DNA from: Candidatus Omnitrophota bacterium | Lineage (GTDB): Bacteria; Omnitrophota; Gorgyraeia; Pluralincolimonadales; Pluralincolimonadaceae | Assembly: GCA_003141835.1 (NCBI GenBank) | Contig: PLNR01000006.1 | Span: 14,558 to 78,557 of the forward strand | Reading direction: 5' to 3' | Length of the DNA: 64,000 bases | In this document: positions 1 to 64,000 of the stretch, piece by piece | Numbering within the stretch: position 1 is the first letter of the stretch | Layout of the letters: every line of letters starts with the position of its first letter | Position numbers and translations under genes: made by a program | Notes under the pieces: generated by a model | Databases searched by the model: none | Seen by the model: the letters and a program-made list of their open reading frames with translations, nothing else | What the model was told of the DNA's origin: nothing

Positions 1-952
1 CTTCCAAAGCGTCGCGATGGAATTCCGGAAGCTCATCCAGGAATAAAACACCGTTATGCGCTAGGCTTATCTCCCCCGGCCTTAATATCTTTCCTCCCCC
101 GACAAGGCCGGCATATGAGACCGTATGGTGCGGCATACGAAACGGGCGCCGCGATACAAGAAAATTTTTGCTGTCGAGCAGCCCCGAGACGCTGTGGATC
201 TTTGTCGTCTCGAGCATCTCCTCGAACGAGAGCCCGGGCAATATAGTGACCAACCGCTGCGCGAGCATCGTCTTGCCGGAACCGGGCGGGCCGATCATAA
301 GCACATTATGGCCGCCGGCCGCCGCGACCTCGAGGCCGCGTTTAACGTGCCATTGGCCTTTCACGTCGCCGAAATCGATATCAAAGCTGTCCGCCGATTT
401 CGGCACTCCGTCAAAATCGACCTTTAACGGTTCGATCTTCGCGTTGCCCTTAAGAAAATTCATCACTTCACCCAGGTTTTTCACGGGAAATACCGCAACA
501 CCTTTGACTATAGCCGCCTCCCTTGCGTTCTCTGACGGAAGAATAAAATCATTCCCGCCGTCCTTTAATATCCCTATCGCGATAGGCAGGGCGCCGTTTA
601 TCGGCCGCAAGCCGCCATCGAGGGAGAGCTCCCCGCAGAATACCTTTCCGTCGACGCTGCCCTGTTCGAGATCCCCGTTAGCCACCAGTATTCCCACCGC
701 GATTGCAAGGTCAAAAGAGGCCCCCTCTTTCCTCAGGTCCGCCGGTGCCAGGTTTATCGTTATTTTCTTAGGCGGGAATTTGAAACCGCAGTTCTTTATC
801 GCGGAGACGACCCTGTCCCTGCTCTCCTTTACCGCGGTATCCGGGAGGCCGACTATCGTAAAACACGGAAGGCCGCCGCTCATATCCACCTCTACCTCCA
901 CTTTCTTCGCTTCGATCCCCAATACGGTCCTACTTTCTATTTTAGCAAGCAT
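1..952 (-). CDS. Mg-chelatase-like AAA+ ATPase YifB/ComM family. The N-terminal ~317 codons are in the window; the C-terminus lies beyond the window start.
   Basis: Minus-strand translation from the ATG at 950-952 gives [48 protein letters not shown]..., then a Walker [18 protein letters not shown]...[10 protein letters not shown] typical of YifB/ComM. The plus-strand ORFs 125..427 and 168..980 are antisense shadows. Confidence 0.85.
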
Positions 953-954
953 TT

Positions 955-1365
955 TTAGCTCCAGAACGCGTCTTTTATGAGTTCTATGTTTTTTAAGTTG
1001 CCGTTTTTTTCGAAAATAACCGATACACAGTCAAACCTTGAATCGTGGTCCAAAAGGCCGTATTTCAGTTGGAAAGTTACGGCAACTTTCCTTATATGCC
1101 GTTTTTTGACATAGTTAATGGTCTCGTACGGAAGCCCGTATTCCTCATCAGACCTGGAACGGACCTCTATAAATACGAGCGTACCCCGGTCCAGCGCGAT
1201 TATGTCTATCTCCCCGAACCTGCAGCGGAACTTCCGCGCGATTATGCTGTAGCCGTTTAAGGCGAGGGACCTCGCCGCGTGTTCCTCGCCGAGGTCCCCC
1301 AGTTCCTTATTCCCCACTTCCGAAGGCTTCCATAACGATCTTATCGATCTCCTTCTTGACCTCAT
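955..1365 (-). CDS. yraN: YraN family (UPF0102) putative endonuclease. The true start is possibly downstream of 1365.
   Basis: Motifs [29 protein letters not shown]...[13 protein letters not shown] match YraN/UPF0102. The 5' end overlaps the spoVG-like gene by 58 nt, so an internal start is likely. Confidence 0.7.
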
Positions 1366-1564
1366 CGTTCAACGGGTAGGCCGTCGGGTACCATTTGCCG
1401 TCGTTGCCTGCCTGCTGCGGGCCGGATACGAATATCCCCTTCTTGCCCTCGACCACTCGGAAACCTTTCACCAGGAACTCCTCCCCGATGGCGACATCGG
1501 CTACCGCCTTGAGCGGCCCCTCCCCGTCGAACCTGTACAGCCTCTTTACGCTGAAATTGAGCAT
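1307..1564 (-). CDS. spoVG: SpoVG family protein
   Basis: [74 protein letters not shown] aligns along its full length with B. subtilis SpoVG ([56 protein letters not shown]...). Confidence 0.8.
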   Translation of the reverse strand: MLNFSVKRLYRFDGEGPLKAVADVAIGEEFLVKGFRVVEGKKGIFVSGPQQAGNDGKWYPTAYPLNDEVKKEIDKIVMEAFGSGE

Positions 1565-1723
1565 TAAAATGCCCTCCTTTCACCTATATAGACGAAAGTC
1601 CGGGACAAATTCTTTCAATTATTTTTAAAATATTTTCAGCAGGATAAATTGCCCGCAAATTCACAGCGCGACTTGTGCCATAACTTCCCGCATATCATTA
1701 GCTGGCCTCTTCGACCTCCTGCA

Positions 1724-1800
1724 GGCGGGTCCTGCCTGCCGAGCACCTCGGCCCATTTTGCTTCGGGCAAAAGGGCCAAGGGCTCCGTCGGCAGTCACCC
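1724..1800. repeat. 77-nt structured repeat, copy 1. It is the reverse complement of copy 2 at 24804..24879.
   Basis: ggcgggtcctgcctgccgagcacctcggcccattttgcttcgggcaaaagggccaagggctccgtcggcagtcaccc is about 97% identical to the reverse complement of 24804..24879. It contains an internal 9-bp hairpin cccttttgc/gcaaaaggg. Confidence 0.85.
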
Positions 1801-2009
1801 GCTACAAGCCGCTAAGGGAAGTACGTCAAGAATCGAGATTTTTGTCAGTCGCAGCGCTTGGAAGAACTCGAGCGGGCACGGATCCCAAGCGGCAGCGAGG
1901 GAGAGCGAGAGTTCTTCTAGAGAGAGCGAGCCTCGCAGGGGCGAGCGAACGGCGATGCGACGACACAAATCGAGATTCGCGGCTTACTTCAGGGGGGCAA
2001 CTTGCGTGT

Positions 2010-3038
2010 TTAGAACCTGCAGTAAAGCCCGAGGGAGGTGATGGAACCCGAATATTTCTGTGTCGGGTTATTCGAGAGGTTTTGCCTGTAGGAATAGCTG
2101 AGGCCTAAACTCGTGTTCTTGTAAAGATCATAAAAGACCGACGCGGACGTGACCCATGTCCTGTCCTTCTCTCCCCTGGTGTTGTCTCCAGGGATAGTCC
2201 TCCCGGAATAATTCCTGAATTGCCTGTAATAAGAAAAAGACGTGCTCATCTTGTCGGTCAGGAGGTATATCATCGAGGAACCGAGCCTCAGGGAATCGTA
2301 ATCATAATAATCGAGAAAATTGTCGTTGGAGTCGTTGGCGTAATATTCGCCGAAGACCTTGAACATTGATCTCTTTAAATACACGCCCAGGTCGTAATAG
2401 ACCGTGTTCCTGCTGTCCATCCTGTCGCGGCCGGATGGCTGCCCCGTGCCGTCGAAGGCCTTCCTGTCGGAATAATTCTTGTATAGATATTCGTAGCTGA
2501 ACGAATGGAAAAAATTATTCGGCAGCTTCTGTTTCAGGACCAGCCCTACCTTATCGCCGAAGTAATTGCCGTCGGCATTCTTCTGGTACTCGACGAACTC
2601 GACGTCATTGTAGGTCGTAAGCGTCATGCCGCCCGGCAGTTTACCGTCGAAACCGAATTTCAAGTTCACGTCCGTAAGGTTGGCGTCGGTCGCTTTCCAG
2701 TAAGTTATGTTATGCGCCGATATCCCGCCGGTGACGTCCCACCTTCCGCTTAAAGGGCAGGAGACGCTGGCGTCGAGGATACCTTCCGAAAACGTATCCT
2801 GCTCCCTGCGGGGATCCAAAAAGACATTATTATCATAACCCTGGATGGCCGCGGCCAGTAATTTCGTCGTATATCTCTGCCCTTCTTTGACCGTCTCGAC
2901 CTTCCTGTAGGCATTCTCCTCCGACTTCCCGATGTATTTCTCGGTCGTCTGTTCCTCTTTTATATCAGCCGCATTTACCGGGGCAAAAGATACCGAAATG
3001 AATAACAGCGCGAGAGGAAACAGTAAAAATTTATTCAT
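2010..3038 (-). CDS. Putative outer-membrane beta-barrel protein of unknown function
   Basis: N-terminal signal peptide MNKFLLFPLALLFISVSFAPVNAA. Composition is rich in Y/N/S/G with alternating-hydrophobic pattern. C-terminal ...LGLYCRF aromatic terminus typical of OMPs. Confidence 0.5.
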   Translation of the reverse strand: MNKFLLFPLALLFISVSFAPVNAADIKEEQTTEKYIGKSEENAYRKVETVKEGQRYTTKLLAAAIQGYDNNVFLDPRREQDTFSEGILDASVSCPLSGRWDVTGGISAHNITYWKATDANLTDVNLKFGFDGKLPGGMTLTTYNDVEFVEYQKNADGNYFGDKVGLVLKQKLPNNFFHSFSYEYLYKNYSDRKAFDGTGQPSGRDRMDSRNTVYYDLGVYLKRSMFKVFGEYYANDSNDNFLDYYDYDSLRLGSSMIYLLTDKMSTSFSYYRQFRNYSGRTIPGDNTRGEKDRTWVTSASVFYDLYKNTSLGLSYSYRQNLSNNPTQKYSGSITSLGLYCRF

Positions 3039-3066
3039 TATCTCCCTGTGGGGCTTTACGGACAGT

Positions 3067-3915
3067 TTAATAATGCAGGCCTCCGCCTTGGCCGCCGCCG
3101 CTAACCGGATTGCTGCGTTCTCCCTGTATCCTGTCCTCTATTATTTTTTTATCTTCCGTTTCCCGGAGGTCCTGCTTAAAATCGTCCCGTTCCTCGATCG
3201 TCTGGTCTATCGCCTGGATATTATTGAATTCGCCGGCTTTATCGTTCTCCCTCGGCGTTCCGGCCTGCAGGCGGTCCTTCAGGTCATCGCGCCACGAGCT
3301 CCAGTCGCGTTTATCCTTATCTGTCAACTCGATGAGTTCTCCCGGCGGCTGGAACCTGTCTATTATCACTTCCCACCCTTCCCTGACCGTGGCCTCTTTT
3401 ATCAACTTGCCGTCCTGGTCGTAAGCCCGGACGAATATCTCGTCCTCAAAAGCCTTGACGTCATCCCTCTTCTCGGAAGTGGAGACGTCCCAGCCGCTTC
3501 CCCTGGCCCCTGCAACGATGGTCGGGGTCTTTATTTCGAACGAGCTCTCTTTTTCAAGCTTTTTGACCAGTGAACGTATCCTTCCCTGGGGCAATTCGAT
3601 CTGCTTGAGCATCTTTCCGCGCAAGACCATGGTAGAGCCTTCCTCGAGCCGTACGAGGTTCTTGTTCTCATTATCGAAAGAGACCTCTACGGCCGCTCCG
3701 GCGCCGGTCTTCGCGGTGTCGCCGGCGGCCAAAAGCATATTTTTCTTCGCGACGTCCCATTCGCTTTTGCCGGCTTTTTGGACCTTCACGTCTCCCTTGA
3801 CGAAGATCACCCTCGCTTCCCTTTCCAGCTCCTTGGCGTAAAGGGATTCGGAATGAGGTAAAAGGAAGACAAACAACAAGAAACATGCCGCAAATTTAAG
3901 TTTCATCTCACTCAT
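3067..3915 (-). CDS. FecR-domain secreted protein
   Basis: Signal peptide. GDVKV...AAGDTAKTGAGAAVEVSFDNENKNLVRL...FEIKTPTIVAGARGSGWDV matches the FecR beta-sandwich pattern. The C-terminal half is highly charged. Confidence 0.6.
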   Translation of the reverse strand: MSEMKLKFAACFLLFVFLLPHSESLYAKELEREARVIFVKGDVKVQKAGKSEWDVAKKNMLLAAGDTAKTGAGAAVEVSFDNENKNLVRLEEGSTMVLRGKMLKQIELPQGRIRSLVKKLEKESSFEIKTPTIVAGARGSGWDVSTSEKRDDVKAFEDEIFVRAYDQDGKLIKEATVREGWEVIIDRFQPPGELIELTDKDKRDWSSWRDDLKDRLQAGTPRENDKAGEFNNIQAIDQTIEERDDFKQDLRETEDKKIIEDRIQGERSNPVSGGGQGGGLHY

Positions 3916-3924
3916 CTCCTGGTA

Positions 3925-4563
3925 TTATTTCTTAGGACCGGGCGCCGCAGGCGGGACTTCCTTGCCTTTCATGAGAAGCTTCCAGGGATTCCGCTTCACT
4001 TCGTCGCTGAATTCCTTTAAGTTCTCGGAAGAATCCTTGAGGTTCATTATGGTCGCCCTCAAGTCATCTTTATTATCGACGAGGACGGCGTCCGCGTGGC
4101 CCATCAGCTTCTGCAGGTCCTGCATGGACGAATCGAGTCTGGCTATGAGCTCTTCCATCTCATATAGGTCGACCCCGACCAATGTCTTTCCATGAGGAAC
4201 GATTGGCGAACCTTTCGAACCGCCGGTTATTTCGATGTATTTCTCGCCGATAAGGCCGGTCGTGCTTATCTTTATCTTCGAATCCTCCCTTACCTTAGCG
4301 TCGCCATTAAGGGCTAATGAGACCAGCACCTTTGTCTCATCGTTGGCATATGTGTGGGCCACCTTCTCGACCTCGCCTATCTTTACGCCCGCTAGTTTGA
4401 CCGGCGCCTTATCTTCGAGGCCGCTCACATAATTGAATATGACGTTAAGCTTATAGCCGCCGATGACCTTCCCGCCGCTCATCTTCGCGGAAATAAACAT
4501 AAATACCAATACCGCAGCCACGACGACGACTCCCGTCTTGATCTCATTATTGATCTTTAGCAT
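3925..4563 (-). CDS. mlaD: MlaD (Mce-domain) phospholipid ABC transporter substrate-binding component
   Basis: N-terminal TM anchor plus an Mce domain (VKLAGVKIGEV...ISTTGLIGEKYIEI). Operonic with mlaF and mlaE. Confidence 0.8.
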   Translation of the reverse strand: MLKINNEIKTGVVVVAAVLVFMFISAKMSGGKVIGGYKLNVIFNYVSGLEDKAPVKLAGVKIGEVEKVAHTYANDETKVLVSLALNGDAKVREDSKIKISTTGLIGEKYIEITGGSKGSPIVPHGKTLVGVDLYEMEELIARLDSSMQDLQKLMGHADAVLVDNKDDLRATIMNLKDSSENLKEFSDEVKRNPWKLLMKGKEVPPAAPGPKK

Positions 4564-4609
4564 GTCATGACTCCTTTGTATGGTTAGCTAAGTTCGACTT
4601 AGATAACCA

Positions 4610-5413
4610 TTATTTTGTGAGCTCTTCCAGGTAGCCCTCGTCGGGCGCGAAGAACTGCATCGGCCCTTCTATGGTACCGTTTATGAACTGCTGTATATAT
4701 TCGTTCTTTGAGTTCCTTATTTCGTCTTTAGTCCCGATCTGCAGGACCTTGCCTTTATATAACATCACTATCCTGTCGGCGATCCTGAAGACCGAATTCA
4801 TGTCATGGGTGACCACTACCGAGGTGATTGACAGCGCGTTGGCCAGGTCTATTATCAGTTTGTCTACGACAGCGGTCACGACAGGATCGAGGCCGGCCGA
4901 CGGCTCGTCATAGAAGATTATCTCCGGGTCGAGGGCCACGGCGCGGGCAAGGCCGACGCGTTTCCTCATCCCGCCTGAAAGCTGCGACGGCATAAGATGG
5001 CCGAAATCGCGAAGCCCTACCTGGTTGAGCTTCATCTTTACCATTATCTTTATGATATGTTCGTCGAGCTTGGTGTGCTCCCTGAGCGGTAGCGCGATAT
5101 TCTCCTCGACGGTAAGCGAATCGAAGAGCGCGGCCGACTGGAAGAGCATGCCGAAGCGTTTCTTCAGCCGGTCCATCCCGCTCTCCCTCAGGCCGGTTAT
5201 ATCCTCCCCGAAGAGTTGGATCTTGCCGGAGTCGGGCTTCAACTGCCCTATTATATGGCGCAGAAGGGTCGATTTGCCGCAGCCCGACCCGCCGACGATG
5301 ACGAGCGTCTCGCCCTTATAGACCTCGAGGCTTACATCGTCCAGGACACGGCGTCCGTCGAATGCTTTTACGAGGTTATCGATCTTTATGACTGTTTCCA
5401 TCTTATCCGCCAT
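4610..5413 (-). CDS. mlaF: ABC transporter ATP-binding protein MlaF
   Basis: Walker A GGSGCGKSTLL, signature LSGGMRKRVGLARA, Walker B IIFYDEPSAGLDP. Confidence 0.85.
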   Translation of the reverse strand: MADKMETVIKIDNLVKAFDGRRVLDDVSLEVYKGETLVIVGGSGCGKSTLLRHIIGQLKPDSGKIQLFGEDITGLRESGMDRLKKRFGMLFQSAALFDSLTVEENIALPLREHTKLDEHIIKIMVKMKLNQVGLRDFGHLMPSQLSGGMRKRVGLARAVALDPEIIFYDEPSAGLDPVVTAVVDKLIIDLANALSITSVVVTHDMNSVFRIADRIVMLYKGKVLQIGTKDEIRNSKNEYIQQFINGTIEGPMQFFAPDEGYLEELTK

Positions 5414-5414
5414 T

Positions 5415-6209
5415 TTACACGTTCGAGAAATAGAATATGCCGGTTAATATCGCGTCGGTCAGGATTATCAGGATAAAACTAACCACGACGCTTAAGGTCG
5501 TCGCGCGCCCTACGCCTTCGGCTCCGCCTTTCGTGTTAAGCCCCTGATAGCATCCTATCATCGCTATTACCATGGCGAAGACTACGCTCTTTAGAAGACC
5601 CGTCATAACATCTTTCATCACGAGGAACTCAAAATTTGTCTTTATATAAAGTCCGGGGCTTATCTTGAGGTTATAGACACCTACCAAATATCCTCCGAGC
5701 ATACCTGCCAGGTCGCCTAATATCGTAAGGACGGGAAGCATGACGACGAGGGATAAAAATCTCGGCATGACTAAAAACCTTATCGGGTTGAGGGCCATCG
5801 TCTCGAGCGCCTCTATCTGCTCGGTGACCTTCATAGTGCCCAGCTCTGCGGCTATGGCGGAACCGACCCTGCCGGCCACGACGAGCGCAACAAGCACCGG
5901 CCCTATCTCACGGCACACCGAGACGCTGATAAGGGCCGCCACGAACCTCACCGCGCCCAATTGACTCAACTGATACGCGCCCTGCATCGCGAGGACTATT
6001 CCTATGAACAACGTGACAAAGAAGACTATCAAAATAGACTGGACGCCGGCAAAGACCATTTGCGCGAAAATATAACGCCTTCCGATAAACTTGCCTATAA
6101 AAGGCGCAAATAATAGCCAGTAGAGCGTATGAAAAAATAACGCGAACACGTCCCATATGGCCGCGCCCGCGTTCAGGGTAGTCCTGCCTATAGCCTGTAA
6201 TATGTTCAT
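5415..6209 (-). CDS. mlaE: ABC transporter permease MlaE
   Basis: Polytopic membrane protein with the MlaE-family pattern. Stop/start coupling with mlaF (5413/5415). Confidence 0.85.
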   Translation of the reverse strand: MNILQAIGRTTLNAGAAIWDVFALFFHTLYWLLFAPFIGKFIGRRYIFAQMVFAGVQSILIVFFVTLFIGIVLAMQGAYQLSQLGAVRFVAALISVSVCREIGPVLVALVVAGRVGSAIAAELGTMKVTEQIEALETMALNPIRFLVMPRFLSLVVMLPVLTILGDLAGMLGGYLVGVYNLKISPGLYIKTNFEFLVMKDVMTGLLKSVVFAMVIAMIGCYQGLNTKGGAEGVGRATTLSVVVSFILIILTDAILTGIFYFSNV

Positions 6210-6225
6210 AGAGCCTTCATCCTCT

Positions 6226-6555
6226 TTAGGACTTTAGGGCATCCTCTTCTGTGGAGTATATCTCGAAAAGTTTCTCTAATTTGGTTATCTCAAAGAGGCT
6301 CTTCACCTTCGGGGTGAGGTTGGCAAGCTTAAGCCTGCCTCCTATGTTCTTTATCTTCTGGTGGGCCTCGACGAGCGTGGCCAGGCCCGACGAGTCGACA
6401 TAGGCCACTCCGGCGAGGTTGACTACTACTTTCTGCGCCTTCGAATCCAGGATCTTAAGGAATCCCTTCCTGAACTCCGGGGATGAGGTGAAATTTATCT
6501 CGCCCTCCACCACCAGCACGACCGCGTCGCCGACCTTCTTATCTTTTACTACCAT
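6226..6555 (-). CDS. STAS-domain protein: anti-sigma-factor antagonist or MlaB-like
   Basis: VVNLAGVAYVDSSGLATLVEAH...RLKLANL is a STAS fold with the conserved phosphorylatable Ser in DSSGL. Confidence 0.7.
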   Translation of the reverse strand: MVVKDKKVGDAVVLVVEGEINFTSSPEFRKGFLKILDSKAQKVVVNLAGVAYVDSSGLATLVEAHQKIKNIGGRLKLANLTPKVKSLFEITKLEKLFEIYSTEEDALKS

Positions 6556-6967
6556 GGGATTTACCTCCGCTTATAAATTTTATCATCTTTATCTCGTTTC
6601 CGCTATCATTATATCCGACCTCGTCCATGAGGTTTTTTATCAGAAATATGCCCCTGCCGCCGTGTTTGAGTATATTCGTATCGGAACGGGGGTCCGGCGT
6701 CGCCTTGTAATCGAAACCCTCGCCCTGGTCACGGACCGTTATCTCGATCTTCCCGTCGGAAATAGCGTAGCTGATGACGACCGGAAGCCTGCTATCGAGC
6801 TTATTGCCGTATTTTATGGCGTTTATGACCGCCTCTTCCAGGCAAAGCCTTATGTCGAAGAGCGTCTCCCTGCCCAGTTTAAGTTTCCTGAGCGCCCTGA
6901 TCAGTTTGGCAGAGGCGGGCCTTATATATTTAGGATCGCTTGGTATCTCGAAAACCGGGTCCTTCAT
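6539..6967 (-). CDS. Anti-sigma regulatory factor: Ser/Thr protein kinase of the RsbW/SpoIIAB type
   Basis: HATPase_c-like motifs [20 protein letters not shown] and [15 protein letters not shown]. Overlaps the STAS gene by 17 nt. Confidence 0.7.
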
Positions 6968-7923
6968 TCCGTTGAGAACGCTCCTATCTTCCTGTATTTT
7001 TCGTACCTGGCCTCGATCAGCGCCGCCGGGGCAAGCGCGGAAAGGTCCTTGATGTATTTTTTTATGGATTCTTTTATCGCGGCCGCGGTCATGGCGGGAT
7101 CGCGATGGGCGCCGCCCAGCGGTTCGTGCACTATCTCATCGATAAGCCCGAGTCCGAGCAGGTCTTGCGCGGTCAGTTTTAGGGCCTTAGCCGCGTCCGG
7201 GGCCCTTGCCCTGTCCTTCCACAATATCGCGGCGCAGCCTTCAGGCGAGATGACGGAATAATAAGCGTTCTCGAGGACGCATATCCTGTCCCCGACCCCG
7301 ATGCCCAACGCGCCGCCGGAGCCGCCTTCGCCGATGACAAAACATATGATCGGCACTTTTATCCGCGCCATCTCCATAAGGTTTAACGCTATCGCCTCGG
7401 CCTGGCCCCGCTCTTCCGCGCCGATGCCCGGATAAGCGCCGGGCGTATCTATGAAGACTATAACGGGCAGCTTGAACTTCTCTCCGATCTTCATCACCCT
7501 CATCGCCTTCCTGTACCCTTCCGGATGCGCGGAACCGAAGTTCCTCATGAGGTTCTCTTTGGTATCACGGCCTTTCTGGTGGCCCATTACTATGACCTTC
7601 TGTCCGTCTACCTTCGCAAATCCGCATATCAGGGCCTTGTCATCGCCGAAGACCCTGTCGCCGTGTATCTCGGCGTAATCGGTCATGATGAGGCCTATAT
7701 AATCAAGCGTATAGGGTCTTTTGGGATGGCGGGCTATCTGGATCCTCTGCCAGGGCGTGAGCCCTTCGAAGACCTCTTTTTTTACCTTGTCGAGCTTGTC
7801 CTCGAGTTTCTTAATTTCCGAGGAGAGGTCTATGTTCTCTGAGGAAGTGAATTTCTTGAGCTCTTCGATCTTGCGTTCGAGCTCAAGTATGGGTTTTTCG
7901 AAATCCAGTCCGATTCCGTTCAT
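6964..7923 (-). CDS. accA: Acetyl-CoA carboxylase carboxyltransferase alpha subunit
   Basis: [22 protein letters not shown]...[24 protein letters not shown]...[23 protein letters not shown]. Confidence 0.9.
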
Positions 7924-7932
7924 ATGGGCTCT

Positions 7933-8727
7933 TCAATCGACTATCGTGACTTCAGTGCCTTCCGGCAAAATACCGTAAAGTTCCTCGACTTCGCTGTTAA
8001 GCATCCTTACGCATCCGGCCGTGGCCTGTTTCCCGAGGGAAGACGGGTCGGTCGTGCCGTGGATCCCGTATCCTTCCTTGGACAGGCCCATCCAGCGCGT
8101 CCCCAGTATGTTCTCCGGGCTTCCGGGAGGGACGGCCGCGCCTGTCTTGTACCAGACGGGATTGACCAGTTTGGTCGTTATCTTGAATGTGCCGACCGGG
8201 GTGCAGTTGTTCAGGCCGGTCGCGACCTTATAGGTCTTGATGACATCGTCATTCTGTTTTAGCAGCAGCAGGTTCTGCGATTTGTCAACGACGACGCTGA
8301 ATTTTGCGGTCACCACTTTTAATTTCTGCCCCAGCCTGATGTTATCGCCGGCCAGGTTGTTGGACTTCTTTATGAGTTCGACGGTCGTGCCGAAGACCTT
8401 CGATATCTTGGCGAGCGTATCGCCGGCCTGGACCGTGTATTCCTTGCTGTTGCTGTCCACGATCGGCGAGAAGAGTATCTTCATGCTGAGCTCTTCCGCT
8501 TTCGGCTTCGCGACCTTCACTATCGCCGCGTCCGGATACGTCTCATATGCGTTCTTATAGGCGTCCCTCGCCTCAGGAAGTTTATTTTCTTTCTCATAGA
8601 GCGCGGCCTGCGATATCAGCGCCTCGCCCTCCCTGGACCCGAACTGTATCTTCGGGACAAATATGACCAACAGGACTATCACGACTGCCGCGACCACTAT
8701 CGCGGGTAAAAAAGCTTTAACTTTCAT
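7933..8727 (-). CDS. LysM-domain L,D-transpeptidase (YkuD/ErfK family)
   Basis: N-terminal TM segment. LysM motif YTVQAGDTLAKISKVFGTTVELIKKSN. Catalytic HGTTDPSSLGKQATAGCVRMLNSEV. Confidence 0.8.
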   Translation of the reverse strand: MKVKAFLPAIVVAAVVIVLLVIFVPKIQFGSREGEALISQAALYEKENKLPEARDAYKNAYETYPDAAIVKVAKPKAEELSMKILFSPIVDSNSKEYTVQAGDTLAKISKVFGTTVELIKKSNNLAGDNIRLGQKLKVVTAKFSVVVDKSQNLLLLKQNDDVIKTYKVATGLNNCTPVGTFKITTKLVNPVWYKTGAAVPPGSPENILGTRWMGLSKEGYGIHGTTDPSSLGKQATAGCVRMLNSEVEELYGILPEGTEVTIVD

Positions 8728-8746
8728 GACCCCGGATCTCCCCTTT

Positions 8747-9205
8747 CTATCTCATTACCAGTGCGGCGATTATTATCCCGATCAACGAACCTACAAAGAC
8801 TTCAAAAGGCGTGTGCCCTATCAGTTCCTTGAGCCTGTCTTCCTGTATCTTGCGGCGCCAGTAGATGTCATCCATTATCTTGTTGAGGATCTCGGCCTGC
8901 TGCCCGGTAGAGCGCCTTACGCCCTGCGCGTCGAAGGCGATGACAACCGCAATAACAAATGTCACTATGAAGATAGCGGAATCGAACCCCTGCTGGAGCC
9001 CGACGGCCGTCGCCAAAGCCATCACTCCGGAGGAGTGGGCGCTGGGCATCCCGCCGGTGCTGAACAACCAGCGGAAGTTAAACTTCCTCTCCTTTACGCT
9101 GTTTATGACTATCTTGATGGTTTGGGCGGTCACCCAGCCAAGGAGCGTAGCCCAAAATACCTTGTTCTGGAAGACCAGGAAGACTGAGTTATTCATATTT
9201 GGCAT
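8747..9205 (-). CDS. Divergent PAP2 / YuiD (DUF212) family membrane protein
   Basis: GGMPSAHSSGVMALATAVG...FDAQGVRRSTG matches acid-phosphatase/vanadium-haloperoxidase-related YuiD. Confidence 0.65.
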   Translation of the reverse strand: MPNMNNSVFLVFQNKVFWATLLGWVTAQTIKIVINSVKERKFNFRWLFSTGGMPSAHSSGVMALATAVGLQQGFDSAIFIVTFVIAVVIAFDAQGVRRSTGQQAEILNKIMDDIYWRRKIQEDRLKELIGHTPFEVFVGSLIGIIIAALVMR

Positions 9206-9249
9206 GTATTATACTATATTTTTGCTTGATTGATAACAAAAAACCGCTT

Positions 9250-9326
9250 GGGGACGTTCCAAAAAGGGCACACTCCACTTATGCAATCAAATAAGGAAGT
9301 GGGGTGTCCCTTTATGGGACGTCCCC
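9250..9326. repeat. Full-length (~77 bp) palindromic member of the GGGACGTCCCC repeat family (element A)
   Basis: Left arm ggggacgttccaaaaagggcacactccactt (9250-9280) pairs with right arm aagtggggtgtccctttatgggacgtcccc (9297-9326). The loop is atgcaatcaaataagg. It lies immediately 3' of the folE stop. Confidence 0.75.
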
Positions 9327-9327
9327 T

Positions 9328-9891
9328 TTATTTAATTAGCGCAAGCGTCTCGGACCGCGTCTTCTCGTTCGAACGGAATACGCCCCTCACCGCGCTCGTG
9401 ACCGTCGATATCCCGGGCTTCTTCAAACCCCTCATCGACATGCAGAGGTGCTCCGCCTCTATCACGACCATGCATCCGCGGGGCTTGAGCTCGCGCATTA
9501 TGACCTCTGCGATCTGGGTCGTAAGCCTCTCCTGGACCTGCGGCCTCTTGGCGAGTATATCTACCGCCCTGCCCAGCTTGCTTAATCCCGTAACCCTGCC
9601 CTCTTTGGGGATATAGGCGATATGGGCCTTACCGAGGAACGGCAGCAGGTGGTGCTCGCAGACGGAATAAAGAGGTATGTTCTTGAGGAGGATTATCTCC
9701 TCGTGTTTCTGGTCGAGGACGACCTCGAGTTCCTTGGCCGGGTCCTGGCTTATTCCGGCGAATATCTCCTCGTACATCTCCGCTACCCTGCGCGGGGTCT
9801 CCTGCAGGTCTTTGCGCCTGGGGTTCTCCCCGACCGCCTCCAGTATCATTGTCACGGCCTTGATTATCTTCTTCTTGTCCGCGTTTCTCAC
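9328..9891 (-). CDS. folE: GTP cyclohydrolase I
   Basis: [21 protein letters not shown]...RPQVQERLT and the LCMSMRG motif. Confidence 0.9.
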
Positions 9892-9910
9892 TTGATTTTT
9901 CCTTTCTATG

Positions 9911-11296
9911 CTATTTCCCGATACAAAATTGCGAAAAGACCTTATCGAGTATGTCGTCGGTCACGGTCTCCCCGACCATCTCGCCGATAGAGTCGAGGGA
10001 TTCCCTGAGCTCTATCGCTATCAATTCCGGAGAGAGCCTGTTGTCCACCGCCTTGATCGCCTCTTCGAGCGATCCGTACGACCGCTTCAGCGCGTCCTTC
10101 TGCCTGGCATTCGTTATCACCGCGCCCTCGGCAGCGCGCACCCCGCCGCCGAATACTTTATCGGCCATCTTCTCTTTAAGCCCGCCGATGCCTTCGCCTG
10201 ACTTCGCGGATACTTCCGCGACCGTCTCACCTTTAGCGACGGCAAACGTTAACTTCCTCGCAAGGTCGATCTTATTTAAGACTACTATCCTCTGCCGGCC
10301 TTTCGTATCCTCGAGCAAAACCCTGTCCTCATCGGTAAGGCGGGAACTGGCGTCGAGCAGGAGCAGGACCAGGTCGGCGGCCTCGATATGTTCGCGGCTC
10401 CTCAGCACGCCCTCCCTTTCGACTATGTCTTCGGTAGGGGTGATGCCGGCCGTATCTGTCAGTTTGAAAGGGATCCCCAGGATATTGACGAATTCCTCGA
10501 TGGTATCCCTGGTCGTGCCCGGTATATGGGTAACTATGGCCCGCTCCCTGCCGATTAGCGCGTTAAGCAGGCTTGATTTCCCGACATTCGGCTTGCCGCA
10601 TATGACGCAGGAGATCCCTTCCCTCAGGATAATGCCCCTGTCCGCCGTTTCCAGCAGCCGCGAGATCTCCAGTTTCACGGATCCGAGGCGTTCCGAGGTC
10701 TTCGCCCCGGATAGTATCTCCAGATCTTCATCTGGAAAATCTATTGAAGCCTCGACCTCCGCAGATATCGAGATCAGTTCGTCCCTTATCTTGTTAAGGC
10801 TGGATGAGAGCCTGCCGTCGAGTTGGCCCAGCGCCGCCCTTAGCGAGGCGTCGGTCTTTGCCCTTATTATATCGAGCACCGCCTCGGCCTGCGTAAGGTC
10901 AAGCCTGCCGTTGATAAAAGCGCGCTTTGTAAACTCGCCGGGTTCGGCGAGCCGCGCCCCGTTCTCCAATACGAGCCCCAGCGCCTTTTTTAACGGTGTT
11001 ACGCCGCCGTGGCAGCTTATTTCTACGACCTCTTCCTTTGTGTAGCTTTTCGGGGCCCTCATTACGGTCAACAGGGCCTCATCTACAACCAAGCCCTTAT
11101 CATGGACATGGCCGAAATGCGAAGTAAATGAACGGAAGCTCGACGGGAGTTTCCCTTTTTTAGAGCGGAATATCCTGTCGGCTATCTCGACGGCGTCCTT
11201 CCCGCTCAGGCGCACTATGCCGATAGCGCCTTCGCCCAAAGGGGTCGATATCGCCGCTATGGTATCTTCCGCGCCTATTTTAGACTGCTTTTTCAT
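9911..11296 (-). CDS. mnmE: tRNA modification GTPase MnmE/TrmE
   Basis: N-terminal [22 protein letters not shown]-domain [14 protein letters not shown]...DTAGI, and the C-terminal CIGK motif. Confidence 0.9.
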
Positions 11297-12632
11297 TTAT
11301 TAAGCTCTTCATTCCCAGATATTTTAAGGCCTCGCCGACCACGAATAACGAACCGGTAACCAGTATAAGGTCTTCCTGCCCCGCGTGCCTGCGGGCAAGT
11401 TCTACGGCTTCCCCCACGTTGAATGTCGCGACCGACTTCTTCTCGCAATCCGGAAAATCCTTCCGTATCTTTTCCGGCGATACGGCTCGCGGCGAATCTG
11501 CCTTGGTAAAGAAGATCTCGTCGGCAAGCGGAAAAAGGTTGCGAGCCAGGCCTTTTATGTCTTTCCCGGAGGAGACGCCGAATATAAGATAAAGTTTTTT
11601 ATAGGAGAAGATGCTTTTTACCGTCTCCCTGAGCGCCTGCGCCGACGCCTCGTTCTGCGCGCCGTCTAGTATTATCCACGGGGCCTTTGCGGCGACTTGG
11701 AGCCTGCCCGGCCAATTGACGTTCCTTATCCCGCCGGTTATGTTATGCGAACATATGGTTATGCCGTGCGCCCTCAGAGATTCTATTATCCCTACGGCGG
11801 CGGCTGCGTTCGCGGCCTGGTGCTTTCCGAGGAGCGGAGTAGTCAGTAAAGTGTATTCGCCGTACAGGCCGCGGACATTGAAAGTTTGTTCCTCAGGGCC
11901 GGCCGTGAGCGGCTCATAAGATATCTCCTTGCCGACGAGGTAAAGTTTAGCTTTCTTGTCGGTGGCGGCCTTGCGTATACAATTCAATGCCGCCATTTCC
12001 TGTTCAGCGGAGACGACGACGGAATTTTCTTTTATTATACCGCATTTCTCCTTCGCGATGGCCTCGATGGTCTTGCCGAGCCTGTCGGTATGGTCCAGGC
12101 TTATCGGGGTTATGCCCGCGGCCAACGGTTCAAGCGTATTTGTGGCGTCAAGCCTGCCGCCCATGCCGACCTCTACTACGGCAATATCGACTTTTTTAAT
12201 GCTGAAGAAGAGGAACGCCAGCGCCGTGTAGACCTCAAAAAATGAAGGCGGCCCGAACTTTGATGACCTGGAAAAATTATCTAGGAACTTCTTTATCCTC
12301 GTAACGAGAGCCGTGATCTCGGCTTCGTCGATATTCCTCTCTTTCGGGAAGGATATCCTTATGCGCTCCTTGAAATCTATGAGATGCGGGGATGTGTAAA
12401 GGCCGGCCTTTATCCCGCCCTCTTTCAGGATAGAATATACGAACGCGCAGGTAGAGCCCTTGCCTTTCGTCCCGGCTATGTGTATCGACCTGAAATTGCG
12501 CTGGGGGTTGCCCAACCCGTCGAGCAGGGACCGCATCCTGCCTAATTTCATCGCGGCGCGGTAATCGTACGCGGGACGTTTCTCGTAATCTACGAATGAA
12601 TCGAGGTATTCTAAAGCTTCCTGATAGTTCAT
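11280..12632 (-). CDS. folC: Folylpolyglutamate synthase / dihydrofolate synthase
   Basis: Mur-ligase P-loop HIAGTKGKGST. Overall FolC architecture. Overlaps mnmE by 17 nt. Confidence 0.85.
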   Translation of the reverse strand: MNYQEALEYLDSFVDYEKRPAYDYRAAMKLGRMRSLLDGLGNPQRNFRSIHIAGTKGKGSTCAFVYSILKEGGIKAGLYTSPHLIDFKERIRISFPKERNIDEAEITALVTRIKKFLDNFSRSSKFGPPSFFEVYTALAFLFFSIKKVDIAVVEVGMGGRLDATNTLEPLAAGITPISLDHTDRLGKTIEAIAKEKCGIIKENSVVVSAEQEMAALNCIRKAATDKKAKLYLVGKEISYEPLTAGPEEQTFNVRGLYGEYTLLTTPLLGKHQAANAAAAVGIIESLRAHGITICSHNITGGIRNVNWPGRLQVAAKAPWIILDGAQNEASAQALRETVKSIFSYKKLYLIFGVSSGKDIKGLARNLFPLADEIFFTKADSPRAVSPEKIRKDFPDCEKKSVATFNVGEAVELARRHAGQEDLILVTGSLFVVGEALKYLGMKSLINEKAV

Positions 12633-12638
12633 TTGAGG

Positions 12639-14207
12639 TTAATGCCTGAAATGCCTTACGCCGGTAGTCACCATCGCTATCCCGGCCTTATCGGCGGCTT
12701 TGATCGAATCCTCGTCTTTTATCGATCCGCCCGGCTGTATTATCGCGGATATGCCGGCTTTTCCGGCCAATTGCACGGAATCCGGTTTCGGGAAGAACCC
12801 GTCGGTCGCCAGGCACGCGTCCTTTGCCTGTTTCCCGGCTTTCCTGATAGCTATCCTCGCCGAATCAACCCTGCTCGGCTGGCCACCGCCTATGCCTACC
12901 GTCTTCTCGCCCTTAGCGATGACTATAGCGTTCGACCTGACATGCTTGGCGACTTTCCACGCGAAAAGGAGCGACTTTACCTGGGCTTGCGATGGGCTTT
13001 TCTTCGTGACCGTCTTCAGCTCCTGCGCCTTTATCTCAAGCTCGTCCTGTTCCTGCAGCAGCATACCGCCCTCGATCTTCTTTACATCGCAGGAATAGAC
13101 GCCCCGTTCCGGGCCCTTCTCCATATCCTTATATTCTATTATGCGCACGTTCTTCTTCTCGGCCAGGAGTTTAAGCGCGCCGGCGTCATATGCAGGGGCG
13201 ATCACGCATTCCAGGAAACCCGAATCCGATATTGCCTTCGCAGTCTTTAAGTCGACTTTCCTGTTTAGCCCCACTATCCCGCCGAATGCGGACAATGTAT
13301 CACATGCAAAGGCGTCTTTATAAGCCTGGTCCAGCCTCGTCGAAGAGGCGACCCCGCACGGGGAATTATGCTTTACGACACAAGCGGTCGGCTGCGCGAA
13401 ATCTTTCGCTATCTGGACCGCGGCGTGGAGGTCGAGGAAATTGTTGAATGAGAGTTCCTTGCCGTGCAGCTGTTTCATTCTCCCGAAACCGTAAGCCGGC
13501 TTTACCGCGTCGGCGTAGAAAGCGGCTTTCTGGTGCGGGTTCTCGCCGTAACGCAGGCCCTGCGCCCTCTCGAAGACGAGGTGCAGCAATTCCGGGAACT
13601 TATCCTTGTTGCGCCCGAAACGGCCGCTTAAGAAAGCGTATATCGCCGCGTCGTATTTGGCCGTATGCCCAAATGCTTCTACGGCCAGGTCCTGGCGCGT
13701 CCTTTCCGAAATGGAGCAATCGTTCTTCTGCAGCTCCATGAGCACGCAAAGGTACCTGTCCGGGTTGCATAAGACAGCGACGTCGTTGAAGTTCTTGGCG
13801 GCCGAGCGTATCATCGCGGGTCCGCCGATATCTATCATCTCTATTGCGGCGTCCAGGCTCACCCTGGGTTTCCTGACCGTGTCCTCGAACGGGTAGAGGT
13901 TGACGACCACCATGTCGATAAGGCCTATCTTATGCTTCCTGGCCTGCGACATGTGTTCTTTGTCGCCGCGCCGCGCGAGGATCCCGCCGTGGATCTTCGG
14001 GTGCAGCGTCTTTACCCGCCCGCTCAGCATCTCGGGAAAACCCGTAACGTCAGAGATGGCGCGGATCTTTATCCTGTTCTCCTTTAAGACCTTGGCTGTG
14101 CCGCCTGTCGAGATGATCTCCACGCCGAGCTTCTCAAGCCCTTTGGCGAAATCGACAATTCCCTTTTTGTCGGAAACGCTGATAAGTGCCCTCTTTATCC
14201 TGGCCAT
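12639..14207 (-). CDS. purH: Bifunctional AICAR transformylase / IMP cyclohydrolase
   Basis: MGS-like N-terminus RALISVSDKKGIVDFAKGL...ISTGGTAK...SGRVKTLHPKIHGGILARR, followed by the AICARFT domain. Confidence 0.9.
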   Translation of the reverse strand: MARIKRALISVSDKKGIVDFAKGLEKLGVEIISTGGTAKVLKENRIKIRAISDVTGFPEMLSGRVKTLHPKIHGGILARRGDKEHMSQARKHKIGLIDMVVVNLYPFEDTVRKPRVSLDAAIEMIDIGGPAMIRSAAKNFNDVAVLCNPDRYLCVLMELQKNDCSISERTRQDLAVEAFGHTAKYDAAIYAFLSGRFGRNKDKFPELLHLVFERAQGLRYGENPHQKAAFYADAVKPAYGFGRMKQLHGKELSFNNFLDLHAAVQIAKDFAQPTACVVKHNSPCGVASSTRLDQAYKDAFACDTLSAFGGIVGLNRKVDLKTAKAISDSGFLECVIAPAYDAGALKLLAEKKNVRIIEYKDMEKGPERGVYSCDVKKIEGGMLLQEQDELEIKAQELKTVTKKSPSQAQVKSLLFAWKVAKHVRSNAIVIAKGEKTVGIGGGQPSRVDSARIAIRKAGKQAKDACLATDGFFPKPDSVQLAGKAGISAIIQPGGSIKDEDSIKAADKAGIAMVTTGVRHFRH

Positions 14208-14241
14208 TTATCGCTCCTGTTTTGGGATGCTTCTGGGTAGG

Positions 14242-14829
14242 CTAATATTTTAGCAGGTTTAGTTCCTGCCTGTAAAGCTGGATTTCGCGGCGGAGGGTGT
14301 TTATCTCTTCTTCGAGGGGAGCCAATTCCTGCCTTGCCTTCTCCACGTTGCCCTGCAATTCGGCCTGTTCCTGCGCGGAAAGGCTCAATTTCTTGTTATC
14401 GAGGAGGCCCTTCTGGTTCTTTATAGAACTCCTGATGGACGATGCCCGCGCCTCCTTGCCGGTCAGCTTCACCTTCAGCTCCTCGGCCTTGCTGTTTATC
14501 TTCTGCCTCTCCGGGTCAAGCTGGGCGGTCAGGTCGTGGGTCTTCGCGTAGAGCTCTTTCCTCTCGGCCTTGAGCTCCTCTTCAAGTTCCATGATCTTTG
14601 AGTTTATTTCGCCCTGTTTCGCGCGGAATTCACCGTTCATCGTCTCTACCTGGGAGTCTATCTGGGCTTTTTTATCGAGGACGGCCTTGAAAGAGGGATC
14701 GAACGAGATGAGGGCAGCTTTCACCTCTTCGGGCTTCTGCTGGGGCCCGCAGCCCAGGGATGACAACGGCAGGATAACCGCTGCGGCGATCAATATGGAT
14801 GACTTTATCACGCTCATATGGGTCGTCAT
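14242..14829 (-). CDS. Putative lipoprotein with coiled-coil region, unknown function
   Basis: Signal peptide with LSSLGC lipobox. Heptad-rich and K/E/Q-rich. The ATGA overlap with kamA indicates translational coupling. Confidence 0.4.
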   Translation of the reverse strand: MTTHMSVIKSSILIAAAVILPLSSLGCGPQQKPEEVKAALISFDPSFKAVLDKKAQIDSQVETMNGEFRAKQGEINSKIMELEEELKAERKELYAKTHDLTAQLDPERQKINSKAEELKVKLTGKEARASSIRSSIKNQKGLLDNKKLSLSAQEQAELQGNVEKARQELAPLEEEINTLRREIQLYRQELNLLKY

Positions 14830-16046
14830 GCCGCCGCTGGCTTTGTTTCGGCCGTCTTTGTTTCGGCCGTCTTCACATCCTTCTTTGCATGCTTGCCCTG
14901 GTGGCTGACCCTCACGACTTCGCCTTCCTCTACCGGTTCATGGTAAGTGAACATCTGGCCGGCGTAATTCCTTAAGGTGAAAGAGCCCTTAGCCTGCGAT
15001 ATGACGTAATTCGGGGCTACCGGGATCTTCCCGCCGCCGCCCGGCGCGTCGACGACATATGTCGGGACAGCGTAACCCGACGTGTGGCCGCGCATCTTCT
15101 CCATGATGTTTATGCCGGTGGCTATCGGCGTCCTGAAATGGCTTATCCCCCTTGCCGGGTCGCACTGGTATATGTAATAAGGGCGTACGCGCGCCTTAAG
15201 CAGTTCATGCATAAGCCGCCGCATCGTCGACGGCCTGTCGTTTATGCCTTTGAGCAGCACCGTCTGGCTGCCGAGCGGAATGCCCGCGTCGGCCAGCATA
15301 TCACACGCCTTCCTGCAGCGCTTCGTAAGTTCTTTCGGATGGTTGAAATGGAGCGAGACCCACACCGGGGAATATTTTTTAAGCACCGCTATCAGGCTCT
15401 CGGTCACCCTCATAGGGACGGTTACCGGCATCCTCGTCCCGAGGCGGATGAATTCAACGTTAGGTATCGCCCTTAAATTCTTGAGGATATCGTCTAATGT
15501 CTCATCCGGGAGCATCAAAGGGTCCCCGCCTGAGATCAGGACATCGCGGACCCTGTGGTTATTCCTTATATATTCATAAGCCTTCTCGAAATTCTGCGGG
15601 CTTGTCAGGTGCGCCTCGGAACCGACTATCCTCCTCCTCGTGCAATGGCGGCAATACATCGCGCACTTTTCCGTGACGAGCAATAGCACCCTGTCCGGGT
15701 ACCTGTGGACGAGTCCCGGGACCGGCGAATCCTTGTCCTCGCCGCACGGGTCCTCCATATCAAAAGCCGAGACGTCGAACTCCTCGGCAGTCGGGATCGC
15801 CTGCTTCCTTATAGGGCAGGTCGGCCTCATCTCATCTATAAGCGAAAGCCAATACGGCGTTATCGCCATCAGGAGCCGGCCCTTGGACCTCTTGACCCCG
15901 ATCTCTTCGGCCGGGGTGAGCTTGATGACCTCTTTCAGGCCGTCATAGGTCATTACCCTGTTCTTTATCTGCCAATGCCAATCCTCCCAGTCGCTTTCAG
16001 GCACATCCTTCCAGTGTTCTGCCAAGGAATTAGCGGCGTTTATCAA
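14826..16046 (-). CDS. kamA: Lysine 2,3-aminomutase (radical SAM, KamA family)
   Basis: CAMYCRHCTRRR CxxxCxxC cluster. PLP/Zn motifs typical of KamA. Length 406 aa is KamA-like rather than EpmB-like. Carries a C-terminal KTAETKTAETK repeat tail. Confidence 0.8.
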   Translation of the reverse strand: MINAANSLAEHWKDVPESDWEDWHWQIKNRVMTYDGLKEVIKLTPAEEIGVKRSKGRLLMAITPYWLSLIDEMRPTCPIRKQAIPTAEEFDVSAFDMEDPCGEDKDSPVPGLVHRYPDRVLLLVTEKCAMYCRHCTRRRIVGSEAHLTSPQNFEKAYEYIRNNHRVRDVLISGGDPLMLPDETLDDILKNLRAIPNVEFIRLGTRMPVTVPMRVTESLIAVLKKYSPVWVSLHFNHPKELTKRCRKACDMLADAGIPLGSQTVLLKGINDRPSTMRRLMHELLKARVRPYYIYQCDPARGISHFRTPIATGINIMEKMRGHTSGYAVPTYVVDAPGGGGKIPVAPNYVISQAKGSFTLRNYAGQMFTYHEPVEEGEVVRVSHQGKHAKKDVKTAETKTAETKPAAA

Positions 16047-17092
16047 CGTGAACTCCTTTCTTGTAGGGCCAGCTTTTTGTTTTTGTTGTGTCGTTCGAGG
16101 GTGACTTCAAGTATCCTGTTCATCAGGTCCGGATAATCGAGCCCAGCGCATTTCGCTATATAAGGGAAATTGGAATCTACCGGGTCTAATCCCGGCAGAG
16201 GGTTCACTTCCAGCACATACGGGACGCCGTCTTTCCCGAGCATTATATCGACGCGGGAAAGATCTACGCAGCCGATGGCGCGGAACGCCTTGAGGGCGGT
16301 CTCTTTTACCGTCTTCGCCTCGGCCGCGCTCAAACGCGCCGGGCAATGCCAGTTCGGGGTCAACCCCTTGCTCTCTTCGACTTCCTTCTCGAACTCCTTG
16401 ACCTTCCATGTATAGAAAAATTCCCCGGACGCCCTGCAGTTCGAAAAATCTATCTCGAGTATGGGCATGGCCGCAGCCGGATAATTGCCCAGGATGCCTA
16501 CGGTCAGCTCTTTTCCATCTATGAATTCTTCGACGAGCGTTTCCTGCTGGTATACGCGCGCGGTCCTCTCGACCTCGCGGACGAGGTCTGCCTTGTTGCG
16601 GACGACGCTGGCCATGGTTATCCCCTTGCCCGAGCCCTCGCTGTTAGGTTTCGCTATCAGCGGATATTTAAGCCCTTCGTCGGAAACGGCCGAGGGATCG
16701 GTAACCAGCCTGTATTTCGGAGTCGGTATTCCCGCCTGTTCAAAAAGTTTTTTCGTGAGCGTCTTGTTCAATGATACGCTTAATGCGAGGACACCCGAGC
16801 CGCTGTATGGTATCCCGAGGAAATCGAGTATCGCAGGCACCTGCGACTCCCTCGACTCGCCGTTAAGCCCTTCGGCTATGTTGAAAACTATGTCTACTTT
16901 ATTCTCCTGGAACCAGTTCAACAACCCCTTGTCCGCCTCTACCAGGGAGACCTGGTTCCCTCCGGAGCGGAGCCCGCTGGCTATCGCCTCGATAGTCTCC
17001 TTGCTGTCGAATTCCGAATAATAATCGTCCGGGAGCCCGGTATTGCCTGTCTTCCTCTTCAAATTATATGTAAGAGCTACCTTAAGTCCCAT
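16043..17092 (-). CDS. ATP-grasp ligase, D-Ala-D-Ala ligase-like subfamily (paralog 1)
   Basis: VDIVFNIAEGLNGESRESQVPAILDFLGIPYSGSGVLALSVSLNKTLTKKLF and the C-terminal ATP-grasp motif VLEVNPLPGL. It lacks the canonical Ddl N-terminal GGxSxEHEVS motif. Confidence 0.7.
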   Translation of the reverse strand: MGLKVALTYNLKRKTGNTGLPDDYYSEFDSKETIEAIASGLRSGGNQVSLVEADKGLLNWFQENKVDIVFNIAEGLNGESRESQVPAILDFLGIPYSGSGVLALSVSLNKTLTKKLFEQAGIPTPKYRLVTDPSAVSDEGLKYPLIAKPNSEGSGKGITMASVVRNKADLVREVERTARVYQQETLVEEFIDGKELTVGILGNYPAAAMPILEIDFSNCRASGEFFYTWKVKEFEKEVEESKGLTPNWHCPARLSAAEAKTVKETALKAFRAIGCVDLSRVDIMLGKDGVPYVLEVNPLPGLDPVDSNFPYIAKCAGLDYPDLMNRILEVTLERHNKNKKLALQERSSR

Positions 17093-17093
17093 C

Positions 17094-18134
17094 TTATTTC
17101 ATCCCGTACCTTTCTAGCGCGTGATCGAGTATCCTGTTTATTATGTTGTTGTATGATATCTTCATGTTCCTCGCCACCGTCATGAAGACATCCTCGGTTG
17201 AGAGTGATGGTAAGGGATTGATTTCCAATACATAGGGATTACCATTCTTATCCACCCTTATATCTACCCTACCGAAATCGCGGCATTCTACCGCCTTATA
17301 GGCCTTTAAAGCCACGGCCTTGAGCTTCCTGTCCAGGTCCCGCGTGATCTTCGCCGGGCATACATAGCTCAATGTGTCCGACTTTATCCTCGAGAAAGTA
17401 TAGCAGAGGTCGCCGAGGTTTGTCTTTCCGTCTATGCTGATCTGGACCGTCGGCAGCACTTCCGGGTTTTCGGTTCCTATGATAGGCACGGTAAATTCCG
17501 AGCCGGTAATAAATTTTTCTACGAGTGCCGGCTGCTTATAAGTCCGTATTACCCAGCCCGCGCGCCTTTTGAGCTCGCGGACGTTCTTTACTATAGACCT
17601 GTCGCTTATCCCCTTGCTAGAGCCTTCCTGTTTCGGCTTGACTATCAGGGGATATCCTATCCCTACGCCGTCGATATTTCTTATGTCCGATACTTCAAAG
17701 AACGCAGGAGTTGGGACGCCCTCAGAGATCAGGACCTTCTTCGCCATTATCTTGTCGAGGGTCAGGCCCAGCGTAAGCCCGTCGCCTCCGACGAACGGGA
17801 TACCGGCCATCTCCAATATCACGGGCACCTCGGATTCCCTGTTCCGGCCGGCGACGCCTTCGGCGATATTGAATACGATGTCGACGTCGAGCTTTTTCAG
17901 CCGGCGCAGGAGGTTGCGCACGTTTCCGATCTTCACGACCCTGTGGCCGCCGGATTCTATCGCGTCCTTTATGACATCGATCGTATCGGGATGGTCGAAC
18001 TCGGCATTGGCGTCTTTCGGGTCGCCTTTTTTAAATACATAGTCGGGCTTGACGTCGTAGGTCAGCCCCACTATCCTGCCCCGCTGATGCGGGACCTTGT
18101 GTCTCATTCCGCGTTTCGCCCCAACATTTGCCAT
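17094..18134 (-). CDS. ATP-grasp ligase, D-Ala-D-Ala ligase-like subfamily (paralog 2, tandem duplicate)
   Basis: VDIVFNIAEGVAGRNRESEVPVILEMAGIPFVGGDGLTLGLTLDKIMAKKVL...VLEINPLPSL. Collinear with paralog 1. Confidence 0.7.
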   Translation of the reverse strand: MANVGAKRGMRHKVPHQRGRIVGLTYDVKPDYVFKKGDPKDANAEFDHPDTIDVIKDAIESGGHRVVKIGNVRNLLRRLKKLDVDIVFNIAEGVAGRNRESEVPVILEMAGIPFVGGDGLTLGLTLDKIMAKKVLISEGVPTPAFFEVSDIRNIDGVGIGYPLIVKPKQEGSSKGISDRSIVKNVRELKRRAGWVIRTYKQPALVEKFITGSEFTVPIIGTENPEVLPTVQISIDGKTNLGDLCYTFSRIKSDTLSYVCPAKITRDLDRKLKAVALKAYKAVECRDFGRVDIRVDKNGNPYVLEINPLPSLSTEDVFMTVARNMKISYNNIINRILDHALERYGMK

Positions 18135-18153
18135 AATTTATCTTCCCGGGGTA

Positions 18154-18196
18154 CAAAAAAAGAAGGGACTTCCCCGTTTAGAAGTCCCTTCTTTTA
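18154..18196 (-). terminator. Rho-independent terminator downstream of the 18243..18923 gene. The hairpin is also readable on the plus strand.
   Basis: Perfect 12-bp stem agaagggacttc / gaagtcccttct with an 8-nt loop. It is flanked by A7 on the plus strand (U7 on the minus strand) and tttta. Confidence 0.6.
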
Positions 18197-18242
18197 TAAA
18201 CCTAGTTGAAATTATTCAACTGTTACTGCTCGTTTCTCCTGG

Positions 18243-18923
18243 TTATCTCTTCTTCCATTTGTCGACGATTTCCGACATTATCTTTCCGGCAATATCCTTA
18301 CAGCCGAGGCCGAAGGCCAGGCCCAAAGCCAATCCTGTCGCCGCCAAAGCCACCACGACGACGGTGTCCAATATGAATGTCCTGACATGGAGCATCGGGA
18401 GGACCGTAAGCACCGTTATGACTATGATCACTATCTGCGCTATCGATCCGAGGTTCTTCGCTGTCGCCATTCCGGCGTTGGAGGCTGTAGTTCTCACTAT
18501 CGAGCCTACAAAAGCGGCCAGGAACAGGCCTAAGATCAAGACGAATATTGCAAGAACCACGTTACCGGCATAAATAACTGCGCTATCAAGAAGCCCTGTC
18601 GCCTGCAACCCACCGATTGTCAGTGTGATTATGGCTACCACAAGGATAAGCAGCCAGTATATCATGATACCCAGAAGTTCAGAGAGGCTATGCTTGATCT
18701 CGCCTTTGGCGAGGATACTCGCAATGCCTGCCTTTTCAGACAAGACGTCGAAACGGGCAACTTTGAGAACTTGAACGATCAACTTCTCAAGGATCTTCGC
18801 AATGATTATACCTATGATCAAGATTATCAATGCAAAGACCAGCTTGGTTAGATAAGGCAACAACGAATTCCAGAACGTACTTGCGGTGTCAAAAATCAAC
18901 TTCAGCTGCCCCTGCTGTTCCAT
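18243..18923 (-). CDS. Integral membrane protein with conserved TM-helix repeats (MscS-like N-terminal type); function unknown
   Basis: Five to six hydrophobic helices with repeated ...LIIGIIIAKILEKLIVQVLKV... pattern. No catalytic motifs. Confidence 0.45.
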   Translation of the reverse strand: MEQQGQLKLIFDTASTFWNSLLPYLTKLVFALIILIIGIIIAKILEKLIVQVLKVARFDVLSEKAGIASILAKGEIKHSLSELLGIMIYWLLILVVAIITLTIGGLQATGLLDSAVIYAGNVVLAIFVLILGLFLAAFVGSIVRTTASNAGMATAKNLGSIAQIVIIVITVLTVLPMLHVRTFILDTVVVVALAATGLALGLAFGLGCKDIAGKIMSEIVDKWKKR

Positions 18924-19035
18924 TTTGCCTCCTCCTTTCAGGTTTTATTACCTAAAATTATTTCCTGTTGGTTTAATGTTATCATAAAGAAAATATTTGT
19001 CAAGCACTTTTTCCAGTTTTAGCAATAAATTTCTA

Positions 19036-19063
19036 TTCCGCAAGCGCGGCATTATGATATAAT
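19036..19063 (+). promoter_or_regulatory. Candidate sigma70-type promoter for the TPR gene
   Basis: ttccgc-N16-tgaTATAAT (extended -10) lies about 25 nt upstream of the GGAGA RBS and the ATG at 19087. The region is AT-rich and divergent. Confidence 0.4.
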
Positions 19064-19086
19064 CATAAAAATTAAACGGAGACGAA

Positions 19087-19647
19087 ATGAAAAGACTTTT
19101 TTGCCACAAAGCGCGGATCTTTCTCCTTGTAATGCTGGTTTTCTGCAATACGGCGGCTTTTGCGGCCGGTGATATGAGGGAGGCGCAGCTTTTGACTCAA
19201 GCAAGCCAGTTCTTAAGCGCCGGCGAGTACGACAAGGTGATAAAGACATGCGATGACGTGCTGAACATAGACCAGAACTGCCCTGCCGCCTATTATCTCC
19301 GCGCATTTTCGCACCGCTACAAAGAGGAATATGAGCTCGCTATCATGGATTTCACGCGCACGCTGCAGATCGACCCTAAATATTCGTCCGCTTATTACGG
19401 CCGCGCGATCTCGTATGCCTATACGGGAGATTATAATAACGCATTAGCAGACCTTGACGCGGCTATCGCCATAGATCCCCGGTATACCGACGCGTATTTT
19501 AACCGCGCGAGGGTCTACTATGATACGGGGGAGTACGACAAGGCGTGGGATGACGTGCATAAGGCTGAATCCCTTGGCGTATCCGACGACATGCTGTACA
19601 AGGGATTCATCAATAAGCTTAAGGAAGCCTCAGGCAGGAACCGGTAG
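19087..19647 (+). CDS. Secreted tetratricopeptide-repeat (TPR) protein
   Basis: Signal peptide plus tandem TPR motifs (AYYLRAFSHRYKEEYELAIMDF..., AYYGRAISYAYTGDYNNALADL..., AYFNRARVYYDTGEYDKAWDD). Confidence 0.7.
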   Translation: MKRLFCHKARIFLLVMLVFCNTAAFAAGDMREAQLLTQASQFLSAGEYDKVIKTCDDVLNIDQNCPAAYYLRAFSHRYKEEYELAIMDFTRTLQIDPKYSSAYYGRAISYAYTGDYNNALADLDAAIAIDPRYTDAYFNRARVYYDTGEYDKAWDDVHKAESLGVSDDMLYKGFINKLKEASGRNR

Positions 19648-19660
19648 GGCGCAACCAACC

Positions 19661-19942
19661 TTATTTATTTTGCGCCTTCTTCTTATCGGGGAATAAGGCC
19701 AATACGGCGAACCCGAAGATGCTCAGGAGCCCGAGCAACCCCCAGACGCCTTTGTAGCCCTTGCCTTTAGCGTAATTCCACAGGCCCCATATCAATAGCA
19801 AGAACCCGCCGTAGATAAGGATCGCCGCGCACCAGAGGATTATACCGATATGGACATAATAACTTGCCGCGAACCCGATTATCTGCGCCAGTATGCCGAA
19901 TCCCACCCCTATATTCGTCTTTAGCCTGTACTCCCCTATCAT
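19661..19942 (-). CDS. Small membrane protein (2-3 TM), unknown function
   Basis: 93 codons and highly hydrophobic. Stop/start overlap with the downstream OGG gene. Confidence 0.35.
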   Translation of the reverse strand: MIGEYRLKTNIGVGFGILAQIIGFAASYYVHIGIILWCAAILIYGGFLLLIWGLWNYAKGKGYKGVWGLLGLLSIFGFAVLALFPDKKKAQNK

Positions 19943-20781
19943 GATCTCTCCTTTTCGTGCCTTAAGTAATGGTATAAGTATTCCTGCGCGTATCCCGCGT
20001 AGCCGCCGAAACGTTCCCGCGCGAACTCCGCGGCTTTCTCCGGGGTGACCGCCTTCCCGTTAAAATACAACTCCTCGAGGCCCCTCTTTATCCATACGTC
20101 TACGGGAAAGGCCTCGTATCTCTTGAACGAAAAGAGCAGGACGCAATCCGCGACCTTCCCGCCCACGCCCTTAAGCGTCATCAGCCTTTCCTTCGCTTCC
20201 CCATAGTTTAAATCCTCGAGCGCATCCAAGTCAAACTTTTTCGAGGCCACCTTTTGCGCGGTATCCTTTATATAACCGGCCCTGAAACCGAGGCCGAGCC
20301 CTTTGAGCTCCTTCATTCCGGCCTTCGCGATCTTGCCGGCCGGAGGGAAGGAGTAGATCTCGGTCCCGCCCAGCACCAGCCTTTTTCCTAACCTTCGCGA
20401 GAGGCTGGCTATCATCTTTTTTATGCGCGGGATATTCGTATACGAGGAAAGGATGAACGAGGCGAGGCATTCCCACCGGTCCTGGTTCAGTATCCTCAAA
20501 CCGCGGTATTTTTTTATTGCCTTTTTTATATTCGGGTCCCCGCCTATTTTCTTATATATGCGAGGCAGGTCTTCGTTCAGCCCGAAATAATCGGCTATCC
20601 GTTTTTTGTCCGCGCCCGGGGATGCCTCGACGGCAAGCTTTCTTCCGTCGAAGGAGACCTTTACCGCCGCATCGCCTATTACACCGGTATAAAAACTGCC
20701 GGACTTTTCCCACCGGAACGCCTGTCCGCATTCCAGCGTATGTTCGAGGTTAAAATCTGAGACCGGTAAGCTGAATTTCAA
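19939..20781 (-). CDS. ogg: 8-oxoguanine DNA glycosylase / AP lyase (OGG1-like HhH-GPD family)
   Basis: LECGQAFRWEK N-terminal motif. HhH-GPD LMTLKGVGGKVADCVLLF with catalytic Lys/Asp spacing. Confidence 0.75.
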   Translation of the reverse strand: MKFSLPVSDFNLEHTLECGQAFRWEKSGSFYTGVIGDAAVKVSFDGRKLAVEASPGADKKRIADYFGLNEDLPRIYKKIGGDPNIKKAIKKYRGLRILNQDRWECLASFILSSYTNIPRIKKMIASLSRRLGKRLVLGGTEIYSFPPAGKIAKAGMKELKGLGLGFRAGYIKDTAQKVASKKFDLDALEDLNYGEAKERLMTLKGVGGKVADCVLLFSFKRYEAFPVDVWIKRGLEELYFNGKAVTPEKAAEFARERFGGYAGYAQEYLYHYLRHEKERS

Positions 20782-20782
20782 G

Positions 20783-21337
20783 CTATTTTACCTTCGGTAG
20801 GACTATCCCCTGCTGCGCCTGGTATTTGCCTTTCCTGTCCCCGTATGTCACTTCCGGCGCTTCGTCGCATTCGTAAAAGAGGAGTTGCGCGATCCCTTCT
20901 TTGGAATATATTTTCGCGGGGTGCGGCGTCGTGTTAGAGATGGCCATTGTAAGATAGCCCTCCCAGGTCGGCTCAAGCGGGCTGATATTTACGAGTATAC
21001 CGCAGCGGCAATACGTGGACTTTCCGAAACAGATGGCGATGACCTTCTCCGGCATCTTGAAATATTCGAGCGAGCGGGCGAGGACGAACGAGTTCGGCGG
21101 GATGACGCATTCCTTCCCCTTGAAATCAACGAAGGAATTCGGGTCGATATGCTTTGGGTCTACGACGGGATCACCGGTGCCGACGAATACCTTGAATTCG
21201 TCATGGGCCCTTATATCATAACCGAAGCTCGAGAGCCCGTAACTTATATGGCCCTCAGAGACCTGGTGGTCGATAAAAGGTTCGATCATCCCGGCCTCGA
21301 GGGCCATCTTTTTGATCCAGCGATCAGGTTTGATCAT
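20783..21337 (-). CDS. dcd: dCTP deaminase
   Basis: GMIEPF...SFGYDIR...VLARSLEYF...[22 protein letters not shown]. Confidence 0.9.
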
Positions 21338-23677
21338 TTAACCGCACTTGGAATAGCCGCACGCCTTGCAGACCATGCAGCCTTCGACGTGCTGGAGCGC
21401 GCCGCTGCAATCCGGGCAGACGCCTACGACGTTGCCGAGCTTGCCCTTGGCTTCGACCTTCACTTCCGGCGAGGCCTGCGGAGCCGCGGCGACGTCCTGC
21501 GCTTTCCTGTTCAGCAGCCGCCTTTCGACTACTTTGGCGATAGCGTCAGCGCAGGAGAATATCCTTCCGCCTTTCTCCCATGAGGGATTGGGGCATCTTA
21601 TCCCGTTCAACTGCTCTATTACGGAATGTGTATCGAGACCGCAGCGCAGCGCCAATGAAACGAGCCTGCCTATCGCCTCGAGCTGGCTTGCCGCGCAGCC
21701 GCCGGCCTTGCCCATCTGCGTGAATACCTCGAACGGCATCCCATTCTCATCCTCATTTATAGTTATATAGAGGTTGCCGCAGCCTGTAAGTATCTTCGTT
21801 GTCGTGCCCCTGGTGACCTCCGGCCTCGGGCGCGGCGATGTGCGCGCCTTCTCTTCGGGCTTCGCGGATTGGACCTCGATCCCTTCCGCATTTTCCGCCG
21901 ACGGCTTTTCTTTCGTGCGCGCTATATAAAGGACTTGCTCCTCGCGGCTTCCGTCGCGATATATGGTCACGCCCTTACATCCCGTCTTATACGCGAGCAG
22001 GTAGACTTCCTGTACATCGTCCGGGGTCGCGTTATGCGAAAAGTTGACCGTCTTGGAAACGGCATTATCCGTGTATTTCTGGAAAGCTGCCTGCATCCTG
22101 ATATGCCAGACCGGCGTTATGTCGTGCGCGGTCACGAATATCCTCTTTACGTCCTCCGGGATCCCTTCTATATCGTGGAGCGTGCCCTTCTCGGCGATCT
22201 TCTGCATCAGTTCATCGGAATAAAAACCGCGTTCCCTCGCGACGTCCTCGAACAATTTATTGACCTCGACCAGCTTCGTCTTGTCCATCACCTCGCGGTA
22301 ATACGATATGGCGAAAACCGGCTCGATCCCGCTCGATGTGTCGGCGAGTATCGAGAGCGTGCCGGTCGGGGCTATGGTCGTCAGGGTCGCATTCCTTAAG
22401 CTCGGCCCGTCGGAATAGACGGAGCTCGAGAAATTCGGGAACGGGCCTCTCCTTAACGCGAGAGCGTGCGCCTCCCTCCTCGACTCTTCCTGGATGAACG
22501 ACATTATCTTCTCGGCCAGTTCTATCGCTTCGTCGGAATTATACGGGATGCCGAGCTTTATGAGCATCTCGGCGAAACCCATTACCCCGAGGCCGATCTT
22601 CCTGTTGGCCTTGGTCATCGTCTCGATCTGCGGGAGCGGGAACTTGTTCATGTCGATGACGTTATCGAGGAAATGGATGGCGAGCTTCGTCGTCCGGCGC
22701 AGCTTCTCCCAGTCGAGTTGGGGGACTGCGGAATCCGCGCTGACCATCTTTGAGAGGTTTATCGAACCGAGGTTGCAGCTTTCGTAAGGAAGCAGCGGCT
22801 GTTCGCCGCACGGGTTGGTAGATTCTATCGCGCCGATCTGCGGCGTGGGGTTCGAGCTGTTTATCCTGTCGATGAATATGATGCCCGGCTCGCCGTTCTT
22901 CCACGCCCTCTTGACTATCATGTCGAACACTTCGCGGGCCTTGAGGCGGCCGAATACTTTTTTGTTATGCGGGGCGATGAGGTCGTATTCCTCGTCGCGC
23001 TCGACCCTCTTCATGAACTCCTCGGTGATCGCCACCGAGATGTTGAAATTCGTTATGTCCTTGTCAGTCTCCTTGCATTTTATGAAATCGAGGATGTCCG
23101 GATGGTCGACGCGCAGTATGCCCATGTTCGCGCCGCGGCGCGTGCCGCCCTGCTTGACCGCGTGCGTTGCCGCGTCGAATACTTTCATGAAAGATACCGG
23201 TCCGCTCGCGATGCCGCCGGTAGTCTTTACCATCGAGTTGGCCGGGCGCAGCCTTGAGAAAGAGAACCCGGTGCCTCCGCCTGAACGGTGTATGAGCGCC
23301 GTGTTCTTTATCGCCTCGAATATCGATTCCATCGAGTCTTCGACCGGCAGGACAAAACACGCGGAGAGCTGCTGAAGCTCGCGTCCGGCGTTCATCAAGG
23401 TCGGTGAATTCGGAAGGAAATCCAGGTTGTATATTATGGAGTAAAATTCATCCTCAAGTTTTGCGACATTATAATCCGGATCGTAATATGAGTCCGCTGA
23501 AGCTATATTATGCGCTACCCGCCTGAAGAGCTCCTCCGGGGTCTCTATGACGCGGCCTTCCGAGTCCTTTCTTAGATAACGTTTCTCCAGGACTTTCTTA
23601 GAATTGGCTGACAAGCCATTCTTGATACCCGTATCCCCCATAACCAAGCCCCCCTTTCCAACCGCCAGTATAGTCAA
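21338..23677 (-). CDS. nrdJ: Class II (adenosylcobalamin-dependent) ribonucleotide reductase NrdJ. The true start is probably the internal Met at about 23641.
   Basis: LEKRYLRKD N-terminal motif. PCGEQPL/ESCNLGS active-site region. C-terminal Zn-ribbon CPDCSGALQHVEGCMVCKACGYS. Confidence 0.9.
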   Translation of the reverse strand: MTILAVGKGGLVMGDTGIKNGLSANSKKVLEKRYLRKDSEGRVIETPEELFRRVAHNIASADSYYDPDYNVAKLEDEFYSIIYNLDFLPNSPTLMNAGRELQQLSACFVLPVEDSMESIFEAIKNTALIHRSGGGTGFSFSRLRPANSMVKTTGGIASGPVSFMKVFDAATHAVKQGGTRRGANMGILRVDHPDILDFIKCKETDKDITNFNISVAITEEFMKRVERDEEYDLIAPHNKKVFGRLKAREVFDMIVKRAWKNGEPGIIFIDRINSSNPTPQIGAIESTNPCGEQPLLPYESCNLGSINLSKMVSADSAVPQLDWEKLRRTTKLAIHFLDNVIDMNKFPLPQIETMTKANRKIGLGVMGFAEMLIKLGIPYNSDEAIELAEKIMSFIQEESRREAHALALRRGPFPNFSSSVYSDGPSLRNATLTTIAPTGTLSILADTSSGIEPVFAISYYREVMDKTKLVEVNKLFEDVARERGFYSDELMQKIAEKGTLHDIEGIPEDVKRIFVTAHDITPVWHIRMQAAFQKYTDNAVSKTVNFSHNATPDDVQEVYLLAYKTGCKGVTIYRDGSREEQVLYIARTKEKPSAENAEGIEVQSAKPEEKARTSPRPRPEVTRGTTTKILTGCGNLYITINEDENGMPFEVFTQMGKAGGCAASQLEAIGRLVSLALRCGLDTHSVIEQLNGIRCPNPSWEKGGRIFSCADAIAKVVERRLLNRKAQDVAAAPQASPEVKVEAKGKLGNVVGVCPDCSGALQHVEGCMVCKACGYSKCG

Positions 23678-23718
23678 CCGCTAGTATAGTGTCAAGGAAA
23701 AAATACTACATATTGTGT
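23664..23718 (-). promoter_or_regulatory. Candidate NrdR operator: tandem NrdR-box-like sites overlapping the nrdJ 5' end
   Basis: atactacatattgtgt (23703-23718) matches 14 of 16 positions of the NrdR-box consensus acaCwAtATaTwGtgt. The half-site agtatagt is repeated at 23666-23673 and 23683-23690. Confidence 0.35.
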
Positions 23719-23735
23719 TTTCCGTCAAAAAATCA

Positions 23736-23814
23736 GGGGACGCTCCATTGGGGGACACTCCATTTCTACCGTCTCTCATTACGATATGGGATGTCCCCCA
23801 ATGGGACGTCCCCC
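23736..23814. repeat. Full-length (~79 bp) palindromic member of the GGGACGTCCCC repeat family (element B), located in the nrdJ leader
   Basis: Left arm ggggacgctccattgggggacactccat pairs with right arm atgggatgtcccccaatgggacgtcccc. The arms are homologous to element A at 9250..9326. Confidence 0.75.
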
Positions 23815-23963
23815 AGGCAAAGGTTGTTACTTCTTGGGTTTCTTCTTACCGCAACCGCATGATCCGCACATCGTATTCTCTCCTCTGGTTCGACTTCGCT
23901 CACCATCCCTCGAGCTATCCTGAACGCTCCGAGGGATTTTCATCCCTTGCGTATCTGGCAATA

Positions 23964-23991
23964 ATTATACCATCTTTTTTCAATTCCGCAA
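23964..23991 (-). promoter_or_regulatory. Candidate sigma70 promoter with extended -10, driving the nrdJ leader
   Basis: On the minus strand the sequence reads TTGCGG-N16-TGgTATAAT. It lies just 3' of gpmA and about 290 nt upstream of nrdJ. Confidence 0.45.
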
Positions 23992-24029
23992 TGATATCTT
24001 TTCCGCGCTTTTTCCTCTTCGCGGCCCCC

Positions 24030-24779
24030 CTATTTTTTGGCTTTGCCCTGGTTGGCGACGGCTTCCATCGCCTTTTTGACCTCTTCCGGGTCGCCGAGGT
24101 AGTAATGCTTTATCGGCTTCAGGTTATCGTCAAGTTCGTAGACGAGTGGTAATCCTGTAGGTATGTTTAAACTGACGATGTCATTGTCCGATATATTGTC
24201 GAGATACTTCACTAGTGCCCTTAAGGAATTACCATGTGCCGCGATTATTACGCGCTTGCCGCTCTTTACTACCGGCGCGATCGTCTCGTGCCAGTAAGGA
24301 AGGAATCTCGCGACGGTATCCTTAAGGCATTCGGTCAACGGTATCTCGCCCTGTTTTAAATTTTTATAGCGCGGGTCGTTCTCCGGGCTGCGCGGGTCGT
24401 TCTTGTCTAACGGCGGCGGCGGAGTATCATAGCTGCGGCGCCAGACCAAAACCTGCTCTTCGCCGAATTTCGCCGCCATCTCGGATTTATTGAGGCCCTG
24501 TAAAGAGCCGTAATGCCTCTCGTTCAATCGCCATGAATTATATACGGGTATCCACATCAGGTCCATCCCGTCGAGGGTGATCCATAGCGTGCGTATGGCC
24601 CTTTTAAGGACGGATGTGAACGCGACGTCGAATACGAACCCTTCTTTCTTCAATACCTCGCCTGCCCTTTTGGCCTCAGCCAAGCCTTTCTCGGAAAGGT
24701 CGACGTCTGTCCAGCCGGTGAAACGGTTCTCCTTGTTCCAGGTGCTCTCTCCGTGGCGAAGTAATACGATTTTATACAT
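24030..24779 (-). CDS. gpmA: 2,3-bisphosphoglycerate-dependent phosphoglycerate mutase
   Basis: [27 protein letters not shown]...[15 protein letters not shown]... Confidence 0.9.
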
Positions 24780-24803
24780 TAAATTCTCCTTCAGGGTTGC
24801 AAC

Positions 24804-24879
24804 GGGTGACTGCCGACGGAGCCCTTGGCCCTTTTGCCCGAAGCAAAAGGGACGAGGTGCTCGGCAGGCAGGACCCGCC
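24804..24879. repeat. 77-nt structured repeat, copy 2 (inverted relative to copy 1 at 1724..1800)
   Basis: gggtgactgccgacggagcccttggcccttttgcccgaagcaaaagggacgaggtgctcggcaggcaggacccgcc differs from the reverse complement of copy 1 by one indel and one substitution. Confidence 0.85.
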
Positions 24880-24964
24880 GGGATCCTATGCCTTAGACCT
24901 ACCCTGTGAACTGACCTCTTCGGGTCGATTCACAGGGTGGTAATTACATCTATTAGGGGTACCA

Positions 24965-26953
24965 TTATACCTTAAACGCTTCTTCAAATTCAACATCGTC
25001 GTCGAAGCCTTCGCCTGCTCGCTCGACGTCCATGAACCGCTCGAGAATGCTGCCCTCTTTAAGGAACCGCGAGACCTCGGTGAATATCGAGCCTGTATTG
25101 CCTCCGGCATAACTTTTCATCCAGCGGGCGGAACGGTCTATGGCAGGTTTTAAAAGTATGAGGTTCTCTTTTGCCCGCGTAGCTGCCACGTAAAACAGGC
25201 GGCGTTCCTCTTCTATCGCGTCGTTATCGTCCATCGACTGGTATGACGGCAGGTGCCCTTCGGCCACGTATATGACGAAGACCGTGTGCCACTCGAGCCC
25301 TTTTGCCGAATGTATCGTCGAAAGGGTCATCGCATGCTCGTGCTTTCCCCTGAATCCCGCTTCCAGGACGCTCTTCTCCGGCGGCTCGAGCGCCATGTCG
25401 GTCAGGAAGGTCTCGAGCGACTTATACCTGGAAGCAATGCGCTCAAGCGAATTCAAATCCGGCGCGCGCCTGTGGAAATCGTCGTATTTCGCCTTGAGCA
25501 GCGGGTCGTAATATTTCAGGAATTCCTTAAGGATTTCGACCGGGGCATATTTCTCCGGCTTCAATTCTTTCAGCATATCAATAAGATTTACGAGGTCTGC
25601 GGATTTCTTCAATACTTCCTTGTCGACCTCAAGGCCCTTCTTCTTCTCTATTATCTGCTCAGTTATCTTCGCGGCGGTCTTCTGCCCGATGCCGCGCATC
25701 AATAACAGCGCCCTGTGCCAGCTCACCTGGTCGTCGGGATTATGGATTATGCGCAGATATGAGATGACGTCCTTTATATGCGCCGCCTCGACGAACCTCT
25801 GCCCGCCGTACTTGACGAACGGGATGTCGTGGTTGGCGAGCTCGACTTCAAGGTCGTTAGAATGCCAGCCGGCGCGGAAGAGCACGGCGATCTCTTTAAG
25901 CATTACGCCTTCATCGACCAGCTCCATTATCTTCTGTACGATATACCTGGACTGGGTATTTTCATCCCGCGCCTCCACGAAGACAGGGCAGTTCCCCTCG
26001 CGCTTCTTCGTGAAGAGGACCTTCTCGAACTTCTCCTCGGCATTCTTTATGACCTCGTTGGTCAGGTCGAGTATCTGCTGGGTCGAGCGGTAGTTCTCCT
26101 CAAGCATTATCACCTTGGCGCCCTTGAAGACCTTGGGAAAATCTATGATATTCTTGAAATTCGCGCCGCGGAACGAATATATGCTCTGCGAATCGTCTCC
26201 GACGACCATCACGTTATCGTGTTCGGCCGCCAGGAGCCGGACGATATCGGCCTGCAGCTTGTTAGTGTCCTGGTATTCATCGACCATTATATACTGGTAC
26301 TGTTCCGAAAGCTTTGAGCGGACGTCTTTGTGGTCCTGCAGGAGCTTTTTGAGGAATACGAGCAGGTCGTCATAATCCATGAGCGACTTCTCGCGCTTGT
26401 ATTTGATGTATCCCTCTTTTATCTTCTTTATCGCGTTCTCCCACTCGAGGAACTGGGGATATTCGAGCTCGAGGACATTGCCGATATCATCGGATTTATT
26501 GACCGACTTTGAGATGACGTCGAGGAGCGCTCCCTTGCGCGGGAAATGTTTCTCGAGGTGGTCGAAGCCGAGCTTGACGCGCACGACATTTACCGCGTCC
26601 TCGGCGTCGGATTCGTCCATTATCGTGAAATTGCCGGGGTATTCTACGAGTTTGGAGTATTTACGCAGGACCTTGTTCGCGAATGAATGGAAAGTCCCTC
26701 CGGCGACCCGTTCGCAGCGGTCGTCAAGGAGTTTCGCGGCGCGGACGAGCATCTCTTCGGACGCCTTGCGGGTAAAAGTAAGAAGCAATATCCGGTCCGG
26801 CTTGATGCCTTTCTCAACGAGGTACGCCACGCGGTATACCAGGGTGCGCGTTTTGCCGCTCCCGGCGCCTGCGATGACAAGGTACGGCCCTTCGGTGGAT
26901 TCAACAGCTTTGAGCTGGGCGGGATTTAATTCTTTTTTATAATCTATTTTCAT
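24965..26953 (-). CDS. UvrD/PcrA/Rep family ATP-dependent DNA helicase
   Basis: LNPAQLKAVE...LVIAGAGSGKTRTLVYRVAYL and the helicase motifs (DEYQDTN, ...). Confidence 0.85.
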   Translation of the reverse strand: MKIDYKKELNPAQLKAVESTEGPYLVIAGAGSGKTRTLVYRVAYLVEKGIKPDRILLLTFTRKASEEMLVRAAKLLDDRCERVAGGTFHSFANKVLRKYSKLVEYPGNFTIMDESDAEDAVNVVRVKLGFDHLEKHFPRKGALLDVISKSVNKSDDIGNVLELEYPQFLEWENAIKKIKEGYIKYKREKSLMDYDDLLVFLKKLLQDHKDVRSKLSEQYQYIMVDEYQDTNKLQADIVRLLAAEHDNVMVVGDDSQSIYSFRGANFKNIIDFPKVFKGAKVIMLEENYRSTQQILDLTNEVIKNAEEKFEKVLFTKKREGNCPVFVEARDENTQSRYIVQKIMELVDEGVMLKEIAVLFRAGWHSNDLEVELANHDIPFVKYGGQRFVEAAHIKDVISYLRIIHNPDDQVSWHRALLLMRGIGQKTAAKITEQIIEKKKGLEVDKEVLKKSADLVNLIDMLKELKPEKYAPVEILKEFLKYYDPLLKAKYDDFHRRAPDLNSLERIASRYKSLETFLTDMALEPPEKSVLEAGFRGKHEHAMTLSTIHSAKGLEWHTVFVIYVAEGHLPSYQSMDDNDAIEEERRLFYVAATRAKENLILLKPAIDRSARWMKSYAGGNTGSIFTEVSRFLKEGSILERFMDVERAGEGFDDDVEFEEAFKV

Positions 26954-27374
26954 TCTGGGCTTTTTCGACCATCTGGCGTTCCGAGGGATAGGTCATTATC
27001 TTCAAGGCTTCTTCCAGCGGAAGCCAACGCACTTCTTCGGCGTCAGTGTCGTGGTCGGCGGTGCTCCCCGATTCATATTTAACTAAATAGAAATATACCG
27101 TCTTGTGGACACGCGCATCGTCCTCATCCGAGTAGAACCAGTAATTTATCTTTCCGAGGTCATTCTCGATCGTGCCGGTGAGACCGGTCTCTTCCCTTAT
27201 CTCGCGGAGGGCCGCCTGCTGGGGGGTCTCGGGTTTCTCTATCTTTCCTTTGGGAAGGCAGAATATCTTACCCTCCCCGCGGGTGAGGATCGCTACTTCG
27301 GTCGTCTTGCCTGCCTTGCGGTACACGACGCCGCCCGCAGAGAATTGTTCTTTGGTCTTCATAACCTCACTCAT
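26937..27374 (-). CDS. NUDIX hydrolase
   Basis: Nudix box GKIEKPETPQQAALREIREETGL. Confidence 0.8.
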   Translation of the reverse strand: MSEVMKTKEQFSAGGVVYRKAGKTTEVAILTRGEGKIFCLPKGKIEKPETPQQAALREIREETGLTGTIENDLGKINYWFYSDEDDARVHKTVYFYLVKYESGSTADHDTDAEEVRWLPLEEALKIMTYPSERQMVEKAQNENRL

Positions 27375-27394
27375 GGTTGTGCCTGAGGGGACTC

Positions 27395-27420
27395 ATGGTT
27401 GATCCGATCGGATCAACCAT
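27395..27420. promoter_or_regulatory. Perfect 26-bp palindrome, a candidate operator upstream of the NUDIX gene
   Basis: atggttgatccgatcggatcaaccat is self-complementary. The direct repeat actcatggttg also occurs at 27369-27379 (overlapping the NUDIX ATG) and at 27391-27401. Confidence 0.4.
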
Positions 27421-27448
27421 TTCGCCATTACCCCTAATAGCGGGGCTC

Positions 27449-27545
27449 AAAAAAAAGGCCTCCTTCATTACCTCTGAGGTGAGCCGACATACAGCACCAC
27501 CGGGCAGCTTGAAACCGCCCAACCGTCGACATTCTAGTCGAAGGC
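27449..27545 (-). terminator. Structured element: a 16-bp long-range helix enclosing nested hairpins, followed by a U8 tract on the minus strand. Either an unusual intrinsic terminator or a small structured RNA.
   Basis: ggcctccttcattacc (27457-27472) pairs with ggtaatgaaggaggcc-like sequence at 27529-27545. Plus-strand A8 lies at 27449-27456. Inner hairpins include tcgac...gtcga and gggcgg...ctgccc. Confidence 0.35.
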
Positions 27546-27570
27546 AATGAAGGAGGTCCGGGGAGATTTA

Positions 27571-27777
27571 TTATTTCTTCTCTTTCTTCTCTTCCAGGGA
27601 GTCTTTTATCTCGCCGATCCCCGCCATCACCGCGAGAAGTCCGCCGAGTAAAAGTATCATGACCAGCCCGGATTTGAGGAAGCCCACTATATATTCTTCC
27701 CACCAGTTGACCAGGCCAACCACTCCGAGGACGATGGCGATCAGTCCGCCGATTACAGAGAGATATTTGCTCACCAT
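27571..27777 (-). CDS. Small membrane protein (2 TM), unknown function
   Basis: 68 codons. Hydrophobic core with a KKEKK tail. Confidence 0.4.
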   Translation of the reverse strand: MVSKYLSVIGGLIAIVLGVVGLVNWWEEYIVGFLKSGLVMILLLGGLLAVMAGIGEIKDSLEEKKEKK

Positions 27778-27839
27778 CTACCTCCTGAGACTTTCATTTC
27801 AAAAGAACCATTAGAATTATATCACCCAAAAGCGCTTTG

Positions 27840-28325
27840 TCAAGGGATTTTATAACCGATTTTTCTCAACAGGTCCTTCCGCCATTTGACGCCGGATTCG
27901 TCCTCTACGCCTTTCGGTTTCGCTCCGTCTATCACGCCGAGGATGCCCCTGCCGCCTTCGGTTTCGGCTATGACCAGCTCGACCGGGTTTGCGGTAGCAC
28001 AGTAGATCCCGCATACCTCGGGAATGCCTTTTATAGCGTTCAGGACGTTTATCGGGTATGAATCCTTCATTATGATGACAAAACAGTGCCCCGCGCCGAT
28101 GGCGAGAGCATTCTTTTCGGCAAGTTTTTTCAGGCCGTCATCAGTGCCCGTAGACCTGACAAGGCACGCGCCGGACGACTCGCAGAAAGCCATTCCGAAT
28201 TTTATTCCCGGCACCGCCGTCACCATCGCCTCGTGGATATCCTCGACCGTCTTGATGAAATGGGACTGGCCGATTATGATATTATATTCCGCGGGCTTCT
28301 CTATCTTTACGGTCTTGGTTTCCAT
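27840..28325 (-). CDS. Small conserved protein, tentatively adenosine-specific-kinase-like (PF04008-like) family
   Basis: IIGQSHFIKTVEDIHEAM...GIKFGMAFCESSG...AIGAGHCFVIIM...IYCATANPVELV resembles the archaeal PF04008 family. Assigned from memory only. Confidence 0.35.
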   Translation of the reverse strand: METKTVKIEKPAEYNIIIGQSHFIKTVEDIHEAMVTAVPGIKFGMAFCESSGACLVRSTGTDDGLKKLAEKNALAIGAGHCFVIIMKDSYPINVLNAIKGIPEVCGIYCATANPVELVIAETEGGRGILGVIDGAKPKGVEDESGVKWRKDLLRKIGYKIP

Positions 28326-28334
28326 GGTCCCCTC

Positions 28335-28790
28335 CTACCCTAATTTCGCAAGTTCTTCTGAGACCATCTGGCTGAGCATCTTGCCGTCAGCCGCGCCTTT
28401 GGCCTCTTCCATCGCCGTTTTCATCACTTTGCCCATATCGGCCCTGCCCTTAGCGCCCACCGCGGCTATCGCGGACTTGACGATTGCCTTCAATTCATCG
28501 GCCGGCATCATCTTCGGCATATACGACTCGAGTATCTTGAGCTCTGCCGTCTCCTTATCTACGAGGTCTTGCCTGTTGCCCTTCGCGAACCCGTCGATGG
28601 AGTCCCTGTGCTGTTTTATCTGCCTGGCTATGATGCCCATAACGTCCTTATCCTCAAGCTTCTCCGCCTTCTTCTCTATTTCGAGGTTCTTTATCCCGGC
28701 CTTGAGCATCCGCAAGGTCGAGAGCTTTATCGCGTCCCTGGCTTTCATCGCTTCCTTTATATCCGCGTCGATCTTCTCTGCAAGCGTCAT
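28335..28790 (-). CDS. GatB/YqeY domain protein
   Basis: LKEAMKARD...LKAGIKNLEIEK...ELKILESYMP pattern of the YqeY family. Confidence 0.75.
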   Translation of the reverse strand: MTLAEKIDADIKEAMKARDAIKLSTLRMLKAGIKNLEIEKKAEKLEDKDVMGIIARQIKQHRDSIDGFAKGNRQDLVDKETAELKILESYMPKMMPADELKAIVKSAIAAVGAKGRADMGKVMKTAMEEAKGAADGKMLSQMVSEELAKLG

Positions 28791-29500
28791 CTCTTATCCC
28801 CCTTTTTATATACGATTTTTGATATCCAGATCGAAAGTTCGTACAAAAACAGCATCGGCACGGCCATCAGGCACTGCGTGAACGCGTCCGGCGTCGGCGT
28901 TATGACCGCGGCCGCGATAAATATCGCGACTATCGCGAATTTTCTGTTCCTGCTCAGGAAAGAGGGCGTCACTATGCCCAGCTTAGAAAGTATCATCACG
29001 ACGACCGGCAATTCGAATACTATCCCGAATGAGAGAAGCATCATTATCACAAAAGAAAGGTATTTGGAGATCGACAGTATCGGATAGACCTGAGGCCCGG
29101 CAAAGTCGACGAGGAACCTGAGCGACCACGGCAGGACAAAAAAATAGCAGAAGACCACCCCGCCCAAAAACAGCGTCACGGAGAACGGCAGCGCGAAGAC
29201 TACCACCCTCCTCTCTTTTTGCGTCAGCCCGGCCGATACGAAAGCCCATACCTGGTAAAGGACCAGCGGAGAGGCTATGAAGAGCCCGGTAAAGAAAGCG
29301 AGCTTGCAGTATTCGAAAAACGCCTCGGTCGGAGAGAAGAACGCGAGGTGGTCGACCGGCGGAAAGATCAAAAGGTCCAGGATCGCCTGTATCTTCAGGA
29401 AAGCGACGCAGGCGCAGACGATGACGGCTACCGCGGATACCAGTATCCGCCGGCGAAGCTCGTCAAGATGCTCCACGAGTGACATCTGTTTATCGGCCAT
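28787..29500 (-). CDS. tatC: Twin-arginine translocase subunit TatC
   Basis: LVEHLDELRRRIL... and six TM segments with TatC conserved motifs. Confidence 0.9.
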   Translation of the reverse strand: MADKQMSLVEHLDELRRRILVSAVAVIVCACVAFLKIQAILDLLIFPPVDHLAFFSPTEAFFEYCKLAFFTGLFIASPLVLYQVWAFVSAGLTQKERRVVVFALPFSVTLFLGGVVFCYFFVLPWSLRFLVDFAGPQVYPILSISKYLSFVIMMLLSFGIVFELPVVVMILSKLGIVTPSFLSRNRKFAIVAIFIAAAVITPTPDAFTQCLMAVPMLFLYELSIWISKIVYKKGDKR

Positions 29501-29514
29501 ATCGTGCGGGATGT

Positions 29515-29679
29515 TTAATCTTTTTTGGGTGACTGGGAATCGTCTTCTTTCATCGCCTTCTTGAACTCATTGATGGCCTTGCCTAATGAGCGAGCGATCT
29601 CGGGAAGGCGCGCCGCCCCGAAGACGAGAAGGACGATGATAAGGATGACTACCAATTCGGGAAAACCGATATTGAACAT
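29515..29679 (-). CDS. tatA: Twin-arginine translocase subunit TatA/E. The start is set at the internal Met, preceded by a GGAGG RBS.
   Basis: [41 protein letters not shown]. The longer 72-codon ORF adds an implausible 18-aa extension. Confidence 0.85.
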
Positions 29680-29752
29680 TTGGGCCTCCGTTTTATCTAC
29701 GGAGATTATAGCACAAGGATAAAAGCGAGGCAAGGCCCGTCGTAGGTTGTTT

Positions 29753-29944
29753 ATATAAGCGGAATGTCCCGAAGTGACACGTCCCGCTTATTCCTATTCG
29801 GGTTGCCTACGGCGCTTTGAGAAAGAACGTTATCCTGCGCGTCCTTTATTATAACAGAGCCATAGATATCATAGGTATACTTTTCTATGACGCCGGAGGA
29901 GGGGTCGGTGAGCTCTGTGACGGAGCCAAGGCCGTCGGAGGATA
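29753..29944 (-). pseudogene. Orphan Rhs core-end fragment 2. Truncated, with no toxin domain, and disrupted by repeat element C.
   Basis: Minus-strand frame encodes ...ELTDPSS.VIEKYTYDIYGSVIIKDAQDNVLSQSAVGNP, homologous to Rhs residues upstream of DPMGL. It then diverges into [15 protein letters not shown] inside the repeat element. Confidence 0.7.
29755..29786. repeat. Half-length member of the repeat family (element C): tgtccc-N3-gtgacacgtccc
   Basis: tataagcggaatgtcccgaagtgacacgtcccgc matches the right arm of elements A and B and the junction elements D and C'. Confidence 0.65.
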
Positions 29945-29995
29945 GTTATGTGAGCGGAGGGTGTACTGAAGTGACGCGTTCCGGTTCATCCACCG
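29945..29995. repeat. Degenerate half-length member of the repeat family (element C') at the 5' junction of orphan fragment 2
   Basis: ttatgtgagcggagggtgtactgaagtgacgcgttccgg is collinear with element D (ttatatgagtggagtgtctccc...aagtgacacgtcccc). Confidence 0.55.
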
Positions 29996-30010
29996 GTTCA
30001 TCCTATATTT

Positions 30011-30400
30011 TTATACGATTCTATACGAGGCGTGGGATTCAATATGGCTTTTGTCCCATCCGTCTTTATTAAGACGCCATTTATCACCCTGTGGGATGCT
30101 ATCAAATAAATGCAAATGAACTATTTCTGCTTTACTCCAAATAGCGTTTTTATATCTAAGGGTTAAAATCAATATTTTACCTTTAATGCCAGAAAATGAT
30201 ATCTCTTCGTCCAATCTAACAACCGCATCTTCATTTTTATAATATCCAGGAATAAAATCTACGACTTCTCCATAATACGCGTTTTTCCCGCTGAGCCATT
30301 CAGGGCTAGTTGAGTACCCACCCCACAGCTTAACTCTATTACCAATTTTCAATCTTTTTCTATTAAATAAATTTAATAACAAAAGTTTCATTCCTATCAT
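30011..30400 (-). CDS. Candidate immunity protein for the orphan Rhs toxin cassette
   Basis: Lies immediately downstream with ATGA overlap. It is strongly AT-rich, about 33% GC against a roughly 57% background. Its 129 aa show no similarity to the other immunity candidate. Confidence 0.5.
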   Translation of the reverse strand: MIGMKLLLLNLFNRKRLKIGNRVKLWGGYSTSPEWLSGKNAYYGEVVDFIPGYYKNEDAVVRLDEEISFSGIKGKILILTLRYKNAIWSKAEIVHLHLFDSIPQGDKWRLNKDGWDKSHIESHASYRIV

Positions 30401-31269
30401 TTAGGCCACCTCCATCCTCTATAATATTCTTTACCGGCACCACCCTCTATATCGCGTGGACCTCGCACTGGCTCCCAAGGTTTAACATCTATCTTGCGAA
30501 CCGCTGTTCCTGTGTTTCCGCCCGCTGATTCTTTAAGATTTAAAGCCTTATATGCTTCATTGCCAGGTTCATATGGCGGCTTGTTTCCGCGCACCATAAA
30601 ACGAGATTCATATGCCTCATTACCCTTCGAATAATATTGCCAATAACTACCGTTGTTCATTTGAGACCCTGTCAATGCCAATATCGATGCCGTAAGGGAA
30701 ATGTCCTTACAGAAACCGGAAGCATTCTCCAGGGAGGGATTCGCCATAAACTTTCCAGTGCCTTCTCCCAGATGACCTATGTCGGAAGGAATATTTAAAA
30801 TGTTCGTGCCTAAATCTACTACGCTGGATGCAACAGTGGCGCCAATTATATCATACGTGGTGGTAACATTACTAAAAATCATGTCTTTCAAAGTTGAGTT
30901 TTTTCCTTCAACCCATCCCTTTAACCTGTCATACCATGGGCACTTCCCCATCGGATCCGTGTAGTTAATCGGGTTATTCGAGCAATACGCATAGAGGTTT
31001 ATGCCCGCGGAGTAGCCGACAGGGTCTGTCTGGAGGAAGCGGCCTATCTTGGGGTTGTAGTAACGGGCCCTGTAGTAATAGAGGCCTGTCTCCGGGTCAA
31101 GGGCCCTTGAGGTGAAGAAATAAGGGTTGCCTACGGCGCTTTGAGAAAGAACGTTATCCTGCGCGTCCTTTATTATAACAGAGCCATAGATATCATAGGT
31201 ATACTTTTCTATGACGCTGGAGGAGGGGTCGGTGAGCTCCGTGATGGAACCGAAGCCGTCAAAGGATAG
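30397..31269 (-). CDS. Orphan Rhs C-terminal toxin cassette. It comprises a 5'-truncated Rhs core fragment and a variable C-terminal domain. There is no in-frame start codon before the Met of DPMG.
   Basis: The open frame encodes LSFDGFGSITELTDPSSSVIEKYTYDIYGSVIIKDAQDNVLSQSAVGNPYFFTSRALDPETGLYYYRARYYNPKIGRFLQTDPVGYSAGINLYAYCSNNPINYTDPMGK followed by a 184-aa C-terminal domain. The fragment is about 90% identical to the main Rhs core end. The codon-by-codon translation finds no ATG/GTG/TTG upstream of 30951. Confidence 0.75.
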   Translation of the reverse strand, partial: LSFDGFGSITELTDPSSSVIEKYTYDIYGSVIIKDAQDNVLSQSAVGNPYFFTSRALDPETGLYYYRARYYNPKIGRFLQTDPVGYSAGINLYAYCSNNPINYTDPMGKCPWYDRLKGWVEGKNSTLKDMIFSNVTTTYDIIGATVASSVVDLGTNILNIPSDIGHLGEGTGKFMANPSLENASGFCKDISLTASILALTGSQMNNGSYWQYYSKGNEAYESRFMVRGNKPPYEPGNEAYKALNLKESAGGNTGTAVRKIDVKPWEPVRGPRDIEGGAGKEYYRGWRWPK

Positions 31270-31270
31270 T

Positions 31271-31324
31271 TATATGAGTGGAGTGTCTCCCTTGCGGGGA
31301 TTTTGCCTAAAGTGACACGTCCCC
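31271..31324. repeat. Half-length member of the repeat family (element D) at the 5' junction of the orphan cassette
   Basis: tatatgagtggagtgtctcccttgcggggattttgcctaaagtgacacgtcccc. It shares the GTGACACGTCCCC motif with elements C and E and with the right arms of A and B. Confidence 0.65.
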
Positions 31325-31338
31325 AATTATCCTCGCAG

Positions 31339-31725
31339 CTAGGTTCGTATTAACTGCGATGCAATTATTTTTTCAAGTGCTTCTTTAAGAAGATTAAATT
31401 GTTTCTCTATCGTATTCCAATCTAGAGGCACAGTAAAAATTATAGGTTCTACCTTCCACCAATATCGCCTACCAAATATCGTGTCTTTAAAAGTGCAACC
31501 CCAAACCAAAAAGTTATTTAAATTTTCCCCGTCCAAATAAATCTGTATTTGTTTTGTTACTTTTTTATTTTTCCATGAAAGCGACCTTTCTGGCCAATCA
31601 TGGTAATTCTTAGTTAATTTCATTTGATGCTCTTCGGCATAATGTTTTATTTCTTTATCTATTTCCAAAAGTGAACTTTCCCCTTCTAAAAAGTTATTCT
31701 TTTTATTATCTAATGAGTTTTTCAT
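31339..31725 (-). CDS. Candidate cognate immunity protein of the main Rhs toxin
   Basis: ATGA overlap with the rhs stop. AT-rich (about 33% GC). 128 aa with no recognizable domain. Confidence 0.5.
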   Translation of the reverse strand: MKNSLDNKKNNFLEGESSLLEIDKEIKHYAEEHQMKLTKNYHDWPERSLSWKNKKVTKQIQIYLDGENLNNFLVWGCTFKDTIFGRRYWWKVEPIIFTVPLDWNTIEKQFNLLKEALEKIIASQLIRT

Positions 31726-34700
31726 TGTATATATTGTATTCCTCCTCCTGAATGACCAAATTTTGGTGGTACTCTTTCAGGCCCTCTTAAATATCTAAAA
31801 GAGCTTGGTCTAACTTCTCTAACTGCTGTCCCGGGATTATATGCTGGCAAGCTTAACTTCTCTGCGGCTTCTGTACCAACTTTGTATGGCGCGTTCCATC
31901 CTTCTCCCCTTGTTAAATATTTTGAAGTATATGCAGGATTGTCCGCAGGACCGTACTGATAAAATGGCCTTGTTGAATACGCAGCGGAGGCTGCAACCGC
32001 AGAAATGGATGCCGCCCTCGAGACATCTTTGGAGACTGATGCAGCAGCCATCCAGTAATTACCTTGGCTACTATACCGTTCTGCATCTGCCCATCCTTCA
32101 CCTAGTCTAAGGAGATCTGAAGTTCCATGTAAAACGTCAGCTGCCGTGGAAACAAGGCCATTCCAAACCCAAACCTTTGGATTCTGCGTGTAAAATCCTT
32201 CGGCTGTATCTATTCCTTCATCTAACAATTTAGCTGACTCAGAACCCCATCCACCCTTGCACAACCCCATTGGATCAGTGTTGTTTATTGGATTATTCGA
32301 GCAGTAGGCATAAAGATTCATCCCTGCAGAGTATCCTACCGGGTCGGTCTGGAGGAAGCGGCCTATCTTGGGGTTGTAGTAACGGGCCCTGTAGTAATAC
32401 AGGCCTGTCTCGGGATCAAGGGCCCTTGCTGTGAAGAAATAGGTGTTGCCTACGGCGCTTTGAGAAAGAACGTTATCCTGCGCGTCTTTTATTATAACAT
32501 TGCCGAAGATATCATAGGTATATTTTTCTATTACGCTGGAGGAGGGGTCGGTAAGCTCCGTGATGGAACCGAGGCCGTCGGTGTGGTAATAGTAGGTTGC
32601 CTGGCCGGCCTTTAAGCATACGGGCTCGTCTATTCCCGGGCCGTAGATGAACTTCCTTAAAAGGGCCCCTGTTGAATCATATTCGGCGATTACCTGGTCG
32701 CCGTCATAGATGTAGCCGGTTATCCGGCCGTTGACATCTTTCCTTATTCTCCTTCCGGTGGGATCGTAAGTGTATGCGGCTGTTGTGCCGGTCTTTGACG
32801 CCGAGACCATCCTGTTTTCATAATCAAAGGAATAAGCGTTCGTGCCGTCGCTTGTCAGGTTCCCGTTACCATCGTAGGAATACGGGGTCGAGTTGACCTG
32901 GGTGTATTGGTTTAAGTTATTCGAGCTGTAGAGCTCAACCACCCCGCCTGAGACCTGGGTGCGGTTGCCGATCAAGTCGTAATCATATGAGACGTCCGCG
33001 AACGGGTATCCTGAAGGGTAATTTACCCCTTTTACGCGGTAGGTTTTGTCGTATGTGTAGCTATGGGTCCCCTGCTGAGTCGTCATGGTCAGCCTGTTGG
33101 AGGCGTTATCATAGGTATAGGCGAAACTTGAGAAGACGGAGTTTCCGTTGACCTTCTTAAGCAGGCGGCCTATGTTATCATATGTATAGGCGGAACGCGT
33201 GTCATTATTGTATTTGATCGTCAACCTTCGAGATAAAGGATCGTATGTATACTGCGATACTGCCTGGCCTGTCTGGTCGACAATGCTCTTCAGGCGGTTC
33301 AGCTGGTCATATGTGTAGGTTAAATACGCGCCGTCGGGATAAGTCAGCTTTGTCCTGTTTCCGGCCTTATCGTATTCATTAGCGACGATCTTACCGCTTG
33401 TGGTTGTCCGCAGGACACGGTTCAAGTTATCATATTGATATGAGATCGTCTGGCCCGCCCCGCTTATTGAAGATAGGCGCGAAGCGATATCGTAAGCGTA
33501 GCTGATCACAGGGCCTGAGGAAGGCGCTTTGGATACCAGGCGGTTTAAGTTATCGTAGGAAAAGGTTATCGCATCTCCCCTTCTTGTCGTCTTTAAAGCA
33601 AGGTTTGAGTTCAGGTCGGGGGTATATGTTTCGCTTGAACCGTCAGGGAATGTCGCCTTGATAAGCCATCCCGAAGCGTCATAATCATAGCAAGTAACGG
33701 CGCCGTTTGAGTCTGTGATGCTTTTTAGTTTGCCGTTCCTGTCGTAGGTATTCTCAACCCTGCCGCCCTCAGCGTCGGTCGTCCTGATAAGCAGGTTGCG
33801 CTCATCGTACGCATATGCAGTCGTATTGCCGTTGGGGTCAGCCTGGCTTATTTTATTCCCCGCGCCGTCATAGGAGAAGCTTGTCGTGACGGTCTCCGAA
33901 GCCGAAGGATGTTCCGCGACAGAGACCAGGCGGTCGCGCTTGTCATAAATGTTCTCGACCGCCTGCCAAATTGAGCCCGCGTCATCAAGCTGGCGCTCAA
34001 TTTTAACGGGATTCCTGTTTTTGTCATACGTATATTTGGTCTGGAAATTAAATGGCGCCGGCGAGATAGACTTCAGGAGCAGGCCTATTTTGTTGTATTG
34101 GTTCGTGGCCTTCCTGCCCAACGGGTCGGTTGCGGATATGGGATTGCCTAGAACGTCATAGCCAAATAGTGTTGTAGCGTTTATCCCGCCGTAATTGAGT
34201 ATCTTTTGCGAGAGATATCCGTTCGTGTCATAAGTATTCCTGGTCACTATGCCGTTAGGGTCTGTCTGGTTAACGGGTTGGCCGTAGCTGTTATAAGTGA
34301 AAAGCTCGATAGGCGTCTGCCCGTTTACGGCCGGATGCGTCAGCCTGACCAGGTTGCCGCGGGTATCATAGCCATAGGTTGTCGTATTTCCCCTTGGGTC
34401 TGTGGCTGTCTTCACAAAGCTATACTTTGGTTCATAGGTAAACCTGCTTACGCGGCCTAAGGGGTCGGTCACGGATGTGCAGTTCCCCTTATCGTCATAA
34501 GCGTAATATGTCGTGCGCCCTTCGGGATCCGTCATGCTTGTCTTGTTGAGATCGTCGTCATAAGTATAGCGGATTACATCGCCGATAGGGCCGGTTGCCG
34601 CGGTTATGCTATCGTCCTTGTCATAGTCATATTTTGTGGTATAGCCGCGTTCGTTGGTTTCTGTCGTGACCCGCAGGGACCTGTTATGCGTAAAACTCAC

Positions 34701-35630
34701 AGCGCTGCCGTCGGGATAGGTGATCGCGACGCACTTAAGGAAATTAGGCCCTCCGGCTGTTGAGTCAAACGAGAAAGACGTCCTGTTATTATTAGGGTCT
34801 GTTATCGAGGTGATCTGCCAGTAAACGTTTTTCACGTAGATCATGCCGTTATAGAAATCGAACAGGGAATAACCGTAGCCTATACGGTTTCCCTCGGGAT
34901 CAGTGACCGAAGACAAGTTCTTGGAAGCGTCGTAAGAATAAGCGGTGACCTGGTTATTCGGCCACCTGATCGATGATATCAAGGAGTCCGCGTTATAGGA
35001 AATAACCAGGCGCCTGCCGGAATTATCCGATATCGAGGACGGAAGCCCATTACTATAAGAGATGGATATCGGGTTCCCGTTCCTGTCGGTTATATTCTGG
35101 AGCTTTCCGTCAGAGCGGAAATTGTAGGTCTTTCCGTTCTTGCGGACCAGGATCCACGAGCTCCTGTCTTTTCCCGTTAATTTTGAGAAATTTCCCTTCG
35201 GCGGAGTCCATTTACCGCCTTCCCGGTTATATACCTCTCTCAGGCCTTCCTCATTCTGGATCTCAACGCAAGTCGGTGAAAGGACTTTTACATTTATTTC
35301 ATAGTTGAAGCTCCAGCCGCGCCCGAAGAGGCCCATATAATCCTTGCCGGATATGCCGTAATAGTCCCTTGTTATCTCAAGAGAGCTATCTCCGCGGCCC
35401 GGGACCAAAATATCCTGGTTGGAGGCGTGAAGCCTCCCATTTGTCGCGTAGACCGGATCGGCAAGAGGCGCGTTATTTTTAATTTCTCCCTTCATGGGCC
35501 GCTTATCAACGTTGTTGTCATTTGGGGGCGTGCCGCAGCCGAAGGCGAGTGAGCTAAAATAAACCATAAGGATGACGGAAACAGCCGCGATTTTTTCAAG
35601 ATGCCGGGGACCACTTAAGCGCCGTGTCAT
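31722..35630 (-). CDS. rhs: Rhs/YD-repeat polymorphic toxin (1302 aa) with an N-terminal signal peptide. The Rhs core ends at the DPMGL motif and is followed by a roughly 190-aa variable C-terminal toxin domain.
   Basis: Dozens of YD repeats (YxYDxxGNR/L...). RHS-associated core ...ARYYNPKIGRFLQTDPVGYSAGMNLYAYCSNNPINNTDPMGL. Signal sequence ILMVYFSSLAFGC. Confidence 0.9.
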   Translation of the reverse strand: MTRRLSGPRHLEKIAAVSVILMVYFSSLAFGCGTPPNDNNVDKRPMKGEIKNNAPLADPVYATNGRLHASNQDILVPGRGDSSLEITRDYYGISGKDYMGLFGRGWSFNYEINVKVLSPTCVEIQNEEGLREVYNREGGKWTPPKGNFSKLTGKDRSSWILVRKNGKTYNFRSDGKLQNITDRNGNPISISYSNGLPSSISDNSGRRLVISYNADSLISSIRWPNNQVTAYSYDASKNLSSVTDPEGNRIGYGYSLFDFYNGMIYVKNVYWQITSITDPNNNRTSFSFDSTAGGPNFLKCVAITYPDGSAVSFTHNRSLRVTTETNERGYTTKYDYDKDDSITAATGPIGDVIRYTYDDDLNKTSMTDPEGRTTYYAYDDKGNCTSVTDPLGRVSRFTYEPKYSFVKTATDPRGNTTTYGYDTRGNLVRLTHPAVNGQTPIELFTYNSYGQPVNQTDPNGIVTRNTYDTNGYLSQKILNYGGINATTLFGYDVLGNPISATDPLGRKATNQYNKIGLLLKSISPAPFNFQTKYTYDKNRNPVKIERQLDDAGSIWQAVENIYDKRDRLVSVAEHPSASETVTTSFSYDGAGNKISQADPNGNTTAYAYDERNLLIRTTDAEGGRVENTYDRNGKLKSITDSNGAVTCYDYDASGWLIKATFPDGSSETYTPDLNSNLALKTTRRGDAITFSYDNLNRLVSKAPSSGPVISYAYDIASRLSSISGAGQTISYQYDNLNRVLRTTTSGKIVANEYDKAGNRTKLTYPDGAYLTYTYDQLNRLKSIVDQTGQAVSQYTYDPLSRRLTIKYNNDTRSAYTYDNIGRLLKKVNGNSVFSSFAYTYDNASNRLTMTTQQGTHSYTYDKTYRVKGVNYPSGYPFADVSYDYDLIGNRTQVSGGVVELYSSNNLNQYTQVNSTPYSYDGNGNLTSDGTNAYSFDYENRMVSASKTGTTAAYTYDPTGRRIRKDVNGRITGYIYDGDQVIAEYDSTGALLRKFIYGPGIDEPVCLKAGQATYYYHTDGLGSITELTDPSSSVIEKYTYDIFGNVIIKDAQDNVLSQSAVGNTYFFTARALDPETGLYYYRARYYNPKIGRFLQTDPVGYSAGMNLYAYCSNNPINNTDPMGLCKGGWGSESAKLLDEGIDTAEGFYTQNPKVWVWNGLVSTAADVLHGTSDLLRLGEGWADAERYSSQGNYWMAAASVSKDVSRAASISAVAASAAYSTRPFYQYGPADNPAYTSKYLTRGEGWNAPYKVGTEAAEKLSLPAYNPGTAVREVRPSSFRYLRGPERVPPKFGHSGGGIQYIQ

Positions 35631-35642
35631 TAGTTTTCTCCG

Positions 35643-36380
35643 TTAGTTAGTTTTTTCAATGTCTTCTATGTTCGCCTTTGCCTGTTCGGCAAGTTTGGTG
35701 TCCGGACCTGCCCTCAAAACTTCCTTGAATGAATCAAGCGCGCTCACGCGGTCCCCGAGAAAGAAATAACATCTGCCTTTCTCAAGCCAGACCCATTGCA
35801 CCGTTTCCGGGGTAAACGTTCCTTCTTTAAGGGCGCTTGCATATTCTTCTATCGCGTCGCCGTATCTTGTCCTCTCGCAGTAGCACCAGCCGAGATTTAT
35901 ACGGATGTAGCCGGCCAAACCGCTCTTTTCGGAATAATGAAGGGCTTTTTCATAGGATTCGATCGCCTGGTCATATCTTTTCAGATGTTGAAAGGATTCG
36001 CCCGCCGAATAATACAATCTTAGTATATCCATCTTGCTCCCGGGATAGCGCTTAGAAAAATCATCACATAAACGCAGGACATCGTCATACTTGGCTGAGC
36101 TTATCAGGGATGGCATTAACCGCTTCGTTATCGCGAGCCTCGCATCCCGCGTCATATTAGGGTCATTGAGAAGAGCTTCCTCGAATGGGTCTATCCCGCC
36201 GGAGGATGAGGCGTTTTCATCACAATTTATACCGTCAAGCTTGGGATCTATATAAAAAGACACCGCCTCTCTTTCATCGAGGAACGACTCTATCCTATTT
36301 ACCGCGTCAAGACGGCTGTCTTCAGCCGCATAAAGAAAAACGGGAATAACGAGAATAAGGCAAAAAACGACAGCGCGCAT
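35643..36380 (-). CDS. Secreted TPR-repeat protein
   Basis: Signal peptide plus TPR-like helical repeats (YYSAGESFQHLKRYDQAIESYEKAL...). Lies immediately upstream of rhs. Confidence 0.6.
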   Translation of the reverse strand: MRAVVFCLILVIPVFLYAAEDSRLDAVNRIESFLDEREAVSFYIDPKLDGINCDENASSSGGIDPFEEALLNDPNMTRDARLAITKRLMPSLISSAKYDDVLRLCDDFSKRYPGSKMDILRLYYSAGESFQHLKRYDQAIESYEKALHYSEKSGLAGYIRINLGWCYCERTRYGDAIEEYASALKEGTFTPETVQWVWLEKGRCYFFLGDRVSALDSFKEVLRAGPDTKLAEQAKANIEDIEKTN

Positions 36381-37205
36381 TTAGAACTCCGCTAACGGGT
36401 CTGTCAGGTCGTCCGGCGTCCCCAACTTTTTATCTTCACCTTCCGAGCCGTATTTTTGGTATTTGATAAACTGGTTTGCCCTCGCGACAGAGCCGTCAAG
36501 ATTCCTTAAACCCTCGTACATCTTATCCATGATGTGTGTCATCAAGGCCGGATCCGAGGCCGGACAGGCCATGAACGCTTTCTTAAAACAGGAAAGAGCT
36601 TCTTTGTTCGAGCCTTCGGCCATGAATGCGTCTCCTAATTCAGCGAAACTCTCGGCTCTCTGGCTATTCGCGGATGGATAGTTGTCTATGAGTTTCTGGA
36701 ACTCGGCCTTAGCTTGAGCCGGATTTTTCATTTTTATATACGCCCTGCCTATCATTAATTGGGCGACCGGAGCATTATAATCATTCGGATAATCCGAAAT
36801 TATTTTACGATACTCGGCTATCGCCGCATCGGGCTTATTGAGACAATTTAATGTTATCTGGGCTATTTCGAACCGGGCCCTGGAACACTCGGCCGTGATC
36901 GACGGATACAGCTTCGGCACTTTTTCATATTCATCTATGGCTTTTTGATATTTTTGTTTTGAATAGTGGTAACAGCCTATATAATACTGCGCCTTGGCGC
37001 ACAACAGCGGTTCGCCGGGATTATTAATTATGAAGTCCTGAAGGTCCTGCAGCTTGTCCCAGCCGCCGTCCCACCAGAAATTAGGGATATCCCTGACTAT
37101 GCCGGAGAATTGCGCGTCGGCAGAGATGCCATCAGGGAAACATGGCGCAGTGAGATTCAATACTAAAAGTGAAGTAATCATGAGGATAAAAACCAGTTTT
37201 TTCAT
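36381..37205 (-). CDS. Secreted TPR-repeat protein
   Basis: Signal peptide plus TPR motifs (AQYYIGCYHYSKQKYQKAIDEY..., AQLMIGRAYIKMKNPAQAKAEF...). Stop/start-adjacent to the previous TPR gene. Confidence 0.6.
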   Translation of the reverse strand: MKKLVFILMITSLLVLNLTAPCFPDGISADAQFSGIVRDIPNFWWDGGWDKLQDLQDFIINNPGEPLLCAKAQYYIGCYHYSKQKYQKAIDEYEKVPKLYPSITAECSRARFEIAQITLNCLNKPDAAIAEYRKIISDYPNDYNAPVAQLMIGRAYIKMKNPAQAKAEFQKLIDNYPSANSQRAESFAELGDAFMAEGSNKEALSCFKKAFMACPASDPALMTHIMDKMYEGLRNLDGSVARANQFIKYQKYGSEGEDKKLGTPDDLTDPLAEF

Positions 37206-37292
37206 TTGCGACTTTCTTTTTTAGTGTTTTTTCACGATTTATGCCCACGTGAGCAATTTATCACATAATTTTCAATTGTCAAACTAAATTAG

Positions 37293-37322
37293 TTGCTTTT
37301 TTATAGCAAAATTTAATATAAT
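37293..37322 (+). promoter_or_regulatory. Candidate sigma70 promoter for the spermidine-synthase-like gene
   Basis: TTGCTT-N18-TATAAT in an AT-rich tract immediately upstream of 37329. Confidence 0.4.
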
Positions 37323-37328
37323 ATACCT

Positions 37329-39608
37329 GTGCAAAATAAACCGGGGTGTCCTAACGTGACACGTCCCCTGACGTTTGCGGTATTTACTTTCGGTTTCACC
37401 GCGATGGCCGTCCAGATACTGATGATGCGGGAACTCCTGGTGGTCTTCTACGGGAACGAGCTTTCCGCAGGCGTCATGCTCGCCTCCTGGCTCTTCTGGG
37501 TCGCGGCGGGAAGCTTCGCAGCAAGGTTCAAAAAGTTCCGGGAAGAGATATTCCACTTACTACTCCTTTCCGTTTCTATAATCGCGCCGGCTACTATATA
37601 TTTTATAAGAGAGTTAAGGAACATCCTCGGCGTCTCCGCCGGCGAGCTGATCGGGCCGGTGCCGATGGCTTTATCCGTTTTTATCCTGCTCGCTCCGGCC
37701 TGCCTGGTCTTCGGTTCCCTTTTCGCGGTCAGCTGCCGCCTCGCCTCACCGGAAACGCCTTCGGCACCGGCCACAGCCGGAAAGATCTACATGATAGAAT
37801 CGCTTGGCGCTGTCGCCGGAGGCGTCGCGTTCAATCTGGTCTTGATCTATATCTTCGCCCCCTTACAGATAGCTCTATTCTGCGGCGTATTGAACGCCAT
37901 CGCCGTTCTTGTAGTCGCCGACAGGAATAAGGCTCCTATAAGATGGGCGGCGACTTTGGTATTCATGTGTTCCGTTTCCGTTTATATCATGTTCGGCTCA
38001 GGACTGAACGATTTCGAGATGCGTCAGGCGCAATGGAAGGGCCTCGAGCTGATAACCGTAAAAGATTCCAAATACGGGAATATCGCGTTGACAAAGCTCG
38101 GCTCCCAATTCAACCTGTTCGAGAACGGGCTCCTTACCGCGGCGACCAACGACCCGCTCACAGCCGAAGAATCGGTCCATTACGCGATGCTCGAGCACCC
38201 GGCGCCCAAAAAAATCCTGCTTATAGGCGGGGCGTTGAACGGCGCACTGGATGAGGTGCTGAAACATCCGGTCGAGTCGGTCGATTGCATCGAGCTCGAC
38301 CCCGAATCTGTGGAGGTCGCAAAAGAAAGGTACCCTGCGGGATCGCTCGCGGGCTTATCCGACCGCAGGGTAAAGATGCATTATCTTGATGCCAGGCTCT
38401 TTGTAAAGGAAAGAGCCCTGGCACTGGACGCGCCTTCCTCGCGATACGACGTAATAATACTTACCCTTCCGAACCCTTATACGGCGCAGATAAACAGGTT
38501 CTTCTCTTTTGAATTTTACGGGGAGGCCAGGCGCATACTTGACGCGAACGGCGTCTTCTCCTTCGGAGTGACGTCTTCAGGGGATTATATAAGCGCCGGA
38601 CAGGCCAGGTTCCTGAAGTGCCTCGTCCTTACCCTTTCAAAGCGTTTCCCCGATATAAAGATCATCCCGGGAGACAATAATTATTTCCTCGCCTCGCCTT
38701 CCGCCGGCATCCTGACATATGACTATAAGACGCTCGTCGCGAGGGCCAAAGAAAGAAACCTCGCGCTTAAATTCGTCAACGAACATTACCTGCCGGATAA
38801 GCTGGACCCGATGCGCGTAGAATACCTCGAGGGCGCGATAAAGGCCGCTAAGGGGGCAAAGATAAATTTCGACCTGCGGCCGGTCGGATATTATTATGAC
38901 CTGGTCCTTTGGTCGGCGCGGGTCGACCCGCGGCTCAAGTCTTTCCTTGAGGGGCTCAATACCTTCAACTGGGGGATAATATTGGGGATACTGGGTTTTG
39001 CCTTCATCGGCCTGACCCTGTTCCGCGGGAAGAGCGATTCCTTGAAACGGATGCCGTATTTCATCTCGATCGGGATTACTGGTTTCACTACGATGCTGCT
39101 GCAGGTGGTCCTTATACTGGCGTTCCAGTCGGCGTACGGCTACGTCTACTACAAGATGGGGCTTATATTCGCCTCGTTCATGCTGGGGCTTGCCGGCGGG
39201 AGTTACGCCGCAGCGGCCTCTAAGCCGTTTAAAAATGATGCGTCACTCGCTAAGCCGTACTTCAATATACAGGCCGCACTCTGCGCCTACTGCCTCCTAC
39301 TCCCGGTCGCGCTCCGTATGAATTGGGTCTCCGAGGGGTTCTTCCTGTTATTGCCGGCAGCCGCGGGGCTTTTGGGAGGGCTGCAGTTCACTATAGCGAA
39401 CAGGATATGTTCCGGCGGCAATAGGAATCTTGCGCCGGCGATCTACGCAGTCGACCTTATAGGCGCGTGCGCCGGATCGCTGTTGGCCGCCGCGGTAATA
39501 ATACCTGTCAAGGGAATGGACTTCGCGTGCATCTCGGTGGGGTTCGTGAATCTCGCGGTGCTGGTGTTACTCGCGGGCGGGGATCAGCTCTTCCTCTCTA
39601 AAACATAA
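37329..39608 (+). CDS. Fused polytopic membrane / spermidine synthase-like (polyamine aminopropyltransferase family) protein. The annotated start is GTG; the true start may be the GTG at 37356.
   Basis: N-terminal 7 TM and C-terminal 5 TM segments. Central SpeE-like domain KKILLIGGALNGALDEVLKHP...CIELDPESVEVAKERYP...YDVIILTLPNPYT. Confidence 0.75.
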   Translation: MQNKPGCPNVTRPLTFAVFTFGFTAMAVQILMMRELLVVFYGNELSAGVMLASWLFWVAAGSFAARFKKFREEIFHLLLLSVSIIAPATIYFIRELRNILGVSAGELIGPVPMALSVFILLAPACLVFGSLFAVSCRLASPETPSAPATAGKIYMIESLGAVAGGVAFNLVLIYIFAPLQIALFCGVLNAIAVLVVADRNKAPIRWAATLVFMCSVSVYIMFGSGLNDFEMRQAQWKGLELITVKDSKYGNIALTKLGSQFNLFENGLLTAATNDPLTAEESVHYAMLEHPAPKKILLIGGALNGALDEVLKHPVESVDCIELDPESVEVAKERYPAGSLAGLSDRRVKMHYLDARLFVKERALALDAPSSRYDVIILTLPNPYTAQINRFFSFEFYGEARRILDANGVFSFGVTSSGDYISAGQARFLKCLVLTLSKRFPDIKIIPGDNNYFLASPSAGILTYDYKTLVARAKERNLALKFVNEHYLPDKLDPMRVEYLEGAIKAAKGAKINFDLRPVGYYYDLVLWSARVDPRLKSFLEGLNTFNWGIILGILGFAFIGLTLFRGKSDSLKRMPYFISIGITGFTTMLLQVVLILAFQSAYGYVYYKMGLIFASFMLGLAGGSYAAAASKPFKNDASLAKPYFNIQAALCAYCLLLPVALRMNWVSEGFFLLLPAAAGLLGGLQFTIANRICSGGNRNLAPAIYAVDLIGACAGSLLAAAVIIPVKGMDFACISVGFVNLAVLVLLAGGDQLFLSKT
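37344..37369. repeat. Half-length member of the repeat family (element E) in the 5' region of the spermidine-synthase-like gene
   Basis: ggggtgtcctaacgtgacacgtcccc matches the right-arm consensus (G[GA]TGTCCC-N-GTGACACGTCCCC). Confidence 0.6.
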
Positions 39609-40567
39609 TCGGCGATCTCACAGAAGGTCTTCCTCAACATGCCGTCGCTGTCGGCGAGCTTCTTCTTTGCCATCTTCACGTAATCGGAAGCTATGCTCTT
39701 CGAGCGCGCTATCGCCCCGGAACTCAGCGCCTTCTCCCTTAATATCCTGTGGGAAGATTTCCCGCCCGAGGTGATGAGCTCGACTATATCCATCCTGTTC
39801 TTCCTGCCGGCGTTCTTTAAAAGGAATATTATGGGCAGGGTGAGTTTTCCTTTTTCCATGTCCTGCCAGACGGATTTCCCGAGCTGGCTCTCTTTCCCGG
39901 TGAGGTCGAGGCAATCGTCGGTTATCTGGAAAGCCACGCCCAGATAAAGCCCGTAAGCCGTAAGCCGGTTTATCTTATCCTCGCTGAGGCGCCCGAGCAT
40001 GCCGCCGACCGCGCAGCAATCCGAGATGAGATAGGCGCTCTTCTTTTTTATTATATCGAGGTAGTCCTTCTCAGTGACATCGAAATTATAGGCGTTTGCC
40101 AGCTGCGAAAGTTCCCCCTCGCACATCCTGGCGGCCGTCTTGGCAAAGACCGTCATTATCCTCGGCTCGTCGAGCTTCGAGACTATGTCGAAAGCGCGCG
40201 CCAAGAGGTAATCGCCGGCTATGACCGAGACGGCATTGCCCCATTTGCTGTTTATCGTCCGCTGGCTGCGCCTTAACACCGCCTCGTCTATTATATCGTC
40301 GTGCACGAGGCTCGCGGCATGTATTAGCTCTATCGCCACGCCGACCGATACGGCCTTCTCCATATCGCCTTCGCCCAATTTGGCCGAAAGCAGGACCAGC
40401 GTAGGCCTGAAGAACTTTCCGCGCGTCTTCGACAGGTATTTTCCTATGCCCCGTATCGGCTCGGATCTCCATTTGAGCTGGTGCGCGTAATTGCTCTTCA
40501 CCGCGGCGAGTTCCGCAGCGACCGGACTGACTATGTTATCGAGTTCTTTCATGCCGCCTTTCATCAT
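39584..40567 (-). CDS. Polyprenyl diphosphate synthase (trans-isoprenyl diphosphate synthase family)
   Basis: First DDxxD motif LVHDDIIDEA. Second Asp-rich motif ITDDCLDLTG. Chain-length region AGDYLLARAFD. Confidence 0.85.
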   Translation of the reverse strand: MMKGGMKELDNIVSPVAAELAAVKSNYAHQLKWRSEPIRGIGKYLSKTRGKFFRPTLVLLSAKLGEGDMEKAVSVGVAIELIHAASLVHDDIIDEAVLRRSQRTINSKWGNAVSVIAGDYLLARAFDIVSKLDEPRIMTVFAKTAARMCEGELSQLANAYNFDVTEKDYLDIIKKKSAYLISDCCAVGGMLGRLSEDKINRLTAYGLYLGVAFQITDDCLDLTGKESQLGKSVWQDMEKGKLTLPIIFLLKNAGRKNRMDIVELITSGGKSSHRILREKALSSGAIARSKSIASDYVKMAKKKLADSDGMLRKTFCEIADYVLERKS

Positions 40568-40746
40568 CCCGCTAATCTCCTGTAATAACGGCCTTCTTTA
40601 TCGGAAACATTGGGACTGCGCGGCTGCCGCTTGAAAATACCTGCAAACGCTTTTAGCGGCGAGCCGAACAAAGCCAGCGCTGCGACGATCAATACGTTAT
40701 TTTTCAGGAATTCCCTTCTCGTCATGCCTTCTTTTAGTTTATCCAT
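40564..40746 (-). CDS. 60-codon mini-protein with a consensus twin-arginine (Tat) signal peptide, translationally coupled to the polyprenyl synthase
   Basis: MTRREFLKNNVLIVAALALFGSPLKAFA carries the S/TRRxFLK motif, an h-region and an AxA cleavage site. The predicted mature part is only about 25 aa. ATGA overlap with 39584..40567. Confidence 0.35.
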   Translation of the reverse strand: MDKLKEGMTRREFLKNNVLIVAALALFGSPLKAFAGIFKRQPRSPNVSDKEGRYYRRLAG

Positions 40747-40785
40747 ACCGCCTCCTGTCGTTATCCCCTTATACGGGGGATGGTC

Positions 40786-41769
40786 TCACTGCCATACTCC
40801 CGGTATCGCCTCATTGCAAGAGGCGCATCTCCCGTTCGCGACATTATTTTCCAGCACATCGTAGCCTACGCGTTTTATCAAAAGTTTCCGGCATTTGGGG
40901 CAATAAGTATTATTCCCGTCATGCGCCGGGATATTCCCGATATAAGCGTAATGGATCCCCCTCTTTTTGGCCGTCTGCCACGCCGCGTCGAGCGTCTCCT
41001 CAGGGGTCGGCGGCAGGTTCTTTAACTGGTACTGCGGCCAGAATTTAGAAAAATGCAGCGGGACATCGACGCCTACGTTATCCACCGTCCAATCTATCAG
41101 GCGGGCTACATCATCTTTCTTGTCGTTTAGGGTCGGGACTATGAGGTTGACGAGCTCCATCCAGACCTTGCGTTCTTTGATCATCTTTATCGTATCGAGG
41201 ACCGGCTGGAGCCTTCCCAGGGAAACCTTATTATAGAACTCTTCGGTTATCCCCTTAAAATCCACCTTTATCGCGTCGACCGCCGAACATAACTCATCGA
41301 GCGGCTTGGGGTTGATATATCCGGCGGTGATAAATACGCTTTTGACGCCCGCCTTCCGGCCTATCTTCGCGGTATCCACGACATATTCCTGGAATATGAC
41401 CGGGTCGTTGTAAGTATACGCTATCGACCTGCAGTTATACGCGGCCGCCTTGCGCACCAGCTCCGCGGGAGGAAGATCCATGTTATTGGTATCTTCCGGG
41501 TTTGACTGCGAGATGTCCCAATTCTGGCAATACTTGCAGTGGAGATTGCACCCGGCGGTGCCTATCGAGAAGGCCGTCGATGCGGGAAGAAAATGGTAGA
41601 GGGGTTTCTTTTCAATGGGGTCTACGTGGACCGCGCAGGGCTTCCCGTAGACGAGGCTTATTACCTTGCCGCCCTTGTTCGCCCTTGCCCTGCAATTGCC
41701 CTTCTGGCCTTCATCAAGGACGCATAGGTTGGGGCATAGCTCACACTGAACGAGATCTCCCTTTGCCAT
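40786..41769 (-). CDS. AmmeMemoRadiSam-system-type radical SAM enzyme (PflA-like activase family)
   Basis: CELCPNLCVL...GNCRARAN...DPIEKKPLYHF...GTAGCNLHCKYCQNWDISQ fits TIGR04337-type rSAM proteins. No AMMECR1 or MEMO1 partner genes are seen in the window. Confidence 0.7.
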   Translation of the reverse strand: MAKGDLVQCELCPNLCVLDEGQKGNCRARANKGGKVISLVYGKPCAVHVDPIEKKPLYHFLPASTAFSIGTAGCNLHCKYCQNWDISQSNPEDTNNMDLPPAELVRKAAAYNCRSIAYTYNDPVIFQEYVVDTAKIGRKAGVKSVFITAGYINPKPLDELCSAVDAIKVDFKGITEEFYNKVSLGRLQPVLDTIKMIKERKVWMELVNLIVPTLNDKKDDVARLIDWTVDNVGVDVPLHFSKFWPQYQLKNLPPTPEETLDAAWQTAKKRGIHYAYIGNIPAHDGNNTYCPKCRKLLIKRVGYDVLENNVANGRCASCNEAIPGVWQ

Positions 41770-41790
41770 ATGATGGCCCCTTTTACGGGA

Positions 41791-43185
41791 CTACTCCTCG
41801 TCGGAGACAAAAACCTCGGGAAGGAATTTCTTGGCTTTCCTCAGCATCTCCTGGTTCGAGATGACGGTCGTCCTGCCTCTGGTGTATTCGGAATCGACCC
41901 ATTCCTTTACCTTCAGCACGCCCGGATTATCCTTGGCGACTTCCTCCTCCTTGCCGAGGTTCAGGTAGAGGTTGAGCCACTTGGCTATCCCCGCGGCTCC
42001 GGATTTGTCGTTTATCGCGACGCCGACCTTCTTCTTGAGGATCTTCTCTGTATTGAATACGTTATATATCTCCTCGTCCTTTATCAGGCCGTCGGCGTGG
42101 ATGCCCGCGCTCGTCATATTGAAATTCCTGCCGACGAACGGCTGGTTATGCGGGATCTCGTAGCCTATCTCTTTAGTGAAATATTCGGCGATGTCGGTAA
42201 TGGCGGTCGTATCTATGCCGTCCTTTACGCCGCGGAGGGCGAGATATTCCATCACGAGGCCCTCAATAGGGGTGTTGCCGGTCCTCTCTCCTATGCCGAG
42301 CATAGCGCCGTTAGCCGCGCAGCAGCCGTAAAGCCAGGAGGTGGTCGCGTTGATGAGCCCGTGGTAAAAATCGTTATGTCCATGCCACTCGAGCTGCTCC
42401 GACGGGACCTCGGCGAGATTGACGAGGCCGTATATTATCCCCTTGACGCTCCTCGGGAGCGCCGCTCCGGGATAGGTCACGCCGTAGCCCAAGGTGTCGC
42501 AGGCCCTTATCTTTATCGGTATCTTCGCCTCTTTCGAAAGCTCCATCAGCTCCTGTACGAATGGTACGACGAACCCGTAAAAATCGGCGCGGGTGATGTC
42601 TTCGAGGTGGCACCTCGGAGTGATCCCGAGGTCGAGGGCGGACTTGACGATGCCGAGGTACATGTCCATCGCCTGTTTCCTCGTCTTCTTGAGCTTTAGG
42701 AATATGTGGTAGTCGGACGCGGAGGTAAGTATGCCGGTCTCTTTAAGGCCCATCTCCTTGACGAGCTTGAAATCTTCTTTTACCGGCCTTATCCATCCGG
42801 TCACCTGGGGGAATTTATAGCCGCGCTCCAGGCATTTTCTTACCGCCTCCTTGTCCTTATCGGTATACAGGAAGAACTCGCATTGCCTTATGAGGCCGTT
42901 CGAACCGGCGAGCCTGTGCAGCATGTCGTAAAGGTCGAGTATCTGTTTTACCGTGAACGGCGGCAGTGACTGCTGGCCGTCCCTGAAAGTCGTATCCGTG
43001 ATCCAGATATCGTCCGGCGGGTTCATCGGGACTATCCGGTGGTTGAATGCGATCTTCGGGACGTCGGTATAGTTGAATATCTCCCTGAAGAGGTTCGGGT
43101 CGTCGATATCTTGGAGCTCATACCTGTAATACTCTTCCTCGAGCGTGTTCGTCTTCTTATTGAACTTTATCTCGCCTTTTCTCAT
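41791..43185 (-). CDS. Homocitrate/isopropylmalate synthase-family enzyme, probably Re-citrate synthase
   Basis: DRE-TIM barrel (ITDTTFRDGQQS...HGHNDFYHGLINATTSW) with an approximately 50-aa N-terminal extension and no LeuA regulatory domain. It is adjacent to mdh and LeuCD-type dehydratase genes. Confidence 0.55.
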   Translation of the reverse strand: MRKGEIKFNKKTNTLEEEYYRYELQDIDDPNLFREIFNYTDVPKIAFNHRIVPMNPPDDIWITDTTFRDGQQSLPPFTVKQILDLYDMLHRLAGSNGLIRQCEFFLYTDKDKEAVRKCLERGYKFPQVTGWIRPVKEDFKLVKEMGLKETGILTSASDYHIFLKLKKTRKQAMDMYLGIVKSALDLGITPRCHLEDITRADFYGFVVPFVQELMELSKEAKIPIKIRACDTLGYGVTYPGAALPRSVKGIIYGLVNLAEVPSEQLEWHGHNDFYHGLINATTSWLYGCCAANGAMLGIGERTGNTPIEGLVMEYLALRGVKDGIDTTAITDIAEYFTKEIGYEIPHNQPFVGRNFNMTSAGIHADGLIKDEEIYNVFNTEKILKKKVGVAINDKSGAAGIAKWLNLYLNLGKEEEVAKDNPGVLKVKEWVDSEYTRGRTTVISNQEMLRKAKKFLPEVFVSDEE

Positions 43186-43202
43186 CTTCTTACCTCTTTG
43201 CG

Positions 43203-44144
43203 TTAAACCAGACCGGATTTTTTAAGGTACTCTATTCCTTCTTTGACTTGTTCCGCGGACCAGCGGAGCGCAGCCGATTCTTTATCCGAAAGTTTTAATT
43301 CTACTATCCCTTCGACGCCGTCCTCGCCTATCTTGGCCGGGACCCCGCAATACAGGTCGTTGATACCGTATTGCCCCTGGAGGTATACGCTCGCCGGAAG
43401 TACCTCTCCCCTGTCCTTGAGGATCGCCTCGACCATTTCGCACACGGCGCTGGACGGGGCATAATAGGCGCTTCCCGTTTTAAGGAGTGAGACGACCTCG
43501 GCGCCGCCGTCGCGCGTCCTCTGTATTATGGCTTTAAGCTCCGCGTCGGGTATAAGCCCGGATACCGGCTTCCCGCTCACTTTCGCATATTCTATAAGCG
43601 GGACCATCGAGTCGCCGTGTCCGCCGAGCACCATCGCTTCCACTTCCGATGGCAATACTCCGAGCCTTTCCGCTATGAAATATTTTAACCTCGCCGTATC
43701 GAGGACCCCTGCCATCCCGAAGACCTTGCCGCTGTCAAAACCCGATATCTTATAAGCCAGGTACGTCATGATATCCAGCGGGTTCGTCACCATTATTATG
43801 ATCGATCCCGGGCAATATTTGCGTATATTCTCGGCCGCGACCTTGACGATCGCCGCGTTCTTGACCAGGAGGTCTTCGCGCGTCATCCCGGGCTTGCGGG
43901 CCAGGCCTGCGGTCATGATGACCACCCCCGAGCCCTTTATGAGAGAATAATCGGTGCCGCCTTCTATCTTAAAATTATACTCTTCGATCGAGGCCGCTTG
44001 GCCGAGGTCCAAGGCTTTGCCCTTCGCGAGCCCTTCGGCGATATCGACCAGGACGACGTCGGCGAGTTTCCTTTCTACTATCCTCTGCGCGCATGTCCCG
44101 CCGACCTGCCCGGCGCCGATGACCGCGACCTTGAGATTATTCAA
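43203..44144 (-). CDS. mdh: Malate dehydrogenase (LDH-like family)
   Basis: KVAVIGAGQVGGTCA NAD-binding N-terminus. VTNPLDIMT. Catalytic GGHGDSMVP. Confidence 0.85.
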   Translation of the reverse strand: MNNLKVAVIGAGQVGGTCAQRIVERKLADVVLVDIAEGLAKGKALDLGQAASIEEYNFKIEGGTDYSLIKGSGVVIMTAGLARKPGMTREDLLVKNAAIVKVAAENIRKYCPGSIIIMVTNPLDIMTYLAYKISGFDSGKVFGMAGVLDTARLKYFIAERLGVLPSEVEAMVLGGHGDSMVPLIEYAKVSGKPVSGLIPDAELKAIIQRTRDGGAEVVSLLKTGSAYYAPSSAVCEMVEAILKDRGEVLPASVYLQGQYGINDLYCGVPAKIGEDGVEGIVELKLSDKESAALRWSAEQVKEGIEYLKKSGLV

Positions 44145-44637
44145 TCTTGAAATCCCCGTGTTTCTTTATGTGCTCGACGAGCCCGCCGTCGCCGAGTATC
44201 TGGGTCATCGCCTTCGGGAGCGGCGCGAATTTCAGGTCAATGTTCTTTGTCGCGTTCCTTATCACGCCCTTCTCGAGGTTGACCTCGAGCTCGTCCCCGG
44301 CGGCTATCTTATCGGTATCGCACTCTATGGCCGGCAGGCCGATATTTATCGCGTTCCTGAAGAATATCCTCGCGAATGATTTCGCTATAACACAGGAAAC
44401 GCCGGATAATTTTATGATGGCCGGAGCATGCTCCCTTGATGAGCCCAGCCCGAAATTCCTGCCGCCGATCACAAAATCGCCCTTTCCGACCTTTGAGGCG
44501 AACTGCGGGTCCGCGTCTTCCAGGACATGCTTTGCCAATTCGTTAAGGTCAGACCTCAGGTGGAAATACCTTCCCGGGGCGATAAGGTCGGTAGATATAT
44601 CGTTGCCGAATTTCCACGCTTTTCCGCGCAAGACCAT
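44137..44637 (-). CDS. leuD: 3-isopropylmalate/(homo)aconitate dehydratase small subunit (type-2 LeuD-like)
   Basis: GNDISTDLIAPGRYF...FVIGGRNFGLGSSREHAPAIIKLSGVSCVIAKSFARIF. Confidence 0.8.
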   Translation of the reverse strand: MVLRGKAWKFGNDISTDLIAPGRYFHLRSDLNELAKHVLEDADPQFASKVGKGDFVIGGRNFGLGSSREHAPAIIKLSGVSCVIAKSFARIFFRNAINIGLPAIECDTDKIAAGDELEVNLEKGVIRNATKNIDLKFAPLPKAMTQILGDGGLVEHIKKHGDFKIE

Positions 44638-45890
44638 TATAGGTACTCCCTGGGGTCGGTTATCTCACCCTTGATCGCCGAGGCGGCCGCAGTCGCAGGC
44701 GATGCGAGGTATATGAAACTCTTGGGGTTGCCCATCCTTCCGAGAAAATTCCTGTTCGAGGTGGAGATGCAATTCTCCCCGTCACCGAGTATCCCGCCGT
44801 GCACACCGACGCACGCGCCGCAGCCCGGCGTAGTCACCGTCGCCCCGAACTCGATGAACGTCTCGAGCAGGCCTTCCTTGGCCGCCATAAGATATACGTC
44901 CTTTGACGCGGGCGTAACGATTACGCGGGTATCCGGGTCGCGTTTGCGGCCTTTCCATATCTCAGCGACCAGTTTAAGGTCCTCTATCCTGCCGTTCGTG
45001 CACGAGCCGATAAAGACCTGGTGTATCTTGACCTTGCCGATCTTGTCTATGGGCTTGGAGTTATCGACCGTATGCGGCAGCGAGACCATGGGCGCCAGTT
45101 TATCCACTTCGATATTTATCTCTTTTTCGAATTTCGCGTCCTTGTCCGATTTTATTTCGCGGTACTTCTCTTCCCTGCCGTGCTGTTTAAGGTATGCCTT
45201 GGTTATCTTGTCGGAGGAGAATATGCCGGCCTTGGCCCCGGCCTCGACCGCCATGTTCGATATGACCAGCCGCTCCGGCATAGGAAGCGATGACATCGCC
45301 TCGCCTGTAAACTCGAGGGCTTTATAAGTGGCTCCCTCGGCGCCGAGCGTGCCTATAAGGTATAACATGAAATCTTTTGCGTACACGCCGGGCTTGAATT
45401 TACCGCTTACCGCTATCTTTATCGTCTGCGGGACCCTGAACCAGGTCTTGCCCAGGCCCATGGCCACAGCCACGTCGGTAGAGCCCATCCCGGTCGCGAA
45501 AGCGCCCAATGCCCCGCCGGTGCAGGTATGGGAATCGGCGCCGACGAGGACATTGCCGGGCGAGGTAAAAAGCTCGCTCATTATCTGGTGGCATACCCCT
45601 TCGCCTATCTCGAACAGATAGCAGCCCGTCTTCCTCGCGAAATTCCTCAACGTTATGTGGTCGTTAGAGAGCTCTTTCCTGGGCGAGGGCGCCGCGTGGT
45701 CGAGGAATACGGCTATGCCCTGCGGGTTGACGACTTTTTTTATCCCCAGCTGCTCGAGCTGCCTTACCGCGAGCGGCCCGGTGCCGTCCTGCAGGAGGCA
45801 CAGGTCGACCTTGGCGATGACAAAATCGTCCGCCTTTACGTCCTTACCTGAATGCTCGGACAAAATCTTTTCTGAAATTGTTTTTCCCAT
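44637..45890 (-). CDS. leuC: 3-isopropylmalate/(homo)aconitate dehydratase large subunit (type-2 LeuC-like)
   Basis: TISEKIL...LLQDGTGP...GADSHTCTGGALGAFATGMGSTD...FIGSCTNGRIEDL Fe-S dehydratase motifs. Confidence 0.85.
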   Translation of the reverse strand: MGKTISEKILSEHSGKDVKADDFVIAKVDLCLLQDGTGPLAVRQLEQLGIKKVVNPQGIAVFLDHAAPSPRKELSNDHITLRNFARKTGCYLFEIGEGVCHQIMSELFTSPGNVLVGADSHTCTGGALGAFATGMGSTDVAVAMGLGKTWFRVPQTIKIAVSGKFKPGVYAKDFMLYLIGTLGAEGATYKALEFTGEAMSSLPMPERLVISNMAVEAGAKAGIFSSDKITKAYLKQHGREEKYREIKSDKDAKFEKEINIEVDKLAPMVSLPHTVDNSKPIDKIGKVKIHQVFIGSCTNGRIEDLKLVAEIWKGRKRDPDTRVIVTPASKDVYLMAAKEGLLETFIEFGATVTTPGCGACVGVHGGILGDGENCISTSNRNFLGRMGNPKSFIYLASPATAAASAIKGEITDPREYL

Positions 45891-45907
45891 ATTTGTCTTA
45901 TTAGGTA

Positions 45908-45943
45908 TAAAGCCCGGGAGTTTTCAAAGATCCCGGGCTTTAT
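45908..45943 (-). terminator. Candidate intrinsic terminator after the 45965..46330 gene
   Basis: 11-bp stem aaagcccggga/tcccgggcttt with a 10-nt loop and a weak U tract (UUUAUACC) on the minus strand. Confidence 0.4.
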
Positions 45944-45964
45944 TTTAGGTTCAAGGAAATGCTT

Positions 45965-46330
45965 TTATTTCTTTTCGGCTGGCCAGGATTCGTTCGCGGA
46001 TTTTCCGGGCATCTCTGCCGTACCCACAACCCCGGTCTTTACCGTATCTGCCGTCCCGGTAACGGGAGTCGTAACTATCTTTTCCGGCGCGCCTTTTTCG
46101 CCTGTTAACGTCCCGCCGACAGCTTTCCCGGTGTCAGCCACGGTCCCGACGGCCTTTACGCCTGTATCGCCGACGACCTGGGCGGAATCTTTAGCTGCGT
46201 TGAACGGCCAGTGGAACACTCCGCGCCAGAACTTCACAAAACCGTTCTCCTGCTCTTCCGCGCGGGCCGTACCTGCGACCATGCATGTTACAACCATTAC
46301 TGCCAATACCAATAATGCCAACTTCTTCAT
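45965..46330 (-). CDS. Secreted Gly/Thr/Val-rich repetitive protein, unknown function
   Basis: Signal peptide MKKLALLVLAVMVVTCMVAGTARA, followed by TGVKAVGTVADTGKAVGGTLTGEKG...TGTADTVKTGVVGTAE low-complexity repeats. Confidence 0.4.
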   Translation of the reverse strand: MKKLALLVLAVMVVTCMVAGTARAEEQENGFVKFWRGVFHWPFNAAKDSAQVVGDTGVKAVGTVADTGKAVGGTLTGEKGAPEKIVTTPVTGTADTVKTGVVGTAEMPGKSANESWPAEKK

Positions 46331-46401
46331 CTACTTCCCCCTTTTAATGAGCCCCGACGATCGGGGCGAATTATGTCCGCCAAGATATTTAGCGGACGTC
46401 C

Positions 46402-46590
46402 TTACTCCTCTATAGAGATAGCTTCAACAGGGCAGCTGTCCTTGGCTTCCTTGCAAGTCTCTTCGGCGGCTTTGGGTACCGGATTGACCTTCACGGAAGC
46501 GGTATCGCCCTTCATTTCGAAAACTTCCGGGCATATATTAGTGCAGAGTTCGCAACCGGTGCAGAGATTCGAATCTACCTTCGCCTTCAT
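46402..46590 (-). CDS. 4Fe-4S ferredoxin (single-cluster type)
   Basis: CTGCELCTNICP cluster motif plus a distal Cys (DSCP). 62 aa. Confidence 0.7.
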   Translation of the reverse strand: MKAKVDSNLCTGCELCTNICPEVFEMKGDTASVKVNPVPKAAEETCKEAKDSCPVEAISIEE

Positions 46591-47282
46591 CTAGTCACCT
46601 CCTCCATTCGCTCCATAAGCAACTCTTCGGCTAAACGATCCTCTTTATCGGTGATCTGACCTTCAAGGAACCTAGCCTGCAATTGCTTGGAGAGGCAGTT
46701 TACGAATATACTTAAGGCATTATTATACGACCATTTACGCCATACGTCAAGTGGCAAACTGACCTCTCCCTGGTGCAGCACGACCCCGAACTTGCGCCTT
46801 TGGGCCGCGCCGGCTATCTTCTTCCCGCGCGAGACCACATCCGACCTCACGGGCAGGGCAAAACACGACCCGAACGCCTTAGAAGGGACGGAGGCCGGGG
46901 CATAGAGCACGGCGTCAAGGCCTAATTCCCTTACCGCGGCGGCCACACCCTCGTGTATATGGCGGTATGACGCGACGGTCCCTTCGGGTATCACGCCTGA
47001 GCGTTCGCCGAAGACCAAAGAATACGTGATCCCGAGCTCATCATGGTATACCGAACCGCCGCCTGTGGGCCGCCTTACGATCGGCACGCTGTTCATAAGG
47101 AACGGGATATCGTCAAGCCGCTGGAATTTGCCGATAGATACGCACGGGTATGTCCAGCGGTATACTCTCAGGGTGGGATCAGACGGCTCTTCGGCCATTC
47201 GCTGCATTATCGCCTCGTCGAGGGCCATGTTGGCAGCCGGCTCGCGGGCAGCGTCAATTATCAGGCGCCAGGTTTTTTCCAT
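46587..47282 (-). CDS. Lipoate-protein ligase / octanoyltransferase (LplA/LipM-type BPL domain)
   Basis: [21 protein letters not shown]...[24 protein letters not shown] with the catalytic Lys in KKIAG. Adjacent to gcv genes. Confidence 0.7.
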
Positions 47283-48715
47283 CTTAAGTTAAGCTCCCTT
47301 GCGGCGAGGACTTCATCAAGCCTGCGTACGGGGGTTATATGCGGCGCGCCGGTTAATAATAAAGGGTCTGATCTCGCTTCCGCGGCTATCTTTATCATCG
47401 TTTCAGCGAAGGCGTCGAGCGTCTCTTTCGACTCGGTCTCGGTCGGTTCTATCATTATCGCCTCCTCAACGATGAGCGGGAAATATACCGTCGGGGCGTA
47501 ATATCCGTAATCCAGCAGCCGCTTCGCGATATCGAGCGTCTTTACGCCGAACTCCTTCTTATCCTTCCCGGTGAGGACGAACTCATGCATGCACGGCTCG
47601 CCGTCTACGGCCAGCATATAATCTTTTTTGAGCTTCGCCTTCAGGTAATTCGCGTTAAGCACTGCCTCGAGCGTCGCGTCCTTGAGGCCGTCTGCGCCGA
47701 GAGATCTCATATAGCAATATGCCTTTATTATCACGCCCGTATTACCGTAAAAGGCGCGGACCCTGCCTATCGACTTTTTCGCGTCATAATCGAAGGAGAG
47801 CTTGTTCCTCTTTTGCTTTATCCTGGGGATGGGAAGGAAATCCGCGAGGATCGCCTTGACCCCGACCGGTCCCGCTCCCGGCCCGCCGCCGCCGTGCGGA
47901 GTCGAGAAGGTCTTGTGGAGGTTGACGTGGCATACGTCGAATCCCATGTCTCCGGGCCTGGCCACTCCGAGGAGCGCGTTCAAGTTCGCCCCATCCAGGT
48001 ATAATAACGCTCCTGCCTTATGGACTATATCTGCTATCTCTTTGACGTTCTTCTCGAATAGCCCGAGCGTGTTAGGATTTGTAAGCATCAGGACCGCGAC
48101 TTCTTCGCTCATTACGCTCTTGAGCGCTTCAAGATCGATGCGGCCGGCTTTATCGGACTTTACGGTTACGACCTCATATCCGCAGAGAGCGGCGCTCGCC
48201 GGGTTCGTGCCGTGCGCCGAGTCGGGTATTATGACTTTTTTGCGCGCGTTGCCTTTTGATGTATGATACGCGCGCACGATAAGCATGCCGGTAAGTTCGC
48301 CGTGCGCCCCGGCAGCGGGCTGGAGCGTGAACGCGTCCATCCCGCAGATCTTGCAGAGGGCCTGTTCCGTTTCATAAAGCACCTCGAGCATCCCCTGCAC
48401 GCTCGTCTCGGGCTGGTAAGGATGGAGCCCTGTAAATTGCGGCAGGCTCGCCATCTTCTCGTTTATCTTCGGGTTATATTTCATCGTGCATGAGCCGAGC
48501 GGATAGAAATTCGTATCTATGGAATAGTTCAGCTGGGAGAGGCGCGTAAAATGCCGCACGCAGTCGAGCTCGCTTACCTCGGGAAGGTCAGGCCCGTCCT
48601 TGCGCAGGCATTCCTGCGGGATGAGCGACTTTATATCGGCATCCGGGACATCGAGCTTTGGGAGCGAATAACCCTTCCTCCCCGGGCTGCTTATCTCAAA
48701 GATAAGTTTTTCCAT
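47261..48715 (-). CDS. gcvPB: Glycine dehydrogenase (decarboxylating) subunit 2
   Basis: PLP-dependent P-protein C-terminal half. [19 protein letters not shown] motif. Confidence 0.9.
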
Positions 48716-50049
48716 CAGTGTTTCCCCAGGAGTTCGGCGAACCTGTCGAGGTCATCCTTCGACTTCGTCTCGGTGACGCAGATCAGCATGCAATTCTTCA
48801 TATCGGCGCGGAACCTGCCGAGCGGCAGGCCGCCTATCATGCCATGCTTGAGGAGGTCGCCGGTTATCTTATCCGTCTCTTTCCCGCACCTGACAACGAA
48901 TTCGTTGAAGAACGGCGCCTCGAACATCAGCTCGAACCCGCTCAATTTAAGTATCTTATCTTTAAGGTAATGGCTCTTTAAGACGTTCTGCCGCGCGACT
49001 TCCTTCATTCCTTCCTTCCCTAACAGCGAAAGATGGACGCACGCGGCCAGGGCCATGAGCCCTTCGTTGCTGCAAATATTGGACGTCGCCTTCTCCCTGC
49101 GGATATGCTGTTCGCGCGCCTGCATCGTCAGGACGAAACCGCGCTTTCCTTCGATATCTTTCGTCATACCGGCGACCCTGCCCGGCATCTTGCGCATATG
49201 TTTTTCTTTTACCGCGAAGAAACCGAGGTACGGCCCGCCGAAACTAAGAGGTATCCCGAGCGGCTGGCCTTCGCCGACCGCGATATCGGCGTTATACCCG
49301 CCCGGAGCTTTTAATATTCCGAGCGATACCGGATTTACGCAGGCGATCAGGAGCGCGCCGCAGGAATGGCAGATGGCTTCGATCTTGTCGGCTTTTTCGA
49401 TGCAGCCGAAGAAATTCGGGTTTTGGACTATTACGCAAGCCGTGGAATCGTTGGCTTCTCTTTTAAGCGCTGCCTCATCAAAGAGCCCGCCGGCATGCGG
49501 TATCTCTACGAATTCTATCTTATATCCTTCGAAATAAGTCTTCATTACCTGCCTGTACTCGGGATGCAGGGAGCTCGAGAATATCACGCGGTTCCTCCCT
49601 GTCTCCCTTACGGCAAGCATCACCGCTTCGGCCAGGGCTGAGGCGCCGTCGTACATTGAGGCGTTGGCGACGTCCATGCCGGTCAATTCGCAGATGAGGC
49701 TCTGGTATTCGTATATCGCCTGGAGCGTACCCTGGCTCGCCTCGGCCTGGTACGGCGTGTATGCGGTAAGGAATTCTCCCCTCGAGATCAACGATTCGAC
49801 GGCCTGCGGGATATAATGCTCATATGCGCCGCCGCCGAGGAAGGAATCGAGCTTCTGGGTGGAATAATTCTTCCCGGTCTTTTCAAATATAAGTTTTTTC
49901 AGCTCGAGTTCAGAGATGCCTTCGGGAAGGTCAAGTTTCTGCAGGCGGAATTCCTTGGGGATGGCGCCGAAAAGATCTTCCGGCGATGCCGCGCCTATGG
50001 CGGCGAGCATCTCTTTTTTGTCTTTATCGGTATGCGGGGAATACTTCAA
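48715..50049 (-). CDS. gcvPA: Glycine dehydrogenase (decarboxylating) subunit 1
   Basis: P-protein N-terminal half ([22 protein letters not shown]...). Confidence 0.9.
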
Positions 50050-50050
50050 A

Positions 50051-50440
50051 TCAATGCGCTCCGGTCTTTATGAATTCGAGGTAATCCTTCTCTGTCATAA
50101 GTGAATCTATCTCGGACTTGTCCTTTATCTCTATCGCGAAGAACCAGCCCTCTTCGTAGGGCGACTTATTGACCAGCGACGGGTCCTTCTCCACGGCGCC
50201 GTTCGCCTTTACGACCTTCCCGGATACCGGGGCATATATCGAAAAGGCGGCCTTTACCGATTCCACTACCGCGGCCTCTCCTGCCTTCTCCACCTCTTTA
50301 CCTATCTTGGGAAGTTCGACGAATACGACATCGGTTATCTCTTTCTGGGCGTGGTCTGTGATGCCTACGTAGCCGGTGCTGCCCTCGACCCTAAGCCATT
50401 CATGCGTCTTTGTAAAACGCAGTTTCTCCAGATCGATCAT
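50051..50440 (-). CDS. gcvH: Glycine cleavage system H protein
   Basis: Lipoyl-lysine motif ESVKAAFSIYAPVSG. YTKTHEW N-terminus. Confidence 0.9.
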   Translation of the reverse strand: MIDLEKLRFTKTHEWLRVEGSTGYVGITDHAQKEITDVVFVELPKIGKEVEKAGEAAVVESVKAAFSIYAPVSGKVVKANGAVEKDPSLVNKSPYEEGWFFAIEIKDKSEIDSLMTEKDYLEFIKTGAH

Positions 50441-51534
50441 TTTTTCCTCCTATAAAATGGCGTATCCACAACTACGGCCCTCTTCTTTTCGCCGTGGATT
50501 ATCACATCGAATGTCCCGCCTGTTTTCGAATTTTCCGGCGCGACATACGCAAAACCTATATTTTCTTTCAGGGTCGGCGAATAAGTACCGCTCGTAACGA
50601 TACCAGCATTCTTCCCGCTCTTTTCTATGATATATCCGGTGCGCGGGATCGCCCTGTCGAGCATCTTAAATCCCACCAGTACCTCTTTTATCCCCTTCGC
50701 CTTCCTCTCGAGTATCGCTTTTTTGCCGATGAAATCTTTGCTGAGGTCTAGCGTCTTCTCCAGCCCCGACTCCAATGGTGTTTTTGATTCATCCGTATCA
50801 ACACCATAAAGCGGGCATCCCGCCTCGAGCCTCAAAGTATCCCTCGCGCCCAGTCCTGCCGGGATGAGGCCGTATCCTTTTCCGGCCGCCAGGATATCGT
50901 TCCAGACCTTTATGCTCTTGCCTGCCGGTATGAACATCTCGAACCCGTCCTCGCCTGTGTATCCGCTCCTCGAGAGGAGCGCGTAAGAACCGTCGACTTC
51001 CGTCTCGACAAAATGGCGGTGCTTGAGTTGGTCTATGTAGGCTTTACAAAAGTGAGACAATATCTGCTGCGAGGCCGGCCCTTGTATGGCTATCCCGCCG
51101 AGCGAATCGTTTATATCTTTTATATCGGCCCCTTCCGCGTTATGGGACCGCATCCATGCAAAGTCCTTTTCAAAAGTGGAGGCATTCACTATAAGGATGT
51201 ACCTGTCGCCACCTGCGTAATATATGAAAGCGTCGTCGAGCGTTCCGCCGTTATCGTTGCATAACGGGGAATAGACTATGCCTCCCGGGGCGGCCTTCTC
51301 TATGTTATTGGTGAAGATCTTCTGCAGGAATTGCTTAGCGGATCTTCCGGAGACCTCAAGCTTCCCGAGGTGGGAGATATCGAAGAGTCCGGCTTTTGTG
51401 CGGGTCGCGTTATGCTCCTCGATAATGCCGGTATACTGGATGGGTAAAAGCCAGCCGTGGAATGAAACGACCTTCGCATTAAGACCCTTGTGCGCCTCGT
51501 AGAGGGGGGTCTTCCTGTCTTCAGTGGAAGTCAT
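50437..51534 (-). CDS. gcvT: Aminomethyltransferase (glycine cleavage T protein)
   Basis: TPLYEAHKGLNAKVVSFHGWLLPIQY...FDISHLGKLEVSG. Confidence 0.9.
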   Translation of the reverse strand: MTSTEDRKTPLYEAHKGLNAKVVSFHGWLLPIQYTGIIEEHNATRTKAGLFDISHLGKLEVSGRSAKQFLQKIFTNNIEKAAPGGIVYSPLCNDNGGTLDDAFIYYAGGDRYILIVNASTFEKDFAWMRSHNAEGADIKDINDSLGGIAIQGPASQQILSHFCKAYIDQLKHRHFVETEVDGSYALLSRSGYTGEDGFEMFIPAGKSIKVWNDILAAGKGYGLIPAGLGARDTLRLEAGCPLYGVDTDESKTPLESGLEKTLDLSKDFIGKKAILERKAKGIKEVLVGFKMLDRAIPRTGYIIEKSGKNAGIVTSGTYSPTLKENIGFAYVAPENSKTGGTFDVIIHGEKKRAVVVDTPFYRRKK

Positions 51535-51537
51535 CTA

Positions 51538-53652
51538 TTATTTTTCTAGTTCTATGCTTATTCTCGCGTCGATGGCGATCGAGCCGCCGTCCCCGTCGGC
51601 CGGGAAGACCTTAAGCGGATTTATATCGAGTTCCTTTATCATCGGGAAATCCGTGACCAGCTGCGAAAGCCTGAGCAGCCCTTCTTTTATCGAATCTATA
51701 TCCGCGGGTTTCTCGCCGCGTGCGCCTTTAAGGAGCGCGACCGATTTGATCGAATCCACCATCTCAGCAGCCTCGCGCGGTAGTATCGGGGCGATCTTGA
51801 AGCTGACGTCCTTAAGCACCTCGACATAGATCCCTCCGAGCCCGAACATCAGCATCGGGCCGAATTGCGCGTCTTTCGACATGCCCAGTATGACCTCTTT
51901 CCCGCCCGAGACCATCTCCTGGACGAGGACGCCGAGGATATTCGCGTTCGGCACGGCAGCCTTGGACTTCCTCATTATCTCGTCAAACGCCGCCTCGACT
52001 TCATTGGCATCCTTGAGCCCGACCTTTACGCCACCCACGTCGGATTTATGCAATATGTCGGGCGAAGCGATCTTCATGACGACCGGATAACCCGTCTTCT
52101 CTGCCGCAGCCTTAGCCTCAGCCGCGCTCTTTGCGAGGGTGCTCTTCGGCAGCCTGAAGCCGTAGCTTTCTATGATATCGCGCGCCGTATATTCGGGTAT
52201 CTCTTTCTGCCCTGACTTGGCCGCCGCGTCGAGGATCTTCTTTACCTTATCCTTGTCGACCTTAAAGGTCTTTATCTCTTCCCTGGGAAGGTCAAGCATT
52301 CTCTTGTATTTGACCATTATATTGAATGACGCGATGGCGCGTTCCGGGAAGAGGAAATTCGGTATTTTATTATCCTGCAGGATATTCGTCCCTTTCTCCA
52401 CCATCCTCCCGCCGATAAAACTCGAGAATATGGGTTTGCTGTCCTTGGCTGCGACGAGGACGTCTGCGGTCTCCTTTATCTTACTGTTGCTCTGCGGGGT
52501 CAATATGACTATGAGGCCGTTGACGTTCGGGTCCTTGAGCAGCGCGCTTACCGCGATCTTGTACCTTTGGTCGTCGGCGTCACCTATGACGTCGACGGGA
52601 TTATTCAATGCAGCCGTCTTGGGAAGCGCCCCTCTCAGGTAGTCGACCGTCTCTTTGCTAAGCGGCGCGACTTTCGCGAACTGCGAACGCTCGACCGCAT
52701 CGACCGCGATTATCCCCGGGCCGCCGGCGTTAGTTATTATCGCGAGGTTCGGGCCCTGCGGAAGTTTCTGGTACGAGAATGCGACCGCGTAGTCGAAAAG
52801 ATCCTCTATTTTGGCTGCGCGTATTATCCCGGTCTGGGCGAACGCCGCGTCGAATGCCGCTTCCGAACCGGCAAGGCTGCCGGTATGGCTTGAAGCCGCT
52901 TTGGCCCCGGCTTTGGAACCGCCGGCCTTGCAGATTATCACGGGCTTTTTAGCCGTGACTTCCCTGGCTACGCGCATGAATTCCTTGCCGTCCTTGACGT
53001 CCTCGATATAGCCAAGAATGACCTTGGTGTCGGGATCCTCGCCGAGCGCTTTCAGCAGGTCCGTCTCCGATATATCCGCTTTATTTCCTATGCTTATGAA
53101 TTTCGAGAAACCTATCTTCTCCTTGACCGCCCAATCGAGGATAGCGGTGCAGAGCGCGCCTGACTGGGAGAAGAAAGCTATGTCGCCGGGAAGCGGCGAA
53201 ATGGCGGCAAAGGAAGCATTGAGGCGGGCTGTGGAACTTATAAATCCGAGGCAGTTGGGGCCGAGCACCCGTACGCCGTGCTCTTTCGCCACCGCCGCCA
53301 ATTCCAACTCAAGCTTCTTCCCTTCCGGGCCCGTCTCTTTGAAACCGGCTGTTATTACTATCGCGGCCTTGATGCCCTTCTTTCCGCATTCCTTCATGAC
53401 TTCGATCACGCCCGCTGCCGGGATCGCGAATACGGCAAGGTCTATATCCTCTTTTACGTCGAGGACCGAGGGATAGCACTTCTCCCCCATGACCTCTGTG
53501 TCCTTGGGGTTTATGGGGTATACCTTCCCTTTATATCCGTATTCCTTGAGGTTGAAAAGTACGTCGTGGCCGATCTTGCCTTTTTTGGGGGATGCGCCGA
53601 TTACGGCGATAGAACGGGGGTTAAAAAGCCTTTCCAGACCATTTGAGCTCAT
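51538..53652 (-). CDS. ADP-forming acetyl-CoA synthetase (fused alpha/beta NDP-forming acyl-CoA synthetase). The start is set at the internal Met, preceded by an AAGGA RBS.
   Basis: LFNPRSIAVIGASPKKGKIGHDVLFNL CoA-binding domain. Succinyl-CoA-synthetase-like alpha domain. C-terminal ATP-grasp beta domain. Confidence 0.8.
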   Translation of the reverse strand: MSSNGLERLFNPRSIAVIGASPKKGKIGHDVLFNLKEYGYKGKVYPINPKDTEVMGEKCYPSVLDVKEDIDLAVFAIPAAGVIEVMKECGKKGIKAAIVITAGFKETGPEGKKLELELAAVAKEHGVRVLGPNCLGFISSTARLNASFAAISPLPGDIAFFSQSGALCTAILDWAVKEKIGFSKFISIGNKADISETDLLKALGEDPDTKVILGYIEDVKDGKEFMRVAREVTAKKPVIICKAGGSKAGAKAASSHTGSLAGSEAAFDAAFAQTGIIRAAKIEDLFDYAVAFSYQKLPQGPNLAIITNAGGPGIIAVDAVERSQFAKVAPLSKETVDYLRGALPKTAALNNPVDVIGDADDQRYKIAVSALLKDPNVNGLIVILTPQSNSKIKETADVLVAAKDSKPIFSSFIGGRMVEKGTNILQDNKIPNFLFPERAIASFNIMVKYKRMLDLPREEIKTFKVDKDKVKKILDAAAKSGQKEIPEYTARDIIESYGFRLPKSTLAKSAAEAKAAAEKTGYPVVMKIASPDILHKSDVGGVKVGLKDANEVEAAFDEIMRKSKAAVPNANILGVLVQEMVSGGKEVILGMSKDAQFGPMLMFGLGGIYVEVLKDVSFKIAPILPREAAEMVDSIKSVALLKGARGEKPADIDSIKEGLLRLSQLVTDFPMIKELDINPLKVFPADGDGGSIAIDARISIELEK

Positions 53653-53736
53653 TTCATATTCCTTAGATTTTTTGGGTTGTAAGTTGTGGGATAGGAGTAT
53701 TTTATTAGGAAGGGGCCAAAAAGTCAACGAAAATTT

Positions 53737-53817
53737 GCCAAATCCTAGGGATCGCACGCGATCTCTAGGACCCCAGATCCTTGAAATCGCATAGCGATTT
53801 CAAGGAAGCCAAATCCT
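53737..53817. promoter_or_regulatory. Two adjacent palindromes bracketed by a 10-bp direct repeat, in the intergenic region between the response regulator and the ACD gene
   Basis: Direct repeats gccaaatcct at 53737-46 and 53808-17. Palindrome ctagggatcgcacgcgatctctag (53745-68). Perfect hairpin ccttgaaatcgc-ata-gcgatttcaagg (53779-805). Confidence 0.4.
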
Positions 53818-53823
53818 CCGCTA

Positions 53824-54189
53824 TTATTTCTGTGGTGCCAGGATCTCCTTTATTATCTGGATTATCTCTTCCTTTTTCACCGGCTTGTTGACGAACTTGT
53901 TAACGCCGGTCTCTATCGCCTTGGCGTATATGTCCCAGTCTCCGAAGGCCGTGACCATGACGACGGGGATGCGCGGGAACTCCTTCTTGGATTTCTCGAG
54001 GAAGACCAGGCCGCTCTCCCCCGGCATCGAAAGGTCGGCGAAGACGATATCGAACTTTTCCTTCTTAAGGGCGGCCAGCCCCTCGGGCGAGTTCAGCGCG
54101 ACCGAGGCATCATGCCCTTCACTTTTCAATATCTTTGAAAAGGCCACGCCAAACTCCACGTCGTCATCGACCAGTAATATCTTCGCCAT
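53824..54189 (-). CDS. Stand-alone response regulator receiver (CheY-like)
   Basis: KILLVDDD...phospho-acceptor DIVFADLSMPG...KxxK; 121 aa, REC domain only. Confidence 0.85.
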   Translation of the reverse strand: MAKILLVDDDVEFGVAFSKILKSEGHDASVALNSPEGLAALKKEKFDIVFADLSMPGESGLVFLEKSKKEFPRIPVVMVTAFGDWDIYAKAIETGVNKFVNKPVKKEEIIQIIKEILAPQK

Positions 54190-54204
54190 TTAAACCCTCC
54201 TTTT

Positions 54205-55410
54205 TCAGGACACGAACGGCAGCCTTATCTTGACCTTGGTGCCTTTATTGACCTTGCTTTCGCAGGATATCCCCCCGCCCGCGGTGATGACCATGTCGCG
54301 CGCTATGTAAAGTCCCAGCCCGGTGCCCACATCCTTTGTCGTGAAGAAAGGCTCGAATATCCTCCTGAGGTTTTCCCTGGATATCCCGATGCCCGTATCC
54401 TCGATGGTGATCTCGATGTCTTTCTTCCCGCCGTTCGTATAGACCCTTATCTGGCCGCCCGTCGGCATCGCCTCGAAGGAATTCCTCATTACGTTCAACA
54501 TGATCTGGCGCAGCTCGCTCTCTTCGATCCTGGCGTCGGGCAGGTTCCCCTCAAGTTCCTTCATGAACGAGATACCTTTGTGCGCCGCCTCTTTTTCCAG
54601 GAATTTCACGAGCGAATCTAGGAGGGCGTTCACGTCGCAGCTCTTGAATCCGGACTTTGACTTCCTCATGAACTTGAGATGTTCCTCGACGACGTCGTTT
54701 ACCTCCTGGACTTCGTTCATGATGGAGCCTATCAGCGTCTCGGCTTCCTTGGTATCGAACCCCCGGCATTTCTTTATCTCATCGCCAAGGAGCTCGGCGC
54801 TGAGGCTGATGGTGCTCAGCGGGTTCCTTACCGCATGCGCTATCTGCGAAGACATCATGCCCACAGCCGCGAGCTGTTCGGCGTTTACAAGCTGGCGGTG
54901 CATCCGCCTCTCCCTTTCCGAAAGATATCCCATCGTGACGGCCAAAAGCAGCAGGAATCCCGCCCGGAGCGAGATATCGGTCCAATGGATCTTCATCAGG
55001 CAGTCCGGACAGGAAAAAATATAGACGCCCGATACGAGGAGGGCTATCCCTATGCTGGCGAAGAGGCCATAATAAAAAGAATGTATGGCGGCAAGGAGGA
55101 AAAATCCCAAAGTGAAGGTCGAATTGAGCCCGCCGGTCATCGGCACGATCACGCTGAGGAAGATAAGGTCGATGATCAGCTCAAGAAAATATATCTTGGG
55201 GGCCATGTCTGCGAACTTGAATACGCAAAGGTACAGCGCGAGGTTGTAAATGAAGTAGATCCCGATGAGGATGAGAAAAAAGAACCTGCCATTGGGAGCC
55301 ATCGGATGGTACATCCCCCAGATCAGCGCGCCGAAGACCGCCAATAACTTGACCAGCGCGAAAACGAAATCCGTCGGGTCTATTTTTAAGCCCAGCCCCT
55401 GTGAATTCAT
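54205..55410 (-). CDS. Membrane-bound sensor histidine kinase
   Basis: Five to six N-terminal TM helices. HisKA H-box SSQIAHAVRNPL. HATPase_c N, G1, G2 boxes (IEDTGIGIS..., GTGLGLYIA). Confidence 0.8.
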   Translation of the reverse strand: MNSQGLGLKIDPTDFVFALVKLLAVFGALIWGMYHPMAPNGRFFFLILIGIYFIYNLALYLCVFKFADMAPKIYFLELIIDLIFLSVIVPMTGGLNSTFTLGFFLLAAIHSFYYGLFASIGIALLVSGVYIFSCPDCLMKIHWTDISLRAGFLLLLAVTMGYLSERERRMHRQLVNAEQLAAVGMMSSQIAHAVRNPLSTISLSAELLGDEIKKCRGFDTKEAETLIGSIMNEVQEVNDVVEEHLKFMRKSKSGFKSCDVNALLDSLVKFLEKEAAHKGISFMKELEGNLPDARIEESELRQIMLNVMRNSFEAMPTGGQIRVYTNGGKKDIEITIEDTGIGISRENLRRIFEPFFTTKDVGTGLGLYIARDMVITAGGGISCESKVNKGTKVKIRLPFVS

Positions 55411-57419
55411 CGCAGCTCTTCCTTATATACCCTCAATATCTCGGCCACGCTCCATGCCTGGGATATGGCTCCCCTTGGGTTGTAAGGCGGGTCCCCGTCG
55501 AAGATCTCCGATATCGTCCCGAGACCCGCGTCCTTTATGTGCCCGGCGAGAGGCGCCAAAAACCTTTTCGCCTCCTGTCTCGTGTTATTATTCCTGCCGT
55601 AAACGTTGAGGTAGGCAACGATAAAATGCCCCAGCAGCCACGGCCAGACCGTGCCCTGGTGATAGCAGGCATCGCGCATGCGCTGGTCGCCGGAATATAC
55701 GCCGCGGTAATTCCTGTCGTTCGGCGACAGGGAGCGCAAACCGTAAGGAGTAAGGAGCTCTTTCCCGATCACATCGATGACCCTCTTCTCCTTCTCTTTC
55801 CCGATCAGCCGGTACGGGAGGCTGAGGGCTAATATCTGGTTGGGGCGCAACGATGCGTCCGGCCCGCCTTCATTGACGCAATCGTAGAGGTAGCCCCCTG
55901 CCTCGTTCCAGAAGACGATCTCAAAGCTCTTCTTCGTGAGATGGGCCAGCCGCGCGCATTCGTGCCGGTATGTGAGGCCTAGCTTCTCGCATATATCTTC
56001 CATTATCTTCAACGCGTTATACCATAACGCGTTGACCTCGACGGCCTTTCCGCTCCTCGGCGTCACCACCCATCCCCCGATCTTCGCATCCATCCAAGTC
56101 AACTGGATATCGGGGTCCTCGGTCGCGATGAGGCCGTCCCTGTCCATCTTTATCCCGAACCGCGTCCCGTTTATGTAGAACTGGATTATCTCCTCGAGGC
56201 AGTCGAGCATGTTCGATTCTACGAAATCGTAATCGTTGGTGTATTCGAGGAATTTGTGGATCGCCCAGAAGAACCACAGGGAGGAATCGACGCTGTTATA
56301 TTCTGGCTCTTTCGCCTTCTCCGGGAACCTGTTCGGTATCATGCCTTCGTCGCAGTATTTCGCGAATGCCAGCAGGATATCCCTCGCCTCATCGTACCTG
56401 CCCAGGGTAAGGGTGAGTCCCGGCAGGGATATCAGGGCATCCCTGCCCCAATCCCAGAACCAGTGGTAGCCGGCGGCTATCGTCGATAACCCGTCAGCCC
56501 GCTTGATAAGGAACGAGTCTGACGCGTTCGCCAGCTGCACGGCGAAATCATCTTTCACGCCTACCGCTGCGGCGATCTCACTGTGGCGCAGGACCTCGCT
56601 CGACTCGAGGACTTCGAGCGAGCGCATCTTGCGGCCCCCGGTCGAGGCGACGACGTACGCCTTATCGCCTTCCTTGAGCAGGAACCCGAGCTCCCCGGGG
56701 CTGTAGAGGTCCTCGTGGTACTCGAGGCCCCTTTCTTTTTCGCGCTGGTACTCGAACGATTTATACCAATACCCTGTCCGTTCGAACCTGTCGGCGTTAT
56801 TGGCCAGGTATATTATCGGGGATTCGCCGTATGGTTTCATTTTGATGTAACCATCGAGGCATTCGACGGACCTGTCGAAGCCGGAATTCTCCATAGATAC
56901 CCAGTGGTAATCGCGCGCCGCGATAAGCGGCTGCAGTACGAGCTCGAGATAACCCGGCGATTTAAGTACTTTATATGTGATCACGGTCGTATTCTCGCCG
57001 TGGACCATGAATACGGCTTTCTCTATCGTCACATCCCCGGCCTTGTAGGTGAATATGGGGAACGGGTCGATCCTGAACTCCTCGAGATATTTGTGGCCTT
57101 CCGGGTGGATTATCCCGCCGGGATAATTATTGCAGGAGAGGTTATACCTGCTCCCGTCCTTTAAGACTACGGTCTCCTCGAGCTTCGACAGCATCACCAT
57201 GCGCGCGAGCGAAGGCCCTGCCGCGGCCACGAGCAGGCCGTGGTAACGGCGGGTGTTCGTCCCGATTATGGTAGACGACGCGTAGCCGCCGAGCCCGTTC
57301 GTCTCGATCCATTCCTTGGATGAGGCGGCCTGGAAATCGCCGCATACTTCCCTGCCGAAACGGATCGTCTCGCCGGTCGAGGTCGATGCGTCCCTGAGCT
57401 CCTCTTTCGTTATCAGCAT
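55407..57419 (-). CDS. Glycogen debranching enzyme (amylo-alpha-1,6-glucosidase, GDE_C family)
   Basis: YHWFWDWGRDALISLPGLTL..., SLWFFWAIHKF..., GTVWPWLLGHF are (alpha/alpha)6-barrel GDE motifs. Confidence 0.75.
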   Translation of the reverse strand: MLITKEELRDASTSTGETIRFGREVCGDFQAASSKEWIETNGLGGYASSTIIGTNTRRYHGLLVAAAGPSLARMVMLSKLEETVVLKDGSRYNLSCNNYPGGIIHPEGHKYLEEFRIDPFPIFTYKAGDVTIEKAVFMVHGENTTVITYKVLKSPGYLELVLQPLIAARDYHWVSMENSGFDRSVECLDGYIKMKPYGESPIIYLANNADRFERTGYWYKSFEYQREKERGLEYHEDLYSPGELGFLLKEGDKAYVVASTGGRKMRSLEVLESSEVLRHSEIAAAVGVKDDFAVQLANASDSFLIKRADGLSTIAAGYHWFWDWGRDALISLPGLTLTLGRYDEARDILLAFAKYCDEGMIPNRFPEKAKEPEYNSVDSSLWFFWAIHKFLEYTNDYDFVESNMLDCLEEIIQFYINGTRFGIKMDRDGLIATEDPDIQLTWMDAKIGGWVVTPRSGKAVEVNALWYNALKIMEDICEKLGLTYRHECARLAHLTKKSFEIVFWNEAGGYLYDCVNEGGPDASLRPNQILALSLPYRLIGKEKEKRVIDVIGKELLTPYGLRSLSPNDRNYRGVYSGDQRMRDACYHQGTVWPWLLGHFIVAYLNVYGRNNNTRQEAKRFLAPLAGHIKDAGLGTISEIFDGDPPYNPRGAISQAWSVAEILRVYKEELR

Positions 57420-57420
57420 A

Positions 57421-57975
57421 TTATTCTAATCCGCCTTTTGCCTTGCCGCCGTCCTTATCCAGCCTGCTGAAGAACTCCTCCGGCCTGAGGCTCTCGATCT
57501 CTTTCTCGAAATTCTTCACTTCCTCTCCGCTTATGGGTTTGTTGATGACAGGGCATAATTCGAGCACTTTCTCTTCGATGAATATCGGGGCGCCGGTCCT
57601 CACCGCAAGGGCGATAGCGTCGGACGGCCGGGAATCTATTTCAAGGGACTTGCCGCCCTGCTTTAAGGCAATGACCGCGTAATAGGCGTTCTCCTTGAGG
57701 TCGCTTATGACCACCTTCTCGATAGAGCCGCCCATCGCGTTGATGAGGTTTACGGCCAGGTCGTGCGTCAACGGCCTTTTGAACTTCTCGCCGTCGAGGA
57801 CCAGGACGATCGACGTCCCTTCGCTGACGCCTATCCAGATGGGTATCAACCTCGACCCGTCCACCTCCTCCAGGGTGATGACGTATTGCGCTAAAGGAGG
57901 AATGAATATCAATGAATATATCCTGGCGAGTTTCATTGCGTGCTCCTGCTTCAATATTAGACCATGCCTATGCAA
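57421..57975 (-). CDS. Bifunctional nuclease (BFN/DUF151) family protein. The start is probably at the internal MKLARIY.
   Basis: RLIPIWIGVSEG...RPLTHDLAVNLI...YYAVIAL...IDSRPSDAIALAVRTGAPIF. Confidence 0.7.
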   Translation of the reverse strand: MHRHGLILKQEHAMKLARIYSLIFIPPLAQYVITLEEVDGSRLIPIWIGVSEGTSIVLVLDGEKFKRPLTHDLAVNLINAMGGSIEKVVISDLKENAYYAVIALKQGGKSLEIDSRPSDAIALAVRTGAPIFIEEKVLELCPVINKPISGEEVKNFEKEIESLRPEEFFSRLDKDGGKAKGGLE

Positions 57976-57992
57976 AAGTCAACACGGGCCGC

Positions 57993-59354
57993 TCAGATAT
58001 CCCTGTCGCGGTCGATCTCCATCGGCTTGACCTTTATTACGCTGAAGAAGAGGTCTATGCTCTTCACGTGCTGGACGTGCCTTACCTCTTTTATCATTGG
58101 AAGGATGACAGCGGAAAACACCGCACGAAGGACCCCGGAAAGCAAAAATAAGGTCATCAGCCTATAGCCGGAAATGGGCGGCAGGTTCACCGCCAGGAAG
58201 CCTCCCAGCAGGGCTCCGCAGCAGATCGCCGTGCCGTTTATGACGTTAAGGTACGAGACGCAACGCGTCCTCTTCTCCGGCATCACGGCATCATATACGA
58301 AATTGAATACCGAGAGGTTGTAGCCGGCCCAGACATATCCGGCGAAGAGCTGAATGATTATAAGATAGGTGATGTTTTGAGAGAAGAGCCACAGTACCGG
58401 TATCACCGGTATGAAGAACGACGTGAGCCTTATTACTTTTATGTTGCCGACTGCGTCGGCATGCCTGCCCCAGATGCCCATGGTAGAAAGCGTGGCGATG
58501 GTGGATGCCAGCACTATGACCGTATAAGTCACGTAACTCAAATTAAGGTCCCTGAGCATATATACGGCGAAGAACGGCGCCGAGATATTCTGGGCGAAAC
58601 TTATGCTTGCGACGTATATGACGAACTTCACGAAATTCGACTGTTTCGTCCTTTTTACGAAATCCCAGAACGTGAAATAATGCTCCTTGGTGACCTTTAT
58701 CGGGGGCTCATACATCTTGCTCAGGAAATACCACGATATGAACCGCGATACGAAAGCGAGCCCGAGTATGATCATGAAACCGTAAAGCTTATCCTTGCCG
58801 AAGAAGTTAAGGATGAAGCCCGCCAGGAACGCGCACGCGACGGTGATCAACCCCATCAGCCTGTTCCTCCAGCCGAAATATTTTCCCCTGCTGCGCGCCG
58901 GTATGTGATCGGACATCAGGCTCGTCCATGCCGGCCCGGGGAAAGCGTTGAACGACGCCGCCAGAGTGATGAATAGGATGAGCCACAGGGCCCTGTTCGT
59001 CTTGAACAGTAAGGGTATGAGGCATATCGGAAGGTATATGAGGGCGTGGAAGAAAACGAATATCGTTATTATCCTCATCCGGCTCTTGAGGTGCTCGGTG
59101 ACATCGGCAGATTTCAGCTGTATCAGGGAAGCGATGAGGCTGGGGAAAGCGGTGAGCATGCCTATCTGCTCGGTCGACGCCTTCAGCGCGACCGCGAACG
59201 GGGTAATATACTGGTCGGCGAAACCTACCATCGCCGCGCAGAACGAGCCGTCTATGAAGGAATTCCTGAGGCTTTGCCTTATCTTCCCTCTTTTTTCCAT
59301 AGCGGCGATATTATAACAATATTTGACATGCAAGTATAGCGCTGTTAAAATCAT
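57993..59354 (-). CDS. MFS-family transporter
   Basis: Twelve predicted TM helices in two 6-TM halves with a central loop. Confidence 0.65.
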   Translation of the reverse strand: MILTALYLHVKYCYNIAAMEKRGKIRQSLRNSFIDGSFCAAMVGFADQYITPFAVALKASTEQIGMLTAFPSLIASLIQLKSADVTEHLKSRMRIITIFVFFHALIYLPICLIPLLFKTNRALWLILFITLAASFNAFPGPAWTSLMSDHIPARSRGKYFGWRNRLMGLITVACAFLAGFILNFFGKDKLYGFMIILGLAFVSRFISWYFLSKMYEPPIKVTKEHYFTFWDFVKRTKQSNFVKFVIYVASISFAQNISAPFFAVYMLRDLNLSYVTYTVIVLASTIATLSTMGIWGRHADAVGNIKVIRLTSFFIPVIPVLWLFSQNITYLIIIQLFAGYVWAGYNLSVFNFVYDAVMPEKRTRCVSYLNVINGTAICCGALLGGFLAVNLPPISGYRLMTLFLLSGVLRAVFSAVILPMIKEVRHVQHVKSIDLFFSVIKVKPMEIDRDRDI

Positions 59355-59357
59355 CCT

Positions 59358-60524
59358 ATGCCTATCCCGTCACTGAAGATAACAAGAAAAGGCGCGACGT
59401 GGTTCCGCACCGGCCACCCGTGGATATATAAGGACGACCTCGAAAAAAGCGACCCTTCCTTCTCCGGCTCGATAGTCTCCCTGCTGGATAACAGCGGCAA
59501 TTTCCTCGCCAAGGCTTTTTATAATGACAGGTCGAAGATCGCCCTGAGGATCATCTCTTACGAGGATGTGCCGGTCGATGCAGGGTTCTGGCGCGGCCGC
59601 CTTGCCGCATGCATCGAGTACAGGAAAAAAACCGTGAAGGTCTCGGACGCATACCGCATCGCGCATTCCGAGGCCGACGGCCTGCCGTCCCTCATCGTAG
59701 ACAGGTACGGAGACCACCTCTCCATACAGACGTTATGCCTCGGCATGGATAACATAAAAGATACTATCGTCGAGGCGCTGAAGGACTTGCTTAAGCCGGC
59801 ATCGGTCGTCGCCAGGAATGACTCGGCAATAAGGAAGTTCGAAGGCCTGGAAGAGAAGAAAGAGATCCTTTATGGTAAACCACCAGAAAAAACAGAGGTC
59901 CGCGAAGGTAATGTAAAATACCTTGTCGACATAATGAACGGCCAGAAGACCGGTTCGTACCTTGACCAGCGCGAGAACCACATCGCCTCGGAAAAATATG
60001 CGAGAGGGAGATCTCTTGATTGCTTCGCATACCAGGGCCTCTTCTCCCTGCATATGGCGCTCTCGGCCGATGAAGTCACTGCGGTGGATTCCTCGGGCCC
60101 GGCGCTCGAGGCTTTAAAGGAGAACGCGGCGCTCAATGGGATTACGAAGATAAAAACAGTCGAGGGTAAAGTCTCTGAGACTTTAAAATCATTCCAGAAG
60201 GAAGAAAGGCAGTTCGATCTCATTGTACTCGACCCGCCCGCGTTCGCGAAGTCAAAGAAAGACATACAGGCCGCGGCACGCGGCTATATCGACATAAATT
60301 TCAGGGCTATGAAATTATTAAAAAGAGGCGGGCACCTTATGACCTGCTCGTGTTCTTACAACCTTTCGGAAGGGCAATTCATGGAGATCCTTGAGGCGGC
60401 CTTGTCGGAATCGCGCAGGCGCGCGCGCCTCATCGAGAAACGCATCCAGCCTGCCGACCATCCCATCCTGCTCAACTTCCCCGAATCCAATTATCTTAAG
60501 TGCATAGTACTTGAGATGGTTTAA
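59358..60524 (+). CDS. rlmI: Class I SAM-dependent rRNA methyltransferase with PUA-like N-terminus (RlmI family)
   Basis: N-terminus RKGATWFRTGHPWIYKDDL. Methyltransferase motifs VLDCFAYQGLFSLHMA, FDLIVLDPPAF. Confidence 0.8.
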   Translation: MPIPSLKITRKGATWFRTGHPWIYKDDLEKSDPSFSGSIVSLLDNSGNFLAKAFYNDRSKIALRIISYEDVPVDAGFWRGRLAACIEYRKKTVKVSDAYRIAHSEADGLPSLIVDRYGDHLSIQTLCLGMDNIKDTIVEALKDLLKPASVVARNDSAIRKFEGLEEKKEILYGKPPEKTEVREGNVKYLVDIMNGQKTGSYLDQRENHIASEKYARGRSLDCFAYQGLFSLHMALSADEVTAVDSSGPALEALKENAALNGITKIKTVEGKVSETLKSFQKEERQFDLIVLDPPAFAKSKKDIQAAARGYIDINFRAMKLLKRGGHLMTCSCSYNLSEGQFMEILEAALSESRRRARLIEKRIQPADHPILLNFPESNYLKCIVLEMV

Positions 60525-60526
60525 CC

Positions 60527-62863
60527 TCAAGTATTTCGTCCTTGAAATAGTCTAGCCTCGCTCCCCGCCTTAATATGCCGGAAGAGGGACTTGAGGATAT
60601 TCTCGTACGGGTCGTCTATCTCCAGGAGTAGTTCCCAAACGGCGCGGGCGCGCTGGTATTGTTCTGGTTTTGTGGGCCGCGGAGCGCCTCCTCCGTCGTG
60701 CCATCCTTCCGGGGTATTGAACCAGTATGAGCTCGGCCCGTGTTCATAGACGATATAATAACAACCGTATGCGGCCTTAAGCGCCTCTTCCTTGAGCCCG
60801 AGGTGGTACATCGTCGCGGCCATGAAATATGTGGAGCCGGGCCATATCTCCCTGGCCATGTTTATATTTATATCGCTGCCGTCGGCGTTCTTGCTGTTCA
60901 TGGCGCCGCAGTCGCCCACGCCGTCGCCGTTAAAATCGCACAGCGGCACTACGCACATTTCATAGACCTTTTTTAAATATTTGACCATCCTCTCGCGCGG
61001 AAGTATATCGGGCAGTTCCGACGTCTCGCAGAACCGCTGGCCGTTCAACCCGTCGGCCATTATCGCCCCGGAATTCTTCCCCGCGGTGTCCATCCTGTAA
61101 TATTGGCCCGCCTCATCCCACAGCTGCTTGTCGAGGTTAGCCCTCGCTTTATCAAGGAGCCCGAGCGCTTCTTTAAGTATGGGGTCTCGCTGGACGTGCG
61201 CCAGCTTTACCATCGCCTCGAGCGCGCCGATCCAGAGCCCGCCGCACAACAGGCTGGTGCCATATAAGCCCCACGCGTCGTAGGTGTTGTCCGAGCCGTT
61301 GTTATTCGGCAGGCCGTCGCCGTCCGTGTCCTGGGATTTCATGTAATCATAGGTCATCTTCACCGCCGTCCAGCAGTAATCGAGGAACTCCCTGTCCTCG
61401 CGGACATAATAATACCTGGCGACCTGCTGGATGAACTTGGCATGCAGGTCTTTCCAGTGCAGTTTGTTCGTCCCGTAGGCGTCGAATTTGAAGAACGGGT
61501 CGCCGGTAGGCACGCCGAAGTCGTGCGGCGTCTGGTGGAGGCCGTCGTAATACATGATACCGTCGGCAAAACACCTCAATATATCCCGTTCTATCTCGGG
61601 CCAGAACTTGAGCGTCAGTATCGAGCAGTAATGCCTTACGTCGAAAGTCTCGCAGAACGGGTACCCGATCGATTCCATTACGAAGAACTTATGGTCGTCC
61701 TCGTGGAGCCCCATGTATTCCCGCTCATGCCCGGACTTAAGCCCGGATTCATAGAACGTCCCGCCGAACTGGGTATAATACAATTCGTTGAATGCCGCGG
61801 TCTTGAGCCAGGCGGGGTATTTCTTGTTCTTTATGACCGGGTTCATCCACGCGTCGACCTTCCTCTCCCATTCAGGGTAATTTGCGAGGGCCTCTTTCGC
61901 GATATTGAAGGACTGCGCGGAATCGCGCCCGAAATATTCGGTATACTTCCTCCACCACTCGGTGCCGGTGACGCGCGGGTCCCCGAATTTCACTACCGGG
62001 AAATCCCACGAAAGGACGATCGGCACTGTCTTTGACTCGCCGGGATCAAGCGCGACCTTTACCGCTATGGCCCCTGCCGAATCGGAATCGTCTAGCCGCT
62101 TGTTATCCAAAAGGCCGTCGGACTTAAAATCCCTCCAGATCTCCGAGCCGTCGCCGTCCTTGTTCCAACTGAGCGCGTAAGACAGCGTTTCGCTCTTGCC
62201 CGCCTTCGAGGCGATGCACCATTCCGAACCCTGAGTTTCAGGAGTATTGTCCGGGCCGGCGGCCTTTAAGACTGTCCCGGTGATCCCGCCGTCTTCTTTG
62301 AGGTTATTTTTATATCCCTTCCGGGGCAGGGAACCGCTGAAAGGCGGCTGCGGCCAGGTGAACATTACCGAGGCCTCGGCCTTTTCTTTTGTCGGGTTTG
62401 AAAATTTGAACTGCCACACGGCTACCGGATACGAGGTCTCTTTATAATTATTGGTGATTATCGGGGAGAAGAACTTCTGCGAGATATCGAGGGTGAAGCA
62501 GTCATACGTGACCCACCCCTTTGGCTGGAGGGCGTAATATGCGGCTTCGCCCTTCTGTAATTTGTCCCACGCCGGTTTCAGCGAGGGGTTCGTCCCGAGC
62601 GTCTTTACTTTAGCCGGCCTGTTCCCGACTTTCTCATAGACATGGAACGCGCCCTCGTAAAGCCAAGTCTGGTCATAAGCCCCGCACTTGAGCGCCCAAG
62701 GCCCGAACGCGCCGGAGATGCTGTACATGAAAGATCCGGCCCCGAACCCTCCGAGGGCCACGCCCCTGTCAGGGCACGAGCTCGCGGTATTGGAAGGCAC
62801 ATCTCCGAGGCCCCTCTTCCAGGCGCAATCGGGTATCTCGAAAAAATCCCTCTTCCCTGTCAT
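60527..62863 (-). CDS. Glycoside hydrolase family 116-like (bacterial non-lysosomal glucosylceramidase / beta-glucosidase homolog)
   Basis: Length is about 780 aa. N-terminal beta-sandwich plus C-terminal (alpha/alpha)6 catalytic domain with DUF608-like motifs. Assigned by family resemblance only. Confidence 0.55.
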   Translation of the reverse strand: MTGKRDFFEIPDCAWKRGLGDVPSNTASSCPDRGVALGGFGAGSFMYSISGAFGPWALKCGAYDQTWLYEGAFHVYEKVGNRPAKVKTLGTNPSLKPAWDKLQKGEAAYYALQPKGWVTYDCFTLDISQKFFSPIITNNYKETSYPVAVWQFKFSNPTKEKAEASVMFTWPQPPFSGSLPRKGYKNNLKEDGGITGTVLKAAGPDNTPETQGSEWCIASKAGKSETLSYALSWNKDGDGSEIWRDFKSDGLLDNKRLDDSDSAGAIAVKVALDPGESKTVPIVLSWDFPVVKFGDPRVTGTEWWRKYTEYFGRDSAQSFNIAKEALANYPEWERKVDAWMNPVIKNKKYPAWLKTAAFNELYYTQFGGTFYESGLKSGHEREYMGLHEDDHKFFVMESIGYPFCETFDVRHYCSILTLKFWPEIERDILRCFADGIMYYDGLHQTPHDFGVPTGDPFFKFDAYGTNKLHWKDLHAKFIQQVARYYYVREDREFLDYCWTAVKMTYDYMKSQDTDGDGLPNNNGSDNTYDAWGLYGTSLLCGGLWIGALEAMVKLAHVQRDPILKEALGLLDKARANLDKQLWDEAGQYYRMDTAGKNSGAIMADGLNGQRFCETSELPDILPRERMVKYLKKVYEMCVVPLCDFNGDGVGDCGAMNSKNADGSDININMAREIWPGSTYFMAATMYHLGLKEEALKAAYGCYYIVYEHGPSSYWFNTPEGWHDGGGAPRPTKPEQYQRARAVWELLLEIDDPYENILKSLFRHIKAGSEARLFQGRNT

Positions 62864-64000
62864 CTACTCCAGGCTTTCTTCCTTTATTACTTTTATCTGC
62901 ACCGGCGCTTTAAAGATGCCGCCCTGCTTTCCGTCGTCGTATACCCTAACCGCTATCACATTTCTCGACTTGAGGCTCAAGATGTCCACGGGGATCTCGT
63001 AATTCCTTTCTTTCTCCCATACCGACTGGACATGCGGCGGGAACATGCCGCTTTGGCCTACGAGATTCTTGTTGACGAAGGTCATGTCGACGTCGTCGAT
63101 GCCGCCGAACTGCAGGATTATCTTGGCGCCTTTCTCCTTCCAGGCCTCCGCCTTATTCTTGGGCACCTTGAAGCCGCACACGTACCACGCGTATCCGTCG
63201 TAGTTCGCAAATCCCTGCGTCTCCCAGGTCGCCGGCACATCCACCTCTTTCCATTCCTTTCCCGGAGAGGCCAGTCCGGCCCATTTGATATCATCGCCGG
63301 TCCTGAAATACCATTTGCCGGAGAGGTCCAGCGTATCAAGGACCTTCTTCGGCTTGGTGAAGCCGCAGAGTTTCATCGCTTTCTTGATATTCGCGTTCTG
63401 CATGAAGCATTTCCAGACCATCCCGGTCCTGTAGTTCTCTATCATGAGGACTATCGGGCCTTGGTCGATGCCGATATATTTCGACGAGACCCAGTTCCTG
63501 TCCCAGTTGAACGCGTCGACGAACCCGTATTTGCCCCAGATCTTATCCTTGTAATTTGCGTACATATATCTGGCCGCCTTTATCGAGAGGTCCGGGGTAA
63601 AGATGATCGAGGATATCGCGGCTGTCGGTGATACCGTGCCGTCGTTATCGCCGTTAGGGGCGCCGTATGCCCTGTATCCGTCCGGCCCGTCGCAGGCTGT
63701 CAGGCCCCAGCAGTCAGGGCCGTAGGACTTGCTCCGGTTCATGTTATCTATGCACCATTGCCTGTTCGCCAGCGTCGCCTGGACAGAGTTCTGGAAATAA
63801 TCCATGAAGCTATCCTCTTTACCCTTGAAATCGACATAGCAATGCGAATACTGGTGCGTGAATAACGGGGGCGGGCCCGTGAACTTGAAGCCCTTATATG
63901 CCGTGAGCCCCCTGCCGTAGGCGCTCCACGAATCAGGCGGCATCGGGTGCGTGCCGGAACCTATCCCCATAAAATACAGCACCAGGTGCTCTGAGGTATA
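62864..64000 (-). CDS. Glycoside hydrolase, C-terminal part only. A glucoamylase-like (PF10091 / GH144-like) domain is followed by a galactose-binding-like beta-sandwich. The N-terminus lies beyond the window end.
   Basis: DCWGLTACDGPDGYRAYG...WGKYGFVDAFNWDRNW...IGIDQGPIVLMIENYRTG, followed by a C-terminal WYFR...WETQGF...YDGYAWY jelly-roll. The frame is still open at 64000. Confidence 0.5.
   Translation of the reverse strand, partial: YTSEHLVLYFMGIGSGTHPMPPDSWSAYGRGLTAYKGFKFTGPPPLFTHQYSHCYVDFKGKEDSFMDYFQNSVQATLANRQWCIDNMNRSKSYGPDCWGLTACDGPDGYRAYGAPNGDNDGTVSPTAAISSIIFTPDLSIKAARYMYANYKDKIWGKYGFVDAFNWDRNWVSSKYIGIDQGPIVLMIENYRTGMVWKCFMQNANIKKAMKLCGFTKPKKVLDTLDLSGKWYFRTGDDIKWAGLASPGKEWKEVDVPATWETQGFANYDGYAWYVCGFKVPKNKAEAWKEKGAKIILQFGGIDDVDMTFVNKNLVGQSGMFPPHVQSVWEKERNYEIPVDILSLKSRNVIAVRVYDDGKQGGIFKAPVQIKVIKEESLE

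Follow-up and report, generated by a model that had tools for sequence, protein, structure and literature searches.

At one locus of a Candidatus Omnitrophota bacterium (contig PLNR01000006.1), analysed here as a stretch of 64,000 nucleotides (the window), three short repeats stand at the joints between an rhs gene of full length and its displaced toxin-immunity cassettes. Their placement raises the question of whether such an element builds the array or is carried along with it. The original prediction, made from the sequence alone, took the element to be either the breakpoint or vehicle of cassette duplication or a MITE that favours displaced cassettes, and this interpretation is partly supported by what follows. 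We consider it likely that each element is one unit of a dispersed REP/REPIN-type family, copied as a passenger with the Rhs cassettes.

Three related repeats lie at the joints of an Rhs orphan array

The locus is an Rhs orphan array of the C-terminal displacement kind, as both defining features are present (Table 1). One is a full-length Rhs protein with YD repeats, a DPxGL-type boundary (here ...NNTDPMGL/CKGG..., the slash marking the boundary), a C-terminus that varies and, downstream, a small immunity ORF. The other is a series of downstream fragments of the core 3' end that carry different C-termini and immunity genes and have no start of their own. The GACGG site in the main core belongs to repeat family D1 (spacing 1319/1324). 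Fragment 1, the core portion of orphan 1 (repeat family D2), matches the main core at 88% identity over 300 nt; its toxin region CT2 is unlike CT1, and directly upstream of the fragment there is an in-frame stop. Fragment 2 is ~99% identical to fragment 1 outside its first 22 nt. The putative immunity genes imm1 and imm2 have no relation to one another, and a Pfam search gave no match for the CT1 toxin, imm1 or imm2. Logan contigs L002, L004 and L133 (run SRR7151659) match the window exactly across all three junctions (imm1-D-fragment 1, imm2-C'-fragment 2 and fragment 2-C-tatA), and since these are three independent read-assembly contigs, the array is not an assembly artefact.

Table 1. Features of the Rhs island and of the repeat family in the window
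Feature	Position	Strand	Sequence or basis
Full-length Rhs gene, 1302 aa, C-terminal toxin CT1 after DPMGL	31722-35630	-	Pfam DUF6531, RHS_repeat, TEN_YD-shell
GACGG site in main Rhs core (codons ...H-T/D-G-L-G-S), start of homology with all orphan fragments	32575-32579	-	alignment
Putative immunity gene 1 (imm1), 128 aa	31339-31725	-	ORF, annotation
Element D, REP-like unit of three 15-nt modules, middle one degenerate	31280-31324 (unit)	-	GGGGACGTGTCACTTTAGGC, 15-nt insert, GAGACACTCCACTC
Linker between D and Rhs fragment, 17 nt, contains in-frame TAA	31263-31279	-	ACTCATATAACTATCCT
Orphan 1: core fragment from GACGG, ~110 codons to DPMG, plus toxin CT2	30397-31260	-	without start codon at 5' end
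Putative immunity gene 2 (imm2), 129 aa	30011-30400	-	ORF
Element C', degenerate two-module REP-like unit	29955-29985 (unit)	-	CCGGAACGCGTCACTTCAGTACACCCTCCGC
Linker between C' and fragment 2	29940-29954	-	CTCACATAACTATCC
Orphan fragment 2: 137 nt of Rhs core from GACGG, ends 50 codons before DPMG	29800-29936	-	repeat D1, alignment
Element C, two-module REP-like unit	29759-29786 (unit); 29742-29758 (linker)	-	CGGGACGTGTCACTTCGGGACATTCCGC
Third linker with GACGGG stub of third Rhs fragment	29736-29758	-	TTATATAAACAACCTAC
CCTTG microhomology, right-hand join of whole Rhs island to tatA-proximal flank	29731-29735	-	comparison with L134-L139
tatA, first conserved gene downstream of island	29515-29679	-	
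Further family unit, upstream of TPR-TPR-Rhs operon, in 5' end of divergently transcribed spermine-synthase ORF	37343-37368	-	GGGGACGTGTCACGTTAGGACACCCC
Inverted unit pair, REPIN-like hairpin followed by T-run	23736-23813		fold z = -5.6
Inverted unit pair between folE (9328-9891) and DUF212 gene (8747-9205)	9251-9326		fold z = -6.5

Read along the rhs coding strand (minus), D (31271-31335), C' (29940-30000) and C (29742-29799) are three related repeats, well beyond what chance would give in the 64-kb window. With up to two mismatches, the 13-mer AGTGACACGTCCC has 4 matches in the window against 0.9 expected, a count that 0 of 100 shuffles reached, and the left-half motif has 3 against 0.1 expected. 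All three elements were found where the original prediction had put them, and they form one repeat family that can be aligned well past the GTGACACGTCC core. D, said to separate the main toxin-immunity pair from the start of the orphan Rhs, begins 6-14 nt past the stop codon of imm1 (31339-31341), and 3 nt separate its end from the point where Rhs-core homology starts (GACGG, 31260-31256). The stop that was to close the orphan frame upstream is there as well, as an in-frame TAA in the linker that adjoins D. C' has, as described, the stop codon of imm2 (30011-30013) on one side and fragment 2 (29936-29800) on the other. For C the description holds in part: the reading of 18 residues does run through C, but C is not inside fragment 2, which stops at 29800. 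What lies beyond C is not a continuation of fragment 2; it is a third linker and GACGG stub joined to the tatA flank.

Together with its flanks (29753-29791), C folds into an imperfect hairpin (DNA fold z = -3.7), and C' folds no better than its shuffles. Rfam gave no match at the elements at E values up to 5 and none anywhere in the window at the gathering score. Promoter and terminator scans called nothing on the coding strand at D, C' or C, and none of the three rhs copies was thus recognised as an intrinsic terminator.

The elements belong to a dispersed family of modular repeats

In the window elements, the family unit consists of two or three 15-nt modules, GGGGACGYNNCAYTT, and C is one mismatch from the family pattern. 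The window holds 8 units at 6 sites, compared with 0-1 in shuffled sequence, and the 5' end of a called ORF contains one of these units. Beyond the Rhs junctions there are five units at three unrelated sites, two of which are inverted pairs that fold into long hairpins; inverted pairs from two relatives, L024 and L041, give fold z values of -13.3 and -8.2. The three rhs copies are singlets.

Among GTDB species representatives, the generic unit pattern GGGGACGYNNCANNNNNGGACAYNCC matched at least 117 stretches, and at least 87 loci with a unit come from at least ~38 bins labelled Omnitrophota or 'uncultured Planctomycetia'. Bin JAHJHP01 has at least 13 such loci, and relatives have several unit-bearing contigs per bin. 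Among the matches listed, the 87 Omnitrophota-type loci contain 42 convergent pairs (out of 143 units or arrays) and 7 tandem 15-nt arrays, whereas the 30 loci from other phyla contain 1 pair, with 26 of 31 matches inside long ORFs by a crude stop-to-stop count in six frames that serves only this contrast.

The family is found mostly away from toxin genes. An element tied to toxin cassettes is contradicted by the units at the three unrelated window sites, by the dispersal across ~38 bins and by the occurrence of units around RAYT-like genes. The possibility that spread throughout the genome would make the junction placement coincidental is borne out in part, in that the family extends well beyond toxin cassettes in the window and in related bins. 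The proposal of a MITE favouring displaced cassettes was right about the type, a miniature mobile element, but not about its being tied to toxin cassettes or having arrived by separate insertions.

In relatives, family units flank RAYT-like transposase genes

Inverted full units surround a Y1 transposase gene at three loci of relatives: L118 (units at 2308(+) and 3017(-), gene 2418-2993), L077 (6724(+) and 7408(-), gene 6766-7341) and L085 (6844(+) and 7565(-), gene 6972-7553). The first and last modules of D are closely similar to the units at L077 and L085. In L129 the gene (14449-15054) is enclosed by inverted one-module arms of 16 nt that are 94% complementary, and a fifth transposase locus, L061, is interrupted by the contig end. 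For all four complete proteins the best NCBIfam match is NF047646, 'REP-associated tyrosine transposase' (71.1-77.7 bits, model positions 1-146), with scores just under the curated 80-bit cut-off. The IS200 model gave 17.7-24.6 bits for three of the four, and the L085 protein had no match to it at E<=0.01. HxH (NHFHLL) and YIERNPVRA motifs are visible in the transposase sequences; a sequence search for relatives of solved structure found none. A RAYT-like gene had no match in the whole 64-kb window, and a transposase flanked by units was seen in relatives only. Judged on these sequence features, the family appears to be of the REP/REPIN-RAYT type, with a putative RAYT-like Y1 (HUH) transposase partner in Omnitrophota.

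Its likeness to REP/REPIN-RAYT systems and REPtrons (Nunvar 2010; Bertels & Rainey 2011, PMC3116915; Bertels 2017, PMC5581495) lies in what appear to be short extragenic multicopy repeats, in inverted pairs that fold into long hairpins and have singlets as their decayed halves, in a Y1/HUH transposase gene between inverted repeat copies and in a usual site downstream of genes. Unlike those systems, the Omnitrophota unit is built of two to six tandem 15-nt modules, not of one 20-35-nt palindrome with a GTAG head, and the Omnitrophota transposases fall just below the NCBIfam RAYT cut-off. One Omnitrophota unit sequence is common to at least ~38 species-level bins, whereas classic REPs are usually more lineage-specific. 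Among the results listed by a literature search, none joined Omnitrophota with RAYT or REPIN.

The family also resembles the TIRYT genes, which are described by Di Nocera et al. (2013, PMC3733652, section 'REPs and tyrosine transposases') as having terminal inverted repeats with GGGGWSAS. Likely points in common are RAYT-like tyrosine transposases in non-proteobacterial phyla, flanking inverted repeats, which in TIRYT start GGGG(A/T)(C/G)A(C/G), and moderately abundant repeat families occurring as dimers or clusters. Compared by motif description only, the inner (second) module GGGGACAC agrees with the TIRYT motif at 8/8 positions and the outer (first) module GGGGACGT at 6/8. A 15-nt periodicity and tandem arrays are not described for TIRYT in the parts of the paper compared. 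The GTAG- and CGTC-tagged REP superfamilies, characterised there by a terminal GTAG or CGTC tag, followed by a stem of 8-9 bp with a loop of 4-5 nt and a short tail resembling CCA, were set aside as a match: the unit has no GTAG, consists of tandem 15-mers and lacks the stem-loop-tail layout. CGTC is present on the complementary strand within GGGGACGT.

The orphan junctions share one linker and one join to the Rhs core

D, C' and C have one layout, in which the immunity stop is followed by the unit, a ~17-nt linker and GACGG, the first bases of the Rhs core. A related strain (L142/L143) has the same junction as the window copies, all of them reading unit - (C/T)A(T/C)ATAAC(T/A)A(T/A)C(C/T)T.. 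- GACGG - Rhs core, and left of the unit the copies have unrelated flanks. Given the common linker and the common GACGG join, one ancestral junction was copied, as opposed to three insertions having occurred. The target-site duplications that a mobile element might have left are missing from the aligned three copies and their flanks. A MITE with terminal inverted repeats and a target-site duplication was rejected, as the three-copy alignment shows no flank in duplicate, with unrelated sequences on the left and the shared linker on the right. A part for the element as vehicle of cassette duplication is unlikely as well, the left flanks being different at each copy.

Comparison of D with C' gives ~70% identity for the unit, 77% for the 22 nt at the start of the fragment and ~99% for the ~115 nt that follow, a pattern that would fit old junction alleles combined with recent recombination within the fragments. 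The junction is most likely one old scar carried with the cassettes, which is what the published circle/homologous-recombination model would predict.

Searched with its linker-side motif, the exact element pattern had 0 matches both in GTDB species representatives and in JGI metagenome contigs. The rhs-type junction therefore appears confined to this lineage, as it is absent from both searches and relatives were found only with the generic unit pattern. A three-element profile found nothing in the Rhs loci of the more distant relatives L005-L011 and L129-L131, and fuzzy pattern scans of L129-L131, L006 and L005 returned nothing except the one-module repeats around the L129 transposase. In L142, a possible degenerate unit (3214-3340) that aligns poorly follows a 207-aa immunity gene.

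The array occupies a strain-variable island

The array stands in a strain-variable island behind two TPR genes. Sister strains with identical TatA have a GH5 gene where the TPR-TPR-Rhs array stands, and the tatA-proximal flank is common to strains without Rhs. The island joins this flank at CCTTG, inside the third unit-linker-GACGG stub. That C might be ancestral downstream flank, with its GACGG-like bases representing microhomology, is refuted by the Rhs-lacking strains: compared with them, only CCTTGCCTCG... is flank, and the linker and GACGG are part of the repeated segment. The precomputed gene calls around the island include no T6SS genes. In the relative L005 the island is present and an intact left unit is absent; an empty-site comparison of the 37343-37368 unit with L005 showed no clean presence or absence, only a shorter, different sequence.

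Passenger or participant

The orphan fragments would be products of the displacement process described for Rhs arrays (Jackson et al. 2009, PMC2935791; Poole et al. 2011, PMC3150448), with which the locus shares a full-length rhs followed by modules of core fragment, toxin and immunity gene, fragments of the core clade of the main gene, and a circle or homologous-recombination route that carries intervening DNA. It differs from them in that the window orphan fragments and one fragment of a related strain begin at the identical base after the same REP-plus-linker scar, and in the position of the Omnitrophota array within a strain-variable island behind two TPR genes. In the model of Jackson et al. 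(2009, PMC2935791), the proposed circles carry a core fragment, the tip and 'any intervening genes', so that hitch-hiking of the unit is predicted.

The events that we infer would have begun with one unit just downstream of the rhs-immunity operon, the usual REP position. A single old illegitimate join would then have fused the sequence 17 nt past the unit to the GACGG of the Rhs core, giving as its first product an 'immunity - unit - linker - core fragment' segment whose junction was inherited thereafter. Homologous recombination in the ~330-nt core fragments, through circles that are excised or through unequal crossing-over, following the C-terminal displacement model, would move toxin-immunity modules in and out, each event taking the unit and linker along. 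Later illegitimate deletions and joins would have cut some fragments to stubs of 137, 36 and ~6-11 nt, and one later join, at the CCTTG microhomology, would have become the right end of the whole Rhs island. Any function of the unit is probably that of a 3'-end hairpin for the immunity gene, either an RNA stabiliser or terminator-like.

A unit with a causal part would account for some of these features differently. REP hairpins or RAYT cleavage would have made the first unit-GACGG join, the truncation of fragment 2 at C and the short stubs, and REPs would be the breakpoints at which the array was built and trimmed. In enterobacteria and Neisseria, REPs have been reported to mark the joints of duplications and of deletions. 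All four stubs stand directly after a unit, each of the truncated ones following unit plus linker, fragment 2 ends at most 13 nt before C, and C is a good hairpin; the placement of the stubs could reflect hairpin-promoted breakage instead of random deletion. The unit beside an immunity gene also recurs in distinct lineages, for example ahead of an orphan fragment in L033 (a locus itself retrieved by searching for the unit), and in L129 the RAYT gene with its repeats comes directly after rhs and its immunity gene, a recurrence that could hint at more than a passive position. Stubs after a unit are expected anyway, however, because a complete immunity gene must stay and the unit follows it. The unit-GACGG join is identical in all four copies, so it was formed once and yields no breakpoint statistics; the only join seen against an 'empty' strain uses an ordinary microhomology of 5 nt that lies 26 nt away from the unit, and related arrays have other junction types without units. 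We regard a causal unit as unlikely on this evidence; that the unit served as the breakpoint of the first duplication is possible. A REP/RAYT system with an active part in toxin-cassette turnover is decidedly unlikely: single-strand cleavage at units or hairpin-stalled replication would make the illegitimate joins that start, extend and trim arrays, and the unit-linker-fragment segment would then be a portable 3' homology arm.

Independent insertions, in which a mobile REP or MITE would, time after time, target the spacer that follows displaced immunity genes, would suit a family of mobile type whose units differ here by 25-30% plus indels. Separate events would not recreate the common non-REP linker and the common GACGG join, however; target-site duplications are absent, all copies have one orientation, and their divergence is accounted for by old junction alleles, which makes repeated insertion highly improbable. 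It is scarcely credible that the unit is a dedicated cassette recombination site (integron attC or Xer/dif-like) or that IS200/IS605-style ends mobilise 'fragment-toxin-immunity' units. D and C' are direct repeats that bracket orphan 1, and the unit at 37343-37368, oriented as C is, lies upstream of the whole island, as such a site might. No integrase, Xer or Y1 gene was found, though (searched as RAYT-like genes across the whole window and as Pfam genes at 21-42 kb), the units lack conserved left flanks, L005 has the island without an intact left unit, and the family lies mostly away from toxin genes. The order of the core sites is also unlike attC: integron look-alikes occur in reverse (ATTGGGG ... 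ATATAAC on the coding strand, against RYYYAAC...GTTRRRY), with no integrase among the annotated locus genes.

Implications

If the REP/RAYT system were nevertheless active in cassette turnover, a domesticated transposase-repeat system would be linked to the diversification of polymorphic toxins, and with a portable arm any toxin-immunity module could be added by two crossovers in the Rhs core. With the units as probable passengers, the apparent Rhs-specific junction element gives way to a general genome repeat that would have hitch-hiked, in line with the recombination model, for which the unit-linker-GACGG scar provides a concrete molecular marker. A REP-like family with a RAYT-like partner is thereby documented in Omnitrophota, a phylum for which metagenomes are almost the only source. 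With its unusual 15-nt modular build and a sequence common to many species, the family could be useful for binning, for strain typing and for REP biology outside Proteobacteria.

A modular repeat at the junctions of the Rhs array

The relevant genes of the Rhs locus all lie on the minus strand, with the short repeat elements D, C' and C at the array junctions. Separate read-assembly (Logan) contigs from run SRR7151659 match each junction exactly (n = 3), so an assembly artefact does not explain the array. The window is also contained in ENA metagenome contig ERZ27254250:k141_277284, and the nearest named relatives of its Rhs protein belong to Omnitrophota.

Features of the Rhs locus and repeat units elsewhere in the window
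Feature	Position	Strand	Remarks
Two TPR genes	37205-36381, 36380-35643	-	First in reading order
Rhs, 1302 aa	35630-31722	-	DUF6531, RHS_repeat, TEN_YD-shell; core end ...TDPMGL
imm1, immunity candidate	31725-31339	-	After Rhs, before element D
Element D	31280-31324	-	Three modules, the middle one degenerate
Orphan 1, Rhs core fragment with a different C-terminus	31260-30397	-	After element D
imm2	30400-30011	-	After orphan 1, before element C'
Element C'	29955-29985	-	Decayed two-module copy
Fragment 2, 137-nt Rhs core fragment	29936-29800	-	Between elements C' and C
Element C	29759-29786	-	Two modules
tatA	29679-29515	-	After element C
Unit	37343-37368		Outside the Rhs array junctions; GGGACGT search
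Inverted pair of units	23736-23813		Long hairpin, z = -5.6 (DNA fold)
Inverted pair of units	9251-9326		Long hairpin, z = -6.5; between folE and a DUF212 gene

As originally predicted, the three elements share one motif: a 13-mer core occurs four times at up to two mismatches (0.9 expected), the left-half motif occurs three times (0.1 expected), and the elements align past the core over ~60-75 nt. Each unit is built from 15-nt modules, two of which form element C (coding strand, CGGGACGTGTCACTTC followed directly by GGGACATTCCGCTTA). No Rfam family matches the elements. The in-frame stop foreseen upstream of the orphan frame at D is present, in the linker beside that element. Fragment 2 does read through C, as had been proposed, but C does not lie inside it; a further deletion cut the fragment 13 nt before C. 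An 11-12 nt tandem duplication (GGATGAACCGG, twice) is found just upstream of C' (29986-30008).

In the sole ATG-started ORF of orphan 1 (30397-30951, minus strand), the Met within the DPMG boundary motif is the first codon, and the toxin domain could in principle be translated alone from it. The Rhs N-terminus resembles a lipoprotein signal (...SSLAFGC). Relatives with 56% identity (L006-L011, 1-20000) carry the same TPR-TPR-Rhs trio within a type II secretion/type IV pilus-like operon (T2SSE/F/G, PilM/N/O, secretin); neither VgrG nor PAAR was seen.

A single inherited join

D, C' and C share one right-hand context: after the unit come a 17-nt non-REP linker ((C/T)A(T/C)ATAAC(T/A)A(T/A)CCT..) and GACGG, the exact start of homology to the main Rhs core (32575-32579, between T and D in the codons for HTDGLGS). 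A related-strain array reached by searching with the orphan protein (L142, 1203-1285) shows this structure again: imm126, unit, ATATAACTATCTTTT, GACGG with 36 nt of core, unrelated DNA and a different orphan. The left flanks of the unit copies are mutually unrelated, as are the immunity genes. Four copies of one non-functional join are not independent insertions, and instead descend from a single event. Identity between D and C' is ~70% in the unit, 77% in the 22 nt that open the fragment and ~99% over the remaining ~115 nt, a gradient indicating that the junction alleles are old and the fragment bodies were recently homogenised by recombination.

In the related strains (L141-L144; ENA ERZ18633542, ERZ27229616, ERZ27313048, ERZ27229617), the orphan array is different and longer: 256-aa orphan, 126-aa immunity gene, 406-aa orphan, 207-aa immunity gene, 130-aa gene and 256/251-aa orphan. 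At least three junction types occur in this array, where one and the same immunity gene has two alternative downstream contexts.

The whole TPR-TPR-Rhs array (window 29731-37300, compared with L134-L139) is a strain-variable island: in sister strains whose TatA is identical, the gene between spermine synthase and tatA instead encodes a GH5 mannosidase of 417 aa. By alignment, the flank shared with Rhs-lacking strains begins at CCTTGCCTCGC, preceded in the window by unit C, linker and GACGGG, so C is followed by a third, shortened core fragment (stub). This stub meets the flank at CCTTG, a 5-nt microhomology that marks the right join of the island and is present both at the GH5 3' end and in the fragment start GACGGCCTTGG. 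Unit, linker and fragment thus occur three times in the array, and the fragments are full-length, 137 nt and ~6-11 nt long. A few genes 3' of tatC, a 67-aa gene has a precomputed Pfam match to the magnetosome protein MamI (27571-27777 region; L001 13952-14155).

A REP/RAYT-type family in Omnitrophota

Further units in the window were found by searching for the core GGGACGT; with up to three substitutions, the unit pattern has five true copies, against 0-1 in shuffles. One REP unit falls within the called spermine-synthase ORF, at its 5' end (GTG at 37329 or 37356; region 37329-37376); in L005, a 91%-related strain, the sequence at this place is shorter and different, and the N-terminal peptide differs as well. 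The pair at 23736-23813 ends in a terminator-like T-run and lies directly downstream of a tiny Cys-rich ORF (MCGSCGCGKKKPKK, 23825-23869, minus strand).

Neither GTDB species representatives nor JGI metagenome contigs contain the exact rhs-type element with its linker-side motif. The generic unit GGGGACGYNNCANNNNNGGACAYNCC matched at least 117 stretches in the GTDB representatives, 87 of them from 27 Omnitrophota/Omnitrophica-labelled bins and 11 'uncultured Planctomycetia' bins. Among the matches listed, convergent pairs number 42 in these 87 loci, which also hold many single units and tandem 15-nt arrays (5.3 copies of GGGACGTGCCACTTG in L079); the 30 from other phyla are single, with 26/31 hits inside long ORFs, the pattern expected of chance matches. 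Tandem module arrays, which reach 5-6 copies in some Omnitrophota-type bins (L079 7292-7371; L042 2580-2700; L052 7727-7785), are unusual among REP sequences.

In a relative's Rhs locus (L129), rhs and imm are followed by GGGGACGGTTCTCTTT, a 201-aa Y1 transposase and AAGGAGAACCGTCCCC, and the 16-nt repeat arms around the transposase are 94% complementary. This RAYT-like gene (REP-associated tyrosine transposase) and its inverted one-module repeats lie directly 3' of the rhs-immunity pair (13756-15081, bin GCA_028707125.1). Homologues occur in L118, L077, L085 and L061, and in the three complete homologue loci inverted full units bracket the gene with their GGGGACG ends pointing outward. All four complete proteins have 'REP-associated tyrosine transposase' as best NCBIfam match, over the full model, at 71-78 bits against a cut-off of 80 bits; IS200 scores are 18-25 bits in three, with no match at E<=0.01 in the fourth. 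A transposase gene within inverted repeat copies is the arrangement that defines REP/REPIN-RAYT systems; it also resembles that of the 'TIRYT' genes with GGGGWSAS repeats reported by Di Nocera et al. (PMC3733652). No paper listed by our literature search pairs RAYT or REPIN with Omnitrophota. The elements belong to a REP/RAYT-type family in Omnitrophota. The proposal of a mobile-type repeat stands, whereas specificity for Rhs is contradicted by units at unrelated window sites and across Omnitrophota bins, and repeated insertion by the one shared linker-GACGG join.

Passenger or breakpoint

The unit is probably a passenger REP in an array driven by recombination. A shared junction with homogenised fragment bodies agrees with the predictions of the circle/homologous-recombination model for C-terminal displacement (Jackson et al., 2009; PMC2935791), in which crossing-over between core copies yields circles that take along 'any intervening genes'. 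Here, the intervening DNA would include the REP unit and linker, and integration of such a circle into a core would place both ahead of the displaced tip.

That the unit is instead an active breakpoint in array rearrangement appears unlikely. Every stub does come after a unit, but this is expected anyway, since a retained module must keep a complete immunity gene, and unit-free junctions exist in related arrays. Locus L033, from a different lineage, has a unit between an immunity gene and an orphan fragment, yet it is a biased example, having been located via the unit itself; among four Rhs loci picked by Rhs homology alone, one has a unit (L129, but not the L006 type, L130 or L131). The good hairpin formed by C and the RAYT right behind rhs-imm in L129 also favour an active role.

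The elements make modest additions to a known REP/RAYT kind, namely a 15-nt modular build, a unit shared across species and an inherited REP-linker-GACGG scar that tracks cassette history.
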